Shown here: positions 1 through 64,000 of the stretch, one piece after another
Numbering within the stretch: position 1 is the first letter of the stretch
Layout: each line of letters begins with the position of its first letter
From: Promethearchaeota archaeon
GTDB lineage: Archaea > Asgardarchaeota > Heimdallarchaeia > Hodarchaeales > Hodarchaeaceae
Assembly (NCBI GenBank): GCA_048938105.1
Contig: JBHLMN010000004.1
Coordinates: 287,442 to 351,441, forward strand
Direction of reading: 5' to 3'
Length of the DNA: 64,000 bases
Made by a program: the position numbers and the translations under genes
Notes under the pieces: model-generated
What the model saw: only the letters and a program-made list of their open reading frames with translations
Databases searched by the model: none
What the model was told of the DNA's origin: nothing

Positions 1-1048
1 GAAAAGTTCAAGGGTTGTACATAGGTTACATCAGTCTGAGCAAGAGTCCAGTTTTGGAAGTTATGACCATGAAGTCGATCAAAACCAGACAAAGAGGAAT
101 CCATGGCATAAACATCTTTACTGTGAAAGACAACAGATTTAGGAACTTCATCATAAAACCAGGCCTGAAAGTCCATTAAAGCTTGTATCCTCTCTGCCAT
201 GCTTGTTGAATTTATTGCTCTGTCCCAAATGTCATCTACCTCGGTATTATTGATCCAGGCCGTATTTTCGCCATCAGGAGCAAAATCACCACTGGTGAAC
301 AAATCACTGTAGTCTATACCTTTTGTATCGATGTTCATCCCTCCAGTTGAAATAGATGAATAACCAACGAAAAAAGCATCATATCCTCCATGTTCATAGT
401 CAAATCCAATACCAGTTGGGTCGTCGAAGATCCGGGGCATAAAGATGTTCCAATTCCACCATTTCAAATCTACATCTATTCCAATTTGACCAAATGATCT
501 AGCGATTAATGCAGCCCACTGTGTTCTCGCTAAGTTGCTAATGGGCGCTATAAGTGTCATATGAAAATAAGGATCTCTGGTTTCATCATTTGCGTTCGGA
601 TTATAACGGTAACCAAAAACTTGTTCAAGAAGATCAAGAGCTTCCCAAGGGGCATAATCTCGGGCTTGGATACTCGAATCATATGCAGGAGAGTATTGGG
701 AGCCTATTAGCGTGGCTGTTTCTCGCACACCCCAACCTCCTGCTATTCCATTAACGATTTCATCCCGTGGAATAGCCATATCCATAGCTTGTCTGATTTT
801 TTTACGGTCATCGGGAGATAAATTATCATAATACCATTCTAGTGGTTTCTTATTGATACTCTCTGATGCTACAGGAGCTTCAGGGCCTTGGGGGTTCTCA
901 GGAGTTTCGTGAGTTTCAGATGTTTCAGGAATACTAATTCTTTCGTTAGTGAAATCATCATTAGTCTTTGTGATATTAAAGGCTAATATACTAGAGAATA
1001 AGAATATCATAAGTAAAATTAATGAGTTTATTTTCATTTTTTTCTCAT
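1..1048 (-). CDS. ABC transporter substrate-binding protein, family 5 (OppA/DppA-like), runs off window start
   Basis: Hand translation from ATG 1048: signal-like MRKKMKINSLILLMIFLFSSILAF, then KKIRQAMDMAIPRDEIV, LIARSFGQIGIDVDL and FQAWFYDEVP, which are SBP family 5 motifs. Not in the ORF track because it is truncated by the window edge. Confidence 0.85.
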
Positions 1049-1758
1049 CTGTAATAACTTATATTCAGTTAAGCTATCATCATATTGTGAATTATTGACA
1101 TAAAAATTTTTTGATATTGTAAGTTTTATAACATAAAAAAAAGAGAATAATCCGACTAGTAGTCATTAAAGTTGATTAAAGATATAATACGTTTTTAAAT
1201 GCGTACTTTTTTCGGATTCAGTTGGAATTAACAATTATTTTATTATTAAAGTTGGATAATATAGACTCTAATATTACATGGCTTCTCTCCAAGAATCCTC
1301 ACGATTGCATCCCATGTGAAATTTTCCGAAACAGAGTTCCATCGAGCTCAAAGGTCGATGCACTTATGCTGGTGGTCTTAGCAAGATCACTATTCACTTC
1401 ATATAAGAAATGAGTTTCACTACCAAGTTGGAAAAGTTTTGGTTCACCGTTGAAATAATAGGTTCTAAGTGTACCAGGATATTAAGGGAATCCTTGAAAG
1501 ATAGCAAAAAAATTATTATTTCTGATTATTATTTAAAAATTATTAGTTAATTATTATTTAAAGGAGACAAGAAAGGATCAAAGGGAGTTCAGGTGTGGAG
1601 AACTCCTTCAATATTTGGAAAAGAGTTCTAAGCTTAAAAAAGCTTTTTTGAGCAAAATTTCCATTGATGAACAATTAGAAATATCTTTTAATTGAGAAAA
1701 ATATGTTAATCACCAAATGCTTTTAGGGTTAATAAGGGATTATTAAAAGGGATTTTGT

Positions 1759-2856
1759 ATGCAAACAAGGCCAGAAAGACTTGAAAGCTTTGCAATGGAG
1801 AATTGGGCGTTATTCATTGAAGGTGCAGAGATCAGATGGAGTTTTGGTAACCCGAGTTTCGAATTTAGAGAAGTGGTCTCCAACTTTCTGATGGGCTTAG
1901 GGAATTTAGGCAAAGAACTATTCGGTGAAGGCATCGCAAGTATAAATTTTGATCTACGCAAACATAGTGGGATGAAGACTGCTGAGATCTTTATTGTTTC
2001 TTTACAAGACCAATTCTTTCTCATTATCTCTGATCCATCTGTGACTTTGCTTTTGATAGCAGCTTCAGGGGGAATTCCTGAAGATATCAAAGACATTATG
2101 ACAGCTGTGTTAGTTGGTCAAGCAAGTATTCTATATGCTAATAGTGTCACTGATGCGGATCCTGAAACCAAGAGAAGAATAGAACGGGATTTTCAGGATA
2201 TTATATTGGATATCAACGAAAAATATGGTCAAGATGATATGTTAAACTCGATTGTTGGGGAATATGGTAGTAACTTCTCCATCCTTTCCTTTGAAGAGTG
2301 TTTATTACTACATTATTATTTGAGGAAACAGGCTGAAAAAGCCAGTTATACTGCGCCAACTGGTTGGGCAATGATTGCCAATCTTGAAGGTTGGGAAGTC
2401 CCCTTATCATATAATTTAACAAAAGAAGGAATTTGGGCTGGATTTTTTGCAGCTATTGTTGGATTTATTCATTCACTTTTCGAGTCTAAACCTAAGTATA
2501 TTAGCTTTGGTTCGACCGAGATCCAAAAACTTAGGTTTATTTATGGTAAAAAATACTTTATGGCAATAGACACTAGTTTTGTGTCCGATCTTCTCCTTCA
2601 GAAAGATTTCCAGAAGGAATTATTTACTACCCCCTATAAAATACTCAAAGATATGTCCACTGGCATCAAGAATTTAATAATAGAGGAGATCCTTCAATAT
2701 AACGAAGATAAATTGACACAATTATCAGTGGAAACACTCCTAGATACATATGTTGGTACTGAGGAAACTTTGGAGCTTACTCGTGATGAACGAATGATCA
2801 GAGTTTGGGGGAAGCTGCTTCTTAGCTATCAGCAAGATAAGGCGCGAAATGTTTGA
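1759..2856 (+). CDS. Hypothetical protein (possibly longin/roadblock-like alpha/beta domains)
   Basis: 365-aa ORF with no diagnostic catalytic motif; the fold guess is weak. Confidence 0.6.
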   Translation: MQTRPERLESFAMENWALFIEGAEIRWSFGNPSFEFREVVSNFLMGLGNLGKELFGEGIASINFDLRKHSGMKTAEIFIVSLQDQFFLIISDPSVTLLLIAASGGIPEDIKDIMTAVLVGQASILYANSVTDADPETKRRIERDFQDIILDINEKYGQDDMLNSIVGEYGSNFSILSFEECLLLHYYLRKQAEKASYTAPTGWAMIANLEGWEVPLSYNLTKEGIWAGFFAAIVGFIHSLFESKPKYISFGSTEIQKLRFIYGKKYFMAIDTSFVSDLLLQKDFQKELFTTPYKILKDMSTGIKNLIIEEILQYNEDKLTQLSVETLLDTYVGTEETLELTRDERMIRVWGKLLLSYQQDKARNV

Positions 2857-3023
2857 ATGGATTTACATTTGTTTCTGATCTACTTAAAATCTATTATTTC
2901 CAGATTTTGACAGCTTATGAGCATATATTAGTTTTTATTCTCGATAATTATAAATATTTTAATAAAAAAATACGTTTAATTCACCACAGCTCTTAGAATC
3001 AGGAACAGTATAACAAGGTACCG

Positions 3024-3815
3024 GTGAGATTTTTGGGTCATGTGAAGGAATTATTTGATCTGTCTGGAAAAAAAGCATGTGTTACTGGAGGTGCTTCTGG
3101 TATTGGTTTTACGATGGCTGAGGGGTTAACTGAAGCAGGCGCAGCCGTGGTAATTTGTGGACGTGGACGTCATGGCTCACTTGAGGAAGCCTCTTCCAAG
3201 CTCTCAAAAATAGGTCCTGAAGTACTTGCAGAAAAATGTGATGTAAGTATCGAAGAAGAGGTTTTACACCTTGTACGGAGATTACGTGAAAAAGATTTCG
3301 TTGTAGATATCCTTGTTAACAACGCAGGAGTTTCTTGGGGCCATGAGTCGGAAACAATGCCCTTAGATCGTTGGAATATGGTTATTGAAACCAATCTAAC
3401 AGGGCTATTTACTGTAACACGAGAGATGGCGAAAGAATTTATGATACCAAGGGCAAGTGGTTCCATAATTAACATTGCAAGTGTGTCTGGAATGACAGGA
3501 GGGGAAATAGGACTTTCTGCTTACTCTGCTTCAAAAGCTGGTGTAATTGGTATAACTAAACAATTGGCAATCGAATGGGCTTCCTATGGAATCCGTGTGA
3601 ACGCTATTGCTCCAAGTTGGTTTCCTTCCTATATGACCCGTCATTTCACGGGAGAAGGTAGCCCTTATCGTGAATTACTTTTGAAGGATAGTCCTTTTGG
3701 AAGATTTGGTAAGCCAGAAGAATTAAAGGGGCCAGTAGTGTTTCTGGCTTCACAAGCAAGTTCGTATATCACAGGTATTGTAATCCCAGTTGACGGAGGT
3801 TACATTTCAAAATGA
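3024..3815 (+). CDS. Short-chain dehydrogenase/reductase (gluconate 5-dehydrogenase/FabG-like)
   Basis: TGGASGIG, NNAG, YSASK and IRVNAIAP motifs. Confidence 0.93.
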   Translation: MRFLGHVKELFDLSGKKACVTGGASGIGFTMAEGLTEAGAAVVICGRGRHGSLEEASSKLSKIGPEVLAEKCDVSIEEEVLHLVRRLREKDFVVDILVNNAGVSWGHESETMPLDRWNMVIETNLTGLFTVTREMAKEFMIPRASGSIINIASVSGMTGGEIGLSAYSASKAGVIGITKQLAIEWASYGIRVNAIAPSWFPSYMTRHFTGEGSPYRELLLKDSPFGRFGKPEELKGPVVFLASQASSYITGIVIPVDGGYISK

Positions 3816-4615
3816 ATTCCATGCATGTTTTAGATTTGTTTAAATTAACTGATAAAATAGCACTGGTTTCTGGAGGTGCTAAGGGGTTAGGTACTATTAT
3901 AAATGAAGGATTTTTAGAAGCTGGAGTTAAGACATTGATTTTTTGTGGTCGTGGGAGACATGGTTCAGTAGAAGATGAACAGGAACGATTATCTGAATTA
4001 TTCACAAACGCAACGATTATTGGGGTCCAATGTGATGTCTCTGATGAATCACAAGTTCAATCAATGGTCCAAAAAATAAAACACGATGTAAATAAGATCG
4101 ATATATTAGTTAACAATGCAGGAGTCACTTGGAACGCTCCAACAATTGACCAGACGTTTGCAACTTGGCATCGAGTCATTGATACCAATCTTACAGGGTT
4201 ATTCCTCCTCACTCGTGAGGTTTCAAATGAACTCATGATTCCTAAAGGAGGAGGTACAATTATTAACATTAGTAGTGTCTTAGCTTTTCAAGGAGTAGAG
4301 GTTGGCAGCCAGATTGGATATTCTGCTTCCAAGGCTGGCGTTTTAGGCTTAACTCGTCAGCTTGCTGTAGAATGGAGCAAGTGGAACATTCGAGTGAATG
4401 CGATTGCTCCATCATTCATAGAAGGAGACACAATGGCCAAAGTATTCACCAATGAGGATAGTCCTGTAAGAGAGACTCTCATCGAGACTATCCCCACAAA
4501 ACGTTTCAATACTCCTACTGATTTAAAAGCAGCTGTTTGTTTTCTTGCGTCAGATGCATCATCCAATATTACTGGTCAGTGTCTCGTATTAGACGGAGGT
4601 TTATCTGTAAAATAA
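3812..4615 (+). CDS. Short-chain dehydrogenase/reductase, tandem paralog; island insertion site
   Basis: SGGAKGLG, NNAG and YSASK motifs; overlaps the upstream SDR by 4 nt; its 3' third is repeated at 37825-38090. Confidence 0.93.
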   Translation: MNSMHVLDLFKLTDKIALVSGGAKGLGTIINEGFLEAGVKTLIFCGRGRHGSVEDEQERLSELFTNATIIGVQCDVSDESQVQSMVQKIKHDVNKIDILVNNAGVTWNAPTIDQTFATWHRVIDTNLTGLFLLTREVSNELMIPKGGGTIINISSVLAFQGVEVGSQIGYSASKAGVLGLTRQLAVEWSKWNIRVNAIAPSFIEGDTMAKVFTNEDSPVRETLIETIPTKRFNTPTDLKAAVCFLASDASSNITGQCLVLDGGLSVK

Positions 4616-4631
4616 GAAGGCAGGTGATCTA
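4366..4631 (+). repeat. Left copy of 266-bp direct repeat bounding the island
   Basis: Aligns without gaps to 37825-38090; 19 mismatches by hand count. Confidence 0.95.
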
Positions 4632-4787
4632 ACTTCCCTACTTAATGAATTTTCCATTCGAAGTGACTGAAGATAGTCGTCTTTTTTCAGAGATATCATA
4701 GCCCTTTGGAATGTTTATTCAGATTATAATTGGTCTCACACACAATTAATTTTATAATAAGGGTATATTCATTGCATTAATTGCTCT

Positions 4788-5138
4788 TTAAGAGAGAATG
4801 GGAAAATTGACCTCTATTTTAATTTGATAAATACGATACATTCGAGCCTGAAGAAAGAAGTCGTGGTTATAATTAGGAGGCACCTCTAAATTTCTGGAAG
4901 TAAAATAATCTGTGACAGAATTTAAACCATGTTTTTCAGGATGAAAATATAAATCGACGATCTCGTGTGAAACAATACTACCACCCCAAATATCGAAAAG
5001 ATCCATTAATCCACCAGTAAATTCTGCCATATTTCCCTCCATGTTTGATTCCCAATCATAAAAATAATTAATAAGAATTCTTTTAGTTTTCAATCCCTTT
5101 TTATCTTTGAGAGGATGCTTAAGGTGGGGAATGTACAT
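4788..5138 (-). CDS. Hypothetical protein, homolog of the N-terminal part of 36781..37611
   Basis: Shares the YxYDW and YFxSRNLxxP..H..F motifs with the 276-aa ORF. Confidence 0.7.
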   Translation of the reverse strand: MYIPHLKHPLKDKKGLKTKRILINYFYDWESNMEGNMAEFTGGLMDLFDIWGGSIVSHEIVDLYFHPEKHGLNSVTDYFTSRNLEVPPNYNHDFFLQARMYRIYQIKIEVNFPILS

Positions 5139-5266
5139 ACTTATTGACCTCTTATATAATGTATTAACAATTTAAAAGAACCTGAACTCGTATAAAAAAT
5201 TTTCCATTGAAAAGATAATAGACATTTATAAAACGAAAGAAAATATGATGATTTTTCTTAGAACAT

Positions 5267-7447
5267 TTACCAGAACAGATTTATATCACCCGAGTATTGA
5301 ATACGCCACCACCGACCATTATCCCAATCAGCATTTATTACATTATACTTCTGACCTGAGATGATTCGTGCAACTGTACCTTCTGTATCAATAATCCAAT
5401 CCCAAAGAAGTCGCGTACCTACACCATATAGTCCCTTATCTTCAGATAAATCCTCTCGAATGTTACTTTGGGGAGTTACGAAATCCATTACGAATACACC
5501 AAACTGTATTAAACCCCACACGCTTACAATTAAGGCTACTGTTCCCGTACCGCCTGATAGAACAGCACCTAGGATTATTAGTCCTATCAAAACGATAAAG
5601 AAGATAAGCATGGTCAAGAAAGTCTCCCATTCAGAGGCATCAGCATCAGACTTATCCTGCCGAGAGGGAAATCCGCATACACTTATCACGGGAAGATTGT
5701 ATCCAAAATTCCAGCGCATTGAGGTGATGTCTTTGCTCTGACCAAAGTACGATCCCTGAGTATTATAGCCTACTGACAGAATAAACATAGCGCCTTGATT
5801 TGACGTGGACACATATCTACTCTTATCACTCCAGTAGGTCTCATCACCATTAGCGATTATAGTATATTCGATATTGCTTGTATCAATGAAGTTTGTAGTG
5901 TCAGAGTCTGTATCAGTTTCAGGGAGGCGTTCGATAAATTCTACATTCTGAGGGAGGTAGATTTCAGGTTTGCCATGACCACTCGACCACGAACCTTGGC
6001 CAAACACTTTGATCTCACACCATAATCCCCCGTTATTATTTGAGGGTTCGCCCTTCCATGTTCGAATAGGAAATACCTTGATTTGTTTCACATCCTGACA
6101 GATCTCATCTGGTAATGACATCCACATGGGTTGAGGATGGCGGATAAGTGCTTGAGTCGAAGAATCATTGGCATCCCCACCCACTCGTAACGGAGCGGGA
6201 AGATTATAGACCCATTTATAGATCACTTCACCCTCATCATCCTCTAACACTACCTGCGCTAGGCGGAGCGGGTTGGGCTTCCGAACATACAGTAGGATAC
6301 CAGACACGTCCTGAGGATCAGTGAATGTAATATCAGCTATGGTCGTACTCAAAGACCCCGTCCACCATCCATTGGAATCCCAACTATCAGGAATTGCCCA
6401 GGTTCCTACTGCTCCGTCGGTCATCCACGCAGCTAACCCTGAATGCGATACGTTGTCGAGGAGGTTATCTGAGGTGAGTTGACCATGATCATTTTTAGGC
6501 ATAATTGGCATAAAGTAGCGTGCATCACGTAAATCCACCCAGTCAGAATCACTACCACTAGTCAGATCGATGTTTACTAAATCGTTATTACGGAGAATGA
6601 TCTCTCGATCACCAGATGAAAAACGAGAGAGGGAAAGGTCACTGAAATCTTGGATGGTCTCAGAATAGATTTCCCAAGGTACACTCGCATAATCAGTTCC
6701 CTCTGTCCCAATATTAATTTTGGTTATGTAATCCTCGCCAGGATCGTCTCCAATCCCAAAGTTATACCCCCAAGGATACAAGTAGGAAGGGTTATTGACC
6801 TGGGCAAAATATCGATCATTGCCCTCGTAGATGCTTCGTAAGGGCATCACACTGACAAAAAGCTTGTCATCGTGAAACGAAGTGGAATCGTGACTCAAAT
6901 TGAGAACCGATATGGTGGAATAGTGGTTAGAATTATCTTTATCCATTGAGATCATGGTGGTGAGGGAGTCATGAGCATTATCACCTCCAAGTAAATCATC
7001 AAGATAGTCGTCATCACTTGTTGATTCGCCATAGACCATCTTCGACCACGTGAATCCAAAAAGACCATTATCATTTATCGCGTCATAATTGGCAATGGCT
7101 CGTCCAGGTTCGCCACCGAAGAATGGATATGAACTTGCCCACTGTGCAAGGTTTTGTCCAACTTCAGGAGCTTCCGAAACAAGAATGGATCCTAACTCGG
7201 AGGGGGTATATGAACCATGAGATATACGTTGAATGTTTGGCATATTCAGGAAATTAACACCAGCAGTAAAGTTATCCCGACACACGTTCACATTGATATT
7301 ATCCAAGACCATAGTGCTGATGTTCGCAGCAATCACCTTTGAAATGAATTCCCGGGCCATTTCAGGGGTTGTCGGACTATTGGTGAAACTAGCCTTACCA
7401 CGGTCTTCGAATTTACCTCTATCCGCATCTTGAAGATATGGACTCAA
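5267..7447 (-). CDS. Acidic extracellular-type protein with a probable discoidin/galactose-binding-like domain and a C-terminal hydrophobic hairpin; probably 5'-truncated
   Basis: 726 aa, D/S/G/W-rich. IADITFTDPQDVSGILLY...WCEIKVFG resembles an F5/8-type domain. Two hydrophobic segments lie near the C-terminus. No signal peptide, TTG start, GC-richer than its flanks. Confidence 0.6.
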   Translation of the reverse strand: MSPYLQDADRGKFEDRGKASFTNSPTTPEMAREFISKVIAANISTMVLDNINVNVCRDNFTAGVNFLNMPNIQRISHGSYTPSELGSILVSEAPEVGQNLAQWASSYPFFGGEPGRAIANYDAINDNGLFGFTWSKMVYGESTSDDDYLDDLLGGDNAHDSLTTMISMDKDNSNHYSTISVLNLSHDSTSFHDDKLFVSVMPLRSIYEGNDRYFAQVNNPSYLYPWGYNFGIGDDPGEDYITKINIGTEGTDYASVPWEIYSETIQDFSDLSLSRFSSGDREIILRNNDLVNIDLTSGSDSDWVDLRDARYFMPIMPKNDHGQLTSDNLLDNVSHSGLAAWMTDGAVGTWAIPDSWDSNGWWTGSLSTTIADITFTDPQDVSGILLYVRKPNPLRLAQVVLEDDEGEVIYKWVYNLPAPLRVGGDANDSSTQALIRHPQPMWMSLPDEICQDVKQIKVFPIRTWKGEPSNNNGGLWCEIKVFGQGSWSSGHGKPEIYLPQNVEFIERLPETDTDSDTTNFIDTSNIEYTIIANGDETYWSDKSRYVSTSNQGAMFILSVGYNTQGSYFGQSKDITSMRWNFGYNLPVISVCGFPSRQDKSDADASEWETFLTMLIFFIVLIGLIILGAVLSGGTGTVALIVSVWGLIQFGVFVMDFVTPQSNIREDLSEDKGLYGVGTRLLWDWIIDTEGTVARIISGQKYNVINADWDNGRWWRIQYSGDINLFW

Positions 7448-7855
7448 ACCTACTAGACAATTACCAGAATTGTAGTCGTAAGAATATGCAGTTATTTAAT
7501 TTTTCAAATATTAGAAAGACACATTTTGGTATTTGTCTATCGTTTGAAGAAAAGGTTTTTCAATTATTTAAAGAAGAACTTTCTTCTAAAGGAGGAGAAT
7601 TAAAAGGGATAAAAATATGCCTAGTGTAGAAGCTATTGCTAAGCTTCCTGATGGAAAGATAATTGGATTTCAAGTATCGAAAGTTTAGTCTAGTTAGTAC
7701 TAGAATTAATTGAAGAAGTTGAGAGAATGAATCGAAAGTTAAGATTACTATGAATTCAGGATTTTTCTAACATTTGAAATGGATAAATATGTGAAATAAC
7801 CAGTCTTTTACAGTAGTCTATTTTTAATATAGTAAAAACTGAAGAAAAGATCAGT

Positions 7856-8983
7856 ATGAAAAAGCAGATGAAGAAGAAAAACAATAGCACAGACGAAACA
7901 CCTATTCCTCCACCATATCTTGTGTCATATGCTGTTACAAGAAAATGTAATCTCAAATGCAAGCACTGTTATAGTGAGGCAACCGAAGAACCAGCACCAG
8001 ATGAACTTTCAACAGAAGAAGCAAAACGAGTGATAGATGAGATTGCTAAGTGGGGGATCAAGCTCTTAATTTTCGATGGTGGGGAACCACTGGCTAGGGA
8101 TGACTTTTTTGATATTGCGAGCCACGCGTCGACAAAAGAGTTGAGGGTAGTTATTGGTAGTAACGGGACACTAATTACTCCAGATGTAGCTAAACGATTG
8201 AAAGCCTCTGGTATTATGGCAGTGCAGATATCCATTGATGGTGCTGAAGCTCAGACCCATGATTGGTTTCGAGGAGAAGAAGGGTCCTTTAACAAAGCCC
8301 TAGAAGGAGCTAAGGCGTGTAAAGCAGTGGACTTACCTTTTCAATTTGGGATGACAATTCGAAGAGCTACTTTAGGCGAAATATCTGCCATGTTAATACT
8401 GGCCATAGAATCGGGGGCAATCGCTGCGGAATTTTTTGATTTGATCCAAGTCCCAAGGGTCAAAAGGGAAATCCCAGAGGAAATATTAACACCCATTGAA
8501 AGGAAAGAAGTTATGGAATGGTTGGCAGAAGCACAAACGGATTGTCCCATCATCATAAGAGTGCCTGGTTGCCCTATGTATCCCCTCATCCTTCAGGAGA
8601 AGAATATCCAACCAAAACATTTTCCCGCTCATTTATTACAAAGGATTCCATATTATGGAAGAGGGTGTGCAGCAGGGATGCCAAAGGGTTACCTCACCAT
8701 CCTTCCAAATGGGGATATAATTCCATGCATGCTTCTCCAAATAAAACTGGGAAATGTCAGAGAGGAAAACATCACTCAAATATGGGCCAATTCTCCAATT
8801 TTGGCCACACTTAGAAATCGAAGCTTATTGGAAGGAGAATGTGGCCGCTGTAGCCATCGAGATGAATGTACTGGTTGCCGTGGAAGAGCTTATGAAGAGA
8901 CAGGTAATATACTGGCGACGGATCCTGGCTGCTGGTTCAATATAGGAGGAAACCCAGAACTATACCCGAAAAATTCTGAATAA
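7856..8983 (+). CDS. Radical SAM/SPASM protein (NirJ/AhbC/AhbD-like)
   Basis: CNLKCKHC, GGEP and SIDG motifs, plus SPASM cysteines GCAAG...PC...CGRC...CTGCRGRA...DPGC. Confidence 0.9.
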   Translation: MKKQMKKKNNSTDETPIPPPYLVSYAVTRKCNLKCKHCYSEATEEPAPDELSTEEAKRVIDEIAKWGIKLLIFDGGEPLARDDFFDIASHASTKELRVVIGSNGTLITPDVAKRLKASGIMAVQISIDGAEAQTHDWFRGEEGSFNKALEGAKACKAVDLPFQFGMTIRRATLGEISAMLILAIESGAIAAEFFDLIQVPRVKREIPEEILTPIERKEVMEWLAEAQTDCPIIIRVPGCPMYPLILQEKNIQPKHFPAHLLQRIPYYGRGCAAGMPKGYLTILPNGDIIPCMLLQIKLGNVREENITQIWANSPILATLRNRSLLEGECGRCSHRDECTGCRGRAYEETGNILATDPGCWFNIGGNPELYPKNSE

Positions 8984-9103
8984 CGATTAAAAATTCGAAC
9001 AGAAAATTTTGATCTATCGTGACCCTCTTTTACCATAAGAGGATGAAATTCTTTCATATCTAAATTGGGAAAATTATATGAGAATAGAACGAGAGAGATA
9101 ATT

Positions 9104-9220
9104 TCATTCATCTTTATACTTAATTCTACTTTTTATACCCTCCGCTTTGCGAGACATCCCTTTTATTCGACGTGAAGAACCTTTGACCTTACGTGACATT
9201 CCTTTAACTTTCTGGGACAT
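9104..9220 (-). CDS. 38-aa basic peptide with four 7-aa repeats
   Basis: MSQKVKG-MSRKVKG-SSRRIKG-MSRKAEG-IKSRIKYKDE*. The 21-nt units vary at synonymous positions. Confidence 0.6.
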   Translation of the reverse strand: MSQKVKGMSRKVKGSSRRIKGMSRKAEGIKSRIKYKDE

Positions 9221-9259
9221 TCTAATAACTTCTTTTATTCATTCTAATATTATTTTTGA

Positions 9260-10003
9260 ATAATAAAAATTTATCTTGATGCTTTTTATTGCAGCCATTT
9301 TCTCCTCGAAAATGATGGATTCAGTCTTATTCAAGGAGATAAAATTCGAAACATTGTTGAATTTTTCATTCCCCAATGGTTTTTTTTAAAAGGTCAGGTA
9401 TATATCGTTTCTCCTTATTTGAATTTTAACGATTGGCTTCGTTTAGCTCATCAATATAGTCAATTAGAATACATGAACAATAGACCAAAGATTACAATAG
9501 TGACGAGACGTTGGGAGAACCAATGGAAAGATGGTAAACTTGAAAAAGTCCCAAAAACGAAAAAAGATCTAGTGAATATTCATAATCAAATCTGGGAAGG
9601 TGATGGTATGATTTTAAGGAATGGAGAAAGAAAATTCATAACCAGAAAAAAGCAACAGAAAATGAAAATTAAAAAAAAGACGAATTTGATCTTATTTCCA
9701 GAAGATTTCGACTTTTTTCTTAAAAATACTCAAATTTTTGTATCAAACCATCATTTTCATGCAAAATTTTATGCAGCTGTATTTGATAAAGCAAATTCCC
9801 AAATAATTGCTACTAGTTATAACTTCACTGAATTCACAATAAGACAAATTGAGTTTTTTAGCTATTTAGAATGTCCAAACAATGTATTTTATCATGAATT
9901 TAATAGATTAAGACAACATGCAGAACTTATACCGTTAAGATTTACTATAAAACATACAAAAACTCCAAAGAGGAAAATTAGATCAAATCTCTCTATAAGA
10001 TAA
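9260..10003 (+). CDS. Phospholipase D-family (HKD-type) nuclease-like protein; start uncertain
   Basis: FHAKFY...IIATSYNFT motif. The frame is open upstream of the TTG at 9419 back to 9260 and includes the PLD-typical VYIVSPY strand. Confidence 0.7.
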   Translation: MIKIYLDAFYCSHFLLENDGFSLIQGDKIRNIVEFFIPQWFFLKGQVYIVSPYLNFNDWLRLAHQYSQLEYMNNRPKITIVTRRWENQWKDGKLEKVPKTKKDLVNIHNQIWEGDGMILRNGERKFITRKKQQKMKIKKKTNLILFPEDFDFFLKNTQIFVSNHHFHAKFYAAVFDKANSQIIATSYNFTEFTIRQIEFFSYLECPNNVFYHEFNRLRQHAELIPLRFTIKHTKTPKRKIRSNLSIR

Positions 10004-10248
10004 TATGTAGATTTTACAAGTTCTCTTTACTACGATTTCTATCTGAAGATCAAAATAATCTTAAGTTGGTCAAACGAGCAATTGACAAGCCATTTTATAG
10101 ATCTAATCAATCAGTGATGTTCATCTTTAAAAAATGATTAAGTCACTTATTCTAGATACTATTCACATAAAGGACAACATATTGTTTGACATAAAAGAGC
10201 TAAAAAAAGTTGGTTCTTGTATTACAACATCAATGATCCCAATTGATT

Positions 10249-10773
10249 TCAATAAAGAGTAAAAATATTAAATCGATTCCAATCCTCTAGGTGACCCTCA
10301 ATAGTTAAAAAATCAGAGCATGATACAACTGCAATGTTATAATTTTCTCTCATCACATCTTTTACTGGAGAAAAATGATGTTCATCATTAGATATAACGT
10401 ATGATACTTCTGTTTGTACTGAAAATTCACAAAAATATTTATCTTTTCTACTCATATCGAGTATTAAATGTTGAGGAACATATTTGCATATTGAAATTTT
10501 TTCAAATCCTTCAAGAGTTGTTATTAAATTCCTTACTAGCATATCTGCAAATCTTGGAGCTATTTTCCTTCTGTTATAAAGCGTATTGACCAGCTCATTC
10601 AGCATACGTGGACAAGAAACAATCTCAAGTTCCTTACATTTCTCAATTATCCGTAAAACAACCTCAAAACCATCCCCACCATGATCCAAGTAATTAAGCA
10701 ATACATTTGTATCCAAAACTACTTTTTTCCGCATTGATTGCTGCCCACACAATAATATCCTGAAATTGTTCAT
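10249..10773 (-). CDS. PIN-domain ribonuclease
   Basis: KVVLDTNVL, conserved E, KDKYF and VISNDEHHF; overlaps the ATPase stop by 4 nt. Confidence 0.88.
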   Translation of the reverse strand: MNNFRILLCGQQSMRKKVVLDTNVLLNYLDHGGDGFEVVLRIIEKCKELEIVSCPRMLNELVNTLYNRRKIAPRFADMLVRNLITTLEGFEKISICKYVPQHLILDMSRKDKYFCEFSVQTEVSYVISNDEHHFSPVKDVMRENYNIAVVSCSDFLTIEGHLEDWNRFNIFTLY

Positions 10774-12086
10774 TTATCCGAATTTTTAGCCTTTAATTGA
10801 AGCCATTCTCTGTATTCTTGTTGAGTTACATCATAAAAACCTGGCATTTCAAAACTACCTTCTTTGGTGAATTGGAGTTCATTAACTTTAGTTTTTCCAT
10901 CCTTTATATCAATGTAAAAGATACCAACACTTTCCTTATCAATTTCTCCTCTAAGAATAGAATTTTGAATACGTAAAAGAAGATATTCTGAATGAGTAGT
11001 AACCATTACTTGCTTATCATCATTATTAATAAGTTCCACAAAAAAATCAATAATTTTAGTTTGGTAACTAGGATGTAAATGAATTTCAGGTTCTTCAATT
11101 AAAATCAGGCTTCTTTTTTTTGCAAGAAGAGCTTTAACAATTACAAATAATACTTGACGAGTTCCAAATCCCATTGATATAAGCTGAAAGGGTGAACTGC
11201 TATAATCCTGAAGAGTTTCAACTCCACATGAGGGTTCGGTCGCATCAACAGGATAAGGTGTCAAATCATGGATTCCAAATTCCTTTGTCCACTTCCTAAT
11301 TCTTTTTAATGTCTTTGAATGTTCTCTACGGATCATATGAAATAGGGCATTGAAAAGAGTACTACCTTTGTCATTTGTGTGAATTTCCTTCGGTGTTGAT
11401 CCAACGATTTGTGTGAACCATTTCATAGAACCACGTTCCACAGGGATAAATGTAATATTTTTGAAGAAATTAGAGTAAAAGGAGTTTAAATTGATAATTG
11501 ATTCATTAAGAGCCTTAATCACTCTAAATTGATCGAGATGAGATTGAGCTTCATCATGATACTTAATTGATCTGCTAAATCTGAGCCATCTATCTCCATC
11601 AGAAGTACCACCTGCAATGAGTTTAGGATCAATTTTTTTCCGTATTTCTTCAAAGTAAGGATGGTTTTCGGGTAATGTATTCTTGTAAAGGATAAGTCCA
11701 CTTTCAAAAAATTCGTCCATAAGACGAGAATCAATAACTAATTTGTTAGCATTGTTTGGAATCTGAAAATCAGTCCCAATTTTATTAAGATCATATCCGA
11801 GAGTGGTAAATTTTTCATTCAGTTTTTTTGTAAGTTCTTGTTCAATAAATATGTGAATAATATCCTCAACTTTCTTATCAAAGACAACTTCATTAAATTC
11901 ACGAAAATTATAAGGATGATCATACTTTGGATTCTTATGTTCATAACATTGTTTTAGAAATAATAACACTTGTAAAATCGAAGATTTTCCAGAATTATTA
12001 GGCCCTATAAAAATGTTTAGCTTTTTAAGTGAGATTTCAACATCATATAGACTTTTAAACTTTTTAACCTTTAGTTTTGTAAGCAA
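10770..12086 (-). CDS. ABC-type (AAA_15/AAA_21, DUF3696-like) ATPase
   Basis: GPNNSGKS, SMGFGTRQ signature, LIEEPEIHLHP and TTHSEY. Confidence 0.9.
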   Translation of the reverse strand: MLTKLKVKKFKSLYDVEISLKKLNIFIGPNNSGKSSILQVLLFLKQCYEHKNPKYDHPYNFREFNEVVFDKKVEDIIHIFIEQELTKKLNEKFTTLGYDLNKIGTDFQIPNNANKLVIDSRLMDEFFESGLILYKNTLPENHPYFEEIRKKIDPKLIAGGTSDGDRWLRFSRSIKYHDEAQSHLDQFRVIKALNESIINLNSFYSNFFKNITFIPVERGSMKWFTQIVGSTPKEIHTNDKGSTLFNALFHMIRREHSKTLKRIRKWTKEFGIHDLTPYPVDATEPSCGVETLQDYSSSPFQLISMGFGTRQVLFVIVKALLAKKRSLILIEEPEIHLHPSYQTKIIDFFVELINNDDKQVMVTTHSEYLLLRIQNSILRGEIDKESVGIFYIDIKDGKTKVNELQFTKEGSFEMPGFYDVTQQEYREWLQLKAKNSDK

Positions 12087-13060
12087 TGTTATACTTCCGT
12101 GTTTTTTCTTTGAATACTATAAGTTCACTTGGATCAAGTTCTTTTATTTTTTCTTACTTATCTTATAGAAACTCTATCTTTAATGTAAAAAAACATTTCT
12201 GAAAAGTCTCCTTCAGTCTTTAATTCAAATTTAAAAGTTTAATTTCAAGATTAATAAGATTATTAATTATGAAAGAAAGCACTAAAACAAATGCAATGAT
12301 TGACACACCGAAATTAACATAAGCACCCAAATCTTTACCTTAATATCTCGATGATAAATAATTCTCAATTAATTGTTTAATATTCTCTTTTTCTTTTTAG
12401 AGGCAGCCCTCATGGCACACGCTTTAAAGTCCTGATGTTTTTTAATTATGAATGAAGGCCTATTCATATAAAGTAAAGGGAACACTTAACCTTAAACTCC
12501 TGCTTAACAGGCTACGACCCTATTTTTTCAAATATGCTATTTACGCTTCTTGTAAATGCTAATCATAAAAATACTGAATGAGAGTCCTACAAGATTCACC
12601 TCATAACTAGGTATACCAAGGCCAAAAAGACTATTTTATAATTCTAAGCATGAGATAAATGAAAAGAGTTGAAGGAATTATCCACATCATAATTCAACTT
12701 GAAATTAGTCTCAATATCAATCCAGTATGGAAGTTCCAATAAAAATCTTAATCTCAACATCCAATTCACCCACTTTTCCTTATCATGAGTGATGTCTCAA
12801 TTTAAAGCATTCGGATGTAGTTACCTTGAACTTTTAAGGTTAAAAATTTCCGTTTTAATATTTAAACATCACCCAGAAAATAATCATAGAGAACCAATTC
12901 CTGATGTGAAGGATCATGAGAATCAAGCTAGTAGTGTAATTAAGCAAATTAATAAGGTTATAATTTAATTTTAAACATCCAATCCCCAGACTTTAATATA
13001 TTTATTTCCTTCTACTCATGTGTAGCATTAGTTCACCTGTGTCTAATGTTCATTAATTCA

Positions 13061-15502
13061 TTAAAAAGGTACTGGATACAAATTGCTTCTTCTTCCGATG
13101 GAGAATAATTCTAAAGATGAAGTTAATATTAAATCAAAAACCTCTTGAAATGTCGAAATGTCTGAAATAGCTAAAAAAGCTGGATTAGGATGTTGTAGAT
13201 AATTCCTACACAAACTAGAAATAGTGAACAATCGTGGACTTTCTTCTAAGATAGTATTTTGAAAACGATTCTTAAATTGAGTATCAGAACTGAAATCATT
13301 TCTTAATAACATTGTTAACTTTCGATTAGAGTCTTCTAAAGATTGTTGACTTGAGTAACTGCTATAATTCCTGAAAATAAACACAAATTTTTCAAACCAG
13401 TCAAATTCAACTAAAATTCCGATAAATTTTTCATTATATATCTGTTTAAAATGTAAAGTAGGAAAATTCTGAAGATCTCTTCTAGAACATCTTGCTAACA
13501 GAATATTTCCTATTGTTGCATTCCGAGAGCAAATAATAGTTTTGTATGGATCCTCCATTCTATCTGTGGATTTCTTAGTAAGTAGTTCAAATAACTCGAA
13601 AGATTGTTTAAGTTCTTCACTTCTTTCTCCTTCAGAAGTTTGATTAAGATCACTTAAACGGAAGTTAATAGCTGAGATAAGTCGTTCTATGTGAAATTCT
13701 CCTGTTCTCATAATGAATCTTAAAAATTTAATCAGCTCGGTAGTCTCAAGTCGTTTTCCATAATTTGAATTGCGTAAACTTTCTAGATATCGTAAATGAG
13801 TTAACGCACGCATGTTTTCCTCTTGTCTATAAAAGTCGTCAAGTGAAGGAGAATAATTCACATGAATATCAGATAATTTCTCATAGATATGCCCAGTAAT
13901 CTCATCTAATTCATAAATATTTGATAAAATTGTCGGGTCTTCTCTTTTCAAAATGAAATAGCCAATAATAGCCTTTAGTGCGTTAATTTCTACTGGAATG
14001 AAGTGAACTTGATCTCTTATGTCTCTATTATCTTCTAAAAAAAGAGAAGATCCTCTTGATCCAGGGGTATAATCCTGAATCACATTTCCTATGAGGAATA
14101 TTATTCCAAAATCAATAATATCATTTCTTAAAGCTGATATTATAGGTAAAATGGTTTGAATACCTATTCTAGACCTTCCATTATTTATTTTTATTTGAAT
14201 TTCAGAAACGAAATTTGAATTATTGAGAGTACATGAAAAAGAAGGCTCAATCATCTTTCTGGGTTGTCTAACGGAACATACAAAAAAACTAGCAAAGTTT
14301 TCATTAGAGATTCGATCATTATACGCCATTATTAGGTCTTTAAGATACTCCCAGAACATCATTTTGATTGTCTCAATATTCGAATTATGAATGATTTCCT
14401 CTCCTATATTCACAACTTGATCGGGAAATGGCAATGATTCGAAAATCCTTGAGTCTATAATCTGTTTTTCTATAAATGCAACTAAATTTCTGATAAAATA
14501 ACCTGTATTTCTATTGGTCTCATCATAAATTCTCTCAATTCCCCCATTTTCAATATCAAAACGTGTTGTTTCCGTCTCTCTATAGAAATTGATTATTTTT
14601 TCTCCAATCATATTTGCTTCGTCAAAATTCTTCAGGCCAAATAACTCAATTGATAAAAGTCTTCTAGACAATCCTATACTTACTGAATAAGGTTCCTGTA
14701 CTAATTCTTCCCAACTAGCAGATGTACATCCAAGTAAAATAAACATGGAAGTAATTAATTCACTATTGATAAAGTTTACAAGGAAATGTTTGAAGTTGTG
14801 ATTTTCTTTTTTATTCATTTTTGAGATAATAGCTAATTCATCTAATATTATTACTAAACTCTTATCCAAAACTTTTTTACAAAGTATAGCTAATATAAAT
14901 AAAGTCTGAATTATATCTTCATCTCTTAAATTTCTTGATATTCGATTTTTCCCAATTTTTACCTTATTTATCTCCCTTAATCCGATTCTACTTGTTAACC
15001 ACTTCCATATTATTGGTTCATCACTTGTTTGTAATCTTGCAATCGAAATTGAGAACATAGGAGCATTTGTAATTTCTAAAAGTTTATAATACAAATCTAT
15101 ATCATTATTAAGGTTAAAAATATCGAGAGCTTTTCTTTTTAGGTGATAGAAGAATGCTAATCCCATCTTGCGACAAATTTCATTAAAATTTTCTATGAGA
15201 GTACTTTTTGCATCAATATTTACTAGAATAAAAGGTAGATTTTCTTTTCTTACATGGGATTCTACTATCTTAAACAAATGAGTTTTACCATAACCTCTTT
15301 GCCCAACCACTGCAATTAATCTTTTTGAGTTAAAACGATTTGCTTCAGTCATTTCATGAGTCAGTCTATAAAATGATGTCTTAAAACTTTCAGTCTCGAT
15401 TTGAAATGGTTCCAGATTTTCAGGAGGAATACCCTGTCTTAAAGCTTGCTTTGCCCTAATAACCTGATCTTGTTCCATAACAACACCCCCATTCCGATTC
15501 AA
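13061..15502 (-). CDS. P-loop ATPase, BrxD/DUF2791-like N-terminal domain with long C-terminal extension
   Basis: ALRQGIPP N-terminus, GQRGYGKTH, LVIILDE and SRRL arginine finger. Confidence 0.7.
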   Translation of the reverse strand: MNRNGGVVMEQDQVIRAKQALRQGIPPENLEPFQIETESFKTSFYRLTHEMTEANRFNSKRLIAVVGQRGYGKTHLFKIVESHVRKENLPFILVNIDAKSTLIENFNEICRKMGLAFFYHLKRKALDIFNLNNDIDLYYKLLEITNAPMFSISIARLQTSDEPIIWKWLTSRIGLREINKVKIGKNRISRNLRDEDIIQTLFILAILCKKVLDKSLVIILDELAIISKMNKKENHNFKHFLVNFINSELITSMFILLGCTSASWEELVQEPYSVSIGLSRRLLSIELFGLKNFDEANMIGEKIINFYRETETTRFDIENGGIERIYDETNRNTGYFIRNLVAFIEKQIIDSRIFESLPFPDQVVNIGEEIIHNSNIETIKMMFWEYLKDLIMAYNDRISNENFASFFVCSVRQPRKMIEPSFSCTLNNSNFVSEIQIKINNGRSRIGIQTILPIISALRNDIIDFGIIFLIGNVIQDYTPGSRGSSLFLEDNRDIRDQVHFIPVEINALKAIIGYFILKREDPTILSNIYELDEITGHIYEKLSDIHVNYSPSLDDFYRQEENMRALTHLRYLESLRNSNYGKRLETTELIKFLRFIMRTGEFHIERLISAINFRLSDLNQTSEGERSEELKQSFELFELLTKKSTDRMEDPYKTIICSRNATIGNILLARCSRRDLQNFPTLHFKQIYNEKFIGILVEFDWFEKFVFIFRNYSSYSSQQSLEDSNRKLTMLLRNDFSSDTQFKNRFQNTILEESPRLFTISSLCRNYLQHPNPAFLAISDISTFQEVFDLILTSSLELFSIGRRSNLYPVPF

Positions 15503-16068
15503 ACCAATTTATCCCGTATAACAATCTTTGAATAATATTCACCTGAAATCTCAAGACCTTCTTTAGTAAATAAAGCTGGTTCTAATGCAACCTCCTTCGA
15601 ATATATCATATGTAGATCCTTTAAAAAAGAATTTACTAATTCTTCATCCAGCCATTGAATTTCTTGGAGAAGTTTCATTTGTATTATCTTAATATTCACC
15701 CTAGAACCAAATTTATAGTTTTGTAACCAAATATTTTGAAGAGATTTTACAAATGCATAAAATGATATATCATTTCTAGGAGATCTTTTACCAAATCTCT
15801 TTATTTTAGTTTTCAAGACAATCCCAGTTCTACCTAAAGTTGATCGATTAATTTCAATAGAACCATTATCCAGTAATCGGTTAGTTATTTCTTTAATTGA
15901 TTTTGTATCTATTTTCATCTTATTTCTAAGATCTTCTACAGTAATCCATGCTTCATTAGGTATAAAATCGATAGGCTCTTTTTTAGGTCCTAGTCCTCTT
16001 TCAATAAGTTTGACAATCCTATTTGCAGCATCTTTTATATCTAAAAGATCGCTATCTGTTAAATTCAT
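15499..16068 (-). CDS. Putative tandem winged-helix DNA-binding protein
   Basis: ITVEDLRNKMKIDTKSIKEITNRLLDNGSIEI is wHTH-like; overlaps the ATPase start by 4 nt. Confidence 0.6.
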   Translation of the reverse strand: MNLTDSDLLDIKDAANRIVKLIERGLGPKKEPIDFIPNEAWITVEDLRNKMKIDTKSIKEITNRLLDNGSIEINRSTLGRTGIVLKTKIKRFGKRSPRNDISFYAFVKSLQNIWLQNYKFGSRVNIKIIQMKLLQEIQWLDEELVNSFLKDLHMIYSKEVALEPALFTKEGLEISGEYYSKIVIRDKLV

Positions 16069-16381
16069 AAGAAAAATCCCTCGAAAGATAATTATTTTTT
16101 AATTAAATAAACTTTAAGTGTTGTAGTTTTTTCTAAATGGATCAATAAAAAATCCTTTGGTAAAGAAAAAGAAATGAAAAATAATGATTAGAAAGTGGAG
16201 AAGTCGTGGTACCTGTCGGTTTGTACGGAGAATCTCAACCTCAATCATATTGGAGGCGAGAGTCTCTTAATGCTTTCTGTCGAATAACTAGGAGCTGTAC
16301 CTTAAATATCCGAAAAAGAGAATTTATTAATAGAAAATTGCAATCTTTAAAATCTAAACATATTATGAGGTAGGAGAATAA

Positions 16382-17902
16382 ATGGTTGAAATGGATATAC
16401 AAATCAAACGAACAGTGACTTTCGCTGATAAATACCACGAAACTTGTAATGATCTAAACTGGTTTAAATACAATCGAAGTACTCAAGGAATTACTCCATA
16501 CTGTTTAAAATGTCGGAATATTGTAATTAAGGATGCTAATGATGCAATTAAGGAATTTCAGAATAAAATATTCAAATCTGAAAATATAATTGCAGATATC
16601 CTGAAATCAAAATCTACTGTTGCTCAAAAAGACAATCTCTTCTTTTGTATTGAAAACTTAATGAAAACTATATTTAATGAAGGACATACTCCATTTGACA
16701 TGTTTAGAAAGATGAAGTGTCTATTCAATTCGAATTTCCTTTATTCCAAGGGAAATGATGATATAATTTCAATATACGAGTTTTCAGATTTTTTCAATGC
16801 CGTCCACCAAATTGAAATTTGTAAGGAAAATATTCGGAATATTGAGAAAGGGTCTATGATAGTAGATACAAAAGGAGAATTTTATTACTCTTATGGATAT
16901 TGTCGTTTAAAGGATAGTTTAGGAGAAATGGGTATAGGAACAGGAAAGGACGTACGAAACAAAAAAGAAGAATTATATTCTAATAGTCTGAATAGTCAAT
17001 TTGAATCTGAGTCGGGAAATGCAACTTCTTTATTGGATCTTTATCTAAATCAAGATCACTACATGCTTGAGTTTTATTCTGCATTCTATTACGCACTCCA
17101 GATGTATAAAGACGAGAGATATTTCTTAAATCTATATTGGGTTAGAGACATTGATCTAAATCCATCGAAACTTAAAGGATGGAGAAGCAACATATTCAAG
17201 GGATATCCCAGTGGTATTTCAACACTACATGTACAAGAATCACTAGAAAACGAATTTGGAGCAGAAATAGCATCAATTATTTTTGAGAATCTTGTATTAT
17301 CAAAAAGTAATACGAAACCATTTCTATATATGGTAGAATTTAAGGAAGATATATTTTTAATGCCAATATGGGCAGCATGGATCGAAGTATTTCTTCAAGC
17401 AGAAAAAGATGGGGATGAGGTTTTTAAGAGGTGGAATGAAAACAAAACTAATAAATTTGAAAAAACCATCGTTCCAGATAAATTCAAGGAAGAAGGATTT
17501 CTAGTTGGGAATGGATTCAAAGTACTTAATCCTGATGGGACAATAAAATACGAATATGACTCTGTTGTTTTGAGTCCCTCTAAAACCCTTTGGATTGTTG
17601 AAGCTAAACATCTAAAATTAAAGCGACGACAAATGGATCGTTTTAATTCTTGGAAGAAAGAATGTGAGAATTATATTGATATGCCGAAGAAAACATTTTC
17701 TTTTCTGGACAAAGTACGTTATATAAAAGAGAATTTAGATTTATTAAGGAGTATTGGTAAGATACCATCTGATTGGAAAATTAATCAAATAAAAGGTGTT
17801 GTTGTGACAAATCTACCACCAATAGAGGAAGTATACAAAGGAATTCCAATTATTTGGTACCGTGAACTAGATATTTTCTGTAATATATCCGATAGTCTAT
17901 AG
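16382..17902 (+). CDS. Protein with C-terminal PD-(D/E)xK (NERD-like) nuclease domain
   Basis: FEK...YEYDSVVL...LWIVEAK; GGAG ribosome-binding site upstream. Confidence 0.7.
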   Translation: MVEMDIQIKRTVTFADKYHETCNDLNWFKYNRSTQGITPYCLKCRNIVIKDANDAIKEFQNKIFKSENIIADILKSKSTVAQKDNLFFCIENLMKTIFNEGHTPFDMFRKMKCLFNSNFLYSKGNDDIISIYEFSDFFNAVHQIEICKENIRNIEKGSMIVDTKGEFYYSYGYCRLKDSLGEMGIGTGKDVRNKKEELYSNSLNSQFESESGNATSLLDLYLNQDHYMLEFYSAFYYALQMYKDERYFLNLYWVRDIDLNPSKLKGWRSNIFKGYPSGISTLHVQESLENEFGAEIASIIFENLVLSKSNTKPFLYMVEFKEDIFLMPIWAAWIEVFLQAEKDGDEVFKRWNENKTNKFEKTIVPDKFKEEGFLVGNGFKVLNPDGTIKYEYDSVVLSPSKTLWIVEAKHLKLKRRQMDRFNSWKKECENYIDMPKKTFSFLDKVRYIKENLDLLRSIGKIPSDWKINQIKGVVVTNLPPIEEVYKGIPIIWYRELDIFCNISDSL

Positions 17903-18249
17903 TACACATAACATCTGGAGAAAACTCACACAACCTAACGCGATGGTATCAAAGATCTCCATGGATTCTGCCAACTAGAATATTCTGAGAAATGTACCTT
18001 AAATATTAAGAAGGCGTCCATTGAAAAGTTATAAATATTCGAAAGAGGCATTATCTAAGCTATTCATGCATCTTCTTACTCCTGTCTGCGGTTTGTCATA
18101 TGACATAGAATGCCTGTTCTGAAAACAGTCGCTATCATTACAAGAATAAATGACGAGTTTCAGGAATGGTTTCTTGAACAGGATCAAGAAGATTAATATG
18201 CCAGTCTTCACATATCATCATAACAAGGCAGATATAGGATAAAGAAACA

Positions 18250-19107
18250 TTGAGACTCAAATTTCAAAAAGTAATTGATAAACAAGTCCTCACTCCACAA
18301 GAAACAAGTCGGTATATGAAAATTGTAGACATTTACATGGAAAAGAGAACTCGGCAACAAAAAATCGGTATATGGGGAGAGCAGATCGCTAAGGACATAT
18401 TAGTGAAAACATTAGTTCTTGATAATTTCTCTAGTGATAGTAGGACTTTTGAAGATAGAATTATTCAAAAACAAAGTGCTATCATTAGAGGACTGCTATT
18501 AGCATATTTAGGTCGATATAATGACATGCTTAAGCATCAGTTTGACCTTAATCTAGACTGGCTAATAGGTAAGCGTACACATATAGAAACAAATTCCAAA
18601 TGGGAAGAAGGATTGTCACAGTTCAAGTATGAAGGAAAACTCCAGAAAATTTTGCCTTTAAGTATGAATTTACCCATGGATTGGATAATAGGAGCCAACA
18701 AAGTTCAACAAATCTTATCAAATGATGAGTATGAGATGTATTGTACAATATTATCTTTATTAAGTCAATTCATCTATTTTGAGAAATTTAAACAGTTTTT
18801 AGACACCGAAGAATTGATCCAGACATTTACTCCTCACGCTGAGACCATTATACATCATAAATTAGATTGTTGGGCGAAAAAACCTGATAATACACTTCCA
18901 ATCTACTGTATTGAAATTAAAAGCAGTGATATCACTTGTGAAAACCATTCTCAACGTGGACCCATTTCCGATAGAATGGGAAAACTACAACGAGAATATA
19001 TAAAGAAGCTAATGAAGTTGAACCAAATACTCAAAGTCCTCATTGCAAAAGTAAATTTCTGTGAGTGTGATCACGTCTTTTACTGGTTGATTGAAGTAGA
19101 ACATTAA
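18250..19107 (+). CDS. PD-(D/E)xK nuclease-fold protein with a large insertion
   Basis: IGIWGEQIA helix near the N-terminus; LDCWAKK...YCIEIKSS near the C-terminus. Confidence 0.6.
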   Translation: MRLKFQKVIDKQVLTPQETSRYMKIVDIYMEKRTRQQKIGIWGEQIAKDILVKTLVLDNFSSDSRTFEDRIIQKQSAIIRGLLLAYLGRYNDMLKHQFDLNLDWLIGKRTHIETNSKWEEGLSQFKYEGKLQKILPLSMNLPMDWIIGANKVQQILSNDEYEMYCTILSLLSQFIYFEKFKQFLDTEELIQTFTPHAETIIHHKLDCWAKKPDNTLPIYCIEIKSSDITCENHSQRGPISDRMGKLQREYIKKLMKLNQILKVLIAKVNFCECDHVFYWLIEVEH

Positions 19108-19178
19108 GAATCCACCAATCATGTTATGAACAAAGTTAATAAATTTATTAGTGGTAGTTAGACATAACAAGCTATGAG

Positions 19179-19213
19179 AAAAAAAGGGGTAGGGAGTGAA
19201 AATTTCACACCCT
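19179..19213 (-). terminator. Hairpin followed by a T-tract downstream of the SMP-like gene
   Basis: AGGGAGTGAAA/TTTCACACCCT inverted repeat with 1 mismatch. The A-run on + reads as a T-tract on -. Confidence 0.5.
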
Positions 19214-19223
19214 AACTGAGAAC

Positions 19224-19346
19224 CTATTTTTTACGTTTGTCTGCTGCCCGCATTGCCCGTGCTTTGAAGTCATGGTTCTTACCTGATTTGTCTGCAGCAC
19301 TTTGGATGCGCCTTGCAGCATCTTTACTCATTTTTCTTTTTGTCAT
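19224..19346 (-). CDS. 40-aa SMP (seed maturation protein/LEA-like) family small protein
   Basis: MTKRKMSKDAARRIQSAADKSGKNHDFKARAMRAADKRKK matches the xAAxRIQSA...FxARAxxAA pattern; AAGGA upstream. Confidence 0.75.
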   Translation of the reverse strand: MTKRKMSKDAARRIQSAADKSGKNHDFKARAMRAADKRKK

Positions 19347-19659
19347 TTCATTCGTTTCCTTGCTTTCTGAAGAAACAAACTCTAGTTATAGATTCACCCT
19401 TTCCTTCGGATAAGCAACCAATCTACTTTCAGAGGATAGTAGGTTTCGGCTACTACTATGTTCTTTTTCTTCAGGGGGATGCGTCTAGAGACTCCATTTA
19501 AGTTTATCTTAGAACTTAGGATTCAACTCAGATTAGAGGACTAATTTTTTTTCAAAACCTTTCACATTTTACGTCAAATCGCTCGACTGAATCTTTTGGC
19601 CACATCAGGTAAAAATTATGATTATGGAGACTGAAAAAGTCTCTTTTCTTGGATTGATA

Positions 19660-20568
19660 TCATTTTTCTTCAGGTAATTTTACAATCGAACCAGGTTTTA
19701 TCTCCTTTAAACCGTGTTTAATTTGCTTATCTTGAAAAAGTAGCTGATATAATACTAAGATTTGAGTAAATATTGTTGTAATCAAAAGCATTTCAAGGAA
19801 AAGGATTAAGGGTGCTTCTCCAAATCTTTCGAAAGTTTTTTGAGCATGATTTACTTTGAGATACTCTTGAATAATATATTTCTGTCCTTTGTATCTTTCG
19901 ACTCCAGTAATTATCAAATGGGAATGAGCAATGCTGTGTCTTAAATATTCAAAGTCTTTTAGATATGCGTTGATAATTTTGATTCCAAAGAATGTATCAA
20001 ACACTACACTGATCTTCTCAAGATAATTATAAGCATTGAGAATATATTGAAATACTTCTTTCTTTGCTATTGCTTTTGTATCGAAAATACTGGTGAAGCT
20101 TCTCATAATCAGGCTAATTGTTTCTTTTAAAGAGAAGATTTCTTGGAGAATCAAACAAGAATAATCTACTTCTAGTTTTTCATCATCATCTAACTCAATA
20201 TATTTCTTCTTATCATATCTAAGATATGAAACAACTCGTTTCATACTTTCCTGATCTACATAAGCGTAAGGAGTTGTAAGGTTAGTAAAGATCAAATTAT
20301 AGGACGGTTTATATTTCGGATGAAATTCTCTTGTGAATTCGTTTATTAAAAAGTCAATCCATTTTCTAGTTCTTGGGTTTCGTGATCCATAGGCAATTAA
20401 TTTGAGTAACTGGCCATAATTCCTATTTTCGAAATTTATTTCTTTAAAATTTAAATTATTGTAATCAAAGATTTTCCTAAATTTACTTTTTGTTTCATGA
20501 ATTTCCTCATCTGTAAAGGTTATGTTGTTAAAAACGATTGAGGGATAATTTAAAGTGTCATTTATCAT
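19660..20568 (-). CDS. Putative HEPN-domain protein
   Basis: Helical protein with LRHSIAHSH (RxxxxH). Confidence 0.55.
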   Translation of the reverse strand: MINDTLNYPSIVFNNITFTDEEIHETKSKFRKIFDYNNLNFKEINFENRNYGQLLKLIAYGSRNPRTRKWIDFLINEFTREFHPKYKPSYNLIFTNLTTPYAYVDQESMKRVVSYLRYDKKKYIELDDDEKLEVDYSCLILQEIFSLKETISLIMRSFTSIFDTKAIAKKEVFQYILNAYNYLEKISVVFDTFFGIKIINAYLKDFEYLRHSIAHSHLIITGVERYKGQKYIIQEYLKVNHAQKTFERFGEAPLILFLEMLLITTIFTQILVLYQLLFQDKQIKHGLKEIKPGSIVKLPEEK

Positions 20569-20906
20569 TTTATTACCAATTGCCTTCCTTTCTTTCGTAA
20601 TGATGAGTAAGTGTATTTACCTTACTCCTCTAAAAGTGAACCTCTAAGAGTAAATTACACCAAATTACCCCAATTTCTATCAGAAGTGATGTAACTCTTA
20701 ACCACCTGAAACAAGATTGAATAGCTTTCTTAGCGAATCCTTCTCTTGATTCAAATATATAATTATTGTTAAAACACGCACTCACTAGTCTATTTGTTGT
20801 ACTCGTTTATAAACTTATAATTTTCGAGAACAAGAGACATCCGAAGTGGGATAGGTTAATAAACTGGTTCGTACTTGATTTCACCCACTCCGCGGAGGCG
20901 AATAAT

Positions 20907-21512
20907 ATGGTGCAGTGGAGAAATTGGAATCGTAAAAAAATTGGTTTGCTATCAGTAGGTGTTATTACTAGTTTTATGGTTGTTCTTGCGGTTGCTATTC
21001 AATCGAATTGGTTTAACATCGCTGATTTAACTGGTACAGTTAAGAAAAATGAGGTATCGATCACTAAAGCACAAATTAGTCTAGGAAATGTTGCGTCCGG
21101 TGCAAGCTTTGAGACAACAGGGACGACATCGATTACCATTCCTGTTGTTGAAAAAGGGGGACAAAATGTATCTAAATTTCTCATGATTCTTCCCGTTACC
21201 TCAATGAGTGATGCAGAAGATTATCTCATTGAACGGTTTGCTTCTCTATCTTTAAATGTCACAATTATAGGTACTACCTACTCTTTAGGGATTGTCATTG
21301 GCGGTGAGCTTCCGACAACGGGAACCCATGATTGGGACTACGAAGATACAGATTTTACTAACGACCTCATTTATTATTCTTACAAAAACTGGGATTCAGG
21401 GATTTTTCTTCCAACAGGTTCCCACGAAATAGATCTGAAGGCTTTTGGGGTAACCTCTGCCCCGAGTACTGATCTCACGATTGATATCACATTCGTATTT
21501 GAGCTAATCTGA
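20907..21512 (+). CDS. Membrane-anchored/secreted beta-rich protein
   Basis: GGAGG ribosome-binding site before ATG 20907; basic then hydrophobic N-terminus, Thr-rich beta strands. The ORF track extends it to 20766. Confidence 0.7.
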   Translation: MVQWRNWNRKKIGLLSVGVITSFMVVLAVAIQSNWFNIADLTGTVKKNEVSITKAQISLGNVASGASFETTGTTSITIPVVEKGGQNVSKFLMILPVTSMSDAEDYLIERFASLSLNVTIIGTTYSLGIVIGGELPTTGTHDWDYEDTDFTNDLIYYSYKNWDSGIFLPTGSHEIDLKAFGVTSAPSTDLTIDITFVFELI

Positions 21513-21857
21513 TAATTCATTCTTTGATGAAGAGTATTGAGGATTTTTCTGGACTCAATGAATCTAATGAAAAAGATGAATTATATATGCAAATATTCAG
21601 CTTATTAGATATAATAAACAAAATTGAAACAAAAAGTGAATCAAAATAAAGGAATAAAGTTGTAGAGAGAGAGATTTGCATATTTCTATGATTACAAGGA
21701 AATAGAGGGTATTAAAATGACAAAAGAATTGATTAAGGAAGATTGATCATAATAATGATTTACCAGCTTTTGTTTTGAAGGAGCGATACGAACAACGTAA
21801 TGTTGGAAGTTTTCTAGACTAATGATTTACTAGAATGAGAAGAAGAAGGAAACTGGA

Positions 21858-24821
21858 ATGAAGTTTGTTGATCGTGAGGATCTTATCAGAATAACAGAAA
21901 ATTGGGTAGGAAATAACAATAAAAAGAGAGTTCTTAATTTTTTTGGAATTGGTGGAATTGGTAAATCATGTCTTAAAAATGAATTATATAGAAGATACTC
22001 TCAAACTGAGAATGTTTCTGTTATTTCAATTGATTTCAAAACGTCTCATTTTCGTCATTTGCCCAAATTCTTATTTCAAATAAGATTACAATTAGGTAAG
22101 CAACTAAAGATCTCTTTTAATAACTTTGATCTAGCTTATACAATCTACTTTAAAGTAGTTATTCCATCATTTTCTTTAAGTGAACCAGCAAACCTTTTAG
22201 AGGAAGGAAATCTTATAGCTGAGATACTTACGAGTCTTCAGGGATTTCCAATGGTTGAAACTATACCAAAAATGTTATTGCTTCTCAAAAAGAGAATTAA
22301 ATGGTTTAATGAATGGATGAGAAGAAAACAACCTATTTTTCAAGAATTTATAGATCTTGCTGAACAGAGAAGAATATACGAATTGGAAGATAGATTATCT
22401 TATTTTCTTTTTGACGATTTACAGCTCTATTGTGAACAAAACTTAAATCAAAAACTTATTTTTCTAATAGATAGTTTTGAGCATTTAACACCCAAACAAG
22501 AAAGAACATTCTTAAGCAGGTATCAAAGGGATGAGTGGTTCCGAAACACTATTCTAAATCTTTCATTAGTGAAATGGATAATTTTTGGTCGAGATAAAAT
22601 CCTCTGGGCTGAGATAGATGAAAGATGGGAAGATATCATTCTACAAAAACGCGTCAAAGACCTTGAGATGCCTTTCAGAAAAACTATTCTTCAAAATTTA
22701 GAAATAGAACAAAAGTTACATGAAGAAATTGCAGAATGTTCTTATGGAGTACCGCTCTACCTTTATCTCTCTAAAGACATGTATGAAAGAGCAATAAAAC
22801 ATAAAAAATTTTTAACAGCTGAGGATATTCAACCCAATATTAATCAATTACTAGGATGCTTTTTTCATTATTTAAGCCGAGAAGAACAGACAGCGTTATT
22901 TTTATTTTCTATTCCTCGTTTTTGGAACGATGATCTCTGGCATATATTGATTAATAAGTTCCAGCCATCTCTAAAAACTTATAGACTTTCAGAATTTTGT
23001 AATTTCTCGTTCATAGATGTTGATAAAAATGGAAATATCTATTTTCATCCATTATTGCGTGATCTCTTGTTAAAAAAAGAAGAAAACCGATTTAAAGAGG
23101 TAAAAAATAAGTTCTTAGCTAATTATTACAGGAATTTCGCAAACATTGAAGATATTAAAAACATAACAAATGACCATATAGATGCATTTCAAGAAGCATT
23201 ATATCATTATCTTCAGTTAGAGAATATTGATGATGTTAATACTTGGTTCTGGAGTCTTCTATTTCCTTATAAAAGTGCAGGGTTCTACAGTCTAATTTTA
23301 CCAGTCATATATCAACTTATAGAGAAACTTCAAGAAAATCAAAACGATGATCTTGAGTCTCTCTCTCTTGCTTTAAACAACCTAGGAGACATATTACAGG
23401 AAATTGCTGAATATAGAGAAGCTGAAGAGACTTTTCAAAGAAGTTTATCTTTCGCTAAACAGTGCTTTAATGAAAACCATCCAAGAATAGGATCAATATT
23501 ACAGAATTTGGGAACACTATATATTAAGATGGGATTCTATGATAAAGCTGAACCTTTATTAGCACAAGCATTAGAAATTGATAGAACTCATTATGGAGAG
23601 AAGCATGTCTCGACTGGAATTGTATTAAATAATTATGCAAATTTATTATCAAAACTTGGTAGAAATCATGAGGCAGAAAATTATGCGCGCCTCTCAATTT
23701 CTATAGCTGAAGAAATTCTCGGAGACGATCATTTAGATGTTGCAACTAAATTAAGTACATTAGCAGGAATTTTAACAAATTTAGGACGTTTTAATGAGGC
23801 TGAACCCTTATACCGTAGATCTCTTTCCATTGCGGAAAAAAGATCAGGTGAAGATAGTATCTTAACAAGTATAGCTTTAAACAACCTTGCGATACATTTA
23901 GAAAGTTTTGGCGACATATCACAGAAATTTGAGGCAGAAAAGTTATATTATCGTGCTTTAAAAATCGCTAGAGCAAAATTAGGAGATGAACATCCCAAAA
24001 TTGGTCGAAGATTGAATAATTTGGGATTGTTAAAGAAGAATCTTGGAAAGATTGATGAAGCTGAACCTTTACTCAAAGAAGCTCTTATTATCACTGAGAA
24101 TGCATTAGGTAGTGATCATCCCGAGACAGCTATCAGATTAAACAATCTTGGTTTATTGTATGATGACACAGACCGTTTAGATAAAGCTGAACCATTGTTT
24201 AGAAAAGCCTTGGAGATTACAGAGAAGAAACAAGGTAAAGAACATCCCAAAGTTGTTAAAAGATTAAATAATCTAGCAAGTTTGCTAAGGAAAAAGAAAG
24301 AGTTTTCAGAGGCAGAATCACTTTTTAGAAGAGCTATCAAAATTGCAGAAGAAAAATTAGGAGTGAATCACCCTTTGACCGGGAAAACTTATAACAATTT
24401 TGGATTACTCTTATTAGAAATTCGAACTAAAGATTCTTATAAGGAAGCGGAAGTTCTACTTCGCAAAGCCTTGAAAATTAGTGAAGAAACATTTGAACCT
24501 GAAAGCTCGGAGGTAGATACTAGGTTAGACAATTTAACGAGGTGCTTAATTGAGAAAAAAAAGTATAAAGAGGCAGAACCATTATGTCGAAGATTCTTAA
24601 ATTTAGCACGCCAAAAACTTGGAAAAAATCATATAGAAACAGCGAGAAGAATGTATCTTTTAGGGCACTGTACCCATAAATTGAATAAACTTGAAGAAGC
24701 AGAAAAACTTTATGAAAAAGCATTTAGAATTACAAAGGATAAATTAGGTCCGAATAATAGAAGAACTATACTTTTTTATGCAAGTTACTCCAAATTACGA
24801 AACCAAAGAAAAGAAGGATGA
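21858..24821 (+). CDS. STAND-like P-loop NTPase with C-terminal TPR array (NLR/Avs-like)
   Basis: GIGGIGKS, LIFLIDSFE, GVPLYL, FHPLLRD and about 11 42-aa TPRs (LNNLG...EAEPL..KAL.I.E..LG..HP). Confidence 0.9.
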   Translation: MKFVDREDLIRITENWVGNNNKKRVLNFFGIGGIGKSCLKNELYRRYSQTENVSVISIDFKTSHFRHLPKFLFQIRLQLGKQLKISFNNFDLAYTIYFKVVIPSFSLSEPANLLEEGNLIAEILTSLQGFPMVETIPKMLLLLKKRIKWFNEWMRRKQPIFQEFIDLAEQRRIYELEDRLSYFLFDDLQLYCEQNLNQKLIFLIDSFEHLTPKQERTFLSRYQRDEWFRNTILNLSLVKWIIFGRDKILWAEIDERWEDIILQKRVKDLEMPFRKTILQNLEIEQKLHEEIAECSYGVPLYLYLSKDMYERAIKHKKFLTAEDIQPNINQLLGCFFHYLSREEQTALFLFSIPRFWNDDLWHILINKFQPSLKTYRLSEFCNFSFIDVDKNGNIYFHPLLRDLLLKKEENRFKEVKNKFLANYYRNFANIEDIKNITNDHIDAFQEALYHYLQLENIDDVNTWFWSLLFPYKSAGFYSLILPVIYQLIEKLQENQNDDLESLSLALNNLGDILQEIAEYREAEETFQRSLSFAKQCFNENHPRIGSILQNLGTLYIKMGFYDKAEPLLAQALEIDRTHYGEKHVSTGIVLNNYANLLSKLGRNHEAENYARLSISIAEEILGDDHLDVATKLSTLAGILTNLGRFNEAEPLYRRSLSIAEKRSGEDSILTSIALNNLAIHLESFGDISQKFEAEKLYYRALKIARAKLGDEHPKIGRRLNNLGLLKKNLGKIDEAEPLLKEALIITENALGSDHPETAIRLNNLGLLYDDTDRLDKAEPLFRKALEITEKKQGKEHPKVVKRLNNLASLLRKKKEFSEAESLFRRAIKIAEEKLGVNHPLTGKTYNNFGLLLLEIRTKDSYKEAEVLLRKALKISEETFEPESSEVDTRLDNLTRCLIEKKKYKEAEPLCRRFLNLARQKLGKNHIETARRMYLLGHCTHKLNKLEEAEKLYEKAFRITKDKLGPNNRRTILFYASYSKLRNQRKEG

Positions 24822-25020
24822 AAAGAATATCAGCTTGTTTCAACTTTCTTTACTTGAAATAAGTTTATCCATGTTTTTTTAATATCCTCATCTCTATCTG
24901 GTAAAATTTATCAAGGTAGATGAAAGTAATTTTCTTATCGTTAAATCTAGGATTTTTTAGAGTATCCATAGAAATATCATTAATATCGGACCAAAGAAGG
25001 GAGGTTATGATAATAATCTA

Positions 25021-26448
25021 TCAGATGAAACTTGATAACAAATTCTTGATTTCATTCAAAGAATTCTTCCATTCTTCTCTTTTTCTTAGATAATCAACAT
25101 AATGAACAGAAGTACGGGCAAAGTTCTGGAAGTCGGTCCAGAAGAACTGTGAATTCTTATTTTCAATCCTTGTTTTAGTATACGCAAACTCCAAAAATTC
25201 ATTAATTGTACTGATTCTTGTTGAATCAAGTTGATTGTATTCCTTTAGAATAAAATATCTTAACTCCTTAATTTTCTCTTTAATTCTTTTAATCTCTTCA
25301 TTATATATTCTTTTCATAAAATCGTATTTATTGTAAAAAGAGCTTATTATCTCATTTGCTAGTTTATCTTCAAGTAAGTTTACTTCTTCATATAAATTAT
25401 AAAGAGGTTCCACCTTATTTTTTAATTCTTGATCAGCTTTCTCCCAAAGAATATTCCTTTTTAATCCGCTAATTACATTTAAGACTCGTTCACCTAAATT
25501 ATTTTCTCTTTTTCCACAACCAAATATATCTTGATCTAATAATTCAAGACTTCCAACGATTCTGCTGTACAATGGACTGTAGATTTTATCTAATAAGTCT
25601 TTATTAAGAAAATTGCTCGTAGTTGCTGAGCGAATTGATTTAGTAGTAGTATATTTCATCTCATCTTTTATAGCTACTCTAATAAATTCTTTGAATTTAG
25701 AGATGAAATTACTTGGATCTTCAAGATTATATTTGATATGATGAATGATTTTAGTGTCGAAGGGGTTGTCATCTCCAGATTGGCATATCAAAATGACCCT
25801 CCTCCCTCTTCCGAAACACATCCCAATTTCGCAAAAGACATTTGGGTTTTTATCAGTCATGTCAGCAATTAGAATTCCTGATTCTATAATTGCTTGACAA
25901 ATATTGCAAAGAGAATTAGGGGCATCAAATTTTTCATCAGCTCTTATACAGGATATATTCATTTCTTTGAGTGTTTTTTTGACGACAGAATGATAAAAAT
26001 CAGTCAGATCTTTTTTAAATGGCATCATTACAAAAGCTTTAGAATAATTAGGTCTTATATTCAGATAAGGACATGCTTTGAGATTAAGATAACAAATACG
26101 TTCATTATAGAAAGCTTCGTCTTTTTTCACATCCACATCATCGAATAAATCAATAATCGATTGAATAAATAACTTTACTTCTTCTAATCCATTCTGAAAT
26201 TGTTTTTCAAACATAGACTTTGACATGCCTTCAAAAGCAAAACTAGGGGAATAAGAGATTTTGTTATATTCCTCTATAATAGAGGCATTTTCCCCGAATA
26301 AAAATTGTAGCAAGATCTTTGTTTGCCTTTGCCAGTTTAAAAATTCAGGTGAATACGCGTCCAATCTTTTAAGTGACTCAATCTCTTCTAATTGCGTAAT
26401 AAATTTCTTTTTTGCCTTTTTTCTATCTAACATTAAAATATCTCTCAT
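25021..26448 (-). CDS. Protein with central nucleoside 2-deoxyribosyltransferase/TIR-like domain
   Basis: AFVMMPF...CIRADE...ILIADMTDKNPNVFCEIG...PFD. Confidence 0.8.
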   Translation of the reverse strand: MRDILMLDRKKAKKKFITQLEEIESLKRLDAYSPEFLNWQRQTKILLQFLFGENASIIEEYNKISYSPSFAFEGMSKSMFEKQFQNGLEEVKLFIQSIIDLFDDVDVKKDEAFYNERICYLNLKACPYLNIRPNYSKAFVMMPFKKDLTDFYHSVVKKTLKEMNISCIRADEKFDAPNSLCNICQAIIESGILIADMTDKNPNVFCEIGMCFGRGRRVILICQSGDDNPFDTKIIHHIKYNLEDPSNFISKFKEFIRVAIKDEMKYTTTKSIRSATTSNFLNKDLLDKIYSPLYSRIVGSLELLDQDIFGCGKRENNLGERVLNVISGLKRNILWEKADQELKNKVEPLYNLYEEVNLLEDKLANEIISSFYNKYDFMKRIYNEEIKRIKEKIKELRYFILKEYNQLDSTRISTINEFLEFAYTKTRIENKNSQFFWTDFQNFARTSVHYVDYLRKREEWKNSLNEIKNLLSSFI

Positions 26449-26882
26449 TTTAATTAGAAGATCTATCCCTTCTCTATTTATACTTACTATTGGTATGCAT
26501 TCATTAACTTTTCTTTAATCCTCTAGAAAACCCCCCATTGTCTTCTCATCTAAGCAAGAAGCTTTTGATAGAATCATGAACTTAGAAAAAAGTGATTTAC
26601 TTACTGCGAAAGTTGAAACTCTTCACATAAAAGTAGTAGAAAATTAGAAGCTCTAAAAAAGTTTGAAAAAAAGAAGAGGAGATTATTTCTCTTCTGTTTG
26701 AATGATGATAACCTTATTAGGGTCTTTTTGCTTGCTTAACAATAAAGTGATTATTATCTTCACAATAATTTCAACTCTACTTAGTCACCTCCAATATATA
26801 TGTGTACGTAAAATTCTTCTATTTCCTATAATATTCTTGGAATAATAGAACAACTTTCACATATAATATGATTATAATCATA

Positions 26883-27314
26883 TCAGGTAAAGAGGAGTGG
26901 AGGATCACTAGATATAGAATCTTTCTCTTTATAGAAGTAAACAAATATGAATAGTATAGGAGGAACAAATGTAATAATCAATGTGGTAGGAAGATTAAAT
27001 ATACTATATGTCGATAAAAGAAGGAAAATAATGATTAGTGAATTTTGGACTATGCCTAGAACTGAAACGATTAAGAGATGAGCTCTTCTTAATTCATTGA
27101 TAGAATATTTTCTTCCGTTCATGCTTTCTACAAGAAGACCAGAAGCATAAATATAAAAAGCAGACATCATTGAAGCAATGATTAATAAATTCTGTATAAG
27201 GGATTGATCCATATCCTTACGAAATAAAACTATTGAAACATAAAATAAATCAAGGTAGATAGTTATTACAATTGACAATAAGAAGCAATGTTTGAGTTTA
27301 TTTTTGAGATCCAT
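26883..27314 (-). CDS. Small integral membrane protein (about 4 TM)
   Basis: Four hydrophobic segments in 143 aa. Confidence 0.6.
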   Translation of the reverse strand: MDLKNKLKHCFLLSIVITIYLDLFYVSIVLFRKDMDQSLIQNLLIIASMMSAFYIYASGLLVESMNGRKYSINELRRAHLLIVSVLGIVQNSLIIIFLLLSTYSIFNLPTTLIITFVPPILFIFVYFYKEKDSISSDPPLLFT

Positions 27315-27348
27315 TTATTTAACGTCCATATTTTTAGAATTTTTCCCA

Positions 27349-27675
27349 TTACTTTCGACAATTTTGTGGTTCAGGCACTTCCCCTGTCTTCGCACACACA
27401 AACCATTGTTCATCGGCTAGTCCTATACTCGTTACCAAATGTAAATGTGGGCATTCAATCTCATAGTTCTGTTGATAGATCTGTTCCATCTGGATGGGGG
27501 TTCCCTTGATAAAATATGGGCATTTGATAGGGCATCGGGTGAGGTATTCTCTCATCACCAGACAATAATAAATTGTACGGGATTTCTGCTGGTCTATCAC
27601 TTGATATTGGCATTCTTTAGGCGTGGATTCCGTGCGTAGTCCTCCTCTGGGATTAGCATGGTACCGATTGTTCAT
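27349..27675 (-). CDS. Cys-rich small protein, paralog of 34556..34897
   Basis: EC..CL..CPxxCxxF..YEIEC..C..C pattern; directly follows luxC. Confidence 0.7.
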   Translation of the reverse strand: MNNRYHANPRGGLRTESTPKECQYQVIDQQKSRTIYYCLVMREYLTRCPIKCPYFIKGTPIQMEQIYQQNYEIECPHLHLVTSIGLADEQWFVCAKTGEVPEPQNCRK

Positions 27676-29113
27676 CCATCACCCACTTGCACATACGTCG
27701 GAGTGGTTCTATGGCATCCTGTGGTGTCGCAAAGCTTGCTGTTGCCGCATATCCCAATGAGACAATCCGTTGCACTCCCGAGCGCACCAAGTCATCACGG
27801 ATCTGCTGTTTCAATCGTTCAGGGTAGATCCCCACTGTTTGTGTGTACGCATTCACTGACTGGACGACCGTCTGTAACTCATCCACGGGTACTAGATTCA
27901 CTACCCGTCCACATAATTTGGGCGAGAAATCCACAGGTTCATCGATCTGGCTCACGATCACTGCTCCTTCGTTGTGTTCGCCTCCTAGCACCTTGTAAAA
28001 GTCCTCATCCATCCGTAATCCCTCAATATCCGCTTTCAAATCGAGGTTAAAGTCTTTCGCAGGAGTGGACAAATGGTGCGGGAGATTCACCAATGAGTAG
28101 TACAGATAAGCGCCTAGTTGGTTCAGGTTGGCAATTCCCTTCTTATCAGTCCCTGATTCTACATATATTACTCGACTATTCACGCACGCTTCTTGGTTAA
28201 AACTTCCCACATCGATCGCAGCGCGTTGGGTAGCCGTTCGTAAGGTCTTCTCATTCTCGAATGCTTCCTTACCAATGATCGAGAGACTCAACTTGGGATC
28301 TAATGTGATCAAGTCGATTCCTGGTTGCAGATATTGACTGATATGCTTCACCGAGGCGAAACCCCCCCATGCTATGATTTTTTCTAGGTACTGGGGTTGG
28401 TAGAACGCGCTTTCAAACTCTGTATTCCCTCCTTTGTAATATAGCACTGTCACATGTTTTGTGATCGGGTGTGTGGGTTCCATCTCAATCATCGTTCGTG
28501 CTAGTGCACTTGCTGTGAGTGGATCGTTCGATGGCAATTTGATGATTGTGTCACATCTGGTGCAACAACTTCTAGCTAGTGTTCCCGCTGCTACTAGTGG
28601 TACGTTTCCAGCAATTATATGTGCTGTGCGTGCGCCAAACGCTCTCACTGACACCGTGCGTCCATCATTTAACGTCATTGGCACCCATTCTTCCAAATAC
28701 TTGATTCCGATTCGTTTCTCCAACATTTCTCTCAAGAATTCTTTCGACAAGAATGTGGGTAGTGCCTGATACGTTGTTTGCAACACGCTTTTCGTTAACC
28801 CTGATGCCTCACAGTTCAGTAGGAATGCTTCACGTAAATACTCATTCTCTGGGAGTACACACCGTTCCCCCAGATCCTCCATAAACGTCAAGATTTCCTC
28901 AACACTCAGTTCGTATAAGTCTTTCAAGTGTGACGGGTGTTTCAACACAATTTTCAGCAAATATTTCTTTGGATCGGGTGTGCAAAATGTTGTTACCCCA
29001 TGGCGCCCTCCGAATATAAGGGTATAATCATCAATGATCCGCCCTCTCGCTATGATTGGCACTTCGTATTCCACTAGTTCTATGGTCGTTTTTGGTTCAT
29101 TCAATACTTCCAT
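27653..29113 (-). CDS. luxC: Long-chain acyl-CoA reductase (LuxC family)
   Basis: HIIAGNVP, IIKLPSNDP, IIAWGG, DPKLS, NQEACVNSR and QTVG. Likely start is ATG 29113 (the track extends to 29188). Confidence 0.88.
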   Translation of the reverse strand: MEVLNEPKTTIELVEYEVPIIARGRIIDDYTLIFGGRHGVTTFCTPDPKKYLLKIVLKHPSHLKDLYELSVEEILTFMEDLGERCVLPENEYLREAFLLNCEASGLTKSVLQTTYQALPTFLSKEFLREMLEKRIGIKYLEEWVPMTLNDGRTVSVRAFGARTAHIIAGNVPLVAAGTLARSCCTRCDTIIKLPSNDPLTASALARTMIEMEPTHPITKHVTVLYYKGGNTEFESAFYQPQYLEKIIAWGGFASVKHISQYLQPGIDLITLDPKLSLSIIGKEAFENEKTLRTATQRAAIDVGSFNQEACVNSRVIYVESGTDKKGIANLNQLGAYLYYSLVNLPHHLSTPAKDFNLDLKADIEGLRMDEDFYKVLGGEHNEGAVIVSQIDEPVDFSPKLCGRVVNLVPVDELQTVVQSVNAYTQTVGIYPERLKQQIRDDLVRSGVQRIVSLGYAATASFATPQDAIEPLRRMCKWVMDEQSVPC

Positions 29114-29171
29114 TGACTGATCACCTGATAATGAATGCATTATGAAAAAATAGAGGAAAAGATGAAGGAAT

Positions 29172-30632
29172 CTACGCCTCCTCCTCATCCTCGAGAAGGA
29201 AGTCTAGGAGATTATCGTGGGCTTCGTGTACCCCTGCACAACTTATCTTGTCGTCGCCCCCTTGTTCCTCACTGTACCGAATGATGTTGTTCTCGAGCCA
29301 CGGCCCTTTCAACCCACACGCGCAATTGTCCCAGTGAATAGTCACTTTGTCGCCCGACACGAATCCGCCCCAATAGGTCTCGGTGAGGAGATCATAGAAC
29401 GCAAAGCGCCCTGTATGTACCCCTTCTCGGGGATAGGCTTCCCCTGTATCGGGATCTAACACAAATGGGACGTGGTACGGCAGGATGTGGTAGTGATTGT
29501 ATTCACACAATGCTGCACCTCCGCCAGAGGTTTCGGTCATGCCATATGCATCACGGATTTGTTTAAATCCCCAAAATTCACAGGTTTTTTCATACCATCC
29601 CTCGGGGTAGACTGCCCCTTTCATTCCTCCGCCTGTGAGGATTGCTGAGGTTGGGGCAAAGATGTTCTTAATTCCCTTCTCGATTCCTTGGAGGGCGGGC
29701 TCCACCAACATATTCCATGTGCCTATGAGGAAGACTTGTCAGCCAGCATACTTTGTGGTGATTTTGGTAAAAAACTCTTCCATTGCTTTTGGTTGTGCTT
29801 TCTTCATCCGAATGAGTTCGCCCTTGTTCCAGGCCATCGCTTTGATCAATTGGAGTTTTCCGAGTTCCCCTTTTGCCTTCGCCGCTTTTAATCGTCCTGC
29901 CAATGAGATGAAATCTGCACTCATGGGGAAGTCAAATGCGGTGACGAAGTCTTCTTCTCCCCCTGCAATGATGGGGCCTATCTGGGAGCAGACACGCTGT
30001 GCCAGTTGCCTGCCTCCTCGAAACACGGGGGCTATGCAGGGCATCTTCGTTTCATGGAAATTCACCCCATTTTGCAGTTCCAGCATCATGAAGAACCCGT
30101 TAACGTAGTTTGTCATCTCACTCTGGCTTCGGGGGAGGAATGACAGTTTCCCTGACGTTCCTGACGAATGCACGACCAGTAATTCTGATTGCGCTTCCAC
30201 CTGGTCTAACCAATCATCTATGCTTTTGGCTTGGATATTGTAACAGTGCGATAAGTCATGGGTCGTGAATTTATCTAACCATTTGGTTAACAGGCCATAC
30301 CGTTTCTTCTCAATCAGACTCAACGGATACGACTTGTATGCCGTGTGCTGGAATAAGATTGGTACTACATCGTCTAGTGTCTCAATTTTACTGATATTCT
30401 GCTCGTCAGCTAACTTCTCTAGCGCTTTCACGCGTGGTCGGAAGTATTCAAACGCTTGTTTGACCCATTTTAGTTGTAACGCGGTCAGTGTCTCTCCATC
30501 GATCGTGTACAGGTCTCTCGGGACGTTCTTCGATCGATCCACCCATTCCCGTGGGTGGCCTGCTAGTTTTCCGAATTGTTCTGTTGTTCTTTCGGCTGCT
30601 TCTTTTGTTGTGATTTCTGTTTCTATGGTCAT
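29172..30632 (-). pseudogene. luxE: LuxE-like acyl-protein synthetase interrupted by one in-frame TGA at 29739-29741
   Basis: HSSGTSGKLSF, YGMTE and GRFAFYDLL...SGD motifs. Reads KYAG*QVFLIGTWNMLVEP, so both track ORFs are in one frame. Confidence 0.8.
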
Positions 30633-30705
30633 TGTTCTTGCTTCCAAGAATTGTTCTTGCATCTGCTAGCTATTCTTGGCAGCTGTTTTTATACTTGAAA
30701 TCCCA
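30629..30705 (+). repeat. 77-bp direct repeat, copy 1 (luxE promoter/leader including its ATG)
   Basis: 74/77 identical to 34343-34419; contains a GTATAAAAA TATA-like box on the - strand. Confidence 0.92.
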
Positions 30706-30883
30706 ATCCCTACTGATGAGCCATTAATAATGATGTTATTCATCCTTTTTATATTCATAATCAGGGTATTAAGAAAATGAGAACTTACTTTGAGTATGGT
30801 GAAATACCATCCAAGTAGGGCATTTGGATTTAACCCTGATCATCTTTTTTCGTATCAATAAAAAAATGAGGTAAATGGCTAAC

Positions 30884-31048
30884 TTACCTTTTCCTAAATC
30901 GTTCTAACCATTTATCCCAATTAAACTTTTCTCTATCTTTCTTTCTCTGTTCTTCTTCTTTAGTAATTAAGTTCCAAAAAGCACGCCATGCCTCTTCCAT
31001 GTAATGCTTTTTCAATTTCTCTACCATCATGATACTTTCATACAACAT
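30884..31048 (-). CDS. 54-aa charged Trp-rich small protein
   Basis: MLYESIMMVEKLKKHYMEEAWRAFWNLITKEEEQRKKDREKFNWDKWLERFRKR; hand-translated, below the track cutoff. Confidence 0.45.
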   Translation of the reverse strand: MLYESIMMVEKLKKHYMEEAWRAFWNLITKEEEQRKKDREKFNWDKWLERFRKR

Positions 31049-31174
31049 AGATACTAATCCAAAATTTACTATTTTTTTCTTTTTATGGTTTTTTCAATCT
31101 CCCCACTAGTGACAATACAAAACTAATTTATAACTTTTAGTTTCTTTTATAACATCCTTTGTACTATTCAATTT

Positions 31175-34009
31175 TCATTTAAGTTCATTTAAAATTAATT
31201 CTTTAGTTATACTCAATGGAATCAGATCAAATATGTAAAATTCATTTATATCAATAATATCTTTGGCAATAGCAGGAATAATTCCTGAATTAGACAATTT
31301 CGCAAAAAACGGCTTGAGATTTTCATTTTTGTTAAAAAGATAAGCTAGTTCCATTTCATAATGGCTTATTTCTTCCAAACGTTTGTATATATCAGTAGTA
31401 TAGTCAAAAAAATAAAGATCTAATCCTTTTGCATAATCTATTAACATAAGGAGAAATTGTCTTTGGTCTTCATCTGGTAATTTTGATATTTCTCTAAACA
31501 AGGAATGAGAGAGATCCAAGTAATATCCAGGATTCAGTCTTTTTAGCGAATTCTGTTCATATATAAACAATGAGGAATTTACTTCTGGGTTTGATCTCAA
31601 TATTGCTGCTGTTTCGAATATTGCTGAAATGAATTTAACATTCTTATTAATAATAAAATCTTTGATTGATTCCGATACATCAACATTCATTAAATCAACA
31701 GCAGTACAAATCATACCAAGGTCAGTTTCAGATATTATCTTAATTTCTGTGATTTTAGAAGTAAAAAAAAACAACAAAGAGGAGATTTCTCTAAAAAAGC
31801 TTCTTGAAGGAGAAAAGCTTGTTTGTAGTGATCGACGTCTTATTGCCTCAATGTTTGTTGTTATTATGAATGGAACTTCCTTTCCTAGTTTAGCAAAATT
31901 TAGCAAAATTTCACTATCAGATCTCCCTTCCATTAAATCAAGAATACATATCTTTGAAAAATCCAATTTGAAAAATCCTTCTAAGGTAATTTTCTTCAAT
32001 TCTCCACGATGTAGAATCTTTATTTCCACATTATTTAATGTTCTTGTTTTTATTTCCTCAATAAATCTAATTTTCCCCTTAATTGTAAAAGGAATTCTGT
32101 TATTATTGATTACATTTGAAATAAAATTCAAAACATTTTCCAAATTAGATTTGAAGTTTTCTGGCAAATTTTCAAAGATATCTATAAATAAGTCAATGAA
32201 TATTCTGTTATTCTCATTTGATTTTAATAACGATCTCCTTCTGACATCTAATTCAATATCACTATCAATAAAGTTTAAAAACAACAAAAACCGAACTTTT
32301 CCTATTTCTAAGAAGGGGTAGAAGCTTCTAATTAGAACTCCTCTATTGAGAATTGAGTTAAATGAAAACTCATCAGATTCGAAGCTTTTCATTTCAAGCC
32401 TTCTAAATCCTTTATGGAAAATCATTACTTTCCAATAAAATTTAGAAGAAGTTTTTTCTAAGATACTAAATTCTAATTGTTTATCTGGAGGGATAAAATT
32501 AGGTTCTAAATGGTGATCATAAAACCAGGGAAATTTTTCCCTTAATTCTGCTATTGATAGTTTATAATCTCCTGATGCTAGATCAGAGATCCGTCTCTCG
32601 TTTTCAGAAACCCAAGGCTGTTCATTTAAAAGAATGGGGAATTCAGTTAAAATTATATATTCTTCTAGCGCTTTTGTCCAATTGATCCTCCTTCCTTGTT
32701 CGTTGAGTGTAATTTTGATTTTTGTCCCAGTTGTACTGCTGTTAAACGTATTTGGTCTCCATCCCTCTTCGATTGAGCGAATTAGGAAATATCTCCCTTC
32801 ATCATCTAAAGGTTGAGTCCAGATTTCAATCTTTTCCATTATAAGAAAACATGTTAAAAAACCTATACCAAATTGTCCTAATAATCTAGGTAATGTTTCA
32901 TTTTCTTCTTTTAGTAGTCTATTAATGCTTGATCCAGCAGTTGAGAGAAATTTTTTAGCTTCCTTAGGAGTCATGCCAATACCATTATCTATTACTTCTA
33001 TATAATCTTCTGTTATATTAATTCTAATTTTGAGGTTATTATGGTTGTTCTTCCATTTCATACGAAGACAAGCATCAATAGCATTTTGAATTAGCTCTCT
33101 AATAGCAATATCCTTCCTATTATAAATTGTTCTTCCAATTAATAATTGAATTATTTCTTTTTTATCAATGTTTAATCCTATTGGTTCGTTAAGAAAACCT
33201 CTTGTTGTAATTCCTTTTTCAACATAACGATATTTCAAATTAAATTGGTGGAGAATAGGTTTGAGGTAATTGATTGTACTTCTTAACTTATCAACAACAT
33301 CATTGATCAAACTAAGGTCTTCAGGATCTCTTGCTACCCCTGAAACCTTGATACCTGTTTTATCTGCTGTTGGGGCAATACCAGAAATTATTGAATGTCT
33401 TCGAAATTCTATTATCGATGATAGACTTCTAGGATTTGCTATTTCAGTTGTTGGGCCTCTAATTCGTTGATGGGTCATATCCATTTCATCAGCTAGTTTA
33501 ATTAAAGCAGCGAGAAATCCTTTTCGGATAGTCACTCTACCAAACACTGTTTCATTATCAAAATTATTTACATCATATATATCAAAAATCCGATGCCCAG
33601 CAGCTAGATCACCAATAATTTCTGCCTCTTGTTGATTTAAACCAAGTTTTTCAAAATTCTCAAGTATCAATGATTGTGAATGTTCGTGATGTATTGGACG
33701 GTTTTCATCAGAGCTGATTCCGAGGTCACCACTCATTCCCCAATCATGTAACCAAGCTCCAATTACTAGAAAAAAGATCTCAAAGTTTTTAAATCCTTCT
33801 TTAAGCTCATCTGGAACCAGACAATCAATTATTTCAACAATATTTTGACTGTGAGAAAATCCATGAGGGGTGAATTCTGGATGAGTTCTATTCCAATATT
33901 CTAAAGAGGGCGGTATTGTTTCTTCAATGTGTCTTAATCTGCCATATAGAACTTCATCTCTCTCTTTCAGAATATCAATAAATGAGGTTTCATAATCACT
34001 TCTGAACAT
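31175..34009 (-). CDS. HD-domain (HD-CE-like) phosphohydrolase fused to an Hsp90-like GHKL ATPase
   Basis: HGFSHS, WLHDWGM, GH and LADEMD; then RELIQNAIDA, DNGIGM, GQFGIGF and GTKI. Confidence 0.88.
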   Translation of the reverse strand: MFRSDYETSFIDILKERDEVLYGRLRHIEETIPPSLEYWNRTHPEFTPHGFSHSQNIVEIIDCLVPDELKEGFKNFEIFFLVIGAWLHDWGMSGDLGISSDENRPIHHEHSQSLILENFEKLGLNQQEAEIIGDLAAGHRIFDIYDVNNFDNETVFGRVTIRKGFLAALIKLADEMDMTHQRIRGPTTEIANPRSLSSIIEFRRHSIISGIAPTADKTGIKVSGVARDPEDLSLINDVVDKLRSTINYLKPILHQFNLKYRYVEKGITTRGFLNEPIGLNIDKKEIIQLLIGRTIYNRKDIAIRELIQNAIDACLRMKWKNNHNNLKIRINITEDYIEVIDNGIGMTPKEAKKFLSTAGSSINRLLKEENETLPRLLGQFGIGFLTCFLIMEKIEIWTQPLDDEGRYFLIRSIEEGWRPNTFNSSTTGTKIKITLNEQGRRINWTKALEEYIILTEFPILLNEQPWVSENERRISDLASGDYKLSIAELREKFPWFYDHHLEPNFIPPDKQLEFSILEKTSSKFYWKVMIFHKGFRRLEMKSFESDEFSFNSILNRGVLIRSFYPFLEIGKVRFLLFLNFIDSDIELDVRRRSLLKSNENNRIFIDLFIDIFENLPENFKSNLENVLNFISNVINNNRIPFTIKGKIRFIEEIKTRTLNNVEIKILHRGELKKITLEGFFKLDFSKICILDLMEGRSDSEILLNFAKLGKEVPFIITTNIEAIRRRSLQTSFSPSRSFFREISSLLFFFTSKITEIKIISETDLGMICTAVDLMNVDVSESIKDFIINKNVKFISAIFETAAILRSNPEVNSSLFIYEQNSLKRLNPGYYLDLSHSLFREISKLPDEDQRQFLLMLIDYAKGLDLYFFDYTTDIYKRLEEISHYEMELAYLFNKNENLKPFFAKLSNSGIIPAIAKDIIDINEFYIFDLIPLSITKELILNELK

Positions 34010-34342
34010 TTCTCTACCTTACCCTAACCTAATCTTTGAATACTATTTTTAGTTTAAGTTGTAATGTAAATATGCTCTTAAAAGGTACATTATTTTTTCT
34101 AGCTATTTCTGATTGGTAATGAACTCATCACTCTGCCTCCTGAACTCGACCAGATTTCTTCTCTAGAAATGTTGGATCTTAAAAATAATCTAAAATTTAG
34201 TTCAGCTTGTAACCCTTTTATAGAAGTTGTTGAAAGTCAGGTTAGAATGGAGTCTCAAATTTCAAGCCATTTAACTAGCTAAAAATAGATTTCAGATTTA
34301 AAAATTGATTTTAACCAATGGATTTTTTCTTCTTTCCAAATA

Positions 34343-34419
34343 TCATTGTTATTGCATCCAAGAATTGTTCTTGCATCTGCTAGCTATTCTTGGCAGCTGT
34401 TTTTACACTTGAAATCCCA
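34343..34419 (+). repeat. 77-bp direct repeat, copy 2
   Basis: 74/77 identical to 30629-30705. Confidence 0.92.
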
Positions 34420-34555
34420 GAGGGGTATTATTATTGATATTCTTCCCTTCCCTTTTATATTCATAATTGCGAGTATTTATCCTCCCTCGCATTATCAGTA
34501 TCTGAGTGGTTTTGTCGTCTTCCCTGAACCCCTCATAATCTATTTATGATACGCG

Positions 34556-34897
34556 GTGGTGTCTATGTTTACGGAGCGGGTTTGGCTCGTGGTGCCGTCT
34601 GCTATCTTTCGCGAGTGTCTTTTCATGGTTACTTCCCGTGATGGCGCCGTGGGTTTTTGTCTTCAATTTAAACTCTGGAATGAGCCCTGTCCTGCCCGCT
34701 GTGACCAGTTTGTGGCCGCTCCTACGGGGAGTCTTGAAGTTGCCCGGGATAAAAAATTCGATATTGATTGTGTCTACTTCACTCGGATTACGTCTCCATC
34801 CCCTGTCTTTTATTGCACCCTCTATAGGCAGTCTGATCCTTTCTGTGATGCCTGTCTTTTCCCTAAGTATATGACAGATCCGTCTCAACCTGGCTAG
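34556..34897 (+). CDS. Cys-rich small protein, paralog of 27349..27675
   Basis: RECLF..FCL..CPARCDQF..FDIDC..YC..CDAC. Confidence 0.7.
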   Translation: MVSMFTERVWLVVPSAIFRECLFMVTSRDGAVGFCLQFKLWNEPCPARCDQFVAAPTGSLEVARDKKFDIDCVYFTRITSPSPVFYCTLYRQSDPFCDACLFPKYMTDPSQPG

Positions 34898-35351
34898 ACT
34901 ATTCTCTACCTTTTTTATCCCTAACATATGTCTCAATACTAAATAAAAAAGGGGGGAAGGAAGATCATGAGACTACGAAAAAAGCCTTTTTTCTGTGGGT
35001 TCTTATGATCCATTATTTCGTTCCTCTCGCCCTTTATTAATACCCTAGTTTTATTCATATACACCCAGCTTTTTTACTCGCAAAATTGGATTTTTTAAAG
35101 CGTTGGATCCCTCTCATTCCCTCTCTTCTTTCTCTTTATCAAGTTTAACGGGTCATTGACCTCCTTTTAGCTAAGGCTGGATATTATTCTTTCAACCATA
35201 ATATCATGCTTAGGAATATGATAATTATCCTTAACTTCGGTTTTCTTTATAAGGAATTTATAAGGATCGAAACTTTTATTTAAACCTTTGTCTCCACAAT
35301 TATGTGGTTCTTATCAATTCGACTAATTAGTATAGTTGGAGAGTTTGAGTT

Positions 35352-36188
35352 ATGGGTTCTCAGGATGACACCAATCAACCGCGGTTTGGAGACACCCTCC
35401 CTGTGGACGATTGGGGAGTTAATTGTGAACAGTATCAAATGTGGTTTCTTGGATCGCTCATGTGCGCGAAAGATCCACACAATGATTTTGTTCGCTTGGT
35501 TACCCTCCACAATCAGATCACCTACGACGCGACCCGTTTTACCGAGCACTTTCAAAAAAATATCCGTATCTCCTCCCTCCTCAGTGAATTCTTTCATATG
35601 AAGTGGTTGCTCGAGATCGTCGCCATATTACGGACTATCGACCCCAACCACCTCGGTATTCGTACCCATGCCCACCGTGTCTGTTCCTTTCTAGGCTTTA
35701 TTGAGCTCTATCTCTCTTTTCGCGGGCTCACCCTCCTCGACTCCACGCTCGCTGAGATTAATGCCTCCCTCAAAGTTTCCCTCACCAAGAACGATGTCCG
35801 TACCTGGAAGCTCAAGCTCTTACGCATTATTCCTGCCTTGCGTAACCAATGGATTAAGTTTCGTGCTCAAACCCACCAATCTGCCCTTTTCTCCACCGTT
35901 GTGCAGGTTATGAATCGAGAATTGGTGCTTCCGGACTGTTCCAAAGAGCAAATCTTTTTAGTGAAGCAAGCCTGCCTTCGTCTTGCTAAGGCCTTCATTC
36001 CCACCAAGAAAGCGCAGCATGTCAAGAAACCTGAGGTCTGGGCGCGCACTATCTGTCTGAAAGCCGTGCGCGATATCTTACCTGAATACTCTTCCTACCC
36101 CTTACCTCACCTCCCTCGTAAGACCCGCAAGGTGCTTACCAACAAGCTGTGGCAACTCAACCAAGCTCTTCGATCCCTTCTCCATTAG
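35352..36188 (+). CDS. Hypothetical basic helical protein (possibly TFIIB/cyclin-like fold)
   Basis: 278 aa, GC-richer than its flanks. Two helical halves; KKPEVWARTICL loosely resembles a TFB repeat 2 helix. The fold call is weak. Confidence 0.55.
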   Translation: MGSQDDTNQPRFGDTLPVDDWGVNCEQYQMWFLGSLMCAKDPHNDFVRLVTLHNQITYDATRFTEHFQKNIRISSLLSEFFHMKWLLEIVAILRTIDPNHLGIRTHAHRVCSFLGFIELYLSFRGLTLLDSTLAEINASLKVSLTKNDVRTWKLKLLRIIPALRNQWIKFRAQTHQSALFSTVVQVMNRELVLPDCSKEQIFLVKQACLRLAKAFIPTKKAQHVKKPEVWARTICLKAVRDILPEYSSYPLPHLPRKTRKVLTNKLWQLNQALRSLLH

Positions 36189-36561
36189 CTATTCCTTTTT
36201 TTCCCTTTGAGAATTCTTTCTTTCAGGGCTTAACTCTCTTTTTATTAGTTATCAGGTGGCGTTATCTCATGATTATACCTGAAGAATCCTAATTTAGCAC
36301 AAGAGTTACTGAAATCTAGATATAAAATTCCTCTTAAACTTGAAATCACAACCACGTTTCACATTCAATTCTTGGGATTCCCTCTTCCGAAACTGATCAT
36401 TGGATGTGTATTTTCTTTACGATGAAGCTTCATGAAAGAAAAATCATATTGCACTTCCTTACTGTTACTTGGAGAATCCCCCTTCCCATGGAGAAAAATT
36501 TCAGAACTTTAATGACAGATATTTCAAAATATTTCAATAAATATTGAATTTGGGGATTTTT

Positions 36562-36753
36562 ATGTTCAAGAATCGACCAATCCAATTAAAAAACCGAAAA
36601 AAAATCTTTTACTGGTTATTACTACTGTCATCTATGCTCTTTTTGAATATTCAGAATGTTGCTGCATCTAAGCCAACTGAACTAGTGCTCGAATATCTCA
36701 TAATTATATCGATACAAATGGAAAAATTTTTATTGAAATTAAGGTTGTTTTAA
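36562..36753 (+). pseudogene. Probable remnant: signal-peptide N-terminus of a secreted protein
   Basis: RKKIFYWLLLLSSMLFLNIQNVAAS, then the frame ends shortly after. Confidence 0.35.
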
Positions 36754-36780
36754 GTGGTTAGATGTAATATTTTATAGAGG

Positions 36781-37611
36781 TTGTTATGTATGGAAAAAAT
36801 TCGTATGCCTCCCGATTATTTTGATACTTTAACCAAAGAAAAAAAAGATGAAATTGAGACTATAGAAATTCATATTCATTATTGGTATGATTGGCAGGTT
36901 TCTCGTAGCTGTAAAGTGGCAGAAGCTCTTGATAATGTAGATACTTTTCTTCATAATTGGCATGGTCGTATTATTATAGAAGATTATGAAGAACGCAGTA
37001 TATCATATAACGGTGATACAGAAGCAGTCAAAAAATATTTTGCTTCACGAAATTTAGACCCCCCAGCTACTTTCCACCATGAGGCTTTTATTAGGGGTGG
37101 AGGTTATTGTTTTCACGTTTTTAAGCTAATAGCTACTATCAGGACTTTGGATGGGTACTTTTTTAGTACAATAGGGGAGAAAATAGATTTTAATGAATTT
37201 GACGCTCGCCTCATTGAGAATATAAAAGAGTGTTATACACATTTAGAGATAGGCTATCGTTGTGGTGGATTCAATATTACCACCAAATATAGAACGATCA
37301 TAAAGAAACCTTTTTTCTTAAAAGTTCCTAAGTATGCAAAAGACTGGCCAGAGAAATATGAAAAGGCTTTAAGTTCTATGTTTGCTCTAGAAGAACCTAT
37401 TTTTAGAGATGAGTTCCTAGCTAATGTAGATATCTCAAACGACCTGTTAGCTCTCATTCCCAAAGAAAATGAGTATATTGCTTATGGAAAATCAAAGGGA
37501 ACATATTATTTTATGCTTCCTGACTCTCGAGAGACCTATGTGTTTGCTACTGAAGAGGGCATAAAGCATCTTCATGAGAAATACAATGAAATTGAATGGG
37601 TAGAGGATTAA
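36781..37611 (+). CDS. Hypothetical protein, homolog of 4788..5138 with an extra C-terminal domain
   Basis: HYWYDW...YFASRNLDPP..HHEAF. Confidence 0.75.
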   Translation: MLCMEKIRMPPDYFDTLTKEKKDEIETIEIHIHYWYDWQVSRSCKVAEALDNVDTFLHNWHGRIIIEDYEERSISYNGDTEAVKKYFASRNLDPPATFHHEAFIRGGGYCFHVFKLIATIRTLDGYFFSTIGEKIDFNEFDARLIENIKECYTHLEIGYRCGGFNITTKYRTIIKKPFFLKVPKYAKDWPEKYEKALSSMFALEEPIFRDEFLANVDISNDLLALIPKENEYIAYGKSKGTYYFMLPDSRETYVFATEEGIKHLHEKYNEIEWVED

Positions 37612-37824
37612 TTTTCGCTTTTTGTTGAAACCATTGTTGATGGTGTGTCTTATATAGTCTTAACTGATTCTAGGAAAGTAAAGTTAAAAGAAATTGCGAA
37701 TTCATTAGGTCATTCAATTATCTAATCATTAAAAAAGACACATGAACTTGACAAAAAAGAACTTGGTTCTATCTTAAAGTATATTAGAAAGAATATCTGG
37801 AGTGTAATATATGATAAATTTATA

Positions 37825-38090
37825 TGTCGAATGGAGCAAGTGGAATATTCGTGTAAATGCGATTGCACCTTCATTCATAGAAGGAGACACAATGGCCAAA
37901 GTATTCACCAATGAGGATAGTCCTGTGAGAGAGACTCTCATTGAAACCATCCCAACAAAACGTTTCAATACTCCAACTGATTTAAAAGCAGCTGTTTGTT
38001 TCCTCGCGTCAGATGCATCATCCAATATTACTGGTCAGTATCTTGTATTAGACGGAGGTTTGTCTGTAAAATAAGAAGATAGGTGATCTA
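37825..38090 (+). repeat. Right copy of 266-bp direct repeat: orphan 3' fragment of the SDR gene plus downstream ribosome-binding site
   Basis: Encodes VEWSKWNIRVNAIAP...GGLSVK*, identical to the SDR C-terminus except for one C/Y change. Confidence 0.95.
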
Positions 38091-38092
38091 GA

Positions 38093-39277
38093 ATAACACA
38101 AATAAACAAAACAGATGACCTTGATCAGTCATTAAAAGTTGATAAAATAACCCAAAACGATACGGATTTTATTTTTGATTATACTCCGTATTACTTTCTA
38201 GAAGCTTATACCGAATCATTAAAAACCATCCGACAGCAAGGGAAGCCACTACTAGGCTATTTTACCAATCGTGTTCCAGTTGAAATCCTACATGCTCTAA
38301 ACATTAATCCTATTCGTATGTTGTCAATAGGTTCATCAGTTCAGGGTGCCTCAGAGAGATACATTCAAACATTTGCCTGCTCATGGTTGCGCCACATCAT
38401 GGACATTGGACTCAATAAGGGGTATACTACTCTTGATGGACTCATATTCTCTACGGGAACTTGTGATTCCCTGCAGAACCTCTCAGATATCTGGAGAAAA
38501 GTTTTCCCAGAACAATGGACGTACAATCTTACTTTCCCTGTTTTAATAGATACTAAGGCTGCTGTTGAATATCTCCAAAATGAGTTTGACACTTTAATTC
38601 AAAATATCTCCCAAAAGTATCCTGAGAATCCTACTGGTTTTACTCTGTCTAATAGTATTAAATTATTTAATATAAAGCGTGTAAATCTTCAGAAATTAGC
38701 TTGTTTGGTTTCAGAACGGAAGATGAGGTATCAGGAATTTTTTAAACTATTGCTTCTAGGAGATATTCTTCCTATTGAGACTGTTAATTCTTATTTAGAC
38801 AAGAAAATCAACCAAAAAGAGATTTCCAATCCACCTGATATCTTGGATTCCCCTCGCCTTCTTTTAACTGGAGGTATGTTTGATAATTATCTCTTATTCG
38901 AACAGGTTTCTGATTTTGATTATGTAGTAGCTGACGATTTATCTTTTGGGACACGTAACTTTAATTTTACAGTACCTCAAAGTAGCTTTTTACAGGGGTA
39001 TGCGCAGGCATATTTAGAACGAACACCCGATCCCACTGCTTTTGATTTGGAAAAACGTTGGAAAGGCTTAGAAAATTCAATACATAATCATCAGATTGAT
39101 GGTGTAATCATACTTGGGATCAAATTTTGTGATCCTGATACGTTTGAATTTGTGTCTATCCAAAATAACCTCAAGAATCTTGATATTCCTTATTTAAATC
39201 TTGAGACTACTCCTGATTTATCAAATTTAGAACAAATCGAAACACGTCTCTCAGCATTTATCGAAATGATTTCTTAG
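38093..39277 (+). CDS. 2-hydroxyacyl-CoA dehydratase / benzoyl-CoA reductase family subunit; probable ATA start
   Basis: LGYFTNRVPVEILHA lies upstream of the track's ATG. FACSW, TCDS, KFCDP and TRLSAFIEMI motifs. AGGTGA lies 6 nt before ATA 38093. Confidence 0.88.
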   Translation: MTQINKTDDLDQSLKVDKITQNDTDFIFDYTPYYFLEAYTESLKTIRQQGKPLLGYFTNRVPVEILHALNINPIRMLSIGSSVQGASERYIQTFACSWLRHIMDIGLNKGYTTLDGLIFSTGTCDSLQNLSDIWRKVFPEQWTYNLTFPVLIDTKAAVEYLQNEFDTLIQNISQKYPENPTGFTLSNSIKLFNIKRVNLQKLACLVSERKMRYQEFFKLLLLGDILPIETVNSYLDKKINQKEISNPPDILDSPRLLLTGGMFDNYLLFEQVSDFDYVVADDLSFGTRNFNFTVPQSSFLQGYAQAYLERTPDPTAFDLEKRWKGLENSIHNHQIDGVIILGIKFCDPDTFEFVSIQNNLKNLDIPYLNLETTPDLSNLEQIETRLSAFIEMIS

Positions 39278-39289
39278 GAAAAATTCATT

Positions 39290-40561
39290 ATGTCTTCCGA
39301 AAAAGAAAAGACACGCGTATATCGACGCCTTGAAAGCCTTCAAAGCGTTAAGAACTCTCAAGCCATGTATTATCTTCAGAGTAAGAATCCCTATCTTCAT
39401 GAGGAGGGGAAGAAGATAGCTTGGGTAACTTCTGGTGCACCTGTTGAGTTCTTGATTGCAATGGACATTATCCCTCTCTATCCTGAACAGTATGGGGCTA
39501 TTGCAGGAGCAGCAAAGGATTCCACTCGCCTGTGTCAGGTGGCAGAGAGTCATGGGTATAGTCCTGATCTCTGTGCGTACGCTCGTACTTCTTTTGGCAG
39601 TGTATTTTCTCCTGATCCTCCAACACCTTTATCTGAGATTGATGGTATGGGAGGACTAGCGCAGCCTGATATGTTGATTGCAGGGAACAACATCTGCGGG
39701 ACTGTACTGCAATGGTATCAAGATTTATCTCGCATTTTCAATATTCCATTATTTTTGTTTGACACTCCTCCTTTAGTAAGTGATACCATACCGAATTATT
39801 ACATTGATTACTTAACCTCTCAATTAGGGGACTATATTGAGTTTCTAGAAAAGCAAATGGGGAGGAAAATAGATGAGGAAACGATACTCGACACAATGCA
39901 TCATTCCCGTCAAGCAGTTGAATTGTGGACTCAAATCTTAAATCTTTGTAAAAATAAGCCTAGTCCTTTGAATTGTGCTGATAGATTCTTGTTAATGGCG
40001 CCTGTTGTATCTCAGAGGGGTGTTCCAGAAATTGTACACGTTTATGAAGAAGTATTATCAGAAGTTCAAACAAGAGTCGATGAGGGACTTGGTGCTATAA
40101 CTATTCCAGAGAATTATCGATTTTTGTTTGACAATATCCCAATTTGGTTTAACCTATATGAGTTCTTTAATTCACTTTCTGCAAAGGGGGTAGTATTTCC
40201 TGTTGACACATACACACAAGCATGGAGTCAACAACTTGCTGAGACAGGAGATCTATTGCGGGATGCAGCAGTCACTTACTCGAACATCTATCTCAATAAA
40301 ACTCTTCAACATAAAATTGACTTAATTAGTACCTTGGTAAATGATTACGAATGTGATGGGATCTTATACCATTCCATGAGAAGTTGTAAAAGATATTCCT
40401 TAGGGCAGCCAATTACGCGACGAGAGGTGACTGAGAAGACTGGTAGACCTGGTGTCATTGTTGAAGGAGATATGTGTGATAGCAGAAACTTTAGTGAAGA
40501 ACAAGCATGGACAAGGATCGAGGCATTACTAGAGCTCATTAATGAAGAAATCTATCATTAA
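39290..40561 (+). CDS. 2-hydroxyacyl-CoA dehydratase / benzoyl-CoA reductase family subunit
   Basis: APVEFLIAMDIIPLYPE, GYSPDLCAY, NNICGT, SCK and EGDMCD...TRIEA. Confidence 0.92.
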   Translation: MSSEKEKTRVYRRLESLQSVKNSQAMYYLQSKNPYLHEEGKKIAWVTSGAPVEFLIAMDIIPLYPEQYGAIAGAAKDSTRLCQVAESHGYSPDLCAYARTSFGSVFSPDPPTPLSEIDGMGGLAQPDMLIAGNNICGTVLQWYQDLSRIFNIPLFLFDTPPLVSDTIPNYYIDYLTSQLGDYIEFLEKQMGRKIDEETILDTMHHSRQAVELWTQILNLCKNKPSPLNCADRFLLMAPVVSQRGVPEIVHVYEEVLSEVQTRVDEGLGAITIPENYRFLFDNIPIWFNLYEFFNSLSAKGVVFPVDTYTQAWSQQLAETGDLLRDAAVTYSNIYLNKTLQHKIDLISTLVNDYECDGILYHSMRSCKRYSLGQPITRREVTEKTGRPGVIVEGDMCDSRNFSEEQAWTRIEALLELINEEIYH

Positions 40562-40578
40562 TAATTAAAAGACGTAAA

Positions 40579-41163
40579 TTAATGAGAATAATAATCATAT
40601 ATTTTCTTACCTAATGTGCTAAAGGTTTTTCCTACATTTATACCTGATTTTGCAGAAGTTTCAAAATATCTAATTTTAAGATTGATGTTATCAAATTTAG
40701 ATTCTAATCGTTCTGTTATAAACTTCTTAGCCGTTTTAGTATCAATTGTTGTTTCTTTCTCATTTTTTAAATCGCTTTTATTACCAAGTACGATTACAGA
40801 TATATCTGGTGATCCAGAATGCTCAACAAGTTCATTTATCCATTTTTCTAAATTGTACATTGTGTTTGGACGTGTTATGTCAAAAATCAAGAGCGCTCCT
40901 ACCGCATGGTTGAAATAAATTGCCCTTACTTGGTTGAAAGATGGCTGACCAGCAAGATCCCAAATTTGGAATCTTAATGTCTTATAACTGGATTTTATTC
41001 TCAGTCTGACTTTTTTCGATGCAAAATCTGAACCAAGAGTTGGTTGATAGTTACTCTGAAAACCGTGGCCTAAATACCTCTCTTTTAAGGAAGTTTTTCC
41101 TACTCCCCCATCTCCACATAAGCAAATCTTTGCTAATAATGCCAATATGAAATTGAACTCCAA
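40579..41163 (-). CDS. Rab-like small GTPase (eukaryotic signature protein)
   Basis: GDGGVGKT, PTLG, WDLAGQ, NKSD and ETSAK; no C-terminal prenylation cysteines. Confidence 0.93.
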   Translation of the reverse strand: MEFNFILALLAKICLCGDGGVGKTSLKERYLGHGFQSNYQPTLGSDFASKKVRLRIKSSYKTLRFQIWDLAGQPSFNQVRAIYFNHAVGALLIFDITRPNTMYNLEKWINELVEHSGSPDISVIVLGNKSDLKNEKETTIDTKTAKKFITERLESKFDNINLKIRYFETSAKSGINVGKTFSTLGKKIYDYYSH

Positions 41164-41297
41164 TGCATTTTATACTAAAATTTGTTTTTGCTAGGCCTTC
41201 AATTTCTATTCTAAAAAATGTATTTATTAGTTGAATAACTTATATTTTTTTTTTAATGAAATAACCTCGCTTAGAAGGAAAAGAAAAATTCGACTAA

Positions 41298-44200
41298 TTA
41301 ATCTTCTTGAGGTACAATTATTTCTACATTAGGAGAACAGCCAATCCAAAGAGCATCATAGATTTGACTCGATGGAATTTTAAGAATTTTGGTCATGATA
41401 TTCATTGCATCATTGAATAATAGAGGTCTAGTTTCTTTCAACACCCTATCCTGCATTGCTTTATCAAATAATTTAATTTCTTCACGGATTGTTTGAGCTT
41501 TCATCTTAGTAATTGATTGAATAACAACTAATCGTTTAAGAGCATTAATCCCTGCTTGAGAAACAGGTATATGTTCTAATCCTTGTTTTAGCTGCTCATC
41601 AAATCTCTTCAATTTTTCTGTATCAATGAAGAAGGGCATAAGTAAGGGAGTAGGTAAGTATTTCCGAAGAATGGTTGCGGTTTGAGGGCCATATAAGGAC
41701 TCATCTACAATCCCTAAATTCGGAATAGATATATTCTCTTCTAGATCTTTGATTATCTTGAATAGTGCTTCTCTAACAAAAGCTGATGGTTTTTCTTTAA
41801 GAAACATAAATATTCGATAACTTGGTGACGCTGCTATCAAAATCTGGAATTGATTTTGTTCAATAACACTGATGCGAATTTTCTCCTTCAATCTTGTTTC
41901 AACATGATATTCTAGTTCATGGGATTGTACTTGCTGCATGAAATCTGTTTGGAAGGATTGAAGGAAGGAATCAATCCCAACAGAAAGGCCGCTAAGCGCA
42001 TCATCTAATAATTTATCTGTTTGGTACATAACATTAGTCAACGTGTAGATTGGCACACCTACATCGGTACTAATTAAGATCGTATAAATATTAGGTATCA
42101 AGGATAGTTTATCTTCAAGATCCCGAATTTTCTGGTATCTGCTATTTCTATATCTCTGAATTGTAACTCCTCCAAAGAGTACAACGATAATTATACCTAC
42201 TGTACCTAGAATAACTAAAAGCATTTGGATAAGGGTGGAGCCTGAGAGATCAGGTCCATTTGTCGGAAAAATAATGGGATAATCAGCACTTGATAATGAA
42301 ACAAAGCTCGTGTTATCATAAGCTTCAATAGACCATTTCAAAGTTCCTGTTTCATTAAATTTTATTTCTGTAATGTACAGACTACCGTTGAAGGTCATCC
42401 TTTTGGTTGTAATCTGAGCCCCAGAACCTCCATTGCCTTCATATGACTCAAATTCATATTTTAAGAGAACTTCAGTCACTCCTGATCCCCAATCTGAAAC
42501 ATTGGCCCATAGTAAAATGGTTGTTTCGTTAATTTGATCAATTCCACTTGAATGAATTATTGGTTTCCAATAATCAAGCATCTGACTAGAATTTGAGTAT
42601 TCTTTTGGGTTATAATAACCTCTAAGTACCCCATCATCGATTATTTGCATAACATAAGAGAAATTATGTAGATAATCGATCGATAAATCGTAAATATGAA
42701 GAGTTCCATTGAATTCCATCACTTCTTCAGTCAAAATCTCAGTACCAAGAGTCTCATCCAAAACAGATAATGTAATATAATGGTTCTCAAGGGCGTGTTC
42801 TTCAAAGGGATCATTAATTTTGATCCAAAATCTTACCTCTCCAGGATTCAGTTCTAATATTTTAAATTCCACACCATGTCCCATCGCTGTTGTAGGTTGA
42901 AAATTCAATGTTTTACAACCTAATATAGGAGATTCGTATATATTTAAAGCTTCATCATAAATTGTAAAGCTGTAACTGAAGGTGGTGTTACAGATCAATT
43001 GAATGGAATAAATGTAGTGTGATCCATTGTAGACCATATCATCAGTCCAGTTAGACCACTGATAACCGTCATAATAATTCAAAGTAATGTTGGTTCCTCC
43101 TACTGTCCCAAATGGATCATAAGCTTTAACCCAAAAAGAGATTTTAGTCGCTGTATGATTAATAAAATGCTCTGAATAATTAAATGCATTATAAAATGGT
43201 GGAGTCAAATCACGAATATTGACTGGTCTCCATTCAGTTTCATTAACGTTGTTATTCTTGTCCATGGCTCTGATCAGATATGTAAATGCTTTTCCAGGCG
43301 TAAATCCTTGCGTCGAAAAGGTGTAGAAGTTTCCAGAACCATTCCACGACATTGTAGCTTGTTGGTAGACAGTATGGATGATATCAACAGTTACAGAAGA
43401 ATTATCCTCAGGGAGTCCACTACCATAAATTCCCTCTACAACTTCAGTCCAAATTATTACCGTTCCATTTTGACAGTTAACTGCTCCATCGTTCTTGATA
43501 TTTGGAGGTGCTAAATCATCAATTGTTATAGGCTCACTAACAATCCCTTGGTTTCCTGCATCATCTTCAGTCCACACTGTTATTGTTATTTGTTCAGAAA
43601 AACTGAAAAAATGATTTGAAACGGAATATATTACCTTTTGCTCCATTTGGTGAGTTGTAGTAATATATTGTTGAGTTATATTCACATAAAAAGGATTTGT
43701 GACATATTGTGAACTCCCCCAACTATCAATAGCATACGCACTAATAGTGATTTGCCCATCTATGACTGGGGAATTCTCTACAGTAAAATATATGTCAGGA
43801 GGTACTAGATCGGTCAATACCAAATGCTTTATCTGGAGAGTATTATTATTTCCCGCCTCATCAATAGCTTCTGCATAATAAAATAGGTCTCTTGTTGAAT
43901 AAGTAAAATTACTATATATTCCAACAAAAAAATTGTTGTCTATTGGATTTAAGCTATATTTCAACCAAGAACCAGTTGAGTTTTCATGAATAAATACAGT
44001 TGTTATATTGCTTGGCCAATCCACAACCGTTGAATGGAATTCTACGGTTCCATTCCCAAATTCTATCGCATTAAAGGCCACTTGTGGACTGGCAGTATCA
44101 TTAATTTCCATTATCCCGTATTCGACTTGAAAATTACCCGCTAAATCGCTAGTATTAATCCAAAATTCAACTATATCATTGAATTGATAAGTACCATAAT

Positions 44201-46181
44201 AATAGAAGTAACCTGCTCCAAGATCATACATTGATTGTGTATTATTTGATCCATTATTAACAGATATAATGATATTCACACTGTCAAAATCTAATCCACT
44301 TTGATAAATCGTTATTTCATAGATCCGGATATTCCATTCTATTAATCCTTTATCATGATTATATGGTGTAATCCACTCTATTTGGGGGGGAGTAGAATCA
44401 GAAACAGTAATATAACTAACATCCATAGGAAAGCTTGGAATTTTTGAACCATTTTCATTTCCTACCGTATCATTGACTGAAAAGATTGTATAGTTTAGAA
44501 CATCCCCAAAAAACGAATTTGTGCGATAGGTCCAAAGTCCAGATCCATTAAGGTGCATCTGTACTAAGGATCCATTAACCATTAATAAAACATAATCTTC
44601 TATTCCACTCACATCGGTAATATTTGCATAAAATTCTAATGTTCCATCCCCATAATCTGTTACACTCAGTTCATGGATAATTGGTGGATCAGGATCGCTC
44701 AATAAAAAGGAGGTTAGCTGAGTGCTATTACTATTACCAGCTGTATCCTCTGCAATTATATTATATTTGATACTGATATTAGTTGTATCTGTTAAGGTAT
44801 CAAGGGCTGTATCGTTATAAAATGTATTTCCTGCTTGGAAAGTCATTGTGAAATTGGCTTTAATTACTTGTTTTCCACTTGTCATATTTATAGCGGTAAT
44901 ATTGAGGCTAACAGACGAATTAACTAAATTATCATCGATTACGTCGACATAAAACGTCCCTTGACTCAAATCTTTATCAAAATGAACATTGTAGAACTGT
45001 GGAGAGGTAATATCTGTATAAATGGAAAGATGTATAATGAAAGTAAAATGGGCTGAATGTTGATAAGTACGATTTGGAGCTATCTCTATGGATGTTAAAT
45101 TACCATTTGGCGCTGTTTTAAATTCAGCTGTGATGTTATACAATCCCCAAGAGATATTGGAGAAGGTTGTATTTCCCATAATGTTTGTGTATTGAGTAAT
45201 ACTTGTTGAACTATTTATAAGCGTAACAGTAGCATTTAAAATACTTTTATTATTAAGATCCTCTACATTCACAGTTATACTCGCATTTCCAGAATAATCA
45301 TCATAAAGAATCCACATTAAAGCTTTGTTCCACAATTCCCACCCTTTAAGAGTGAGATATTCTCCTTGACTGGCACCTAGAAAAACTCTACGTTCAGTAG
45401 CTAAACTGCTTCCAGTATAATCCGTTCCTCCTTTTTCTAAGGCGATTAATGTTCCATAAAAAACATCAGGTGTCATAGAGCCTAGTAAACCAAGTGGGAA
45501 GATATCGGAGGTGGAGGGAAGGGCATTAAAACCTTTTATATAGTTTAATCCAGTTGTTATATTATATATTTGTAAAATACCAAGAGACGATTGATTAGTA
45601 ATATAATGTGATATGATATTTATCCAAATATCTTGTTGTTGTCGTGAAGCTCTTCCATTTCCTAGATGAAATACATCCCAAGTGTCTTTTCCCATTGTAA
45701 GGATTGGGATAGACGCATTTTCTAATGATGTAACATCTTCCGATCCTGATATGGAATCCGAGATAATTATCGCATCATACTCAGAATAATCGTACGAATT
45801 ATTAGCATCATGATAAGTGACTGAGAATCCTAAATTGGTGATATTTTTGTAGAAAGACTGATCAAGAATTGGATCAGGGGAGTTTTCATTTCCAACAATG
45901 AACAAAATACTAATATTAGAGGCTTGAAAAGGTTGAATAGCAAGCGAAGGAGGAAAAGCTAGGACTCTAGGACATTTACTTGTAGATTTATCTTTAAGTG
46001 GGAGAATAACACTCTTTTCTTTAAAAGGGGCTGTTTTATAGTTTAAATTATTTTGGAATTCATTCGAAAGAACAGAAAACAGAATAAAAACAATAATCAT
46101 CATAAAAAAAGTCCTTTTAGATGATTTTTCTGTTCTTTTCTGTATTGCTAGTGCCATTTTGTAATAGACCCCATGCAACAA
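41298..46181 (-). CDS. Giant single-pass membrane protein: extracellular Ig-like repeats, TM helix, cytoplasmic longin-like region
   Basis: N-terminal signal/anchor, repeated D.AGN...D..PP beta modules, TM LLVILGTVGIIIVVLFGG, then ILISTDVGVPIY...LSGLSVGIDSF. Confidence 0.8.
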   Translation of the reverse strand: MLHGVYYKMALAIQKRTEKSSKRTFFMMIIVFILFSVLSNEFQNNLNYKTAPFKEKSVILPLKDKSTSKCPRVLAFPPSLAIQPFQASNISILFIVGNENSPDPILDQSFYKNITNLGFSVTYHDANNSYDYSEYDAIIISDSISGSEDVTSLENASIPILTMGKDTWDVFHLGNGRASRQQQDIWINIISHYITNQSSLGILQIYNITTGLNYIKGFNALPSTSDIFPLGLLGSMTPDVFYGTLIALEKGGTDYTGSSLATERRVFLGASQGEYLTLKGWELWNKALMWILYDDYSGNASITVNVEDLNNKSILNATVTLINSSTSITQYTNIMGNTTFSNISWGLYNITAEFKTAPNGNLTSIEIAPNRTYQHSAHFTFIIHLSIYTDITSPQFYNVHFDKDLSQGTFYVDVIDDNLVNSSVSLNITAINMTSGKQVIKANFTMTFQAGNTFYNDTALDTLTDTTNISIKYNIIAEDTAGNSNSTQLTSFLLSDPDPPIIHELSVTDYGDGTLEFYANITDVSGIEDYVLLMVNGSLVQMHLNGSGLWTYRTNSFFGDVLNYTIFSVNDTVGNENGSKIPSFPMDVSYITVSDSTPPQIEWITPYNHDKGLIEWNIRIYEITIYQSGLDFDSVNIIISVNNGSNNTQSMYDLGAGYFYYYGTYQFNDIVEFWINTSDLAGNFQVEYGIMEINDTASPQVAFNAIEFGNGTVEFHSTVVDWPSNITTVFIHENSTGSWLKYSLNPIDNNFFVGIYSNFTYSTRDLFYYAEAIDEAGNNNTLQIKHLVLTDLVPPDIYFTVENSPVIDGQITISAYAIDSWGSSQYVTNPFYVNITQQYITTTHQMEQKVIYSVSNHFFSFSEQITITVWTEDDAGNQGIVSEPITIDDLAPPNIKNDGAVNCQNGTVIIWTEVVEGIYGSGLPEDNSSVTVDIIHTVYQQATMSWNGSGNFYTFSTQGFTPGKAFTYLIRAMDKNNNVNETEWRPVNIRDLTPPFYNAFNYSEHFINHTATKISFWVKAYDPFGTVGGTNITLNYYDGYQWSNWTDDMVYNGSHYIYSIQLICNTTFSYSFTIYDEALNIYESPILGCKTLNFQPTTAMGHGVEFKILELNPGEVRFWIKINDPFEEHALENHYITLSVLDETLGTEILTEEVMEFNGTLHIYDLSIDYLHNFSYVMQIIDDGVLRGYYNPKEYSNSSQMLDYWKPIIHSSGIDQINETTILLWANVSDWGSGVTEVLLKYEFESYEGNGGSGAQITTKRMTFNGSLYITEIKFNETGTLKWSIEAYDNTSFVSLSSADYPIIFPTNGPDLSGSTLIQMLLVILGTVGIIIVVLFGGVTIQRYRNSRYQKIRDLEDKLSLIPNIYTILISTDVGVPIYTLTNVMYQTDKLLDDALSGLSVGIDSFLQSFQTDFMQQVQSHELEYHVETRLKEKIRISVIEQNQFQILIAASPSYRIFMFLKEKPSAFVREALFKIIKDLEENISIPNLGIVDESLYGPQTATILRKYLPTPLLMPFFIDTEKLKRFDEQLKQGLEHIPVSQAGINALKRLVVIQSITKMKAQTIREEIKLFDKAMQDRVLKETRPLLFNDAMNIMTKILKIPSSQIYDALWIGCSPNVEIIVPQED

Positions 46182-46261
46182 TGACTTAGATCCATCATAT
46201 TTATTATATATACTAAATTTTTCGTAAATTTATAAAAAAAAAAAGGGGGAAAAAAGATGAT

Positions 46262-47344
46262 TTAGCTTTTGTAGCGCCGACCAAGCACTACAAAAGCCCC
46301 TAATATTAAAGTTGTTATCATTGTTATTGCCAAGAATCCATCTTTCACGTTCTCCTTTAACCAAGAAGTTATCGTGGAAAGATTCGCTGGCAAGATTATT
46401 GCATCATTTGATGTACCGATTTCAGGGTCATGGAAAAGAGTATCGTTGAAGGTTGGGTAACTAATAAAGATGTTCACTTTAGAAGCCATTTCAGACGCAG
46501 TATCGTTTAAATGAGCTCCTCCACTGATTGTTTCTCCATCGATCTCGACATCACTGACTGATTCAAAGTAAGCTAAAAGCGTTCCATCATCGTTTTTAAG
46601 TGAAATAGACGTTTCATCGGTTTCTTTCTTCAACTTCATTCCTTCACCCTCATTTTCCCCTCTCGACCAATTCAATTCGAATTCCAAGCACAGTCCTGTG
46701 GCTTCTTCTTCAAAAGGCCAGTTTGTTATATTGATATCGAATTTAACTGCAGCTGCGTCCGCCGTGTAATGATTAATCAATTCAATAATAGTCTCTTCAT
46801 ACCCATCTTGTTTTATTTCACTCGATCTGAAAATGAATTCTTTTTCAGTTTCTTCATCAATAGTAATGTCAAGTTCCCATTTAACGCTGGTTAATTGTAG
46901 TTTGTCACCAATGTTTTCTCCTTTATCATACAGACCATTATCATTTCCATCTTCAAATTGAATCATATTTTGGAATTTCAAGAAAAACCGTACATCATCA
47001 ATAGTAGTATTGAAATGATAAAAAGGAACTTGTCCTTTAGCATTAACCTCTATCTGAAAGTTGTTAGAGGATAATACTACTTGATTACCATCTTTCTTCA
47101 TTTCAGTCTTATTGTCGTCACCATCGTCAATATCATTAGTTTCCACTTCATTTTCTTTCTCGCTTTCATCAGTGTCGTCAGTGTCATCGTCATCGAGTAA
47201 GTTATTTGGATCATAATTTAATTCCACAGAATCAACTGGATCAGCTTTAGCTCGAATAGTTCCAATGGGAGACACTAATACCATTGTAAATAGCGCCATT
47301 AATGATACAATTATGAGAAAATTCCTCATTTTAAATCTTAACAT
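46262..47344 (-). CDS. Secreted acidic protein with C-terminal membrane anchor
   Basis: Signal peptide, D/E-rich linker, KFDINITNWPF...LFHDP, C-terminal TM followed by RRYK; GGAGG ribosome-binding site. Confidence 0.8.
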   Translation of the reverse strand: MLRFKMRNFLIIVSLMALFTMVLVSPIGTIRAKADPVDSVELNYDPNNLLDDDDTDDTDESEKENEVETNDIDDGDDNKTEMKKDGNQVVLSSNNFQIEVNAKGQVPFYHFNTTIDDVRFFLKFQNMIQFEDGNDNGLYDKGENIGDKLQLTSVKWELDITIDEETEKEFIFRSSEIKQDGYEETIIELINHYTADAAAVKFDINITNWPFEEEATGLCLEFELNWSRGENEGEGMKLKKETDETSISLKNDDGTLLAYFESVSDVEIDGETISGGAHLNDTASEMASKVNIFISYPTFNDTLFHDPEIGTSNDAIILPANLSTITSWLKENVKDGFLAITMITTLILGAFVVLGRRYKS

Positions 47345-47657
47345 TGCTTTTTGTTACCTCCTATTGTAGGTTTTATTGGTAAAAATATCATTTTTATCTA
47401 ATTGATCCTAGGAATCCTTAGATTAAATAATTTAGCTTCTAACGACATAGAATAAGACATTTCTATGCTCATAGAAGGATTTAGTAAGACCATCTTTGTA
47501 CCAAAAAAACGAAATTCTCTCTCCTCGAGATTAAATCACGTAATTAAATGTTATGATAGAGTATAAACTTGCCTTAAGAGTCTTATCTGAATTAAACTTG
47601 TGAGGACCTAAGCAATTTTTTCATTTACTTATATTTAATCAATTCTCACCTTATGAA

Positions 47658-47864
47658 TTATTCCCGTGGAATAAAATCAGGACAAGCTCTTTCATCACGG
47701 AGCATAATTGCAAAGTTGTTATGTAAAACGAGTAATCGACAAAGGCCTGCTTCTTTCTCTGTCATTTCAGCATATTTTATGACGGCTTTATCGGTTAAGT
47801 ATGCGCATTGGCCACAAGTTTTGTTCTTATAATCAAATTCTGATTCTGACATTTTTCTCACCAT
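47658..47864 (-). CDS. Small four-Cys (metal-binding) protein
   Basis: TCGQCAY...GLCRL...ACPDF. Confidence 0.7.
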   Translation of the reverse strand: MVRKMSESEFDYKNKTCGQCAYLTDKAVIKYAEMTEKEAGLCRLLVLHNNFAIMLRDERACPDFIPRE

Positions 47865-47971
47865 ATCTATGTTATATCATATCATTTTTCCTGCTTTGCT
47901 AGAGGTAATTATTTATTATCTTTAAGAATTAAAAAACTTTATTTTGAAGCAAACTTAGAGATTTTTCTGTT

Positions 47972-48550
47972 GTGTTTGAAGTGCCCTTTGATAAATTTCT
48001 CAGTAAAATCAGTGGTCAGAAAGAAGTTTTTACCCTCGAAGACTTTCAAGAGAAATTAGATCTCTTTATTTCCAAGATTGAACAAAAACATAAAGCCTCG
48101 AAAATTGCAGAACAAGAGTTCCAACAAAAATATGATGAAAAGCTTTCAAAACTTGATTTCAATGGCAGTAAGCGTGCTGTGGAAAATTCGAGGCATCAAT
48201 TAGCAGAATCTCTGGAATTAAATGTTCAATTAGACTTTTTAAAGAATATTAGGTTATTATCAAAGGGAATACCAGAAAAGAAACTCAAAAAAATAAATTT
48301 TAGGCAAATGGCAGATGATATCTTTAATTCCAAGAAAATCAACTCTCAATCTTATCGAAGAATCATTTTAACTAGATTTAAGAAATTTGTTCCTTCTGCT
48401 GATGACATTCTGTTGACAAGCACTGAATCTGAGGAGGATATCGATCGTATCCTTCAAGAAGTTAAAGAAGGTAAACAAATCATTGGTTCTATTGACAATG
48501 AAGTTGAGAAAATCATCGAAGAGGTTAAGAGAAAAAAGGATGATAAATAA
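47972..48550 (+). CDS. Hypothetical helical/coiled-coil protein
   Basis: 192-aa K/E-rich ORF. Confidence 0.65.
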   Translation: MFEVPFDKFLSKISGQKEVFTLEDFQEKLDLFISKIEQKHKASKIAEQEFQQKYDEKLSKLDFNGSKRAVENSRHQLAESLELNVQLDFLKNIRLLSKGIPEKKLKKINFRQMADDIFNSKKINSQSYRRIILTRFKKFVPSADDILLTSTESEEDIDRILQEVKEGKQIIGSIDNEVEKIIEEVKRKKDDK

Positions 48551-48840
48551 AAGAATGGATTTTTCAAGGATCTTCAAAAAAAACCGTAGATCACATATTT
48601 TTAGGTAATACAAGGGCAACCCATTTTTCATATCTTCGGGCTAGAGATTATGAATTCACTTCTATTGTAACAGGCTCTGTATACTCAATCTTAAATCTTT
48701 ATTTTGGGTATAGTTTCCTTAAATTTAAGCATTCTGAGAGCGAAATCGCTTAATGATCTTTAAGGTGTTGTTAATTACTCCTTTATTACGAGATTTTTAT
48801 AATTGTATTTATGTATAATACTAATAGAAAGCATATCAAG

Positions 48841-49248
48841 ATGAATCCTAACAAGAAAAAGACTGAAGAAGAATGGAAAAAAATCCTGACAAAAGAAAAT
48901 TTCAGGATACTCCGAGAGAAAGGTACAGAACGAGCTTTCACAGGGAAATATTGGGATCATTTTGCTGAAGGGGAATATAAGTGTGCAGGATGTGGAACCC
49001 CCCTTTTTGTGTCTGAAGAGAAATTCTTATCGAGTTGTGGATGGCCTAGTTTCTCTAATCCAGTTAAAGGCACTATTAAAGAAAAAATCGATACTTCCCA
49101 TGGAATGATTCGGACTGAAGTGTTATGTTCGGCTTGCGGAGGGCATTTGGGACATGTGTTCAATGATGGCCCAAAAGAGAAAGGAGGATTACGGTACTGT
49201 ATCAATTCAGCTTCAATAGAATTTGAACATTGTGATTTTCCAAAATAA
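48841..49248 (+). CDS. msrB: Peptide-methionine (R)-S-oxide reductase; last five codons supplied by the transposon end
   Basis: [36 protein letters not shown] and RYCINSAS. Confidence 0.97.
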
Positions 49249-49296
49249 GTGATAAATTGTTCAAAATAATGATTAATTTTCCAGAAATAATTATAA
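49231..49296 (+). repeat. Transposon end: TGTGA followed by three TnsB-type binding sites
   Basis: TTTTCCAAAATAAGTGATAAA (49236), TTGTTCAAAATAATGATTAA (49257) and TTTTCCAGAAATAATTATAA (49277); preceded by AACAT. Confidence 0.8.
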
Positions 49297-49344
49297 TAAA
49301 GTATACATACAATTTCTTTTTCTTTTAGTAAATATCCTTATCAT

Positions 49345-50796
49345 TCAGATTGGAGTCAGAATTAGATTTGGTTTCGAAGTATACAATCCTGTTAAAATCT
49401 CAAAAGCTCCTGACAAACCCAAAGAGATAATATCATCAGAAGGTATGTGTGAATGCATTATTTTGTTTCTAAGTGAATTTAAATTCGTAAATGCCCTTTT
49501 CAATCTCTCCAAATCTGGAAATACATTATAGAAAAATTTATTATGTAATGAAGTAGTTGATACTATCTTACCCAAATCAGAAAAATATGAATTAACAAGA
49601 ATAGCACGTAAACATTCGATGGGGTCATTAAATTTGTTGTTCACGAGTTTTTCTTTTTCTTCTTTACTTTTTGGAATTTTATTCTTTTTAAAAGTTCTCT
49701 GACTAGCACTACCTTTTTTGATGCTTTCTGGCAATATTTTCCAAAGATGATACGATGAATTCCACCCCTTTGGAGTTAATTTTTCCACGATTAGATCCCT
49801 AAGATTGTCTTCTAAGAAAATTATCAACTGAAAGATCTCCGATGATACTATTATATTTGAATCACCATATATGCGGTTTCTAAACGTATTAAAAACAATT
49901 AATGGATAATTTAGAACCTGTTTTGTAAGTGTTCTATATTTTGACCTGTTTTCAGGTGATATATTGGCAGATTCTATTAGTTCATGTGTGAATTTAATAT
50001 TTCCTTTTTCAATTATCTTAATCATCTCAATCATAAATTTAACAACTTCTAATAGAACATTTGGTTGTTTTACTAAACTAAAATGATTGAAGAGCTCCTC
50101 ATCGGATAGATTGTTTGCAAGCCTTTCTATACCTTCCAGTTTTGATCGAATCAAATTTATTCTGTCGTTTAATGGCTTTTCTTCTTTAATTTGGGAATCC
50201 CCAATAATTTTCTTTATTTCACCTTTTATCAAAACTAAATTAGGTGATAATTCAACAGTCTTTTCTTTGAATATTTTCTTGCATAAATCTGATGATCTTA
50301 TTGAATAAATGAATGCATTTTGATTCATCAGAGCTGTATCAACTTCACTTTCATTGTGGATAGAAAAAGTGCCATTTGAAATCCAAGAACTACTCTTTAG
50401 TGTACATTTAATTTTTATTAGTCCTATATTGTATAATTCCCACAGACTGTTCTGAAGCTGACTTTCAGAAAAAGAGCTTTTTCTTAATGTTCGCTCTCTT
50501 GTCCATTTTGCATGTGATTCTAAAACAATAATTAGAATATTGTGTAAAAATGATCTTCTCAATATATATTTTTTTAACCTATTAGGATCTATTAGGTCTG
50601 TAGTTTCCCTTAGTGAGATAATACGGATTATTTTAAATTTTACTATATTTAAGACTCCACAATTAGGACAAATTGTATATCTATTATTGACAAAGATTTC
50701 ACAAATATTTAGGCTATTCTGAATTTCATAAGAAACTGTGAAAGATTTAATAGTAGCATCAAAGTAGTCTGAACAATGTTCACATGTAAAAATTAT
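49345..50796 (-). CDS. Zn-ribbon + wHTH + Swt1-like HEPN protein; probable ATA start (483 aa)
   Basis: The frame is open from 50796, adding CEHC...CPNC upstream of the track's TTG at 50562. FLEDNLRDLI, YFSDLGKIV and LRNKIMHSH. Confidence 0.8.
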   Translation of the reverse strand: MIFTCEHCSDYFDATIKSFTVSYEIQNSLNICEIFVNNRYTICPNCGVLNIVKFKIIRIISLRETTDLIDPNRLKKYILRRSFLHNILIIVLESHAKWTRERTLRKSSFSESQLQNSLWELYNIGLIKIKCTLKSSSWISNGTFSIHNESEVDTALMNQNAFIYSIRSSDLCKKIFKEKTVELSPNLVLIKGEIKKIIGDSQIKEEKPLNDRINLIRSKLEGIERLANNLSDEELFNHFSLVKQPNVLLEVVKFMIEMIKIIEKGNIKFTHELIESANISPENRSKYRTLTKQVLNYPLIVFNTFRNRIYGDSNIIVSSEIFQLIIFLEDNLRDLIVEKLTPKGWNSSYHLWKILPESIKKGSASQRTFKKNKIPKSKEEKEKLVNNKFNDPIECLRAILVNSYFSDLGKIVSTTSLHNKFFYNVFPDLERLKRAFTNLNSLRNKIMHSHIPSDDIISLGLSGAFEILTGLYTSKPNLILTPI

Positions 50797-53576
50797 TCAT
50801 CATCCCTTTTCTCTAAATAATATGGAATCTTTGTTGAAGTTATATCTGCTTTGAAAATCGCTTCAGGTATCTTAACGAAACTTGGATTGCCTTTCTCTCT
50901 TCTTCTAACTAGATAAACTGTTTTAGCTGGTTTAAGATAGATATTCTGAGGTGAAATAATCAAATAGGTAATCCTACTGCCCCCCAATATTTTCATTAGT
51001 TCTTCTGTCCTTATAGGATCTGTTCGTTCATAAATTTCATCCCAAAAACAAAATGTATGCTTGAGAAATGTTTCTTGAACTGAAACAATAAATGCGATTA
51101 ATATAGCTGCTTTTTCTCCACTACTAAAAATGCTTTCTCCCAAAGCTGAATGGTACTCTGATCCTTCAGAAAATCTAACTTTTAAATCAATTCCAAGGTT
51201 GTCAGTAATGGTATCTGCCTTTCCAATTAAATTTATTCTTCCTTCTGCCTTTATTAGGCTCATGAGTTCATTAAATCTTCGGTTAAGTATCTTAATACTG
51301 TTTTGTAAATCCAAACGATATCTCTTAATATAAGACAAAATTTTGTCTTCCCATATACCCACTTCACCTCTACATTGATCTAATTTCCCTTGAAAATCTT
51401 CAATTTCTGATTCCAGTAACATTATTTCTTGAGAGTGATCTCTTGCATCCTTAACTTTTTCTAATTCTTTTTTTAAGAAATTAGTCTCAGCTTCATAAAA
51501 GCTGGGTACTTCCAGTTTATGTAATTCTGAGAGAGTAACAGATGGAAATTCTACTTCCAACCTTTCTTTTGTTCTCTTAACCGTTCTTAGCTCAATTTCA
51601 ATTCCAGATTTTTGATCTTCTTTGTTTTTAATTTCTGTATTGAGACTATTAATCTTTTCCTTAAATTTTTCCCTTTTTCCTTCCTTTTCTCTTAGTCTTA
51701 CACCTAAGTTTTCTAATTCATTTTGAATTCTACTTTGTTCAATATTATGATCCTCAATAATTTCTTCTAGACTACATTTTTCAAATTCTTTGTCACTAAT
51801 CGTTTTTAATAATTGAGATTTACTCTCCCAATTGACTAGTAATCTTTTGAACTTGTTAAATTTCTTAATATGGTTTAATTTAACCATTTTTTTTTCATTT
51901 TCATTATTTAATTGTTCCTCAAGTCCTTTTATCTCAATATCTAATGTTTCAATTTGTTTTTCCCAATCTATAACTGGTTGAATATTCTCTGATAGAGTAT
52001 AACGATATCCGATACCATCATATAGAATTCCATCATTCTCTATCACTTTTTTACTATATTCTTCATTTTTTATAACTTTTATAAGTTCTTCATTAATTAT
52101 TTCAGATAAAATTTCATATTTACAATTATATAATGATTTAAAATAGTCATTATAAGAAAAAGGGACAGATTTATCTATATCAGTTAAGCTAATCAAATAT
52201 TTTTCAAAATTAGTTTCTTGAAACGCTTTCTTAACTGTTTTAAGATTACTAGAAATATTATTTTCAGTCACAAGGGAATACCGTAGATCTTTCAATATTG
52301 CTTCTATTAAAAGTTTCATTTCTTTCGGTGTGTTTTCATTAAAACTTATAATTTTGTAAAAAGGTTCAGTTAAGATATTTAGATTTCCTAATTTATCTTG
52401 AAATTCAATTGATGGTTTTGTTAAAGGTTTTCCACTCTCTAAATTCATTTTTGTTTTTGTAAGTTTTTGTAAACTCATATCTAATTTATCAAACTCTCTA
52501 TCTATTTGTTTTACCTCTTCTTCGTAAGATTTAATCTTGTTTTTTACTTCAGGAATATCCAAACCTTCTGGAATTTTATTCGCCATAGTATGAAATTCAT
52601 TCAATTTATCAAGCTGTTCTAAAATTTTTCCTAAATTAATGGTAAGATCACTAATCTCATCAGTTTTTATATCCAATTGTCCTTTTACTATTCTATATTT
52701 TTCGTCTAATAACTCTATAGCATCCCTATTTTTTTTTAGATTCTTTTCATATCCCTTTTTCCTTTCTTTATGTTCATTTATATCTTCTAATATCGAGTAT
52801 AGATCATCTTCTAATTTACCTTGATTTTTTATTGCTATATTAAGTTCTGACTTTTTCTTATTTAAAATAGATAAATCTATTCGTTCTTCAATACGTTTCT
52901 TTTTTTCAAATCTGTCCTGTTGCCCTTTTAATAAATTAATTTTTGCACTTTTCTCTAATAACTCGTTATTAATCTTTTGAATCTCTTCATTAATGTTTAC
53001 TAATCTTATTAGATCTTTATCCCAATTTTTCCTTAAGTTTTGTAATTTTAAAATTCTCTCAAAGTGTCTTAAGAGGGAAACTGGCGAACTATCAAGAATA
53101 CTTCTTGTTTGACCTGCTGCAATAAATGTTGCTTGATCATCAGCATTAAACTCTATTTTACTCAATATTTCTCTTATTGTGGCTTGACTCGTTGATTTCC
53201 CATTAATTTTATACGATCGTGTAATTCTTTCTTTCTGATTATTGTCAATGAATCTTTTGAATTCTACTCTGAATTTAATAATATTCATACCTGTAGTCAA
53301 ATGATGTTCAATAAGATCTTTCCCGTTTGTTCGATTACTTATATTAACTTCAGCAAACCCAAAATCTGTACCATTTCTTAGTAATAGATTATTAGGTCTA
53401 CGTGATGTTCCACCAAGGGCAACTAAGACCGCATTCCATATAGATGATTTTCCTGATCCATTATCACCGTAGATTACATTAAGATCCTCAGAAAACTCTA
53501 ACGTAAGACCAGGATCACCTATTCCCATTATATTTACAACAGAAACCGATTTTATCATTTCTAACCCCAAAATCAA
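50793..53576 (-). CDS. SMC-family ATPase (JetC/MksB- or Smc5/6-like)
   Basis: GDNGSGKS, coiled coils, hinge-like PFYKIISF...IEAILKDLRYSLV, FSSGEK and FWDEIYERTDP; no Rad50 CxxC hook. Confidence 0.9.
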   Translation of the reverse strand: MILGLEMIKSVSVVNIMGIGDPGLTLEFSEDLNVIYGDNGSGKSSIWNAVLVALGGTSRRPNNLLLRNGTDFGFAEVNISNRTNGKDLIEHHLTTGMNIIKFRVEFKRFIDNNQKERITRSYKINGKSTSQATIREILSKIEFNADDQATFIAAGQTRSILDSSPVSLLRHFERILKLQNLRKNWDKDLIRLVNINEEIQKINNELLEKSAKINLLKGQQDRFEKKKRIEERIDLSILNKKKSELNIAIKNQGKLEDDLYSILEDINEHKERKKGYEKNLKKNRDAIELLDEKYRIVKGQLDIKTDEISDLTINLGKILEQLDKLNEFHTMANKIPEGLDIPEVKNKIKSYEEEVKQIDREFDKLDMSLQKLTKTKMNLESGKPLTKPSIEFQDKLGNLNILTEPFYKIISFNENTPKEMKLLIEAILKDLRYSLVTENNISSNLKTVKKAFQETNFEKYLISLTDIDKSVPFSYNDYFKSLYNCKYEILSEIINEELIKVIKNEEYSKKVIENDGILYDGIGYRYTLSENIQPVIDWEKQIETLDIEIKGLEEQLNNENEKKMVKLNHIKKFNKFKRLLVNWESKSQLLKTISDKEFEKCSLEEIIEDHNIEQSRIQNELENLGVRLREKEGKREKFKEKINSLNTEIKNKEDQKSGIEIELRTVKRTKERLEVEFPSVTLSELHKLEVPSFYEAETNFLKKELEKVKDARDHSQEIMLLESEIEDFQGKLDQCRGEVGIWEDKILSYIKRYRLDLQNSIKILNRRFNELMSLIKAEGRINLIGKADTITDNLGIDLKVRFSEGSEYHSALGESIFSSGEKAAILIAFIVSVQETFLKHTFCFWDEIYERTDPIRTEELMKILGGSRITYLIISPQNIYLKPAKTVYLVRRREKGNPSFVKIPEAIFKADITSTKIPYYLEKRDDE

Positions 53577-54226
53577 GTCTTCTCATTTTCAAATGTCCAC
53601 CCTTCTAAAATTGAAAAGATTTTTGTATTTAAATCATTAATTTGTTCTGAAAGTTCTGATTTCCAATCCAACAGAACAAATCTCCCACTACTGGTTGTTA
53701 TTCTTTTAATATATTTCTTATTTTCAAGTTTTGCTAGAAAACCTCTAATTTCTCTATTATTATATCCATAAGAGCTTTTGATATAATTAATAAGGGATGT
53801 TTCCGAAATATTTGACTCTATTTGGGACATTATTAATATGTATACCAATGTGGCTTTTTCAGGTGTATTTAATTCTTCTTTCATAAAATCTACGAATTTT
53901 TTGTCACCAGTAAGTATGAAGTTATTGTCATTATCTAAGATTTCTATTGAAAAGCTAGAGAATAGAGCTCTTAACCTTGTTAAATGATGATCTACATCCT
54001 TCCCTAAAATTGTAATAAGTCTATTTTTAGAAACTCCTCTTCCATCATTGAACATTAGAGCTATTAAAACTGCGATTAATCTATTTGATAAGTCTTGTGA
54101 CTTTTCGTTTTTGATCAACAAAACATCATCATCTTGTTTTTTAGTCAGATAGCCTAGAATGTTAAAAAAACACTTAGTAGCTTTAATTTCTTTTGTAGAA
54201 AAGTCGTCAGGTAAAATTATGTTCAG
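53573..54226 (-). CDS. Tandem winged-helix KITE-like subunit (JetB/ScpB/Nse1-3-like); probable CTG start
   Basis: Two wH-like halves (LNTPEKATLVYIL...LAKLENKKYIKR), positioned between the kleisin-like and SMC genes. The frame is open to CTG 54226 behind GAGGTGA. Confidence 0.7.
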   Translation of the reverse strand: MNIILPDDFSTKEIKATKCFFNILGYLTKKQDDDVLLIKNEKSQDLSNRLIAVLIALMFNDGRGVSKNRLITILGKDVDHHLTRLRALFSSFSIEILDNDNNFILTGDKKFVDFMKEELNTPEKATLVYILIMSQIESNISETSLINYIKSSYGYNNREIRGFLAKLENKKYIKRITTSSGRFVLLDWKSELSEQINDLNTKIFSILEGWTFENEKT

Positions 54227-54236
54227 TTATATCACC

Positions 54237-55466
54237 TCAAGCTTTATTGATCAAACCATTTCTTATTCTTGAAATTTTCTGGTGCTTTATTTCGTCTATT
54301 TGCTCCTTTAAGGCAACTTTGATTACTCCCCTAATCTCTAGGTCCTTAATGGCTCTTATTATTGCATTAGAGTCTTCCCATTCTTTATTTTCAATAAGAT
54401 TTTGGATTTGAATAGGTTGAAAATCGCTTAAATGATTATAAATTTCTTCTTGTTTTTCTAATGTCCCTTGATTTGGCCGATATTCCTTCGGAATTTCATT
54501 AACATTATTAATTAATATTGGAACACTGAATTGATGTACTTTAGTTGATACAGACTCTCTTTGCGAGCTTTTTTCATCTTTAATACACCATTTTAAAACA
54601 TTAGTTGATGTAATAATTGGTAAAGATTTGCTACTTAAGAATGGTAAAAATTCAATCAATCTTGCCATTTCTTCAACAGTTGCAGATTTAAGATAGTTCT
54701 GTACATCATCTGGATATATTCCAACTTCAGAAAGCTTAATTTTTCTTTTAATAAAACTTGACTCACGTTTCCAGGCAATTGAGAAAGCTTTAGTCAATTC
54801 TTGACGTAATTTGCTAAAGGGGGCAAAATCCTTTATATTGGTTGTTGGCTTGAGGTGTATATCGACTTGCTCTATTATTTCTCTTCGAAGTTGTTCAAGT
54901 GACTCTCCATATGTCTCATTCGAATCTGATCGATAATTCATATAGATACTTTCTATGATTGATCTCAGTAATTGTTGTAGACTTTCAAAATCACCTATTG
55001 CATCACCCTCTCCAGTCCAGGATAATATCATATCAAATCTTTTTTTCGCCATCCAAAAGTCTGAATTCGGTAATGTAGCTAGCAATTGAGATAAAATAAA
55101 GGCAACCCAATTCCCTTTTGGTGTAAGTATATATGTATTGAAATACTTCCCTTCTATTAAAAGGTTGAGAGTACGCAATTTTGCTAAATCAGACGATTTA
55201 ATTTCGACTAGACCTGGAAAATGATGTTCTACTAATGATTGAATTTCTCTACGGGTCAATGATTGTTCAGGCTTATAATTCCAAGCCATTGATAATAGGA
55301 TTAAGAAACGTCGTATTCCTGAATCACCTCTTTGTGATACTATGAAAAGAATTCCAGAAATTTCTTTTAGAGAATCTAGTGAAAAGAAGATCTTTTTAGA
55401 TCTTCCTGGAAAATAGATTTTCTCTCCGTGAAAATAATCATTAGTCTTCATTTCATCATTTCTCAT
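54237..55466 (-). CDS. Kleisin-like subunit (JetA/MksF-like)
   Basis: N-terminal wH (YILTPKG), helical bundle, low-structure linker and C-terminal wH (IRAIKDLEIRGVIKV); first gene of the SMC operon. Confidence 0.65.
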   Translation of the reverse strand: MRNDEMKTNDYFHGEKIYFPGRSKKIFFSLDSLKEISGILFIVSQRGDSGIRRFLILLSMAWNYKPEQSLTRREIQSLVEHHFPGLVEIKSSDLAKLRTLNLLIEGKYFNTYILTPKGNWVAFILSQLLATLPNSDFWMAKKRFDMILSWTGEGDAIGDFESLQQLLRSIIESIYMNYRSDSNETYGESLEQLRREIIEQVDIHLKPTTNIKDFAPFSKLRQELTKAFSIAWKRESSFIKRKIKLSEVGIYPDDVQNYLKSATVEEMARLIEFLPFLSSKSLPIITSTNVLKWCIKDEKSSQRESVSTKVHQFSVPILINNVNEIPKEYRPNQGTLEKQEEIYNHLSDFQPIQIQNLIENKEWEDSNAIIRAIKDLEIRGVIKVALKEQIDEIKHQKISRIRNGLINKA

Positions 55467-55587
55467 TTTATGTCCCCTACCTGTGACATGAAAAAAAACA
55501 GTAAGATTAGTTATATCTCTTTAATGAATAGTATAAAAATTCTTTTTTCTAAAGAATTTACCACAAAAATTTCTTGGAAAAAATAAA

Positions 55588-56739
55588 CTATTTCTTTCTT
55601 ACTCTGTTCACCTCTCCAAATACATTTAATAATAAATCATTCCACGAATAGATACCAAAATTTCTCCAATGTCCTAGATGACATGCACCTTGAATTGACC
55701 TCATTCCTAAATCTCTTTTTTTTGGTTTTCGCTTATAAATTTCCGCGAATTTCAGTAATTTTTCCTTAGCATGATCAAATCCCTTCTTTCCAATGTAAAT
55801 ATTATTTTTTCGATTAACATCACCAAATATATCAAAAAGTAGATCATTCCATGAATTAATCCCAAAATCTTGCCAATATCCTTTAAAACACGCTTTAGCG
55901 ATTGTTTCCATCCCTTTATCTCTGTAATTAGGTTTTCTTCTGTATTTCTTGCAGAAATCTAAAAGTTCACCTTTTACTCGCTTTAGATTTTCTAATCCTT
56001 TGAAAAGATTAATCTCCTGATTTACTTCTCCAAAAATATCCATTAATAAATCGTTCCATGAAGATATTCCAAACTCCCTCCAATTACCCTGAAGACATGC
56101 TTTTTGAATTGATTTCATCCCTTCATCCCTAATTGTTGGTTTATAGCCTTTTTCTTTGAAAAAAGCAATTATTCTCTTATTTGCGAGCTTTAAACCCTTC
56201 AAACCAACATAAGGATTTCTTTCTTTATTTAATTCTCCAAATACACTCAAAAGTAAATCATTCCATGAGGTAATACCATAATTAGTCCAGTAGTTATGAT
56301 AACATGATTCTATAAGAGATTGCAATTCTTTATCATTGGAAGTAGGCAATCGTTTATGCTTATGATAGAACACCCTCAATTTGCATTGGGCAATCTCTTT
56401 TCCTAATTTTCCTTTCCTCCCATTTGTTTTGATCAAGGCTTTGAGAAAATCTTCAAATTCAGCTAAAAGATATGTTAATTTTCTTAAAAAGTTATATTCT
56501 ACGTTATATTTCTTACAAATCTCATTCGAATATCCAGAAATAAAGAATTCCATTATAATTTGCTTTAACCGCCTAGTCTCTTTTAAAAACCATTTTGAAT
56601 AAAATTCTTCATTATCAATTTTCCATATTCGGAGGTCATCATAAATCTTGACTGAAAAAGTAAAATCTTGATAATCTAGGATTTTTGTTTTCAAATCACT
56701 TGGTTTCACAATTTTGAAGTTTTGCCCATCTACACTCAT
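55588..56739 (-). CDS. Repeat protein B: four 69-aa W..GI.SWNDLL..FG repeats; candidate transposon target selector
   Basis: 207-bp DNA period (55634, 55841, 56048, 56255). Likely start is ATG 56739 behind GGGGA (the track starts at 56856). Confidence 0.8.
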   Translation of the reverse strand: MSVDGQNFKIVKPSDLKTKILDYQDFTFSVKIYDDLRIWKIDNEEFYSKWFLKETRRLKQIIMEFFISGYSNEICKKYNVEYNFLRKLTYLLAEFEDFLKALIKTNGRKGKLGKEIAQCKLRVFYHKHKRLPTSNDKELQSLIESCYHNYWTNYGITSWNDLLLSVFGELNKERNPYVGLKGLKLANKRIIAFFKEKGYKPTIRDEGMKSIQKACLQGNWREFGISSWNDLLMDIFGEVNQEINLFKGLENLKRVKGELLDFCKKYRRKPNYRDKGMETIAKACFKGYWQDFGINSWNDLLFDIFGDVNRKNNIYIGKKGFDHAKEKLLKFAEIYKRKPKKRDLGMRSIQGACHLGHWRNFGIYSWNDLLLNVFGEVNRVRKK

Positions 56740-56819
56740 ATTTAATTCCCCTTGAATTGATATGTCGAAAAGGTTATCGTTTTTGTTAATTCTGACTTTT
56801 ATATCAATAGTATAACGTT

Positions 56820-57941
56820 TTATTCGTTCCAAACCTCCTTTAACAAATCTATCCAAGAATTAATTCCATTTTTAGTCCAATAACCTCTTTGAATTGCTTT
56901 TACAATACCACCTACACCCTTTGACCTTCTTGTAGGTTTTATTTCATTTGTCTTATAATACATTCTTAGGTAGGCTTTTGCATATTCTAATCCTTCCTCT
57001 CCAGTCCATATGTGACTCTTTTTATTTACTTCTCCAAAAATATGAAAAAGGAAATCATTCCAGGAGTGAATTTTTTGATCTTCCCAATATTTCCTCTTGA
57101 TTGCTGTACAAATTCCCATCATTTTACAGTCATTAGCTTTAGGTTTTCTCTCATGAGTCGAATAAAATTCTAACGCTTCCATTTTTGCTTTTTCAAACCC
57201 AGCTTGCCCTGTATATACATTATTTTCTTTATTAACTTCCCCAAAGATTGTTTTCAGTAAATCATTCCATGATTTTATATTAAAATCCTTCCAAATACCT
57301 CGTGAGATAATATTTAGGTATTGTGACATCCCATTATCCCTTGTAGTTGGAATTCGATCAAATTCGCGATGAAAGTTACGAAGTTTTTCTTCAACTACTT
57401 CCAATCCTTCTTTACCATTATAAGTACCATATTCTTGATTCACATCACCAAAAGCAGCCCTGAGTAGTTCATTCCAACTTGTAATTACATATTTTTCCCA
57501 ATAAAGCTTTCTTCTTAGAGCTTTTTGAAGTCCATTAAACCCCTTATCTCTCTGAACAGGATTACGTCCTTTTTCTTTTTTAAAAAGTCTTAAACGAGCT
57601 TTAGCGAGTTCTAAACCTAATCTTCCCTTCCAACCATTTACCCTGAATAACGCAGATGTGATATTGGTGAATTCTAGAACGTTGAAAGCTAATTCTCTAA
57701 TAAGTTGAAAATCTTGATCGTATTTATCACAAACTGATTGGGAGTATCCTTCTTGAATAAATTCTATTACAATAATCCTTAGTTTTTGAACTTCCTCTAG
57801 GAACCATTTGGAATAACATTCTTCATTATTAATCTTCCACAAACCAGAGAAATTTAATAGGTTGATATTCTCTAGATTAGTTCCAACTGAATGAATAGCA
57901 TCTGCAGTTTTACATGGCTTTGGAATTTTAAAAATGTCCAA
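56820..57941 (-). CDS. Repeat protein A: four ~69-aa repeats, paralog of 55588..56739
   Basis: Shared N-domain WKI.NEE.YSKWFL.E and the same repeat consensus; directly downstream of tnsC. Confidence 0.8.
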   Translation of the reverse strand: MDIFKIPKPCKTADAIHSVGTNLENINLLNFSGLWKINNEECYSKWFLEEVQKLRIIVIEFIQEGYSQSVCDKYDQDFQLIRELAFNVLEFTNITSALFRVNGWKGRLGLELAKARLRLFKKEKGRNPVQRDKGFNGLQKALRRKLYWEKYVITSWNELLRAAFGDVNQEYGTYNGKEGLEVVEEKLRNFHREFDRIPTTRDNGMSQYLNIISRGIWKDFNIKSWNDLLKTIFGEVNKENNVYTGQAGFEKAKMEALEFYSTHERKPKANDCKMMGICTAIKRKYWEDQKIHSWNDFLFHIFGEVNKKSHIWTGEEGLEYAKAYLRMYYKTNEIKPTRRSKGVGGIVKAIQRGYWTKNGINSWIDLLKEVWNE

Positions 57942-57967
57942 ATCATAATCATTTCCCCTTAAATCTT

Positions 57968-59179
57968 CTATATCCGATCACCCTCTCTATTAACTAGTTT
58001 AATGTTTTTATGTTTCATTTTATAATGATTAATTAAATTTCTGTATGTTTTGTAAGGAGATCGAGACCTTTTGCACCCTTTAATCTTACATAAACGGTCT
58101 TCAAACCCAAGGACAATTTTCAGCTCATTACCATCCTCATGCTCTACTCTAAGAGTTTCATAATTAACTCCCTCAAGGATAATTAAGCCATAATCATCTT
58201 TATCTGGATAGAGTCGTCCTGCGTTAAGGGCTCTTTTTGCTGCATATTTGATCAGTTCAACAGTCAATCCCGCTTTCCCATAACTTCTTTTATAAAGAAA
58301 CATTGCTATTTCTGGATTTAAAACTAAATTTTCACTAGATTTATCCTCAATTACCAAATTCCATTTATCTGAAATTCCCATTGATGTGAAATCTTCATGA
58401 ATAGCCCATAGAAAATTACCATATTCAATCTGGGGTAAACTCCTTAGTTTAATAGAATGGGCTCTTCCTTGTATCCAGTCAGCTGCATCTAATAATGGAA
58501 GGCCATCTTGTGTTCCACAGAGCAAAAAATATGTTCTTAATGAGTCTTTCCAGTATGATTTTGTTGTTAAGTCTTTCAAAGCCTCAAAGATATTCGGAAT
58601 GTCAGGATTTCTAGATTTTAATAGGCGTTGACATTCATCTATAATTAATAAACGTGTTTTATACGATTCTAGTACTGATATGAGTTTCTGTCGGAGACGG
58701 ACTTCACAAACATTAGTTTTTTCCCAATTCTTAACCTGACGCGGATCAATAGGCCGTCCTAATTGATCTAGTAGAAATAACAATAATTGTTTCGCAGTGT
58801 TAATATCATTTGTTAAATTAACAATGATAATTGGATGAGTTTCTTCAGGATTGTCCCAGTATGAACGATATTTCTCTTTAAAAAGGGAAGCTGAATATCT
58901 TAATAAATAGGACTTTCCTGAATTATAATCTCCATACAAGAATAATATCCGACCCCGATCATTCATATCTTGATCAGCATCACGAAATCTAGGATCAAGT
59001 TCAAGTCTAATAATTTCTTTTGCTTGGTTATACATATAGAATGGTTTTCGTGTATTAATTCGGTCAAGAATTTCCTTTAATTCTTTAGGAAGTGAATCCA
59101 ACAGTTCAAGATGGTCTTCTGACACTTCAAAGTTATCATAACTATCAATTGAATTAGAAGTCATGTTTTCTATACTCAC
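57968..59179 (-). CDS. tnsC: TnsC/TniB AAA+ ATPase with C-terminal C2H2 zinc finger
   Basis: GDYNSGKS, LLIIDECQ, LCGT and IQGR; C-terminal CKIKGC...HYKMKH; overlaps the tnsAB stop by 4 nt. Confidence 0.88.
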   Translation of the reverse strand: MSIENMTSNSIDSYDNFEVSEDHLELLDSLPKELKEILDRINTRKPFYMYNQAKEIIRLELDPRFRDADQDMNDRGRILFLYGDYNSGKSYLLRYSASLFKEKYRSYWDNPEETHPIIIVNLTNDINTAKQLLLFLLDQLGRPIDPRQVKNWEKTNVCEVRLRQKLISVLESYKTRLLIIDECQRLLKSRNPDIPNIFEALKDLTTKSYWKDSLRTYFLLCGTQDGLPLLDAADWIQGRAHSIKLRSLPQIEYGNFLWAIHEDFTSMGISDKWNLVIEDKSSENLVLNPEIAMFLYKRSYGKAGLTVELIKYAAKRALNAGRLYPDKDDYGLIILEGVNYETLRVEHEDGNELKIVLGFEDRLCKIKGCKRSRSPYKTYRNLINHYKMKHKNIKLVNREGDRI

Positions 59180-61824
59180 CTCTTTTTCCTTTTTGCTAGA
59201 TCTCCAGCTTTCTTTTTTGTTATACCAGAAAATGGATTAGCTATTTTTGAAGGAATTTTAATTGTTTTTAGACGTTCTGGCTTTTCGATCTGAAAGACTT
59301 CAGGGTTAATGTGTGTATCGTCATTATTTTTTGTAAATCTATCATTTTCTTTATTGGAATAATTAGGTTTACTTTTTTCTCTACACTTTCGTCTTGCGTG
59401 TTTTTGTCGTGCACTCTTTGTTTTTTCTGCAGCTTTTTGATCTATTTCTTGCTGTAAACTTAGAAGTCTTAATTTTCTCTCCATATCTTCCTCTTTTCTT
59501 CCTTCGAGATTTTTATCAGCCTTTATAGCATTCCAATCCCATAGAGAAAGAGATTTTTCTCTAAAATAAATATTTACAAAACGATCAGTACAATTAAGCT
59601 CAATATATCCACGAATGTGATCATAAAAGTAAATTATTCTTATGTCTCTTGGATCAAACCTAATTCGAAACTTCTGACTTCTTTTCGTATTTATTGGATC
59701 TTTACTACCAATATATTGTTCAATTTCTTCGTTTGCATATTTAAGACCAAAGATTTCAATACCACTTTTCTGAACAGTTCGTAATTCAGAAGGTAGAACG
59801 TCAAACTTGAAAGTAGTATTGTCAACATGAAGTAAATTTCTATTGATCCCTCTTTCCTCACTAATCAATGAAAAACTTTGCTTCCATTTGGCCAAAGGAT
59901 TAGTTCTAATCTGACTGTGGTATTCTTCATGATAAAGTGCAATTTCTGTAATTATTCTGGCTTCTAATTCATCAATGGTAAAACTAGCTCTTTTTTCCGA
60001 TGGATAGTTCTCTCTTTGAGTAGGATTAGAATATGTGGTTCCTGCAATAGAATGTAATCTATTATTAAGTGTGCCAAGGAATCGTTCGACATAAGCTCCA
60101 TGTTGAGGCTTTTTTACTGCACGATAATGTAAATGAACTCCATATTTTAATCCAAAGAGCCTTATATCTTCACTCGTAAAATCTGAACCATTATCCATGT
60201 GCAGTGTATAAGGTAAACCAAATACTTGACACCATTCACTCGATTCCAAAATCCCTAGTTTTTCTGAATCTAAATCAGGAAATTGTTCTCTAACTTTTAG
60301 AAGAGATTCTTTCTTGTTTTGAATACAATTAATCAAGGTCATTGCAATAGAAAGCCGACTGGGAGAGTCATAGGTGATATAATATCCCAGAACACATCTA
60401 GAATGACTATCGAATGCTATGGTGATATAAGGACGTTCAGTAACTAATCTATATTCCTCATCCACAACTAAAACATCAATTGGGGTGTGATCAATCTGTA
60501 CGGATTGCAAAACATAAGTACCATGTGGAAATTCCGATGTATTGATATTAAACAAGTTTTCGATGGCTTTTTCCCCTCTCCTTTGTTTAATTACTTCTTT
60601 TTGAGAAATGCTCTTTAATCTACGCCTAAAAGATGAATAGCTTAAGCAATGTTCTAATTGACCTTGTTCTAATGCATAGGCTTGCATAAGTTCATGGGCC
60701 CGTTTGATACTTTTCCGTTCCATTTGTAAGTAATAACTTAGGCCTATCTCGCATAATTCCTCCGTAAGGCCCTTTTGTACCTTTTTTCTTCCTCTTTGAT
60801 TGTACTTGGGAATCAGGCTTTTTATATCCCCCCCACTTTTGTTATAAGCTAATATCCAACGATACACGGTTAACCAAAAGATCTCTTGGCCATCTTTTTT
60901 GAATTTCATTTGTTTTAATCGTTTAATTGGAGTTCCTAATAAGGGGTAAATAATTTCTAATCGAGAATTAGCCTCCTCCCACAGTTCAATGGATTTTTTC
61001 GGATTATTAGAGATTGCATATACATCATTGTAAAATGTTACACTAGAATCTACACTTTGTTGTTTTTCCCAATCGAAAGTTCGAAACCAAGTGTCTAATG
61101 GTTTATAATTGGATCTAAATGTATTTACTTCATAAAGAAATGATTTTTCTGTTAGTAATTCATCTATATTTACGTTTAATTCGAAATGATATATCATAGC
61201 ATAAAGAGTTGACCAAATATCATCAATAGTAACACTTTCGGGAAGAAGTTTCAGATTAATGGATTCTACTAGATTTCTTATTCTAATTCTTGGTTTTTTT
61301 GATAAAATGGCTTTTATGTGTTTTTTGATTTCTATATAAACCATTGGGTCTATCGTAGCTTGCATTAATTTTCGTAAATTGTAAATTCTGAAAGATTGGT
61401 TTACGATCTGATCTGTAACTACAATAAACTCAATATCTACATTATTTATGTCTGTTATTTGATTTGAGAGATCATTTCTGTTTTCATCAATCCATTTCTG
61501 GGTTTCAGAGAATTTCTTAATGAACTCCATCTTCTTCTCGAGTAAATCTTTAAGATACTTAACTTCGATGATTAGAATCTTATATCGTTCATCAATTTTC
61601 AAGAAAACTACAAAATCAGGTGTCCATACACTTTTTGACCATTTAAGTTCAATTCCATGTTCACAATAGGATTTTACAAATGGGTCATGTTCAAGAAGAA
61701 TAGCTACATCCCATTCTAAGTTTGATTGACACCATACCTGTCTTCTAAGCTTTTTTGAGTAAAAAAAAATTGTTGTTGATATTTGGTTAGCTTTAGGTGT
61801 ATGTAAAGGACTGGTTTTTAACAA
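59176..61824 (-). CDS. tnsAB: TnsA-TnsB fusion transposase
   Basis: TnsA: FYSKK...QSNLE...TPDF...IEVK. TnsB: VQIDHT, RPYIT.AFD..SR, HMDNGSDF, GAYVERFLGTLN and Mu-C-like RFDPRDI. Confidence 0.93.
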   Translation of the reverse strand: MLKTSPLHTPKANQISTTIFFYSKKLRRQVWCQSNLEWDVAILLEHDPFVKSYCEHGIELKWSKSVWTPDFVVFLKIDERYKILIIEVKYLKDLLEKKMEFIKKFSETQKWIDENRNDLSNQITDINNVDIEFIVVTDQIVNQSFRIYNLRKLMQATIDPMVYIEIKKHIKAILSKKPRIRIRNLVESINLKLLPESVTIDDIWSTLYAMIYHFELNVNIDELLTEKSFLYEVNTFRSNYKPLDTWFRTFDWEKQQSVDSSVTFYNDVYAISNNPKKSIELWEEANSRLEIIYPLLGTPIKRLKQMKFKKDGQEIFWLTVYRWILAYNKSGGDIKSLIPKYNQRGRKKVQKGLTEELCEIGLSYYLQMERKSIKRAHELMQAYALEQGQLEHCLSYSSFRRRLKSISQKEVIKQRRGEKAIENLFNINTSEFPHGTYVLQSVQIDHTPIDVLVVDEEYRLVTERPYITIAFDSHSRCVLGYYITYDSPSRLSIAMTLINCIQNKKESLLKVREQFPDLDSEKLGILESSEWCQVFGLPYTLHMDNGSDFTSEDIRLFGLKYGVHLHYRAVKKPQHGAYVERFLGTLNNRLHSIAGTTYSNPTQRENYPSEKRASFTIDELEARIITEIALYHEEYHSQIRTNPLAKWKQSFSLISEERGINRNLLHVDNTTFKFDVLPSELRTVQKSGIEIFGLKYANEEIEQYIGSKDPINTKRSQKFRIRFDPRDIRIIYFYDHIRGYIELNCTDRFVNIYFREKSLSLWDWNAIKADKNLEGRKEEDMERKLRLLSLQQEIDQKAAEKTKSARQKHARRKCREKSKPNYSNKENDRFTKNNDDTHINPEVFQIEKPERLKTIKIPSKIANPFSGITKKKAGDLAKRKKR

Positions 61825-61853
61825 TTGAACTCATCTGAATGGTTTTTAAATGA

Positions 61854-61872
61854 TTATCATTATTTTGGAAAA
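61854..61872 (-). promoter_or_regulatory. Single TnsB-type site upstream of tnsAB (probable autoregulatory operator)
   Basis: Reverse complement is TTTTCCAAAATAATGATAA, matching the consensus of the end repeats; no terminal ACA next to it. Confidence 0.7.
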
Positions 61873-62322
61873 AAAGAAGTTTATAAGCTCCCTAGAACTT
61901 AGTTTTCATATGTCAGCTCCTTTAAAAGCAAGCATTGGTAGTATTTCCTGCCGTAGCAACCGAAAGAAACGTCTAATAACACATCAAATCAATACATACT
62001 GTTCATTGACAGATTTAACTCTGTCAAATCATAAGTAGAAGAAGGGAACTAATGAGGTTGTAGGTGATGTATGAGTGATGAACGAGGAAGCGGCTTATAA
62101 TGGCACACTGGAGCTAATGTTTAAGCAATATCCATGATTAAAATATAATCCTAGAAAATATAACCAGAAATCAATAAATAAGCAAATACTGGTGATTATG
62201 CCAAATAATAAGGTAGAGTCTGATCCTGAACTAAGACTGGTAGGAGTCAATAACCGTTATATTGATGTTAATTTATTAGCGTTTATTGATGTTCAGTAAG
62301 TATTACTTGATTAGGGGATAAA

Positions 62323-64000
62323 ATGCCGTACTATTACATAACAGAAACAAATTTTGATCCATCTGTAGTAACCAAGTACGAAGAATTGCTTAAATGGTTT
62401 GAACAATCATTAAATGAAGAATATCATATCTTTATTGAGTTCAAAGTGCCAGCTGGGCGGGAAATTGACTTCTTAATACTAGCAAGAGATGGAATATGGC
62501 TAATTGAGCATAAACAGCATGATTTCATTGAGATCTTAAATGAAGGAAACTGGAAATATAAGGACCATCGTGGTCAAGAGAGAACACTTATTAAAAAAGT
62601 CAAAACTGGATATGAGAATCCATATAGACAAGCAACTAATACTGGAAACAACTTTGCTTCTTGGTTAAGACGGAATAACCATCTAGGTAACAATCTAAGA
62701 AAAAGAAAAAAGATTTACCCATGCGTGACATTCCCCGATTACCCCACGGAAATAGCAAAGCAAGAAACAGACTTGTGGTGTTATATTTCTAAAGGCGTGG
62801 AAGGAATACAAAAGAACATGGAAAATAGACGATGGGAGGAAGGTGATTGGATAACAGAGGAAGCAATAGAAAACATAGCTACAGCATTAAACTTAGAAAG
62901 AATCTCCTATACAGACCTGATCCAACATAAAGCCAATTTAGAAAAGATTTTTATGGAAACCAGTAAAGCACAGGTGCAAGAAGTCAAGAAAATTTTTGCT
63001 GAAACAAATCAAGTATTTTCTAATAATGATTGGATCTTTTGTGCTAATTTAAAAGAAGAAAAATCCTCCCCTAGATTCAAAGAAGTACCATTAACCGATT
63101 TTAATAAAGAGTCACTCCCATTCATTCTCACAGGTGATTTTGGGAGTGGAAAGACAGTTGTGTGCTACCAGATTATGGAATATCTTTTAAAAAAACATTT
63201 GGGCTTTTATTTTCCTGTGAGAGAGATAATTGTAACAAAAGAGAACGAATCACATCAAAAAATTCTGTTTAAAGGTAAAGATTATACTTATCCCATTAAT
63301 GTAAATCAGGATATTTTTGAAAACGTAGAAAATGAAGTTAATGAAATAATTGTGTTTCTAATCAAAACCTTAATAGCTACTTATAATGAGAAGGGACTAA
63401 TTGACCAAATCACCAATGGTATCAAGAACTACTTGAATGATCAAAGATTCTTCATAATATTAGATGGATGGGATGAAATTTCAAGTCATTCCAGGAGTCT
63501 ACTGAAAAAAATCCTTGATTATCTGTTAATAAAGGATGTAGCTGTTATTGTTTCTTGCAGAACACCGTTAGACGTACACTTACCAAGAACCAAGGTAGAT
63601 AGTAAAAAAATCCCTATATATAACCCTATTCCATTACCAGAACAACAGATGATACAATACATCTCGGAACGGATTAAAAATTGGCTAATAGATATTTCTG
63701 CACCGCAAATTCTCTCTCTGTTAAAGAAAACTTATGATAATAATATTACACCTTTTCATCTATATGCAATGACAATTGTACCTATAACTGAACCTCCAAA
63801 GAATACAGCGCAATTGCTTCGATGGATGATTATTGCTCAAGTTGGTTGGGAATTATTGAAGGAAAGAAAGGATGAGTTTAAAGATATTAAAACGATTCAA
63901 GACCTTATAAATCTCTTAAAAAAAGAAATGATAATCATAGGTACAAAAGAAATCTCACTATACAATGCTATCTTTGATTACCAAGAAATTGATAACGATA
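62323..64000 (+). CDS. NERD nuclease + NACHT-like STAND NTPase, runs off window end
   Basis: Hand translation from ATG 62323 (GGGGA upstream): EIDFLILARDGIWLIEHK, ENPYRQA, LTGDFGSGKT and FIILDGWDEI. Confidence 0.85.
   Translation, partial: MPYYYITETNFDPSVVTKYEELLKWFEQSLNEEYHIFIEFKVPAGREIDFLILARDGIWLIEHKQHDFIEILNEGNWKYKDHRGQERTLIKKVKTGYENPYRQATNTGNNFASWLRRNNHLGNNLRKRKKIYPCVTFPDYPTEIAKQETDLWCYISKGVEGIQKNMENRRWEEGDWITEEAIENIATALNLERISYTDLIQHKANLEKIFMETSKAQVQEVKKIFAETNQVFSNNDWIFCANLKEEKSSPRFKEVPLTDFNKESLPFILTGDFGSGKTVVCYQIMEYLLKKHLGFYFPVREIIVTKENESHQKILFKGKDYTYPINVNQDIFENVENEVNEIIVFLIKTLIATYNEKGLIDQITNGIKNYLNDQRFFIILDGWDEISSHSRSLLKKILDYLLIKDVAVIVSCRTPLDVHLPRTKVDSKKIPIYNPIPLPEQQMIQYISERIKNWLIDISAPQILSLLKKTYDNNITPFHLYAMTIVPITEPPKNTAQLLRWMIIAQVGWELLKERKDEFKDIKTIQDLINLLKKEMIIIGTKEISLYNAIFDYQEIDND

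Follow-up and report, generated by a model that had tools for sequence, protein, structure and literature searches.

In the transposon Tn7, TnsD recognises the 3′ coding end of glmS (attTn7), and insertion takes place approximately 23 bp past the stop codon of this gene. The value of the Tn7 family resides in such a precise choice of site: each new pair of site and selector shows how the choice evolves, and each natural pair is a candidate tool for programmable insertion. A recent study, whose survey was seeded with the TniQ profile PF06527, described Tn7-family elements in archaea, including Asgard MAGs, some of them with fused tnsAB (Thesier et al. 2025, bioRxiv 10.1101/2025.07.27.667033). 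These elements were found to insert into or beside housekeeping genes, with sites at nrdD, tRNA genes, an N4/N6 methylase gene and a radical-SAM gene, and a Heimdallarchaeota member was reconstituted in E. coli, where its transposition showed TniQ-dependent targeting. An alternative selector, TnsF, which acts at comM, was reported for the Tn6022/Tn6230-type elements (Faure et al. 2023, PMC10293859). The msrB gene is not named as a natural Tn7 site in either the 2025 archaeal preprint or the 2023 selector survey, in agreement with a first-pass annotation of the sequence, in which msrB was not recognised as a described Tn7 attachment gene. The sole pairing of Tn7 and msrB in the literature searched was the engineered CAST tagging of E. 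coli msrB.

The locus described here was found in a stretch of 64,000 nucleotides (the window) from an Asgard archaeon, whose GTDB genus also includes Ca. Hodarchaeum mangrovi, and it combines a new attachment site with a new Asgard variant of Tn7-like transposon that lacks TniQ. The element was observed inserted at msrB, and it is highly probable that the 3′ end of this gene is the attachment site of the family, used as Tn7 uses glmS. As with Tn7 at attTn7, the right end is turned toward the 3′ end of a conserved housekeeping gene whose product is spared, and the two also have in common a 5-bp duplication, TGT...ACA termini, repeat units that are contiguous at the right end and spaced at the left, and a TnsC-type ATPase. 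Unlike Tn7, the target is msrB and not glmS, insertion occurs in the last codons or no more than 5 nt past the stop with a 12-bp spread of offsets, TnsB is fused to a TnsA-like region, no TnsD/TniQ domain is detectable, and the host is an archaeon. The likeness to Tn7 proposed in the first-pass annotation therefore held for the 5-bp duplication, but not for a fixed offset, which ranges from 38 to 50 nt, nor for TnsD/TniQ as the reader of the site, this role being likely played by a repeat protein without a TniQ domain.

The element resembles those of Thesier et al. in belonging to the Tn7 family, in its Asgard host and in its housekeeping-gene site, but it differs from them in the msrB target and in having no match to PF06527. 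Since its proteins do not match this profile, the msrB family would escape a survey seeded with it. Like the Tn6022/Tn6230-type elements, it has a Tn7 core that was redirected to a conserved gene by a selector different from the classical TnsD, although the candidate selector here is a helical tandem-repeat protein, in contrast to the tyrosine-recombinase-like TnsF. The family is devoid of the TniQ domain on which published surveys rely, and its msrB site is defined to the base by filled, empty and fossil alleles, as well as by a transposase-less passenger with the same ends, which makes the msrB tail a concrete DNA substrate for testing the selector of the family. The "safe harbour" strategy, in which a conserved region coding for an active site is exploited, appears to have arisen again in archaea near the eukaryotic stem.

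The msrB junction and the structure of the element

The msrB ORF may start at 48811 or 48841 and stops at 49248, and the SelR profile was matched over positions 1-115 of 116. It is the sole copy, since no second msrB was found in the host genome. The right end of the transposon meets msrB between 49230 and 49231, reading AACAT/TGTGA, so that the C-terminus of the protein consists of 13 residues of msrB (not shown) followed by CDFPK, these last five codons and the stop being encoded by the transposon end. This junction, together with the three ~20-bp repeats and the element-supplied codons, had been read in the same way in the first-pass annotation, and the insertion point, which had been placed some 30-40 bp past the codons of the RYC motif, lies 39 nt downstream of the Arg codon that begins at 49192. 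It corresponds to a position two codons ahead of the native msrB stop, and the catalytic SelR domain is kept whole. The three right-end units occupy 49231-49249, 49250-49269 and 49270-49290 and are presumed to be TnsB binding sites. Moreover, the right end holds stops in all three frames within seven codons, which results in varied short msrB tails (CDFPK, VSFQNK and MRFQNK) that always spare the SelR domain. The 60-bp end block was recovered in the host genome itself and in relatives by nhmmer (E 5e-14 to 9e-16) and by BLAST (E 4e-14 to 1e-20), and it cannot be attributed to chance because of this recurrence and its absence from uninserted relatives. The features of the locus are presented in Table 1.

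Table 1. Coordinates of the msrB gene, the transposon and its passenger; positions refer to the window unless contig C47 is indicated
Feature	Position	Strand	Evidence or remark
msrB (methionine-R-sulfoxide reductase, SelR domain)	48841..49248	+	PF01641, E 3.4e-51
RYCINS codons	49192..49209	+	nucleotide conservation over 25 msrB genes
AACAT, left copy of the 5-bp target-site duplication	49226..49230	+	sequence reading
Transposon right end, begins TGTGA, three contiguous ~20 bp units	49231..49290	+	sequence, nhmmer, BLAST
Window part of the 24,578-bp element	49231..64000	.	continues on contig C47:691-10498
Cargo: four-gene operon with SMC/Rad50-like ATPase (405, 927, 182, 409 aa)	49345..55466	-	
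422-aa repeat protein, paralogue of the 373-aa protein, candidate target selector	55588..56856	-	
373-aa repeat protein, candidate target selector	56820..57941	-	occupies TniQ/TnsD position of Tn7-like operons
TnsC/TniB-type AAA+ ATPase	57968..59179	-	PF05621, E 1e-12, above cut-off
TnsA-TnsB fusion transposase, 882 aa	59176..61824	-	TnsA_N, Mu HTH, rve, Mu-transposase C-terminal domains
Single end-type unit directly upstream of tnsAB start	61853..61875	-	conserved in L038
5′ part of 1697-aa cargo gene (NERD + NACHT)	62323..64000	+	crosses contig join into C47
Inner element (L043), 2,218 bp	C47:10515-12732		PEMT/ICMT-family methyltransferase and NHL-repeat genes, without transposase

The whole Tn7-type element measures 24,578 bp (24.6 kb), of which the window carries the right-hand 14.8 kb. 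The end of the window is also the end of its contig (C27), and the element resumes on contig C47, whose bases 626-690 are 100% identical to the last 65 bases of C27. When the window was joined to C47:691 onward, an uninterrupted in-frame ORF of 1697 aa (NERD-NACHT) was obtained, and a 1543-aa ORF of genome G036 gave one colinear alignment to its residues 210-797, crossing the join at residue 559. The left end was located on C47, with spaced inverted units at 10335-10445 and a terminus, ending in CCCACA, that stops at 10498 and mirrors TGTGATTTTCC. It is followed by AACAT (10499-10503), identical to the five bases ahead of the right end, and next comes CGT TAA, which restores an msrB tail ending in EFEHR and the stop. 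This is the empty-site tail of the closest relative, G003, whose uninserted msrB ends in IEFEHR and the stop and has no TGTGA block, as revealed by the comparison of empty msrB loci. In this way, the inverted end predicted downstream of 64000 was indeed found, with CCCACA and then AACAT at C47:10488-10503, albeit not on the same contig, and the element is seen to have TGT...ACA termini, repeat units packed on the right and spaced on the left, and AACAT duplicated on both sides. No terminus was present in the space between tnsAB and the next gene in the window (61825-62322), which holds one internal unit only. The sequence TTTGAACAT, shared by the msrB tail and C47:10430, was ruled out as a target duplication, because at C47:10430 it belongs to an inverted repeat unit located 60 bp inward from the true terminus, and a 16-bp weight matrix of the repeat unit held too little information for this AT-rich DNA.

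Some features of the assembly around the element deserve a separate description. C47 begins with 625 bases that have no relation to the end of the window and yet lead into the same 65-bp overlap, an alternative path whose minus strand encodes the start of a beta-helix-like protein and which may represent a strain variant or an assembly chimaera; the host MAG comprises 5.85 Mb with 7.25% contamination. The synteny near msrB (window 47972-48550 and C47:13380-16460) was unlike that of G003, and a 619-aa gene located upstream of msrB in G003 is found inverted on C47, 2 kb past the far end of the element, which suggests an inversion with a breakpoint beside msrB.

Within the element, all the genes from 49345 to 61824 lie on the minus strand, and the tnsC gene overlaps the stop of tnsAB. 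The TnsB part of the fusion matched PF09299 (E 7e-12) and PF09039, both above cut-off, with the rve match below cut-off, and the TnsA-like N-terminal region gave a match to PF08722 over residues 48-114 that was likewise below cut-off, with E 1.1e-4 (23.2 bits against a cut-off of 26.5), the same family being present in the precomputed list for two relatives of the fusion, P0021 and P0022. The end-type unit that precedes tnsAB is also found upstream of a 75%-identical tnsAB in the metagenome locus L038, and its position beside the tnsAB start ties the transposase to the end observed at msrB. Further defence-like cargo lies in the C47 part, where the NACHT protein is accompanied by an exonuclease, a DEAD-box helicase and a nucleotidyltransferase.

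A smaller passenger was found in tandem with this element. A second right end starts at C47:10515, eleven bases past the duplication of the first left end (E 5e-14), and a second left end stops at C47:12732, followed by AACAT (C47:12733-12737) and CTC TGA. The DNA after the second left end aligns with the downstream flank of msrB in G003, and the flavodoxin gene beyond it is syntenic with that genome. The pair of first right end and first left end, as well as the outer pair of first right end and second left end, have AACAT on both sides, whereas the flanks of the inner pair differ (AAAAT versus AACAT) and thus do not form a duplication. This mismatch led to the rejection of two simple successive insertions in this genome, and, because the inner pair lacks its own duplication, the tandem array needs an extra step, either composite movement or recombination. 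The simplest account is a composite route, in which the small element would first have entered an earlier host, 5 nt past the msrB stop, followed by insertion of the large element at AACAT, and the resulting 26.8-kb composite, with a trapped 16-bp msrB tail, would have moved into the msrB of this genome. Homologous recombination with incoming DNA would give the same tandem picture as composite movement. Besides, a left-end-like terminus (…GAAAACCCAGA) was observed ~120 bp inside the second right end (L043:10515-10646), and it may be the remnant of a miniature element.

Recurrence at msrB and alternative explanations

Related elements also sit at msrB. Among 25 msrB genes of relatives, right ends adjoin the gene in G006, G008, G010 and G011, and a decayed one does so in G009, which amounts to five other genomes of the genus, with differing offsets. 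Counting both events of the present genome, the distances from the Arg codon to the junctions are 38, 39, 41, 41, 44, 48 and 50 nt, which places the latter between two codons ahead of the msrB stop and 5 nt beyond it, and the right end faces msrB at all seven junctions, as determined by genome comparison. The SelR profile was matched to position 115 of 116, and the tails differ by 1-7 residues only. A BLAST search with the 66-bp end against 82 genomes of the class recovered seven strong copies, six of which were at msrB or an msrB tail and the remaining one at a contig edge, and no copies of the end away from msrB were found in the host genome. Insertion has thus recurred at one conserved gene with the protein domain intact, and it was orientation-specific, at a defined site and with the right end proximal, as observed for Tn7. 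The first-pass proposal of msrB as a safe-harbour site is supported by the opposite end, the empty sites and the ends at msrB in the five other genomes.

No TnsAB or TnsC was found in the assemblies of the five occupied relatives. The contigs of G006, G008 and G011 break off no more than ~0.7 kb past the end, and live elements may be unassembled or unbinned in these genomes. The end in G010 precedes genes that belong to ordinary metabolic and transport families, which makes this copy a fossil. In the single-contig assembly of G009, the end stops after ~28 nt and is decayed, and no TnsAB was found, which suggests that this copy is a fossil as well. No left ends were detected in the 40 kb downstream of msrB in G009 and G010 when up to one mismatch to the terminus was allowed. 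A scan of the genome collection with the end pattern returned only relatives already known, and that of the metagenome collection returned two chance matches, without msrB and without an end.

The fossil appearance of the G010 and G009 copies, together with the lack of tnsAB and tnsC in the five occupied relatives and the presence of the same DUF4256 gene after the end in G010 and in one G006 contig, would fit a single ancient insertion inherited vertically, in which the block after msrB would be a conserved relic and not the mark of a preferred site. However, the junction offsets differ among relatives (38-50 nt), which points to independent events, and closer relatives such as G003 are empty. 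Moreover, the ends are 83-93% identical between genomes, whereas the adjoining 333 nt of msrB, a coding gene under selection, are 66-79% identical; the ends being more alike than msrB argues for recent spread and against an inherited relic. The end in the present genome also has an intact partner and a duplication, and vertical inheritance of one event is therefore considered very improbable.

At least seven junctions from six genomes, all inside a 12-bp interval of one gene, are difficult to reconcile with untargeted insertion, for instance through a general preference for AT-rich 3′ gene ends, in which msrB would not be a dedicated site. Sister elements do occur elsewhere, in several cases right at the end of unrelated genes, and the offset at msrB is not fixed but spread over 12 bp; even so, no strong copy was shown at another gene among the 82 genomes or in the host genome, and this explanation is given hardly any weight. 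Site-specific or homologous recombination, instead of Tn7-type transposition, was also considered, since the inner 2.2-kb element is flanked by imperfect 16-bp direct repeats of the msrB tail (AACATCGTTAAAAAAT and AACATCTCTGAAAAAT), which could be taken as att-like cores, and lacks a 5-bp duplication of its own. Nevertheless, no integrase family was found among the ORFs of the element, the two elements end in the manner of Tn7, with TGT...ACA termini and arrays of repeated units, and the 5-bp duplication is exact at the outer pair and at the pair formed by the first right and first left ends. Recombination may account for the tandem array, but not for the primary insertion, and this reading is most unlikely.

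Candidate target selectors

Two repeat proteins of the operon, of 373 and 422 aa and with 39% identity between them, are proposed as selectors because they are its only candidates and stand where TniQ/TnsD stands. They consist of helical repeats of ~65 aa in variable number, and 213 representative relatives of the 373-aa protein were recovered. Neither of the two proteins nor three orthologues matched TniQ (PF06527), even at E 10. The structural model of the 373-aa protein was all-helical, with a mean pLDDT of 84.8, and a Foldseek search of this model against the PDB returned nothing at E 0.001 or better.

Over the 25 msrB genes, the best conserved nucleotides were those coding for GLRYCINS and the upstream stretch coding for a 12-residue segment (not shown), and this conserved block finishes 21-33 bp ahead of the insertion points. 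The footprint of TnsD in Tn7 lies at a comparable distance from the insertion point. Judging from nucleotide conservation, the RYCINS codons, as the most conserved DNA block beside the insertion point, are the candidate recognition site. Which bases are read, and whether the selector is the 373-aa protein, the 422-aa protein or both, is proposed here from position and conservation, with the chances of this assignment being right evenly balanced. In such a mechanism, the selector would bind the invariant DNA for the active-site motif GLRYCINS, perhaps also that of the 12-residue segment, and the bound selector would recruit TnsC, after which the TnsA-TnsB fusion would insert the element about 20-30 bp past the recognised block. 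More speculatively, the repeat proteins might themselves recognise the 3′ coding DNA of msrB, each repeat reading a short stretch, so that the family would retarget itself by changing repeats, and the two paralogues might explain the two insertion clusters ~10 bp apart (38-44 and 48-50 nt) or might serve one chromosomal and one alternative pathway. This extension is rather doubtful; if true, no DNA target would have been defined for helical-repeat selectors before the msrB site.

The family beyond the genus

Some 25 proteins of 833-906 aa related to the TnsA-TnsB fusion are encoded in Asgard MAGs and metagenomes, among them those of Odinarchaeota and Heimdallarchaeota LC_2. A minimal member of 5.3 kb is common to three genomes (L040-L042), where it comprises tnsAB, tnsC and one repeat protein, with the contiguous-unit end ~230 bp upstream of tnsAB and the spaced-unit end on the other side; in L042, the 5-bp duplication CACAT is present on both sides. 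Compared with these minimal members, the element of the window has an inverted tns operon, which is oriented away from the right end at a distance of 10 kb, with cargo on both sides. No msrB was found in ten other loci of the TnsAB family (L037-L042 and L076-L080), which indicates that the msrB site is a feature of the subfamily seen in the present genus.

Within the same genus, a diverged sister right end, 79% identical to that of the window, was found in G006 (L081, G006:C95, locus ~1546, contig 9045). It starts directly past the stop of an unrelated gene (481 aa, no Pfam family), which suggests a second attachment site in the genus. In two further loci (L037:9555-9660 and L078:3100-3170), the right end begins within or right past the last codons of a gene, and the element supplies the stop; the genes hit are one ORF with a GDGS (LAGLIDADG-like) motif and one ORF of 1043 aa. 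Finally, a 44%-identical relative of the transposase is encoded in Heimdallarchaeota LC_2 (L079, MDVR01000081.1, 3036-4436), followed by TnsC and a true TniQ (PF06527), and the presence of TniQ in this locus implies that the putative repeat-protein selectors replaced TniQ within the lineage.

What the first reader, a model, noticed from the sequence alone, without database searches (positions are those of the whole stretch)
49345..55466. Wadjet-like kleisin-KITE-SMC operon with a Zn-ribbon/HEPN effector instead of JetD
Seen: four tightly coupled genes in jetA-jetB-jetC order. The fourth overlaps the SMC stop codon and has CxxC..CxxC, a wHTH and a Swt1-like HEPN (RNKIMH), with no TOPRIM motif. 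Known: Wadjet uses the JetD TOPRIM nuclease to cut small circular DNA, and HEPN RxxxxH domains are RNases typical of abortive defence. Inference: an SMC DNA-scanning sensor is wired to an RNase, giving dormancy or death rather than plasmid cleavage, and is spread by a transposon.
Basis: partly seen in the sequence, partly recalled or inferred. Interest (0 to 1): 0.87.

Follow-up and report, generated by a model that had tools for sequence, protein, structure and literature searches.

The report
Wadjet-like SMC operon with HEPN RNase
A transposon in a probable Asgard archaeon carries a four-gene DNA-scanning motor built like the plasmid-cutting Wadjet defence, but its fourth subunit ends in a predicted RNA-cutting (HEPN) domain where sister operons have the DNA-cutting one, so sensing foreign DNA may here trigger RNA destruction.

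Summary
Observation confirmed, with one caveat: gene 4 keeps its zinc ribbon only if it starts at ATA/ATT over the SMC stop. That junction is the same in three assemblies and the stretch evolves like coding DNA.

Seven loci (about three independent lineages, SMC down to about 20% identity) pair this SMC family with the same gene 4, with four Cys and R-x4-H invariant. No jetD was found in the 99%-complete genome. Gene 1's best fold matches are MukF and JetA, though weak.

New here: four sister loci carry a true TOPRIM JetD in that slot, and its N-terminal arm is distantly related to the arm of a HEPN protein. Gene 4 is best read as a JetD whose TOPRIM was replaced by HEPN. The operon lies inside a roughly 25-kb Tn7-like element with a 5-bp duplication in msrB.

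RNase activity, trigger, binding and an abortive outcome are all untested. It fails Wadjet membership (no TOPRIM) but is built like Wadjet. I found no paper on it. This scan noted the same system earlier on other Asgard DNA (e1-5469822, e1-5469817, e1-5573444).

The parts
54237..55466 (-). Gene 1, JetA/MukF-type kleisin candidate, 409 aa: N-terminal winged helix (residues 48-130), helical bundle, probable C-terminal winged helix
   Evidence: No Pfam or PADLOC hit. AF2 model confident only for 48-130. Foldseek ranks 1-2 are MukF 9gm7_C (E 0.032, 404 columns) and JetA 8q72_E (E 0.06, 444 columns). Top Atlas structure hit is TIGR02677/DUF2397, TM 0.30.
53573..54226 (-). Gene 2, KITE (JetB-like) candidate, 217 aa, CTG start
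   Evidence: SMC_ScpB E 0.012-0.02, below cut-off. The family profile matches the kite-position gene of a housekeeping SMC operon in the same phylum (L041, E 3.9e-5, small local database). Start conserved as TTG in L015. Not modelled.
50793..53558 (-). Gene 3, SMC ATPase, 921 aa; Walker A GDNGSGKS, signature FSSGE, Walker B WDE intact; no central CxxC hook
   Evidence: Pfam AAA_23 E 2e-16, SMC_N E 3e-14. Invariant N, GK, S-x-G, DE and D-loop D across 8 family members. Faint SMC_hinge hit on relative P0005.
49345..50796 (-). Gene 4, effector, up to 483 aa, non-canonical ATA/ATT start over the SMC stop
   Evidence: homologs aligned.
50659..50784 (-). Gene 4 zinc ribbon, C5xxC8...C43xxC46
   Evidence: All four Cys align as invariant in 7 HEPN-type proteins (in L016 the second pair is spaced differently). 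Cys-rich N-termini also in TOPRIM siblings L018, L040, L064.
49879..50595 (-). Gene 4 arm: winged helix (68-180), helical bundle and CAP-like segment (185-306)
   Evidence: VIA matches to winged helices, Z up to 9.0, rmsd 2.9, 83 aligned. Transitive profile link to JetD arms through L016.
49387..49860 (-). Gene 4 HEPN domain (about 313-470); R443-x4-H448 at 49470-49453
   Evidence: R443, H448, E320, E329 invariant in 7 homologs. PADLOC PDC-M34B E 3e-7 and CARF_HEPN E 0.004. HEPN_Swt1 E 0.00056 in one homolog. VIA match to AbiF 8vz6, Z 7.3, rmsd 4.8, 151 aligned.
49231..49300 (.). Left end of the Tn7-like element: TGTGA terminus and three repeats of a TTATCATTATTTTGGAAAA-type site; supplies msrB's last codons
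   Evidence: The same repeats follow the HEPN gene in L033.
49226..49230 (+). 5-bp target site AACAT, repeated after the right end (...CCCACA) on contig C47 near 10,498
   Evidence: The empty site in G068 reads GAA CAC CGA TGA; C47 continues CAT CGT TAA.
48811..49248 (+). msrB-like gene, the insertion site
   Evidence: Identified from its sequence motifs (family name from my own knowledge). The same type of element end sits at its 3' end in G067, G072 and G059.
55588..57941 (-). Two paralogous repeat proteins (422 and 373 aa) between tnsC and the operon; function unknown
   Evidence: 39% identical to each other, internally repeated. No significant Pfam hit; no NCBIfam hit for the 422-aa one.
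57968..59179 (-). tnsC-like AAA ATPase
   Evidence: TniB E 1e-12.
59176..61824 (-). tnsA-tnsB fusion transposase; one end-type repeat lies just upstream (about 61852-61872)
   Evidence: Tn7_TnsA-like_N E 1e-4, Mu-transpos_C E 7e-12. PADLOC TnsB E 2e-27..
62323..64000 (+). NERD-NACHT gene, further cargo; runs off the contig and continues on C47
   Evidence: NERD E 6e-11, NACHT E 2e-6. 65-bp exact overlap of the C27 end with C47:626-690.

Best explanation
A mobile anti-plasmid/anti-virus system derived from a Wadjet-type operon. SHOWN: genes 1-3 have kleisin-KITE-SMC order and an intact ATPase; gene 4 is always present, with a Zn ribbon/wHTH/helical arm and an invariant R-x4-H; sister operons have TOPRIM behind a similar arm. 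INFERRED from Wadjet: genes 1-3 form a dimer of loop-extruding motors joined by the kleisin N-terminal winged helix; gene 4's arm docks on the SMC heads as JetD's aCAP does; the motors stall face to face on a small DNA circle or other foreign DNA. INFERRED from HEPN biochemistry (my own knowledge): that geometry brings two HEPN domains into the composite RNase site, the role TOPRIM dimer opening plays in JetD. The output is then RNA cleavage, most simply host tRNA/mRNA loss and growth arrest, not DNA cleavage. The weak ATA/ATT start would keep a toxic subunit scarce (inference).
For: HEPN gene 4 at 7 loci: window, L015, L033, L016, L039, L056, L057, with SMC identity down to 16-21%. L016 gene 4 matches by BLAST at E 8e-10 over residues 102-449. 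Catalytic-type R and H are invariant. TOPRIM JetD sits in the same slot in L018 (PADLOC JetD1 E 3.5e-30), L040 (motifs by eye), L063 (JetD_C) and L064 (TIGR02679 E 4e-5). A profile of TOPRIM-type arms scores the L016 arm at 17.1 bits against a shuffle maximum of 4.6; the other HEPN arms score the window arm at 29.2 bits against 3.5. No JetD_C in the own genome. Patchy: 5 of 399 genomes of the phylum, 0 of 20 of the genus. Inside a Tn7-like element; L016 lies beside McrBC-like and DpnI genes. JetD aCAP binds the JetC larynx (10.1101/2023.11.03.565488); TOPRIM mediates JetD dimerisation (PMC10586767).
Against: No activity data. The direct link from TOPRIM-type arms to the window's own arm is not significant (0.1 bits, and 5.1 against 5.8; hhalign global P 0.015), so it rests on L016. 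Both structure models are poor (pLDDT 52 and 41) and the MukF/JetA matches have E 0.03-0.06. L039 and L056 have R-I instead of R-N in the motif. No JetA or JetB profile hits. The SMC's place in the tree is unresolved, so small-circle sensing is borrowed from Wadjet, not shown for this clade. Only about three independent HEPN lineages.
Confidence: 0.55

Rival explanations
1. Local silencing. The motor holds the invader's DNA and the tethered HEPN degrades its nascent transcripts, so the element is silenced and lost while the cell survives, a functional parallel to Smc5/6 restriction of viral episomes.
For: The effector is probably tethered to the motor and has a winged helix and Zn ribbon. The SMC profile's best solved matches are archaeal Smc, SMC5 and SMC3, with no MukB/JetC in the top 60. 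Smc5/6 silences viral genomes (PMC7617805).
Against: HEPN RNases in defence are mostly trans-acting and toxic (my own knowledge). The tree does not favour an SMC5/6 placement.
Confidence: 0.15
2. Guard or other-trigger model. The RNase is real, but it fires when the SMC core meets viral replication intermediates or DNA ends, or is hit by a viral anti-SMC protein, not when it measures small circles.
For: Lamassu couples an SMC-like sensor to variable toxic effectors and ignores plasmid size (PMC10586767). Phage T7 gp5.9 inhibits MukBEF (PMC7617805). A lethal output suits viruses better than plasmids (inference).
Against: The operon keeps the full Wadjet layout and has TOPRIM sisters, so the circle-sensing geometry is the ancestral state.
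Confidence: 0.15
3. HEPN is only a dimerisation module that replaced the TOPRIM dimer; the complex clamps or sequesters small DNA without cutting anything.
For: Nuclease-free members of the Wadjet group exist (PMC7617805; three-gene L062). R-I variants in two homologs.
Against: R, H and two glutamates are invariant in proteins only about 20% identical, which points to catalysis.
Confidence: 0.08
4. Addiction module: gene 4 is a stable toxin held inactive by genes 1-3, which stabilises the transposon.
For: Carried on a Tn7-like element. An MNT-type nucleotidyltransferase gene lies elsewhere in the element.
Against: A 6-kb ATP-driven motor is a costly antitoxin. TOPRIM sisters and defence-island neighbours point to defence. 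The MNT gene is more than 20 kb away and I did not see one beside the other cassettes (not searched systematically).
Confidence: 0.07

Closest known systems
Wadjet / JetABCD (MksBEFG, EptABCD), types I-III
   Same: Kleisin-KITE-SMC-effector order. Gene 1's best fold matches are MukF and JetA. Sister operons of this SMC family carry a TOPRIM JetD. Wadjet is known as Tn7 cargo (PMC8649781) and is reported from a Lokiarchaeon (10.64898/2026.02.13.705702).
   Different: No TOPRIM; HEPN instead. The effector arm has an extra Zn ribbon and winged helix. The SMC is shorter (921 aa against about 1,100-1,470 in the PADLOC JetC models). No PADLOC JetA, JetB or JetD hit for the window's genes.
Lamassu (LmuABC / DdmABC / ABC-3C)
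   Same: An SMC-like sensor joined to an exchangeable, probably toxic effector.
   Different: LmuB is a roughly 650-aa Rad50 relative, often with a zinc hook, partnered by LmuA and LmuC. Here the SMC is 921 aa with no hook and has kleisin- and KITE-like partners. HEPN is not among the LmuA effectors listed in that review.
Archaeal SMC5/6-related complexes of TACK and Asgard archaea (10.1101/2024.01.07.573240)
   Same: Similar head sequences and a related kite (L041, L042).
   Different: The examples seen here have order SMC-kleisin-kite, a kleisin of about 260 aa, no effector, and housekeeping neighbours. This cassette has a 409-aa JetA-like kleisin, a fourth gene and a mobile, patchy distribution.
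HEPN RNase toxins (Swt1-like HEPN, AbiF, Csm6/Csx1, HEPN-MNT)
   Same: R-x4-H motif with upstream glutamates in a helical domain; weak profile and fold matches.
   Different: No CARF sensor, ncRNA or adjacent MNT; the regulator appears to be an SMC motor.

Membership tests
Wadjet (JetABCD) | Four-gene operon, kleisin-KITE-SMC-effector | tested here: met
   Gaps of 10 nt, 14 nt and an overlap; same four-gene layout in L015, L016, L018, L039, L040, L056, L057.
Wadjet (JetABCD) | SMC ATPase with intact Walker A, signature and Walker B | tested here: met
Wadjet (JetABCD) | SMC belongs to the JetC/MukB lineage | tested here: inconclusive
   The head tree groups the window SMC with two JetC1 and the L018/L063/L064 TOPRIM siblings (UFBoot 100, but very long branches). 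The AU test rejects no topology, including placement with SMC5/6 (p 0.17-0.74). The PADLOC JetC3 hit (E 7.5e-9) has its best stretch in coiled coil.
Wadjet (JetABCD) | JetA: MukF-type kleisin with nWHD, bundle and cWHD | tested here: inconclusive
   Foldseek ranks 1-2 are MukF and JetA over the full length, but E 0.03-0.06 on a pLDDT-41 model. VIA to type II Wadjet 9qe0_E Z 9.8, tied with generic winged helices.
Wadjet (JetABCD) | JetB: tandem winged-helix KITE | tested here: inconclusive
Wadjet (JetABCD) | JetD TOPRIM nuclease | tested here: not met
   No JetD/TOPRIM hit on gene 4. PF09983 finds nothing in the 99%-complete genome, while the control rings in C. glutamicum.
Wadjet (JetABCD) | JetD arm/CAP docking domain | tested here: inconclusive
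   Significant only through L016 (17.1 and 11.4 bits against shuffle maxima 4.6 and 2.6; L016-containing profile to window arm 29.2 bits); direct score not significant.
Wadjet (JetABCD) | ATP-dependent restriction of small circular DNA | not testable with these tools
   Needs biochemistry or a plasmid challenge.
Lamassu | Short Rad50-like LmuB (often with a zinc hook) plus LmuA and LmuC, no kleisin or KITE | tested here: not met
   921-aa SMC without a central CxxC; no LmuA or LmuC hits; LmuB hits start at the shared ATPase head.
Archaeal SMC5/6-related complex | Three-gene housekeeping operon with a short Nse4/ScpA-type kleisin, broadly inherited | tested here: not met
   Order, kleisin size and distribution differ from L041/L042.
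HEPN RNase | Conserved R-x4-H motif with an upstream glutamate | tested here: met
   R443, H448, E320, E329 invariant in 7 sequences.
HEPN RNase | HEPN helical fold | tested here: inconclusive
   AbiF 8vz6 Z 7.3, rmsd 4.8, 151 aligned, on a weak model; HEPN_Swt1 E 0.00056 in one homolog; PDC-M34B E 3e-7.
HEPN RNase | Dimer-dependent RNA cleavage | not testable with these tools
   Needs an assay.
Tn7-like transposon cargo | TnsA, TnsB and TnsC genes; TG...CA ends with repeated sites; 5-bp target duplication enclosing the operon | tested here: met
   The right end is on another contig, joined by a 65-bp overlap and a continuing ORF.
Tn7-like transposon cargo | TniQ/TnsD target selector | tested here: inconclusive
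   No such hit among the element's ORFs scanned; several have no family.

The most novel reading that the evidence does not exclude
A loop-extruding, kleisin-and-KITE SMC motor that measures DNA topology and reads it out through an RNase. The JetD arm would be a modular adaptor on which TOPRIM and HEPN are exchangeable, in an SMC clade that may lie between Wadjet JetC and SMC5/6. That would give a prokaryotic model for defence by an SMC complex without DNA cutting.
Probability: 0.4. Interest if true: 0.85.

Novelty: new variant of a known kind. Interest (0 to 1): 0.72.

Why it matters
The review and structure papers I read define Wadjet by its TOPRIM nuclease and contrast it with Lamassu, whose effectors vary (PMC10586767). 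A conserved HEPN version would show that the loop-extrusion sensor is modular and can drive a non-DNA output. It would turn direct plasmid clearance into probable abortive defence or silencing. Natural TOPRIM and HEPN sisters in one family make a direct experiment on how SMC motors switch an effector on. The window's cassette is missed by the PADLOC Wadjet models, so such systems are under-counted. It occurs in probable Asgard archaea, which bears on the origin of Smc5/6 antiviral function, though the tree here does not establish that link.

Tried and rejected
The search for related loci on genome contigs gave nothing for the SMC alone and only generic Walker A hits for the alignment; the gene 4 alignment was too divergent for the metagenome scan.

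hhalign of HEPN-type against TOPRIM-type gene 4 was not significant. Foldseek and Atlas searches with the gene 4 model gave no usable match. Complex prediction of the gene 4 arm with the SMC head halves and gene 2 returned no answer; it is not used as evidence either way.

A programmed frameshift at the SMC/gene 4 junction was considered and rejected: the candidate slip sites are not conserved in L033, and two TGA codons precede the ATA in the window. A sequencing error is unlikely because three assemblies agree.

I first read the SMC as SMC5/6-derived from PDB ranks and dropped that as a claim, since no topology was rejected. Monophyly of the HEPN-linked SMCs was neither supported nor rejected (p-AU 0.36).

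The kleisin profile found no cassette in 351 sampled genomes of the phylum of a Thaumarchaeota record; this means not found in those searched. Literature: Wadjet+HEPN+JetD gave 3 papers, none by title on this system, of which I checked one; MksBEF+HEPN+kleisin gave 0; Bürmann 2025 has no HEPN in its main text (Data S1 not read). Subscription papers are largely not searched. Expression was not examined.
Full report
Observation. Four minus-strand genes lie at 55466-54237 (409 aa), 54226-53573 (217 aa), 53558-50793 (921 aa) and 50796-49345 (483 aa stop to stop). Two starts are non-canonical. Gene 2 begins at CTG behind GAGGTG, where L015 has TTG. Gene 4 has no ATG/GTG/TTG until 50562; its four cysteines are included only from ATA or ATT over the SMC's TAA. 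The ATAATT junction is identical in the window, L015 and L033, the upstream 78 codons stay open, and their changes fall most often on third positions. The distant homolog L016 starts with ATG at the equivalent place. I therefore take the long form as real. The host is probably an Asgard archaeon. No tool named it; this is inferred from the Rab-like GTPase at 40579-41163, the ubiquitin-type genes in same-phylum loci, and the wording of earlier scan notes.

The three core genes. Gene 3 is an SMC ATPase with intact catalytic motifs. It is rare: among 1.84 billion representatives only one protein matched beyond E 1e-30. The genome has a separate canonical Smc on C6. Gene 1 has no family hit. Its model is confident only for an N-terminal winged helix, followed by a helical bundle and a C-terminal helical unit. 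Foldseek's first two hits out of 350,542 chains are MukF and JetA, aligned over the whole length but at E 0.03-0.06; the Atlas's top structural neighbour is TIGR02677/DUF2397 (TM 0.30), which I recall as type II JetA. Gene 2 has sub-threshold ScpB hits, and its family profile recognises the kite-position gene of a housekeeping SMC operon. Kleisin and KITE are thus likely, not proven.

Neighbourhood survey. Following SMC and kleisin homologs gave eleven loci with a fourth gene. Seven have the HEPN type: window, L015, L033, L016, L039, L056, L057; these amount to about three independent lineages. In them four cysteines, E320, E329, W345, R443 and H448 are invariant at 19-67% identity. Four have a TOPRIM JetD: L018, L040, L063, L064; L040 is in the same phylum as the window. 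L033, L063 and L064 are fragments holding only the SMC and gene 4. One plasmid locus, L062, has three genes only. Among 399 genomes of the phylum five carry the cassette, four HEPN and one TOPRIM, and none of 20 congeners does. No JetD_C was found in the own genome (99% complete).

Gene 4 as a JetD chimera. By eye both types share one layout before the catalytic domain: Cys-rich N-terminus, winged helix, helical bundle, CAP-like segment (L063 shows no Cys-rich start in the frame recovered). A profile built from the TOPRIM-type arms alone scores the L016 HEPN arm at 17.1 bits (shuffle maximum 4.6), and at 11.4 bits without L040 (maximum 2.6). A profile of L016 plus three other HEPN arms scores the window's arm at 29.2 bits (maximum 3.5). 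The direct score to the window's arm is not significant, so the link is transitive and rests on one sequence. In type I Wadjet this arm docks on the JetC larynx (10.1101/2023.11.03.565488) and TOPRIM forms the dimer (PMC10586767). The C-terminal domain is HEPN by motif, by weak profile hits and by a middling fold match to AbiF.

Transposon. The operon lies about 110 bp inside the left end of a Tn7-like element. That end begins TGTGA at 49231 within the last codons of msrB and carries three repeats of a probable TnsB site. The element encodes a TnsA-TnsB fusion and TnsC. The window ends at the contig end; a 65-bp overlap and a continuing NERD-NACHT frame lead to contig C47, where a right end ending CCCACA is followed by AACAT, the same 5 bp that precede the left end, and then by the displaced msrB stop seen in the empty site of G068. 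The element is about 24.6 kb if that join is right. L033 has the same end repeats after its HEPN gene, so that copy rides a related element. L015 shares 76% DNA identity over exactly the four genes and has other flanks; L016 sits by McrBC-like and DpnI genes.

Lineage. The family profile scores best against archaeal Smc, SMC5 and SMC3 among solved structures. A head tree instead joins the window's SMC to two JetC1 proteins and three TOPRIM siblings on long branches. An AU test rejects none of six arrangements. Whether this is a divergent JetC branch or closer to SMC5/6, and whether HEPN was gained once with the operon or moved between operons, is open.

Mechanism. Most likely (0.55) the core scans DNA as Wadjet does, the arm couples gene 4 to the heads, and convergence of two motors on foreign DNA assembles an active HEPN dimer that cuts RNA and arrests the cell. 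Operon structure, conservation, mobility and the TOPRIM/HEPN alternation are shown. Docking, trigger, catalysis and outcome are inferred. Rivals are local transcript silencing (0.15), a different trigger (0.15), a non-catalytic dimer module (0.08) and addiction (0.07).

Standing. It is not a member of Wadjet as defined, since TOPRIM is missing, but it is built like Wadjet with Lamassu-like effector exchange. I found no description in the searchable literature. This scan noted the same system on other Asgard DNA. I had reached this reading before that look-up, and those notes are not independent evidence. Verdict: real, a new variant of a known kind, interest 0.72.

Noticed in passing
window:49226-49300; L070, L072, L075: The 3' end of msrB is a recurrent insertion site: the same type of element end (TGTGAG/TGCGTT...TTCCAAAATA) follows msrB in G067, G072 and G059 as well as here. 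No TniQ/TnsD was found, so this may be a site-specific archaeal Tn7-like family with an unknown target selector.
   Followed up: partly
window:55588-57941: Two paralogous proteins made of roughly 70-aa repeats containing a WNDLL motif follow tnsC directly and have no family hit; candidates for DNA-binding target selectors (speculation).
   Followed up: no
L086 (G000 C47 about 10515-12740): A second, about 2.2-kb element with the same type of ends starts 11 bp after the first element's duplication. It carries a PEMT/ICMT-like methyltransferase and an NHL-repeat gene and no transposase among its ORFs of 150 aa or more: a probable non-autonomous element at the same site.
   Followed up: partly
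window:62323-64000 and L086:110-9830: Other cargo: a large NERD-NACHT protein (about 1,700 aa if the contigs join; Avs-like by architecture), a PolB-type 3'-5' exonuclease, a DEAD-box helicase, an MNT-type nucleotidyltransferase and unannotated genes.
   Followed up: partly
window:54226 and 50796; L015:660, 1924, 5354: The operon uses weak start codons (CTG, TTG, GTG, ATA/ATT), so gene callers truncate gene 4 (P0102 is 295 aa, P0099 is 456 aa).
   Followed up: partly
L041:7389-13429 and L042: Housekeeping SMC-kleisin-kite operons in two genomes of the phylum are followed by a Cys-rich gene and genes that look like a JAB/MPN protease and an E1-like enzyme (by eye), suggesting a link between an SMC5/6-like complex and ubiquitin-type modification.
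   Followed up: no
L040:548-11981: The TOPRIM version of the cassette sits downstream of genes that look like HerA, Mre11 and Rad50 (by eye).
   Followed up: no
L015:6888-11168: A 1,426-aa ORF beside the cassette has Cys clusters and a C-terminal part that resembles Cas1-type integrases (recalled resemblance, not tested).
   Followed up: no
L062:5333-9151: A three-gene relative with a shortened 718-aa SMC and no fourth gene lies on a Miltoncostaea megaplasmid.
   Followed up: partly
window:40579-41163: Rab/Ras-like small GTPase, consistent with an Asgard host.
   Followed up: no

Follow-up and report, generated by a model that had tools for sequence, protein, structure and literature searches.

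The protein regarded as the signature of the Tn7 family of transposons is TniQ/TnsD. Its Hel1 and zinc-finger piece is the only one kept by minimal TniQs, and solved complexes show this piece on TnsC. To our knowledge, this module makes the contact with TnsC in all described Tn7 relatives. The tniQ/tnsD genes have been described as ubiquitous in the Tn7 branch (Faure et al. 2023). The only survey of archaeal Tn7-like elements was keyed on the TniQ profile PF06527 and comprises seven Asgard elements (Thesier et al. 2025, bioRxiv 10.1101/2025.07.27.667033); because of that key, it could not have found elements of the kind described below. The only archaeal Tn7-like element to have been reconstituted, a Clade VIII element of Heimdallarchaeota, carries an ordinary TniQ combined with a DNA-binding domain of another type (bioRxiv 10.1101/2025.07.27.667033).

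The window analyzed here, a 64,000-nucleotide stretch of a Promethearchaeota archaeon genome, contains an operon of the order tnsAB-tnsC-repA-repB, all on the minus strand, and the ORF positions bear out the gene order given in the original prediction. The span first assigned to the system, 55588-61824, does hold these four genes, whereas the element itself is larger, starting at position 49231 and passing the window end. The fused tnsAB (59176..61824, minus strand; 882 aa) encodes a TnsA-type endonuclease followed by a Mu/Tn7 DDE transposase. Pfam matches were to rve, HTH_Tnp_Mu_2 and Mu-transpos_C (7e-12), with a weak match to Tn7_TnsA-like_N (E 1e-4, below cut-off); PD-(D/E)xK-like and DDE-like motifs can be made out in the translation, which may really begin downstream of the TTG. 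The tnsC gene (57968..59179, minus strand; 403 aa) encodes a TniB-type AAA+ ATPase (Pfam TniB 1e-12, AAA_22 1e-11) with both Walker A and Walker B intact in the translation. At the TnsC C-terminus is a C2H2-type zinc finger (residues 364-390, C-x4-C-x15-H-x4-H; 58010..58090, minus strand), which is kept in all eight loci with the window's Rep N-domain subtype and was not found in TnsC of L038, L039 or the TniQ-bearing L002. Both tnsAB and tnsC are single-copy in the genome and all four core genes are intact. The locus has the transposase side of a Tn7-like element in both its parts, a TnsA-type endonuclease with a DDE TnsB and, after it, an AAA+ TnsC/TniB.

The element is complete, with ends and attachment site defined to the base, and extends over 24,578 bp from window position 49231 into contig C47. 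Its attachment-site gene is msrB, encoding methionine sulfoxide reductase B (48811..49248, plus strand; Pfam SelR E 3.4e-51, profile positions 1-115 of 116), which is kept in 17 of 21 congeners. Insertion swapped the last codon and stop of msrB, changing the end from EFEHL-stop to EFEHCDFPK-stop; the original end, CTCTGA, is present beyond the array in C47, and the stop codon is restored across the array. A perfect 5-bp target duplication, AACAT, occupies 49226..49230, and the same pentamer follows the distal terminus (G000:C47:10499-10503). The att-proximal end (49231..49296, plus strand) consists of a TGTGA terminus and a contiguous run of three TnsB-site-like repeats of 20 bp, at 49236, 49257 and 49277 (PWM scores 21.6, 19.1 and 16.0), the only such cluster in the window, and is 89% identical to a second end in C47. 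The termini are TGTG inverted repeats: TGTGATTTTCC at window position 49231, with three packed sites, and, reverse-complemented, TGTGGGTTTTC at C47:10498, with about four dispersed sites (distal end at C47:~10341-10498). The distal terminus and the duplication rest on the C27-C47 join, which has a 65-bp identical overlap and a frame open across it. This adjacency is also supported by the target duplication, the restored msrB stop and flank homology to G068, in which the DNA downstream of msrB is 73% identical to that beyond the array. The same kind of end adjoins msrB in G072 and G067, where it lies within ~10 bp of the position found in G000, and the site is empty in G065. With the AACAT duplication, these ends support the msrB 3' end as the insertion site, as had been proposed. 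In G067 only a remnant end is left at msrB, and Rep and a window-type TnsC were not found in the assemblies of G072 and G067. TGT-type inverted termini, transposase-site repeats, a 5-bp duplication and site- and orientation-specific insertion, the end features of Tn7-like elements, are all present; the transposon has its machinery intact and has transposed. Next to it lies a 2.2-kb mini element whose termini are the same as those of the main element.

One TnsB-site-like repeat, pointing inward, lies just upstream of tnsAB (61853..61872, minus strand; PWM 19-20); it is an inner site or operator, not an element end. A degenerate inner site occupies the collinear position in L078, where the real terminus is ~265 bp upstream of tnsAB, and in the window the PWM found no further TnsB-type site within 61873-62400. 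Two regions of cargo flank the core. The four genes at 49345..55466 (minus strand) encode a 409-aa protein, a 182-aa ScpB/wHTH-like protein, a 927-aa SMC/RecF-type ATPase (Pfam AAA_23, SMC_N) and a 405-aa protein; they are considered cargo because the genes downstream of Rep differ between related loci. PADLOC returned LmuB and JetC-type matches in this region, with PDC-M34B and ThsA-Macro on the 405-aa protein. The second region, of ~12 kb, begins in the window (61873..64000, plus strand), continues into C47 and is absent from 20 congeners. It includes a NERD-NACHT STAND NTPase gene (62323..; Pfam NERD, NACHT) with an in-frame continuation at G000:C47:691-4106, followed in C47 by genes for a DEAD-box helicase and a Pol-beta nucleotidyltransferase and by unknown genes.

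RepA (56820..57941, minus strand; 373 aa) consists of an N-domain (residues 1-103; 57633..57941, minus strand) and four 69-aa repeats (residues 104-373; 56823..57632, minus strand). RepB (55588..56856, minus strand) is 422 aa long from a TTG, or 414 aa from the ATG at 56832, the form present in the protein collection; its N-domain occupies residues ~31-145 and its four 69-aa repeats residues 146-421 (55594..56421, minus strand). The two had been described as paralogs with a common N-domain of ~100 aa and four ~69-aa repeats apiece, and each part of that description held: they are 39% identical across 370 residues (E 5e-93), a repeat HMM recovers four units from either protein, and the N-domain motif W-K-I-x-N-E-E-x-Y-S-K-W-F-L is real and conserved family-wide. 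The SW[NI][DE][LF]L anchors are spaced exactly 69 residues apart (RepA 155/224/293/362, RepB 197/266/335/404). The AF2 model of RepA (pLDDT 88.9) is all-helical, with three helices per repeat, and the unit contains a strongly conserved SWNDLL-x3-FGEVN helix. Comparison of 308 repeats revealed a fixed scaffold in which positions 33, 36, 37 and 40 vary most; these form one face of helix 2, beside conserved basic residues, and the repeats are predicted to read DNA, probably via this variable face. The N-domain had a fold match to the Mu transposase I-beta HTH (Z 6.1) and the repeats to TetR-type HTHs (Z 4-5), all under the noise bar for helical proteins; the N-domain looks like an ordinary HTH.

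Neither RepA nor RepB matched any Pfam family, HNH_repeat included, at E below about 0.09-0.1. Their homologs P0034, P0087, P0037 and P0012 reach the gathering score of HNH_repeat (PF18780) through summed repeats (P0034, 2.7e-20, 72.9 bits; P0087, 3.4e-17, 63 bits), and the homolog P0033 also matches HA (PF03457). The 69-aa modules probably belong, as distant relatives, to the HNH_repeat/HA type. TAL-effector-type repeats were considered and rejected: the match of the repeat profile to Hax3/dHax3 in the PDB (E 2e-6) is the sum of ~1 bit per repeat over 25 residues with no stretch significant alone, and the unit has 69 aa and three helices, versus a 34-aa two-helix unit.

Both Rep proteins lack a TniQ domain, having neither a PF06527 match nor a Cys/His cluster, and the whole element, including the part beyond base 64000, is without a TniQ, TnsE-like or Cas gene, as the window alone had indicated. 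A six-frame PF06527 search of the whole genome G000 (5.85 Mb, 99% complete) gave no match, nor did searches of the C47 part of the element and of G060 and G127. As a positive control, the same search detects TniQ on other contigs of the Asgard genomes G159, G047 and G138. The TniQ part of P0033 as query found nothing in Rep loci. There is no room for a hidden TniQ exon, because the tnsC-repA gap is 26 nt and repA overlaps repB. Ahead of the region that aligns with P0033 residues 300-360 are ~40 residues in RepA and ~80 in RepB, and the Hel1 and zinc-finger module is not found there.

A profile of the N-domain collected 87 cluster representatives. In ~80 of them, from several Asgard classes and with open frames, the domain lies at the same short N-terminus; in four it lies at ~270-365, each time with a true TniQ domain ahead. 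The TniQ-core relatives of RepA and RepB are P0033, P0087, P0099 and P0121. By BLASTP, RepA residues 43-373 align to P0033 residues 300-630 (E 4e-62). P0033 has a Pfam TniQ at residues 39-182, and its gene comes after tnsAB-tniB in L002. For an AF2 model of P0033 1-430, the top 15 structural matches were all TniQ/TnsD (Z 5-7.6), with the minimal V-K TniQ spanning residues 35-232. Measured against P0033, RepA is homologous to the TniQ/TnsD region past the zinc finger (Hel2 or first HTH) and to the C-terminal DNA-binding array; structural alignments of the N-domain with Hel2 have high rmsd. Given this homology, the earlier assignment of the Rep proteins to a selector class of their own is not supported in that form. 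Being homologous to part of bona fide TniQ-domain proteins, they did not arise as an unrelated invention and would be a new form of TnsD-like selector rather than a wholly new class. The best view is that they are TnsD-like proteins devoid of the Hel1-ZF module, or else a free-standing version of a DNA-binding module also captured by TniQ. The homolog search also confirmed that Rep genes consistently follow tnsC: ten loci have tnsAB-tnsC-Rep (the window, L001, L035, L036, L038, L039, L043, L045, L078 and L079) with one to three Rep genes each, at least two paralogs in half of them, and 3-12 repeats across elements. Members without a nearby tnsC occur at L037, L040, L042, L048 and L077.

We lean towards the explanation that RepA and RepB are TnsD-like target selectors without the TnsC-binding Hel1/zinc-finger module, and consider it somewhat probable. 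In its predicted layout, each corresponds to the half of a TnsD-type protein that binds DNA, with the N-terminal TniQ module missing. The fusion of homologs behind a real TniQ in the selector position assigns the N-domain-repeat arrays a part in target recognition. One paralog (either assignment is conjectural) would bind the conserved 3' coding end of msrB, TnsC would assemble beside it, and TnsAB would insert at a fixed short distance, duplicating 5 bp and leaving the end with the packed sites facing msrB; the other paralog might serve another target. The routes to TnsC that we know of are the module missing in RepA and RepB, or TnsE. The link from Rep to TnsC may instead run via clade-specific TnsC extensions, namely the C2H2 finger, or via DNA distortion sensed by TnsC.

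It is also conceivable, though rather unlikely, that RepA and RepB are accessory DNA binders, such as tns repressors, end-binding or architectural proteins or target-immunity factors, with the target set by the TnsC C2H2 finger or by TnsAB. The conserved zinc finger of this clade's TnsC could bind DNA, the lone TnsB-type site directly upstream of tnsAB suggests local regulation, and the N-domain and repeats have generic HTH-like folds; prediction of a Rep-TnsC complex gave support neither for nor against contact. A single C2H2 finger reads ~3 bp, however, which is too little for the specificity of the msrB site, and the homologous arrays in related elements sit behind a real TniQ in the selector slot. 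Copy number (1-3) and repeat number (3-12) also vary between elements in a selector-like manner.

Rep might also bind the target and reach TnsC through an unrecognized adaptor, either a divergent or small TniQ-like protein or a host factor, comparable to TniQ-TnsF of Tn6022. There are precedents for a split between TniQ and a separate DNA-binding protein (PMC10293859; Clade I element, bioRxiv 10.1101/2025.07.27.667033), reconstitution of archaeal elements in E. coli failed for three out of four, perhaps for want of host factors, and several proteins of the present element, including the 409-aa, 158-aa, 190-aa and 461-aa products, have no known family. We nevertheless judge an adaptor improbable, given that PF06527 is without a match in three genomes bearing such elements, that the tnsC-rep junctions (26 nt in the window) are too tight for a gene, and that genes past Rep are not conserved across loci. 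That the Rep genes are decayed TnsD genes, with the 5' part lost and the element immobile, is very improbable: the shared short N-terminus with open frames in ~80 of 87 representatives from several Asgard classes, the intact core genes, the perfect duplication and the co-resident mini element with the same termini all argue against it, even though the outer end sites of the window copy are 12 kb from tnsAB, G067 has only its remnant end, and orphan family members occur.

At least ten Asgard Tn7-like loci of the Rep clade are invisible to a TniQ-keyed search. If their Rep proteins are selectors, the TnsC-docking module is dispensable or replaceable, which raises the question of how TnsC is activated; this is directly testable, since the element is complete, its ends and site are known and an assay for an Asgard element already exists. 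A fixed repeat scaffold with few variable positions per unit is a candidate for engineered DNA recognition. A bolder proposal, which we regard as doubtful, is that a Tn7-type machine is aimed without TniQ by near-identical 69-aa modules that read DNA via a few variable helix residues, in a modular and possibly re-codable manner, and pass the site directly to a C2H2-bearing TnsC. If true, protein-only targeting would have a third route in addition to TnsD and TnsE, and the clade would provide a compact scaffold for programmable insertion.

Among known systems, TnsE of Tn7 and TnsF with a short TniQ in Tn6022 come close to the role proposed for RepA and RepB, since in each the target of a Tn7-type core is chosen by a protein other than TniQ. 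TnsE differs in having an unrelated fold that recognizes replication structures and is not a repeat array; TnsF, also not a repeat array, works through a TniQ adaptor, and no TniQ partner was found in the window element. In the HNH_repeat (PF18780) and HA (PF03457) families, as in Rep, the repeats are short and helical and show a pattern of conserved Trp and Gly-x-Pro, whereas the Rep unit is 69 aa long with its own SWNDLL-x3-FGEVN helix. We know of no member of these families acting in transposon targeting without a TniQ domain. A figure legend (Fig. S3) reports HA domains as the part of bacterial nrdD-targeting TniQs that binds DNA. The elements of Thesier et al. likewise have Asgard hosts, a fused tnsAB followed by tnsC, defense-type cargo, insertion at or inside a host gene and C2H2 fingers in the transposition module. 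Their selectors, however, all have TniQ with other DNA-binding domains, and in the window element it is TnsC, and not the selector, that bears the C2H2 finger; the sole listed protein with the present repeats, P0050, was recorded only as an orphan TniQ (bioRxiv 10.1101/2025.07.27.667033). TnsD and long TniQs (E. coli Tn7 TnsD; PMC10293859) differ from RepA and RepB in possessing Hel1 and the zinc finger (PF06527), and the window element reverses the Tn7 arrangement in that tnsAB adjoins the dispersed-site end and not the att-proximal end, with only one TnsB-type site left just upstream of tnsAB. In other respects, TnsD and long TniQs correspond to the Rep system: the gene directly follows tnsC, paralogs are frequent, several HTH-type modules make up the C-terminal part, the attachment site is in the 3' end of a conserved gene, and insertion is oriented with a 5-bp duplication.

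The core of element A, a Tn7-like transposon in the Asgard archaeon genome G000, consists of four genes on the minus strand. The tnsAB gene (61824..59176) encodes 882 aa with a weak TnsA-like_N match, a Mu-type HTH, rve and Mu-transpos_C (7e-12), and PD-(D/E)xK-like and DDE-like motifs are legible in the translation. It is followed by tnsC (59179..57968), encoding a 403-aa TniB-type AAA+ protein (1e-12) with Walker A and B intact, and then by repA (57941..56820; 373 aa) and repB (56856..55588; 422 aa, with the 414 aa from ATG used in the protein collection). Because the tnsC-repA gap is 26 nt and repA overlaps repB, there is no space for an extra exon or gene between them. RepA and RepB are 39% identical across their whole length (E 5e-93), share an N-domain of ~100 aa ahead of the repeats and carry four SWNDLL anchors each, spaced exactly 69 residues apart; neither protein has a Pfam match. 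A single tnsAB and a single tnsC are encoded in G000. The original observation of a four-gene operon with paralogous repeat proteins after tnsC was borne out on every testable point.

The msrB gene (SelR, 3.4e-51) ends at 49248, and the msrB-side end of the element is formed by TGTGATTTTCC from 49231, followed by three contiguous 20-bp repeats. A second element end directly upstream of tnsAB was rejected, as only one repeat is found there (61853-61872) and the true end lies in another contig, C47. DNA to the right of that repeat is missing from 20 congeners. The window stops where its contig stops, and its final 65 bases recur unchanged at G000:C47:626-690; the NERD-NACHT frame stays open through to C47:4106, and C47 carries four inward-pointing repeats with a terminus, ...GAAAACCCACA, at 10498. 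The AACAT after this terminus is also the five bases preceding TGTGA at 49231. Separated from element A's duplication by 11 bases (CGTTAAAAAAT) is a non-autonomous, 2.2-kb mini element (C47:10515-12732), which shares its TGTG termini and binding-site repeats with element A and is flanked by AAAAT and AACAT. Its cargo is a PEMT/ICMT-like methyltransferase gene. Past the mini element, AACAT is followed by CTCTGA, which restores the msrB end EFEHL-stop, and the DNA 66-288 bp further on has 73% identity to DNA downstream of msrB in another genome, G068. Judged by sequence, the two contigs are adjacent, because of the 65-bp overlap, the open frame, the shared AACAT, the restored msrB end and the likeness to the G068 flank. 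So joined, element A measures 24,578 bp with a perfect 5-bp duplication. The sequences leading into these 65 bp and the NACHT frame beyond them differ between G000:C47:1-625 and window 63311-63935, suggesting that the assembly combines heterogeneous strains or includes the gene twice.

Insertion at the 3' end of msrB is supported by this duplication and by other genomes. The msrB site is empty in congener G065. A near-identical end occupies the same place in G072 (L064, G072:C5), where the contig breaks 750 bp on, inside the element, and G067 (L065, G067:C1:191900-) retains a remnant end at msrB without tns genes within 20 kb. Neither the Rep genes nor this TnsC were found in the G072 or G067 assemblies. 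Searches of the window for tRNAs and Rfam families gave no match, and therefore no RNA gene lies at either junction. When the window's site matrix was scanned over relatives, it was informative for L078 only, a related locus with a TGTGAG terminus ~265 bp upstream of tnsAB. From this position it follows that a 12-kb defense-type block of element A intervenes between tnsAB and its end. In L078, fragments of an RPB9/TFS-type zinc-ribbon gene (4021-4456 and 264-614) adjoin the tnsAB-proximal terminus, with a full-length copy 4 kb away, possibly another attachment site at which part of the gene has been duplicated.

That second block (~12 kb; window 62323-63999, plus strand, and G000:C47:691-10329), between tnsAB and the distal end, encodes a NERD-NACHT STAND NTPase (~1,700 aa), a DEAD-box helicase bearing a FUR-like wHTH at its N-terminus, a Pol-beta nucleotidyltransferase and three further proteins that belong to no known family. 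The other cargo is a four-gene cassette (49345-55466, minus strand) whose products are a protein of 409 aa with no assigned family, a ScpB/wHTH-like protein of 182 aa, an SMC-type ATPase of 927 aa with LmuB and JetC-type matches, and a protein of 405 aa that matches PDC-M34B and ThsA-Macro. The cassette resembles Wadjet and Lamassu in outline but is a clean fit to neither. Just outside the element, ORFs of 1,627 aa (41298-46181, minus strand) and 360 aa (46262-47344, minus strand) have no Pfam or PADLOC match.

A six-frame search of G000 (5.85 Mb, 99% complete) with PF06527, the Pfam TniQ profile, gave no match, and the same was true of G060 and G127, two genomes carrying similar loci. The search is valid on Asgard DNA, since it detects TniQ on other contigs of G159, G047 and G138. 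Element A encodes no TniQ and no Cas past base 64000.

A word-indexed search returned 53 RepA/RepB homologs, ~35 of which share one plan, 3 to 12 repeats behind an N-domain of ~100 aa. Where homologs are named, their sources are Promethearchaeota, Heimdallarchaeota, Hodarchaeales, Odinarchaeota and Lokiarchaeum, and within the window's own phylum the family is present in 21 genomes out of 399; the host is accordingly an Asgard archaeon. Three homologs (P0033, P0050 and P0056) have 250-360 additional N-terminal residues containing Pfam TniQ (E 1e-7 to 1e-15). Residues 300-630 of P0033 align with residues 43-373 of RepA (E 4e-62), so the N-domain has its homolog in the region of such proteins that comes after the TniQ zinc fingers. 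The TniQ portion of P0033, used as a query, had no match in any Rep locus. An exhaustive search of 1.84 billion representatives with the N-domain profile gave 87 matches; the domain is N-terminal in ~80 of these and lies at ~270-365 in four, all with TniQ ahead of it. P0130 and P0131, the nearest relatives that the TniQ-fused form has, are labelled as bacterial MAGs (Subteraquimicrobiales and Desulfobacterium), and L002, the P0033 locus, contains the methanogen-type gene FpoO; by these labels and this gene, the TniQ-fused version of the repeat array also exists beyond the Asgard archaea. The reconstituted Clade VIII Heimdall TniQ was rejected as a bearer of these repeats, as MCY3410933.1 and OLS22262.1 have other C-terminal regions. 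The repeat-bearing P0050 is OLS19707.1, recorded as an orphan TniQ. In L077 (GCA_026702845.1, Heimdallarchaeota KTGheim3B), P0059, a Rep-family protein of 729 aa, stands as an orphan beside IS66 and ResIII fragments; the TniQ-bearing element that the 2025 preprint reconstituted comes from this same KTGheim3B genome.

When residues 1-430 of P0033 were modelled with AF2 (pLDDT 73.5), TniQ and TnsD structures made up all of the 15 best matches to the model (Z 5-7.6). On this model, residues 35-232 are covered by the minimal type V-K TniQ (Hel1 plus zinc finger), and long type I-F TniQs reach about residue 370-400 with high rmsd. In terms of these models, the Rep N-domain would be either Hel2 or the first HTH after the TniQ core, with no ranking between the two. 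One TniQ-bearing relative has an HTH_28 match inside its N-domain region. The RepA model (pLDDT 88.9) had the Mu transposase I-beta HTH as the best, weak match to its N-domain (Z 6.1); a wide VIA structure search with RepA gave weak HTH matches only (Z <= 6.1, under the bar for helical proteins), and Foldseek of the full model against PDB gave none at E <= 0.001. The sole match of the N-domain profile to PDB sequences, a designed repeat protein, was not meaningful. Each repeat unit has three helices. Several homologs pass the Pfam HNH_repeat threshold through summed repeats, with P0033 also touching HA; RepA and RepB do not reach it. A likeness of the repeats to TAL effectors was rejected as a summation artefact.

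The order tnsAB-tnsC-Rep recurs in ten loci (the window, L001, L035, L036, L038, L039, L043, L045, L078 and L079), with three Rep genes in L001, two each in L035 and L078, and variable genes downstream; members without visible tnsC also exist (L037, L040, L042, L048 and L077). In L002, tnsAB and a short TniB (306 aa) are followed in the same position by P0033. A conserved C2H2-type finger (C-x4-C-x12-15-H-x4-H, then HP...D..GN) occurs singly at the TnsC C-terminus in all eight loci of the window's N-domain subtype (the window, at 58010-58090 on the minus strand, and L001, L035, L036, L043, L045, L078 and L079). L038 and L039, of the other subtype, have a lysine-rich tail, and L002 has neither. 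The apparent correlation of TnsC C-terminus with selector type is suggestive only, being a comparison of three lineages.

The fusion evidence, the synteny and the precise msrB insertion lead us to favor, with modest confidence, a reading of RepA and RepB as TnsD-like selectors without the TnsC-docking module. Synteny assigns the Rep array to the transposition module and not to cargo. An accessory, non-selector role is rather unlikely; the TniQ fusions assign the N-domain-plus-repeat array to target recognition, and insertion that recurs precisely at msrB shows a sequence-specific selector to be at work. That the Rep genes are decay products is very improbable. The repeat scaffold is nearly fixed among 308 repeats, and entropy peaks at positions 33, 36, 37 and 40, all on a single face of helix 2, and in the loop leading into this helix.

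If RepA and RepB are the selectors, the natural candidate for their binding site would be the conserved stretch that codes for RYCINS, 25-50 bp upstream of where the element inserted. The bound selector could reach TnsC through the TnsC finger, through the TnsC N-terminal extension or through a DNA distortion sensed by TnsC. Such a distortion reportedly recruits TnsC in Tn7. A complex prediction for TnsC with the RepA N-domain scored 0.10 (mark, 0.32), which counts neither for nor against binding. Action of the Rep proteins through an unrecognised adaptor is improbable, less so than decay.

The end of element A with packed sites faces the target gene, as does the right end of Tn7, whereas its tns genes sit toward the opposite end, the reverse of Tn7. 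TnsD comprises a TniQ core and several HTH domains (Faure et al.). Thesier et al. (2025, bioRxiv 10.1101/2025.07.27.667033) searched 13,858 archaeal assemblies with PF06527 and obtained 16 elements, of which seven belong to Asgard archaea; one was reconstituted, and its TniQ has a different DNA-binding part. The Rep-bearing, TniQ-less clade apparently figures in neither study, in the portions available, and would escape any search keyed on TniQ. RepA and RepB do not show the TniQ domain that defines TnsD-type proteins, yet are homologous to part of them, and the element core agrees with Tn7-like transposons in every tested respect but one.

Follow-up and report, generated by a model that had tools for sequence, protein, structure and literature searches.

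A Tn7-like transposon in an Asgard archaeon appears to carry an array of undescribed 69-amino acid repeats in place of TniQ/TnsD

A Tn7-like element inserted at the end of msrB was identified in a 64,000-nucleotide stretch (the window) of contig JBHLMN010000004.1 from a member of the Hodarchaeaceae, and its targeting appears to employ an undescribed repeat array in place of TniQ/TnsD. The repeats, each of 69 amino acids (aa), are carried by two adjacent proteins, RepA and RepB, and the arrays probably act as sequence-specific target selectors that replace TniQ/TnsD; of the two proteins, RepA more likely reads msrB. Their position and probable targeting role point to a new, putative family of modular DNA-reading proteins. 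A modular DNA reader is plausible and has a concrete target (msrB). TniQ is regarded as the signature of site-specific Tn7 elements and as an adaptor that they require, and surveys use it to locate them; such surveys would miss a lineage that is site-specific and TnsA-bearing but has no TniQ, and this lineage would imply another route of TnsC loading.

The core of the element is encoded on the minus strand by an operon in which a gene for a fused TnsA-TnsB transposase of 882 aa (59176..61824; PF08722, PF09039, PF00665, and PF09299, with the TnsA nuclease and DDE motifs located) is followed by that for a TnsC/TniB AAA+ ATPase (57968..59179; PF05621, E = 1e-12; Walker A at aa 83 and Walker B at aa 179) and then by RepA and RepB. 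At its C-terminal end, TnsC carries a C2H2 zinc-finger motif (nt 58007-58090, minus strand) that is present in 17 of 17 members of its clade and absent from six other TnsCs examined. The element combines TnsA and TnsB, a tnsC following tnsB, TG ends with repeated sites, a 5-bp duplication, and a fixed attachment gene, as Tn7-like elements do; the Tn7-like signature TniQ/TnsD (PF06527) was not found in this element, which would otherwise work like Tn7. Its cargo includes a defence-like operon (49345..55466, minus strand) encoding a 409-aa protein, an ScpB-like 182-aa winged-helix protein, an SMC-like 927-aa ATPase, and a 405-aa protein with a weak HEPN-like C-terminal match; judged by these predicted products, the operon is Wadjet/Lamassu-like, at a level below family assignment. 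A NERD-NACHT gene (62323..64000, plus strand) keeps an open frame of 1697 aa across the join to a second contig (C47), on which a gene for a HamB-like helicase also lies within the element (G000:C47:5170-7788). Between tnsAB and the NERD-NACHT gene, an inverted repeat whose 8-bp arms match perfectly around a 6-nt spacer (62007-62028) is a possible operator. The marks of a CRISPR-associated transposon were not seen: no cas match was obtained among the scanned element genes (Pfam, PADLOC), and no CRISPR array in a repeat scan of 50000-64000. Elsewhere in the window, which has a GC content of ~33%, a GC-rich block (47%; 27653-30662) with LuxC- and LuxE-like genes was likely acquired horizontally.

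The attachment gene msrB (SelR; 48811..49248, plus strand; PF01641, E = 3e-51) is interrupted in its last codons, 39 nt past the Arg codon of the RYCINS motif, and its new stop codon comes from the element end; an empty msrB end is seen in a relative (G068). The transposon end (49231..49300, plus strand) starts with TGTG and contains three repeated sites of ~20 bp, presumed to be TnsB sites, and the same end type occurs in locus L050, there with a perfect duplication. The 5-bp duplication of the target site, AACAT (49226..49230, plus strand), has its second copy outside the window, after the other end at G000:C47:10498. The contig stops at the window edge and shares 65 exact bases with C47, and the join is supported by this overlap together with the open NERD-NACHT frame. 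Since AACAT lies beside both ends, the element measures ~24.6 kb. A gene-poor mini-element with the same ends begins 16 nt beyond the C47:10498 end and is also followed by AACAT, and therefore the outer boundary could be at C47:12732.

The element family strongly prefers the 3′-end of msrB. Ends were searched with a clade-specific matrix, generic end finding being too noisy, and a RYCINS-to-end pattern was found at msrB in 25 of 399 Asgard genomes, representing 8 genera and 3 families, with 0 matches for a reversed-pattern control. The offsets past the motif range from 33 to 50 nt (mode, 40) and take 11 different values, which argues for many separate insertions among genomes whose kin are not independent; some of the insertions may have been inherited. 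An end-only search within one family returned 16 matches, namely 10 directly at msrB, 1 in tandem behind it, and 5 elsewhere, the msrB share being biased upward because the search pattern was built from msrB-linked ends. Mini-elements that lack tns and rep genes, some of them head-to-tail, make up the majority of the msrB insertions, and the window element is the only contiguous autonomous copy at this gene. The head-to-tail arrays, with gaps of 0-19 nt (G000:C47:10515-12732, L073; L146; L034/L035), suggest weak target immunity. No report of msrB as a Tn7 site was found in the open-access literature.

The rep genes occupy the slot of the tniQ/tnsD selector. Gathering of related loci through TnsC yielded ~20 Asgard elements in which tnsAB-tnsC is followed by one to three rep genes with 3-12 repeats; none of these loci contains TniQ, including a complete minimal element of 5.3 kb with a perfect duplication (L050), nor does the complete 24.6-kb element. 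PF06527 gave no match in RepA or RepB; a custom profile, for which the TniQ domains of seven related fusions were aligned, gave a best E-value of 0.51 in the six-frame genome and found both of its positive control loci; and tblastn was likewise negative for TniQ. In TnsD, the DNA-binding part is located behind TniQ. In several relatives (L001, L045, P0046, P0052, P0063, P0088, and P0128) the repeat array is itself fused behind TniQ, usually with the same N-domain. Across the loci, the type of Rep N-domain tracks the type of TnsC, a correlation that can be explained by shared ancestry, and the TnsC zinc finger co-occurs with one N-domain type. The Rep proteins could instead be accessory DNA-binding partners, like TnsF of Tn6022, with the TniQ adaptor supplied in trans by an unassembled or divergent gene: TnsF, which needs TniQ, offers a precedent, and short partnerless TniQs were reported in the same study (PMC10293859). 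Asgard genomes also contain orphan genes in which TniQ and the repeat are fused (P0046 = OLS19707.1), and the genome is a fragmented assembly of 65 contigs, in which a TniQ acting in trans may have been missed. This reading is nonetheless unlikely, as TniQ is lacking from the element, from a genome that is 99% complete, and from the ~20 related loci, and the pairing of N-domain and TnsC types also speaks against it, to the extent that common descent does not account for it.

RepA (56820..57941, minus strand; 373 aa), the candidate msrB selector, consists of an HTH-like N-domain of ~100 aa and four repeats (nt 57429-57635, 57222-57428, 57015-57221, and 56823-57014, minus strand). RepB (55588..56856, minus strand), a candidate second pathway or partner, has 422 aa if translation starts at a TTG and 414 aa if at an ATG, and likewise combines an N-domain (~100 aa) with four repeats (nt 56218-56424, 56011-56217, 55804-56010, and 55597-55803, minus strand). 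The initial annotation of the window had described 69-aa repeats in both proteins, and this was borne out: there are four per protein, at a spacing of 207 nt, and the eight together cover 55597-57635. The eight dipeptides that it had listed after a D-x-G-M motif all proved correct on re-reading, the motif itself being exact in just four of the eight units. Its description of the proteins as basic agrees with pI values of 9.3 and 9.6, but the transposase is equally basic (9.2) and one repeat unit has a net charge of 0. RepA and RepB share 39% identity, and no further copy of either was found in the same genome. An AF2 model of RepB has a pLDDT of 83 and a pTM of 0.43.

The repeat family comprises 410 proteins at 50% clustering and is present in 36 of the 399 Asgard genomes; no description of the repeat was found in the open-access literature. 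The model of a single repeat (pLDDT 93) opens with a long helix at residues 5-23; after a loop comes a short helix at 35-42 and, further on, a third at 54-62, so that three helices are predicted with a loop at the position of HTH helix 2. The four-repeat model of RepB shows high local and low global confidence (pTM 0.43), as a string of beads would. Among predicted folds, HNH_repeat proteins come closest (TM 0.71 and 0.61 over 54-59 residues, with predicted models on both sides), no solved member of HNH_repeat was found, and HNH_repeat and HA (PF03457) are the closest look-alikes of the repeat in the Atlas. Foldseek searches of the PDB and BFVD gave no match at E <= 0.001. Fold matches to solved structures were weak (best Z 4.4), the VIA Z values lying inside the background; the many TetR HTH matches (Z 3.2-3.8) were also within background, and the top weak match was a LOTUS domain. 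Against the HNH_repeat profile PF18780, RepA and RepB gave no match at E <= 1 and did not reach the Pfam gathering cut-off, single repeats gave 8 weak matches out of 140 (best E = 3e-4), and long relatives exceeded the cut-off by summed score alone (P0030, 72.9 bits; P0063, 63.0 bits). The Rep unit shares with HNH_repeat a long helix, a G-x-x-P turn, a short helix, and an S-W-x-x-L-L helix but has 69 rather than 54 aa, and the window proteins do not match the profile; it is therefore treated as a distant relative of PF18780 and not as a member. The models suggest a three-helix, HTH-like unit probably akin to Pfam HNH_repeat, which agrees with the loose likeness to homing-endonuclease-associated HTH repeats that had been noticed at the outset.

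The repeat also occurs in other settings. In a shorter form it is fused to a C-terminal PD-(D/E)xK-like domain, the motif being read by eye (P0030, P0066, P0083, P0091, P0092, and P0148; L055 and L058), and these fusions may represent a natural modular nuclease. In P0081 and P0082 it is fused to a methyltransferase domain. A three-repeat gene of ~205 aa lies away from tns genes in a conserved host context within one genus (L057:9564-10193, L059:5848-6459, and L060:1373-1993) and has possibly been domesticated.

Variability was measured as entropy per column over 65 columns of 652 non-redundant family repeats. The highest-entropy columns are 37, 34, and 41, on one face of the middle helix; column 38 ranks 6-7, and all four lie opposite the conserved hydrophobic columns, a periodicity from which their exposure is inferred. 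Surface columns 59, 3, 58, and 13 are nearly as variable. The fixed scaffold and hypervariable helix first proposed are thus recovered as a variable helix face, but not with variation confined to two residues: column 35, the second position of the noted dipeptide, is only moderately variable (G 40%, S 19%), and variation across repeats extends to five or more positions of the helix and to a loop of three residues, unlike a TALE-like variable pair. Aligning homologs and mapping variability onto a model, as had been suggested, places the variable residues on the helix that would correspond to a recognition helix, on the putatively exposed face. Asp and Glu make up 5% of residues on this face versus 22% on the other variable surface columns, and the face is rich in G, S, R, K, N, Y, A, and T, a composition as expected of a helix that would face DNA. 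Among orthologous repeats, defined by scaffold columns alone, the face is retained at 52% versus 15% off-register, and other surface columns at 42% versus 19%; the face exceeds the surface in 10 of 15 independent ortholog pairs (p = 0.30) and in 7 of 7 pairs with a scaffold identity of at least 0.65, a cut-off picked post hoc. These comparisons are suggestive, not decisive, of a position-specific keeping of the helix face in orthologous arrays.

The repeat genes might alternatively be passengers, for instance relics of homing-endonuclease-like genes that have no nuclease, the variable helix being just free surface; the repeat-nuclease fusions, the stand-alone copies outside transposons, and the near-equal variability of other surface columns would fit. 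This is very unlikely, given that rep always directly follows tnsC with overlapping or adjacent frames, that the arrays have a private N-domain and position-specific helix conservation, and that a strong site preference exists without any other selector gene.

Comparison of arrays with insertion sites covers very few elements, with one direct and one indirect case for msrB. RepA orthologs are many and widespread, their helices matching position by position, and no close ortholog of RepB was found, which leaves RepA as the common factor at msrB and, from these sequences, as a likelier reader of it than RepB. Repeat 4 of RepA and its counterpart in a protein of genome G159 have 12 of 13 helix residues in common at a repeat identity of 49% and a TnsC identity of 45%. 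The G159 element lies in a tandem array, and the same end type directly follows msrB on another contig, with a gap between; in G156, of the same genus, such a tandem array is contiguous with msrB. A mini-element at msrB in G261 retains the last two repeats of a 12-repeat gene, and this gene accompanies the RepA orthologs in G159 and L107. The contigs of the RepA orthologs P0016 and P0034 and of L107 end before the attachment side. Elements without RepA adjoin other genes (L050, L097, L100, and L111), the sister TnsCs of L097 and L107 bear different arrays, and the three rep genes of L108 have common repeats out of register. In line with the modular array initially envisaged, repeats are duplicated and reshuffled between genes; TALE-like uniformity is not seen, the median identity of repeats within arrays being 39%. 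As for other sites, remnants of one other array type lie upstream of a gene recognised by eye as pyrF-like in two genera (L053 and L063), a candidate second attachment site, and xerA was rejected as a common site of L048 and L108, there being no end array.

Two further readings bear on these sites. The Rep proteins might bind DNA in a regulatory role, as operon repressor, in end binding, or in immunity, the site being set by the TnsC zinc finger or a host factor. The finger is conserved throughout the clade, and TniQ is itself a zinc-finger protein for which it could stand in. We regard this as improbable: a single zinc finger recognises about 3 bp, insertions at unrelated genes are seen for TnsCs that share this finger, rep genes also accompany finger-less TnsCs (L036, L042, L110, and L111), the arrays range from 3 to 12 repeats though the ends are alike, and the relatives with an array fused to TniQ argue against a regulator-only role. 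Alternatively, what the arrays recognise at the end of a gene might be a feature of protein or RNA, such as the machinery that is completing transcription or translation of msrB, and not DNA sequence. An insertion spread of 33-50 nt, broader than that of Tn7, the differing third-codon positions of msrB among occupied sites, and the LOTUS domain as top weak fold match would accord with this, but the distance is linked to a coding motif and not to the stop codon, insertions occurring both before and after stops, and different arrays accompany different genes; it is accordingly a highly improbable explanation.

Under the preferred reading, in which the arrays select the target, the middle helix of each repeat would be laid in the major groove, and the array would read an extended site within the conserved msrB sequence that encodes the C-terminal part. 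TnsC would load beside the array, with the Rep N-domain and the clade-specific zinc finger of TnsC as possible contacts, and insertion by TnsAB would follow 33-50 nt downstream; a complex prediction for TnsC and the RepA N-domain scored 0.00 and was used neither way. RepB would add a further site or lengthen the one read by RepA, and new sites could arise by duplication, deletion, or swapping of repeats or of whole rep genes. As in C2H2 finger arrays, recognition is probably context-dependent rather than one repeat per base. It is a tentative and rather doubtful proposition that the 69-aa units read DNA independently of one another by a residue-to-base code that can be transferred, with arrays of 3-12 units setting the site and loading TnsC directly without TniQ, and a TALE-like code is not supported yet. 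If this were true, nature would have provided a site-specific integration system that can be programmed through protein, and the repeats would be a third class of modular DNA readers beside zinc fingers and TALEs. The insertion site of each element offers a natural readout for an HNH_repeat/HA-like repeat family of putative function, and since a candidate target gene, the ends, and a core of three or four genes are available, the modular reading is testable in Escherichia coli, as for another Asgard element.

Aloposons, which have giant genes and tRNA sites and are not known to have a tnsAB-tnsC-rep core, were considered and rejected. The accessible part of a recent survey describes archaeal Tn7-family elements with TniQ-C2H2 zinc-finger selectors, which, like the present element, occur in Asgard hosts, encode a fused TnsAB and TnsC, make a 5-bp duplication at a fixed attachment gene, and have DNA-binding modules in tandem as well as defence-like cargo (Thesier et al., bioRxiv 10.1101/2025.07.27.667033). 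According to that part, elements were located by a TniQ profile, which places TniQ-less elements outside the survey, and P0046 (OLS19707.1) is given there only as an orphan TniQ, with the repeat and msrB not described. TniQ/TnsD proteins with tandem helicase-associated (HA, PF03457) domains are shown in the same source for nrdD-targeting elements (Fig. S3) and are also known from Streptomyces telomeric elements (10.1101/2024.11.13.623437; reviewed in PMC11406308); these too present tandem small helical repeats as the presumed target reader of a Tn7-like element, but they are fused to TniQ, whereas the 69-aa Rep repeat forms a family of its own that mostly occurs without TniQ, with one to three genes per element. 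TnsF of Tn6022 is likewise a separate selector gene in the tns operon and targets a conserved coding sequence, but it derives from tyrosine recombinases and needs TniQ (Faure et al., PMC10293859), which was not detected in the Rep element. With TALE and C2H2 arrays, the Rep arrays share tandem units, a conserved scaffold, a variable face, variable copy number, and reshuffling, but no homology. Unlike TALEs, they are built from 69-aa units in which several positions vary, not from near-identical units of ~34 aa with one diresidue, and they are nearer in logic to zinc fingers than to TALEs.
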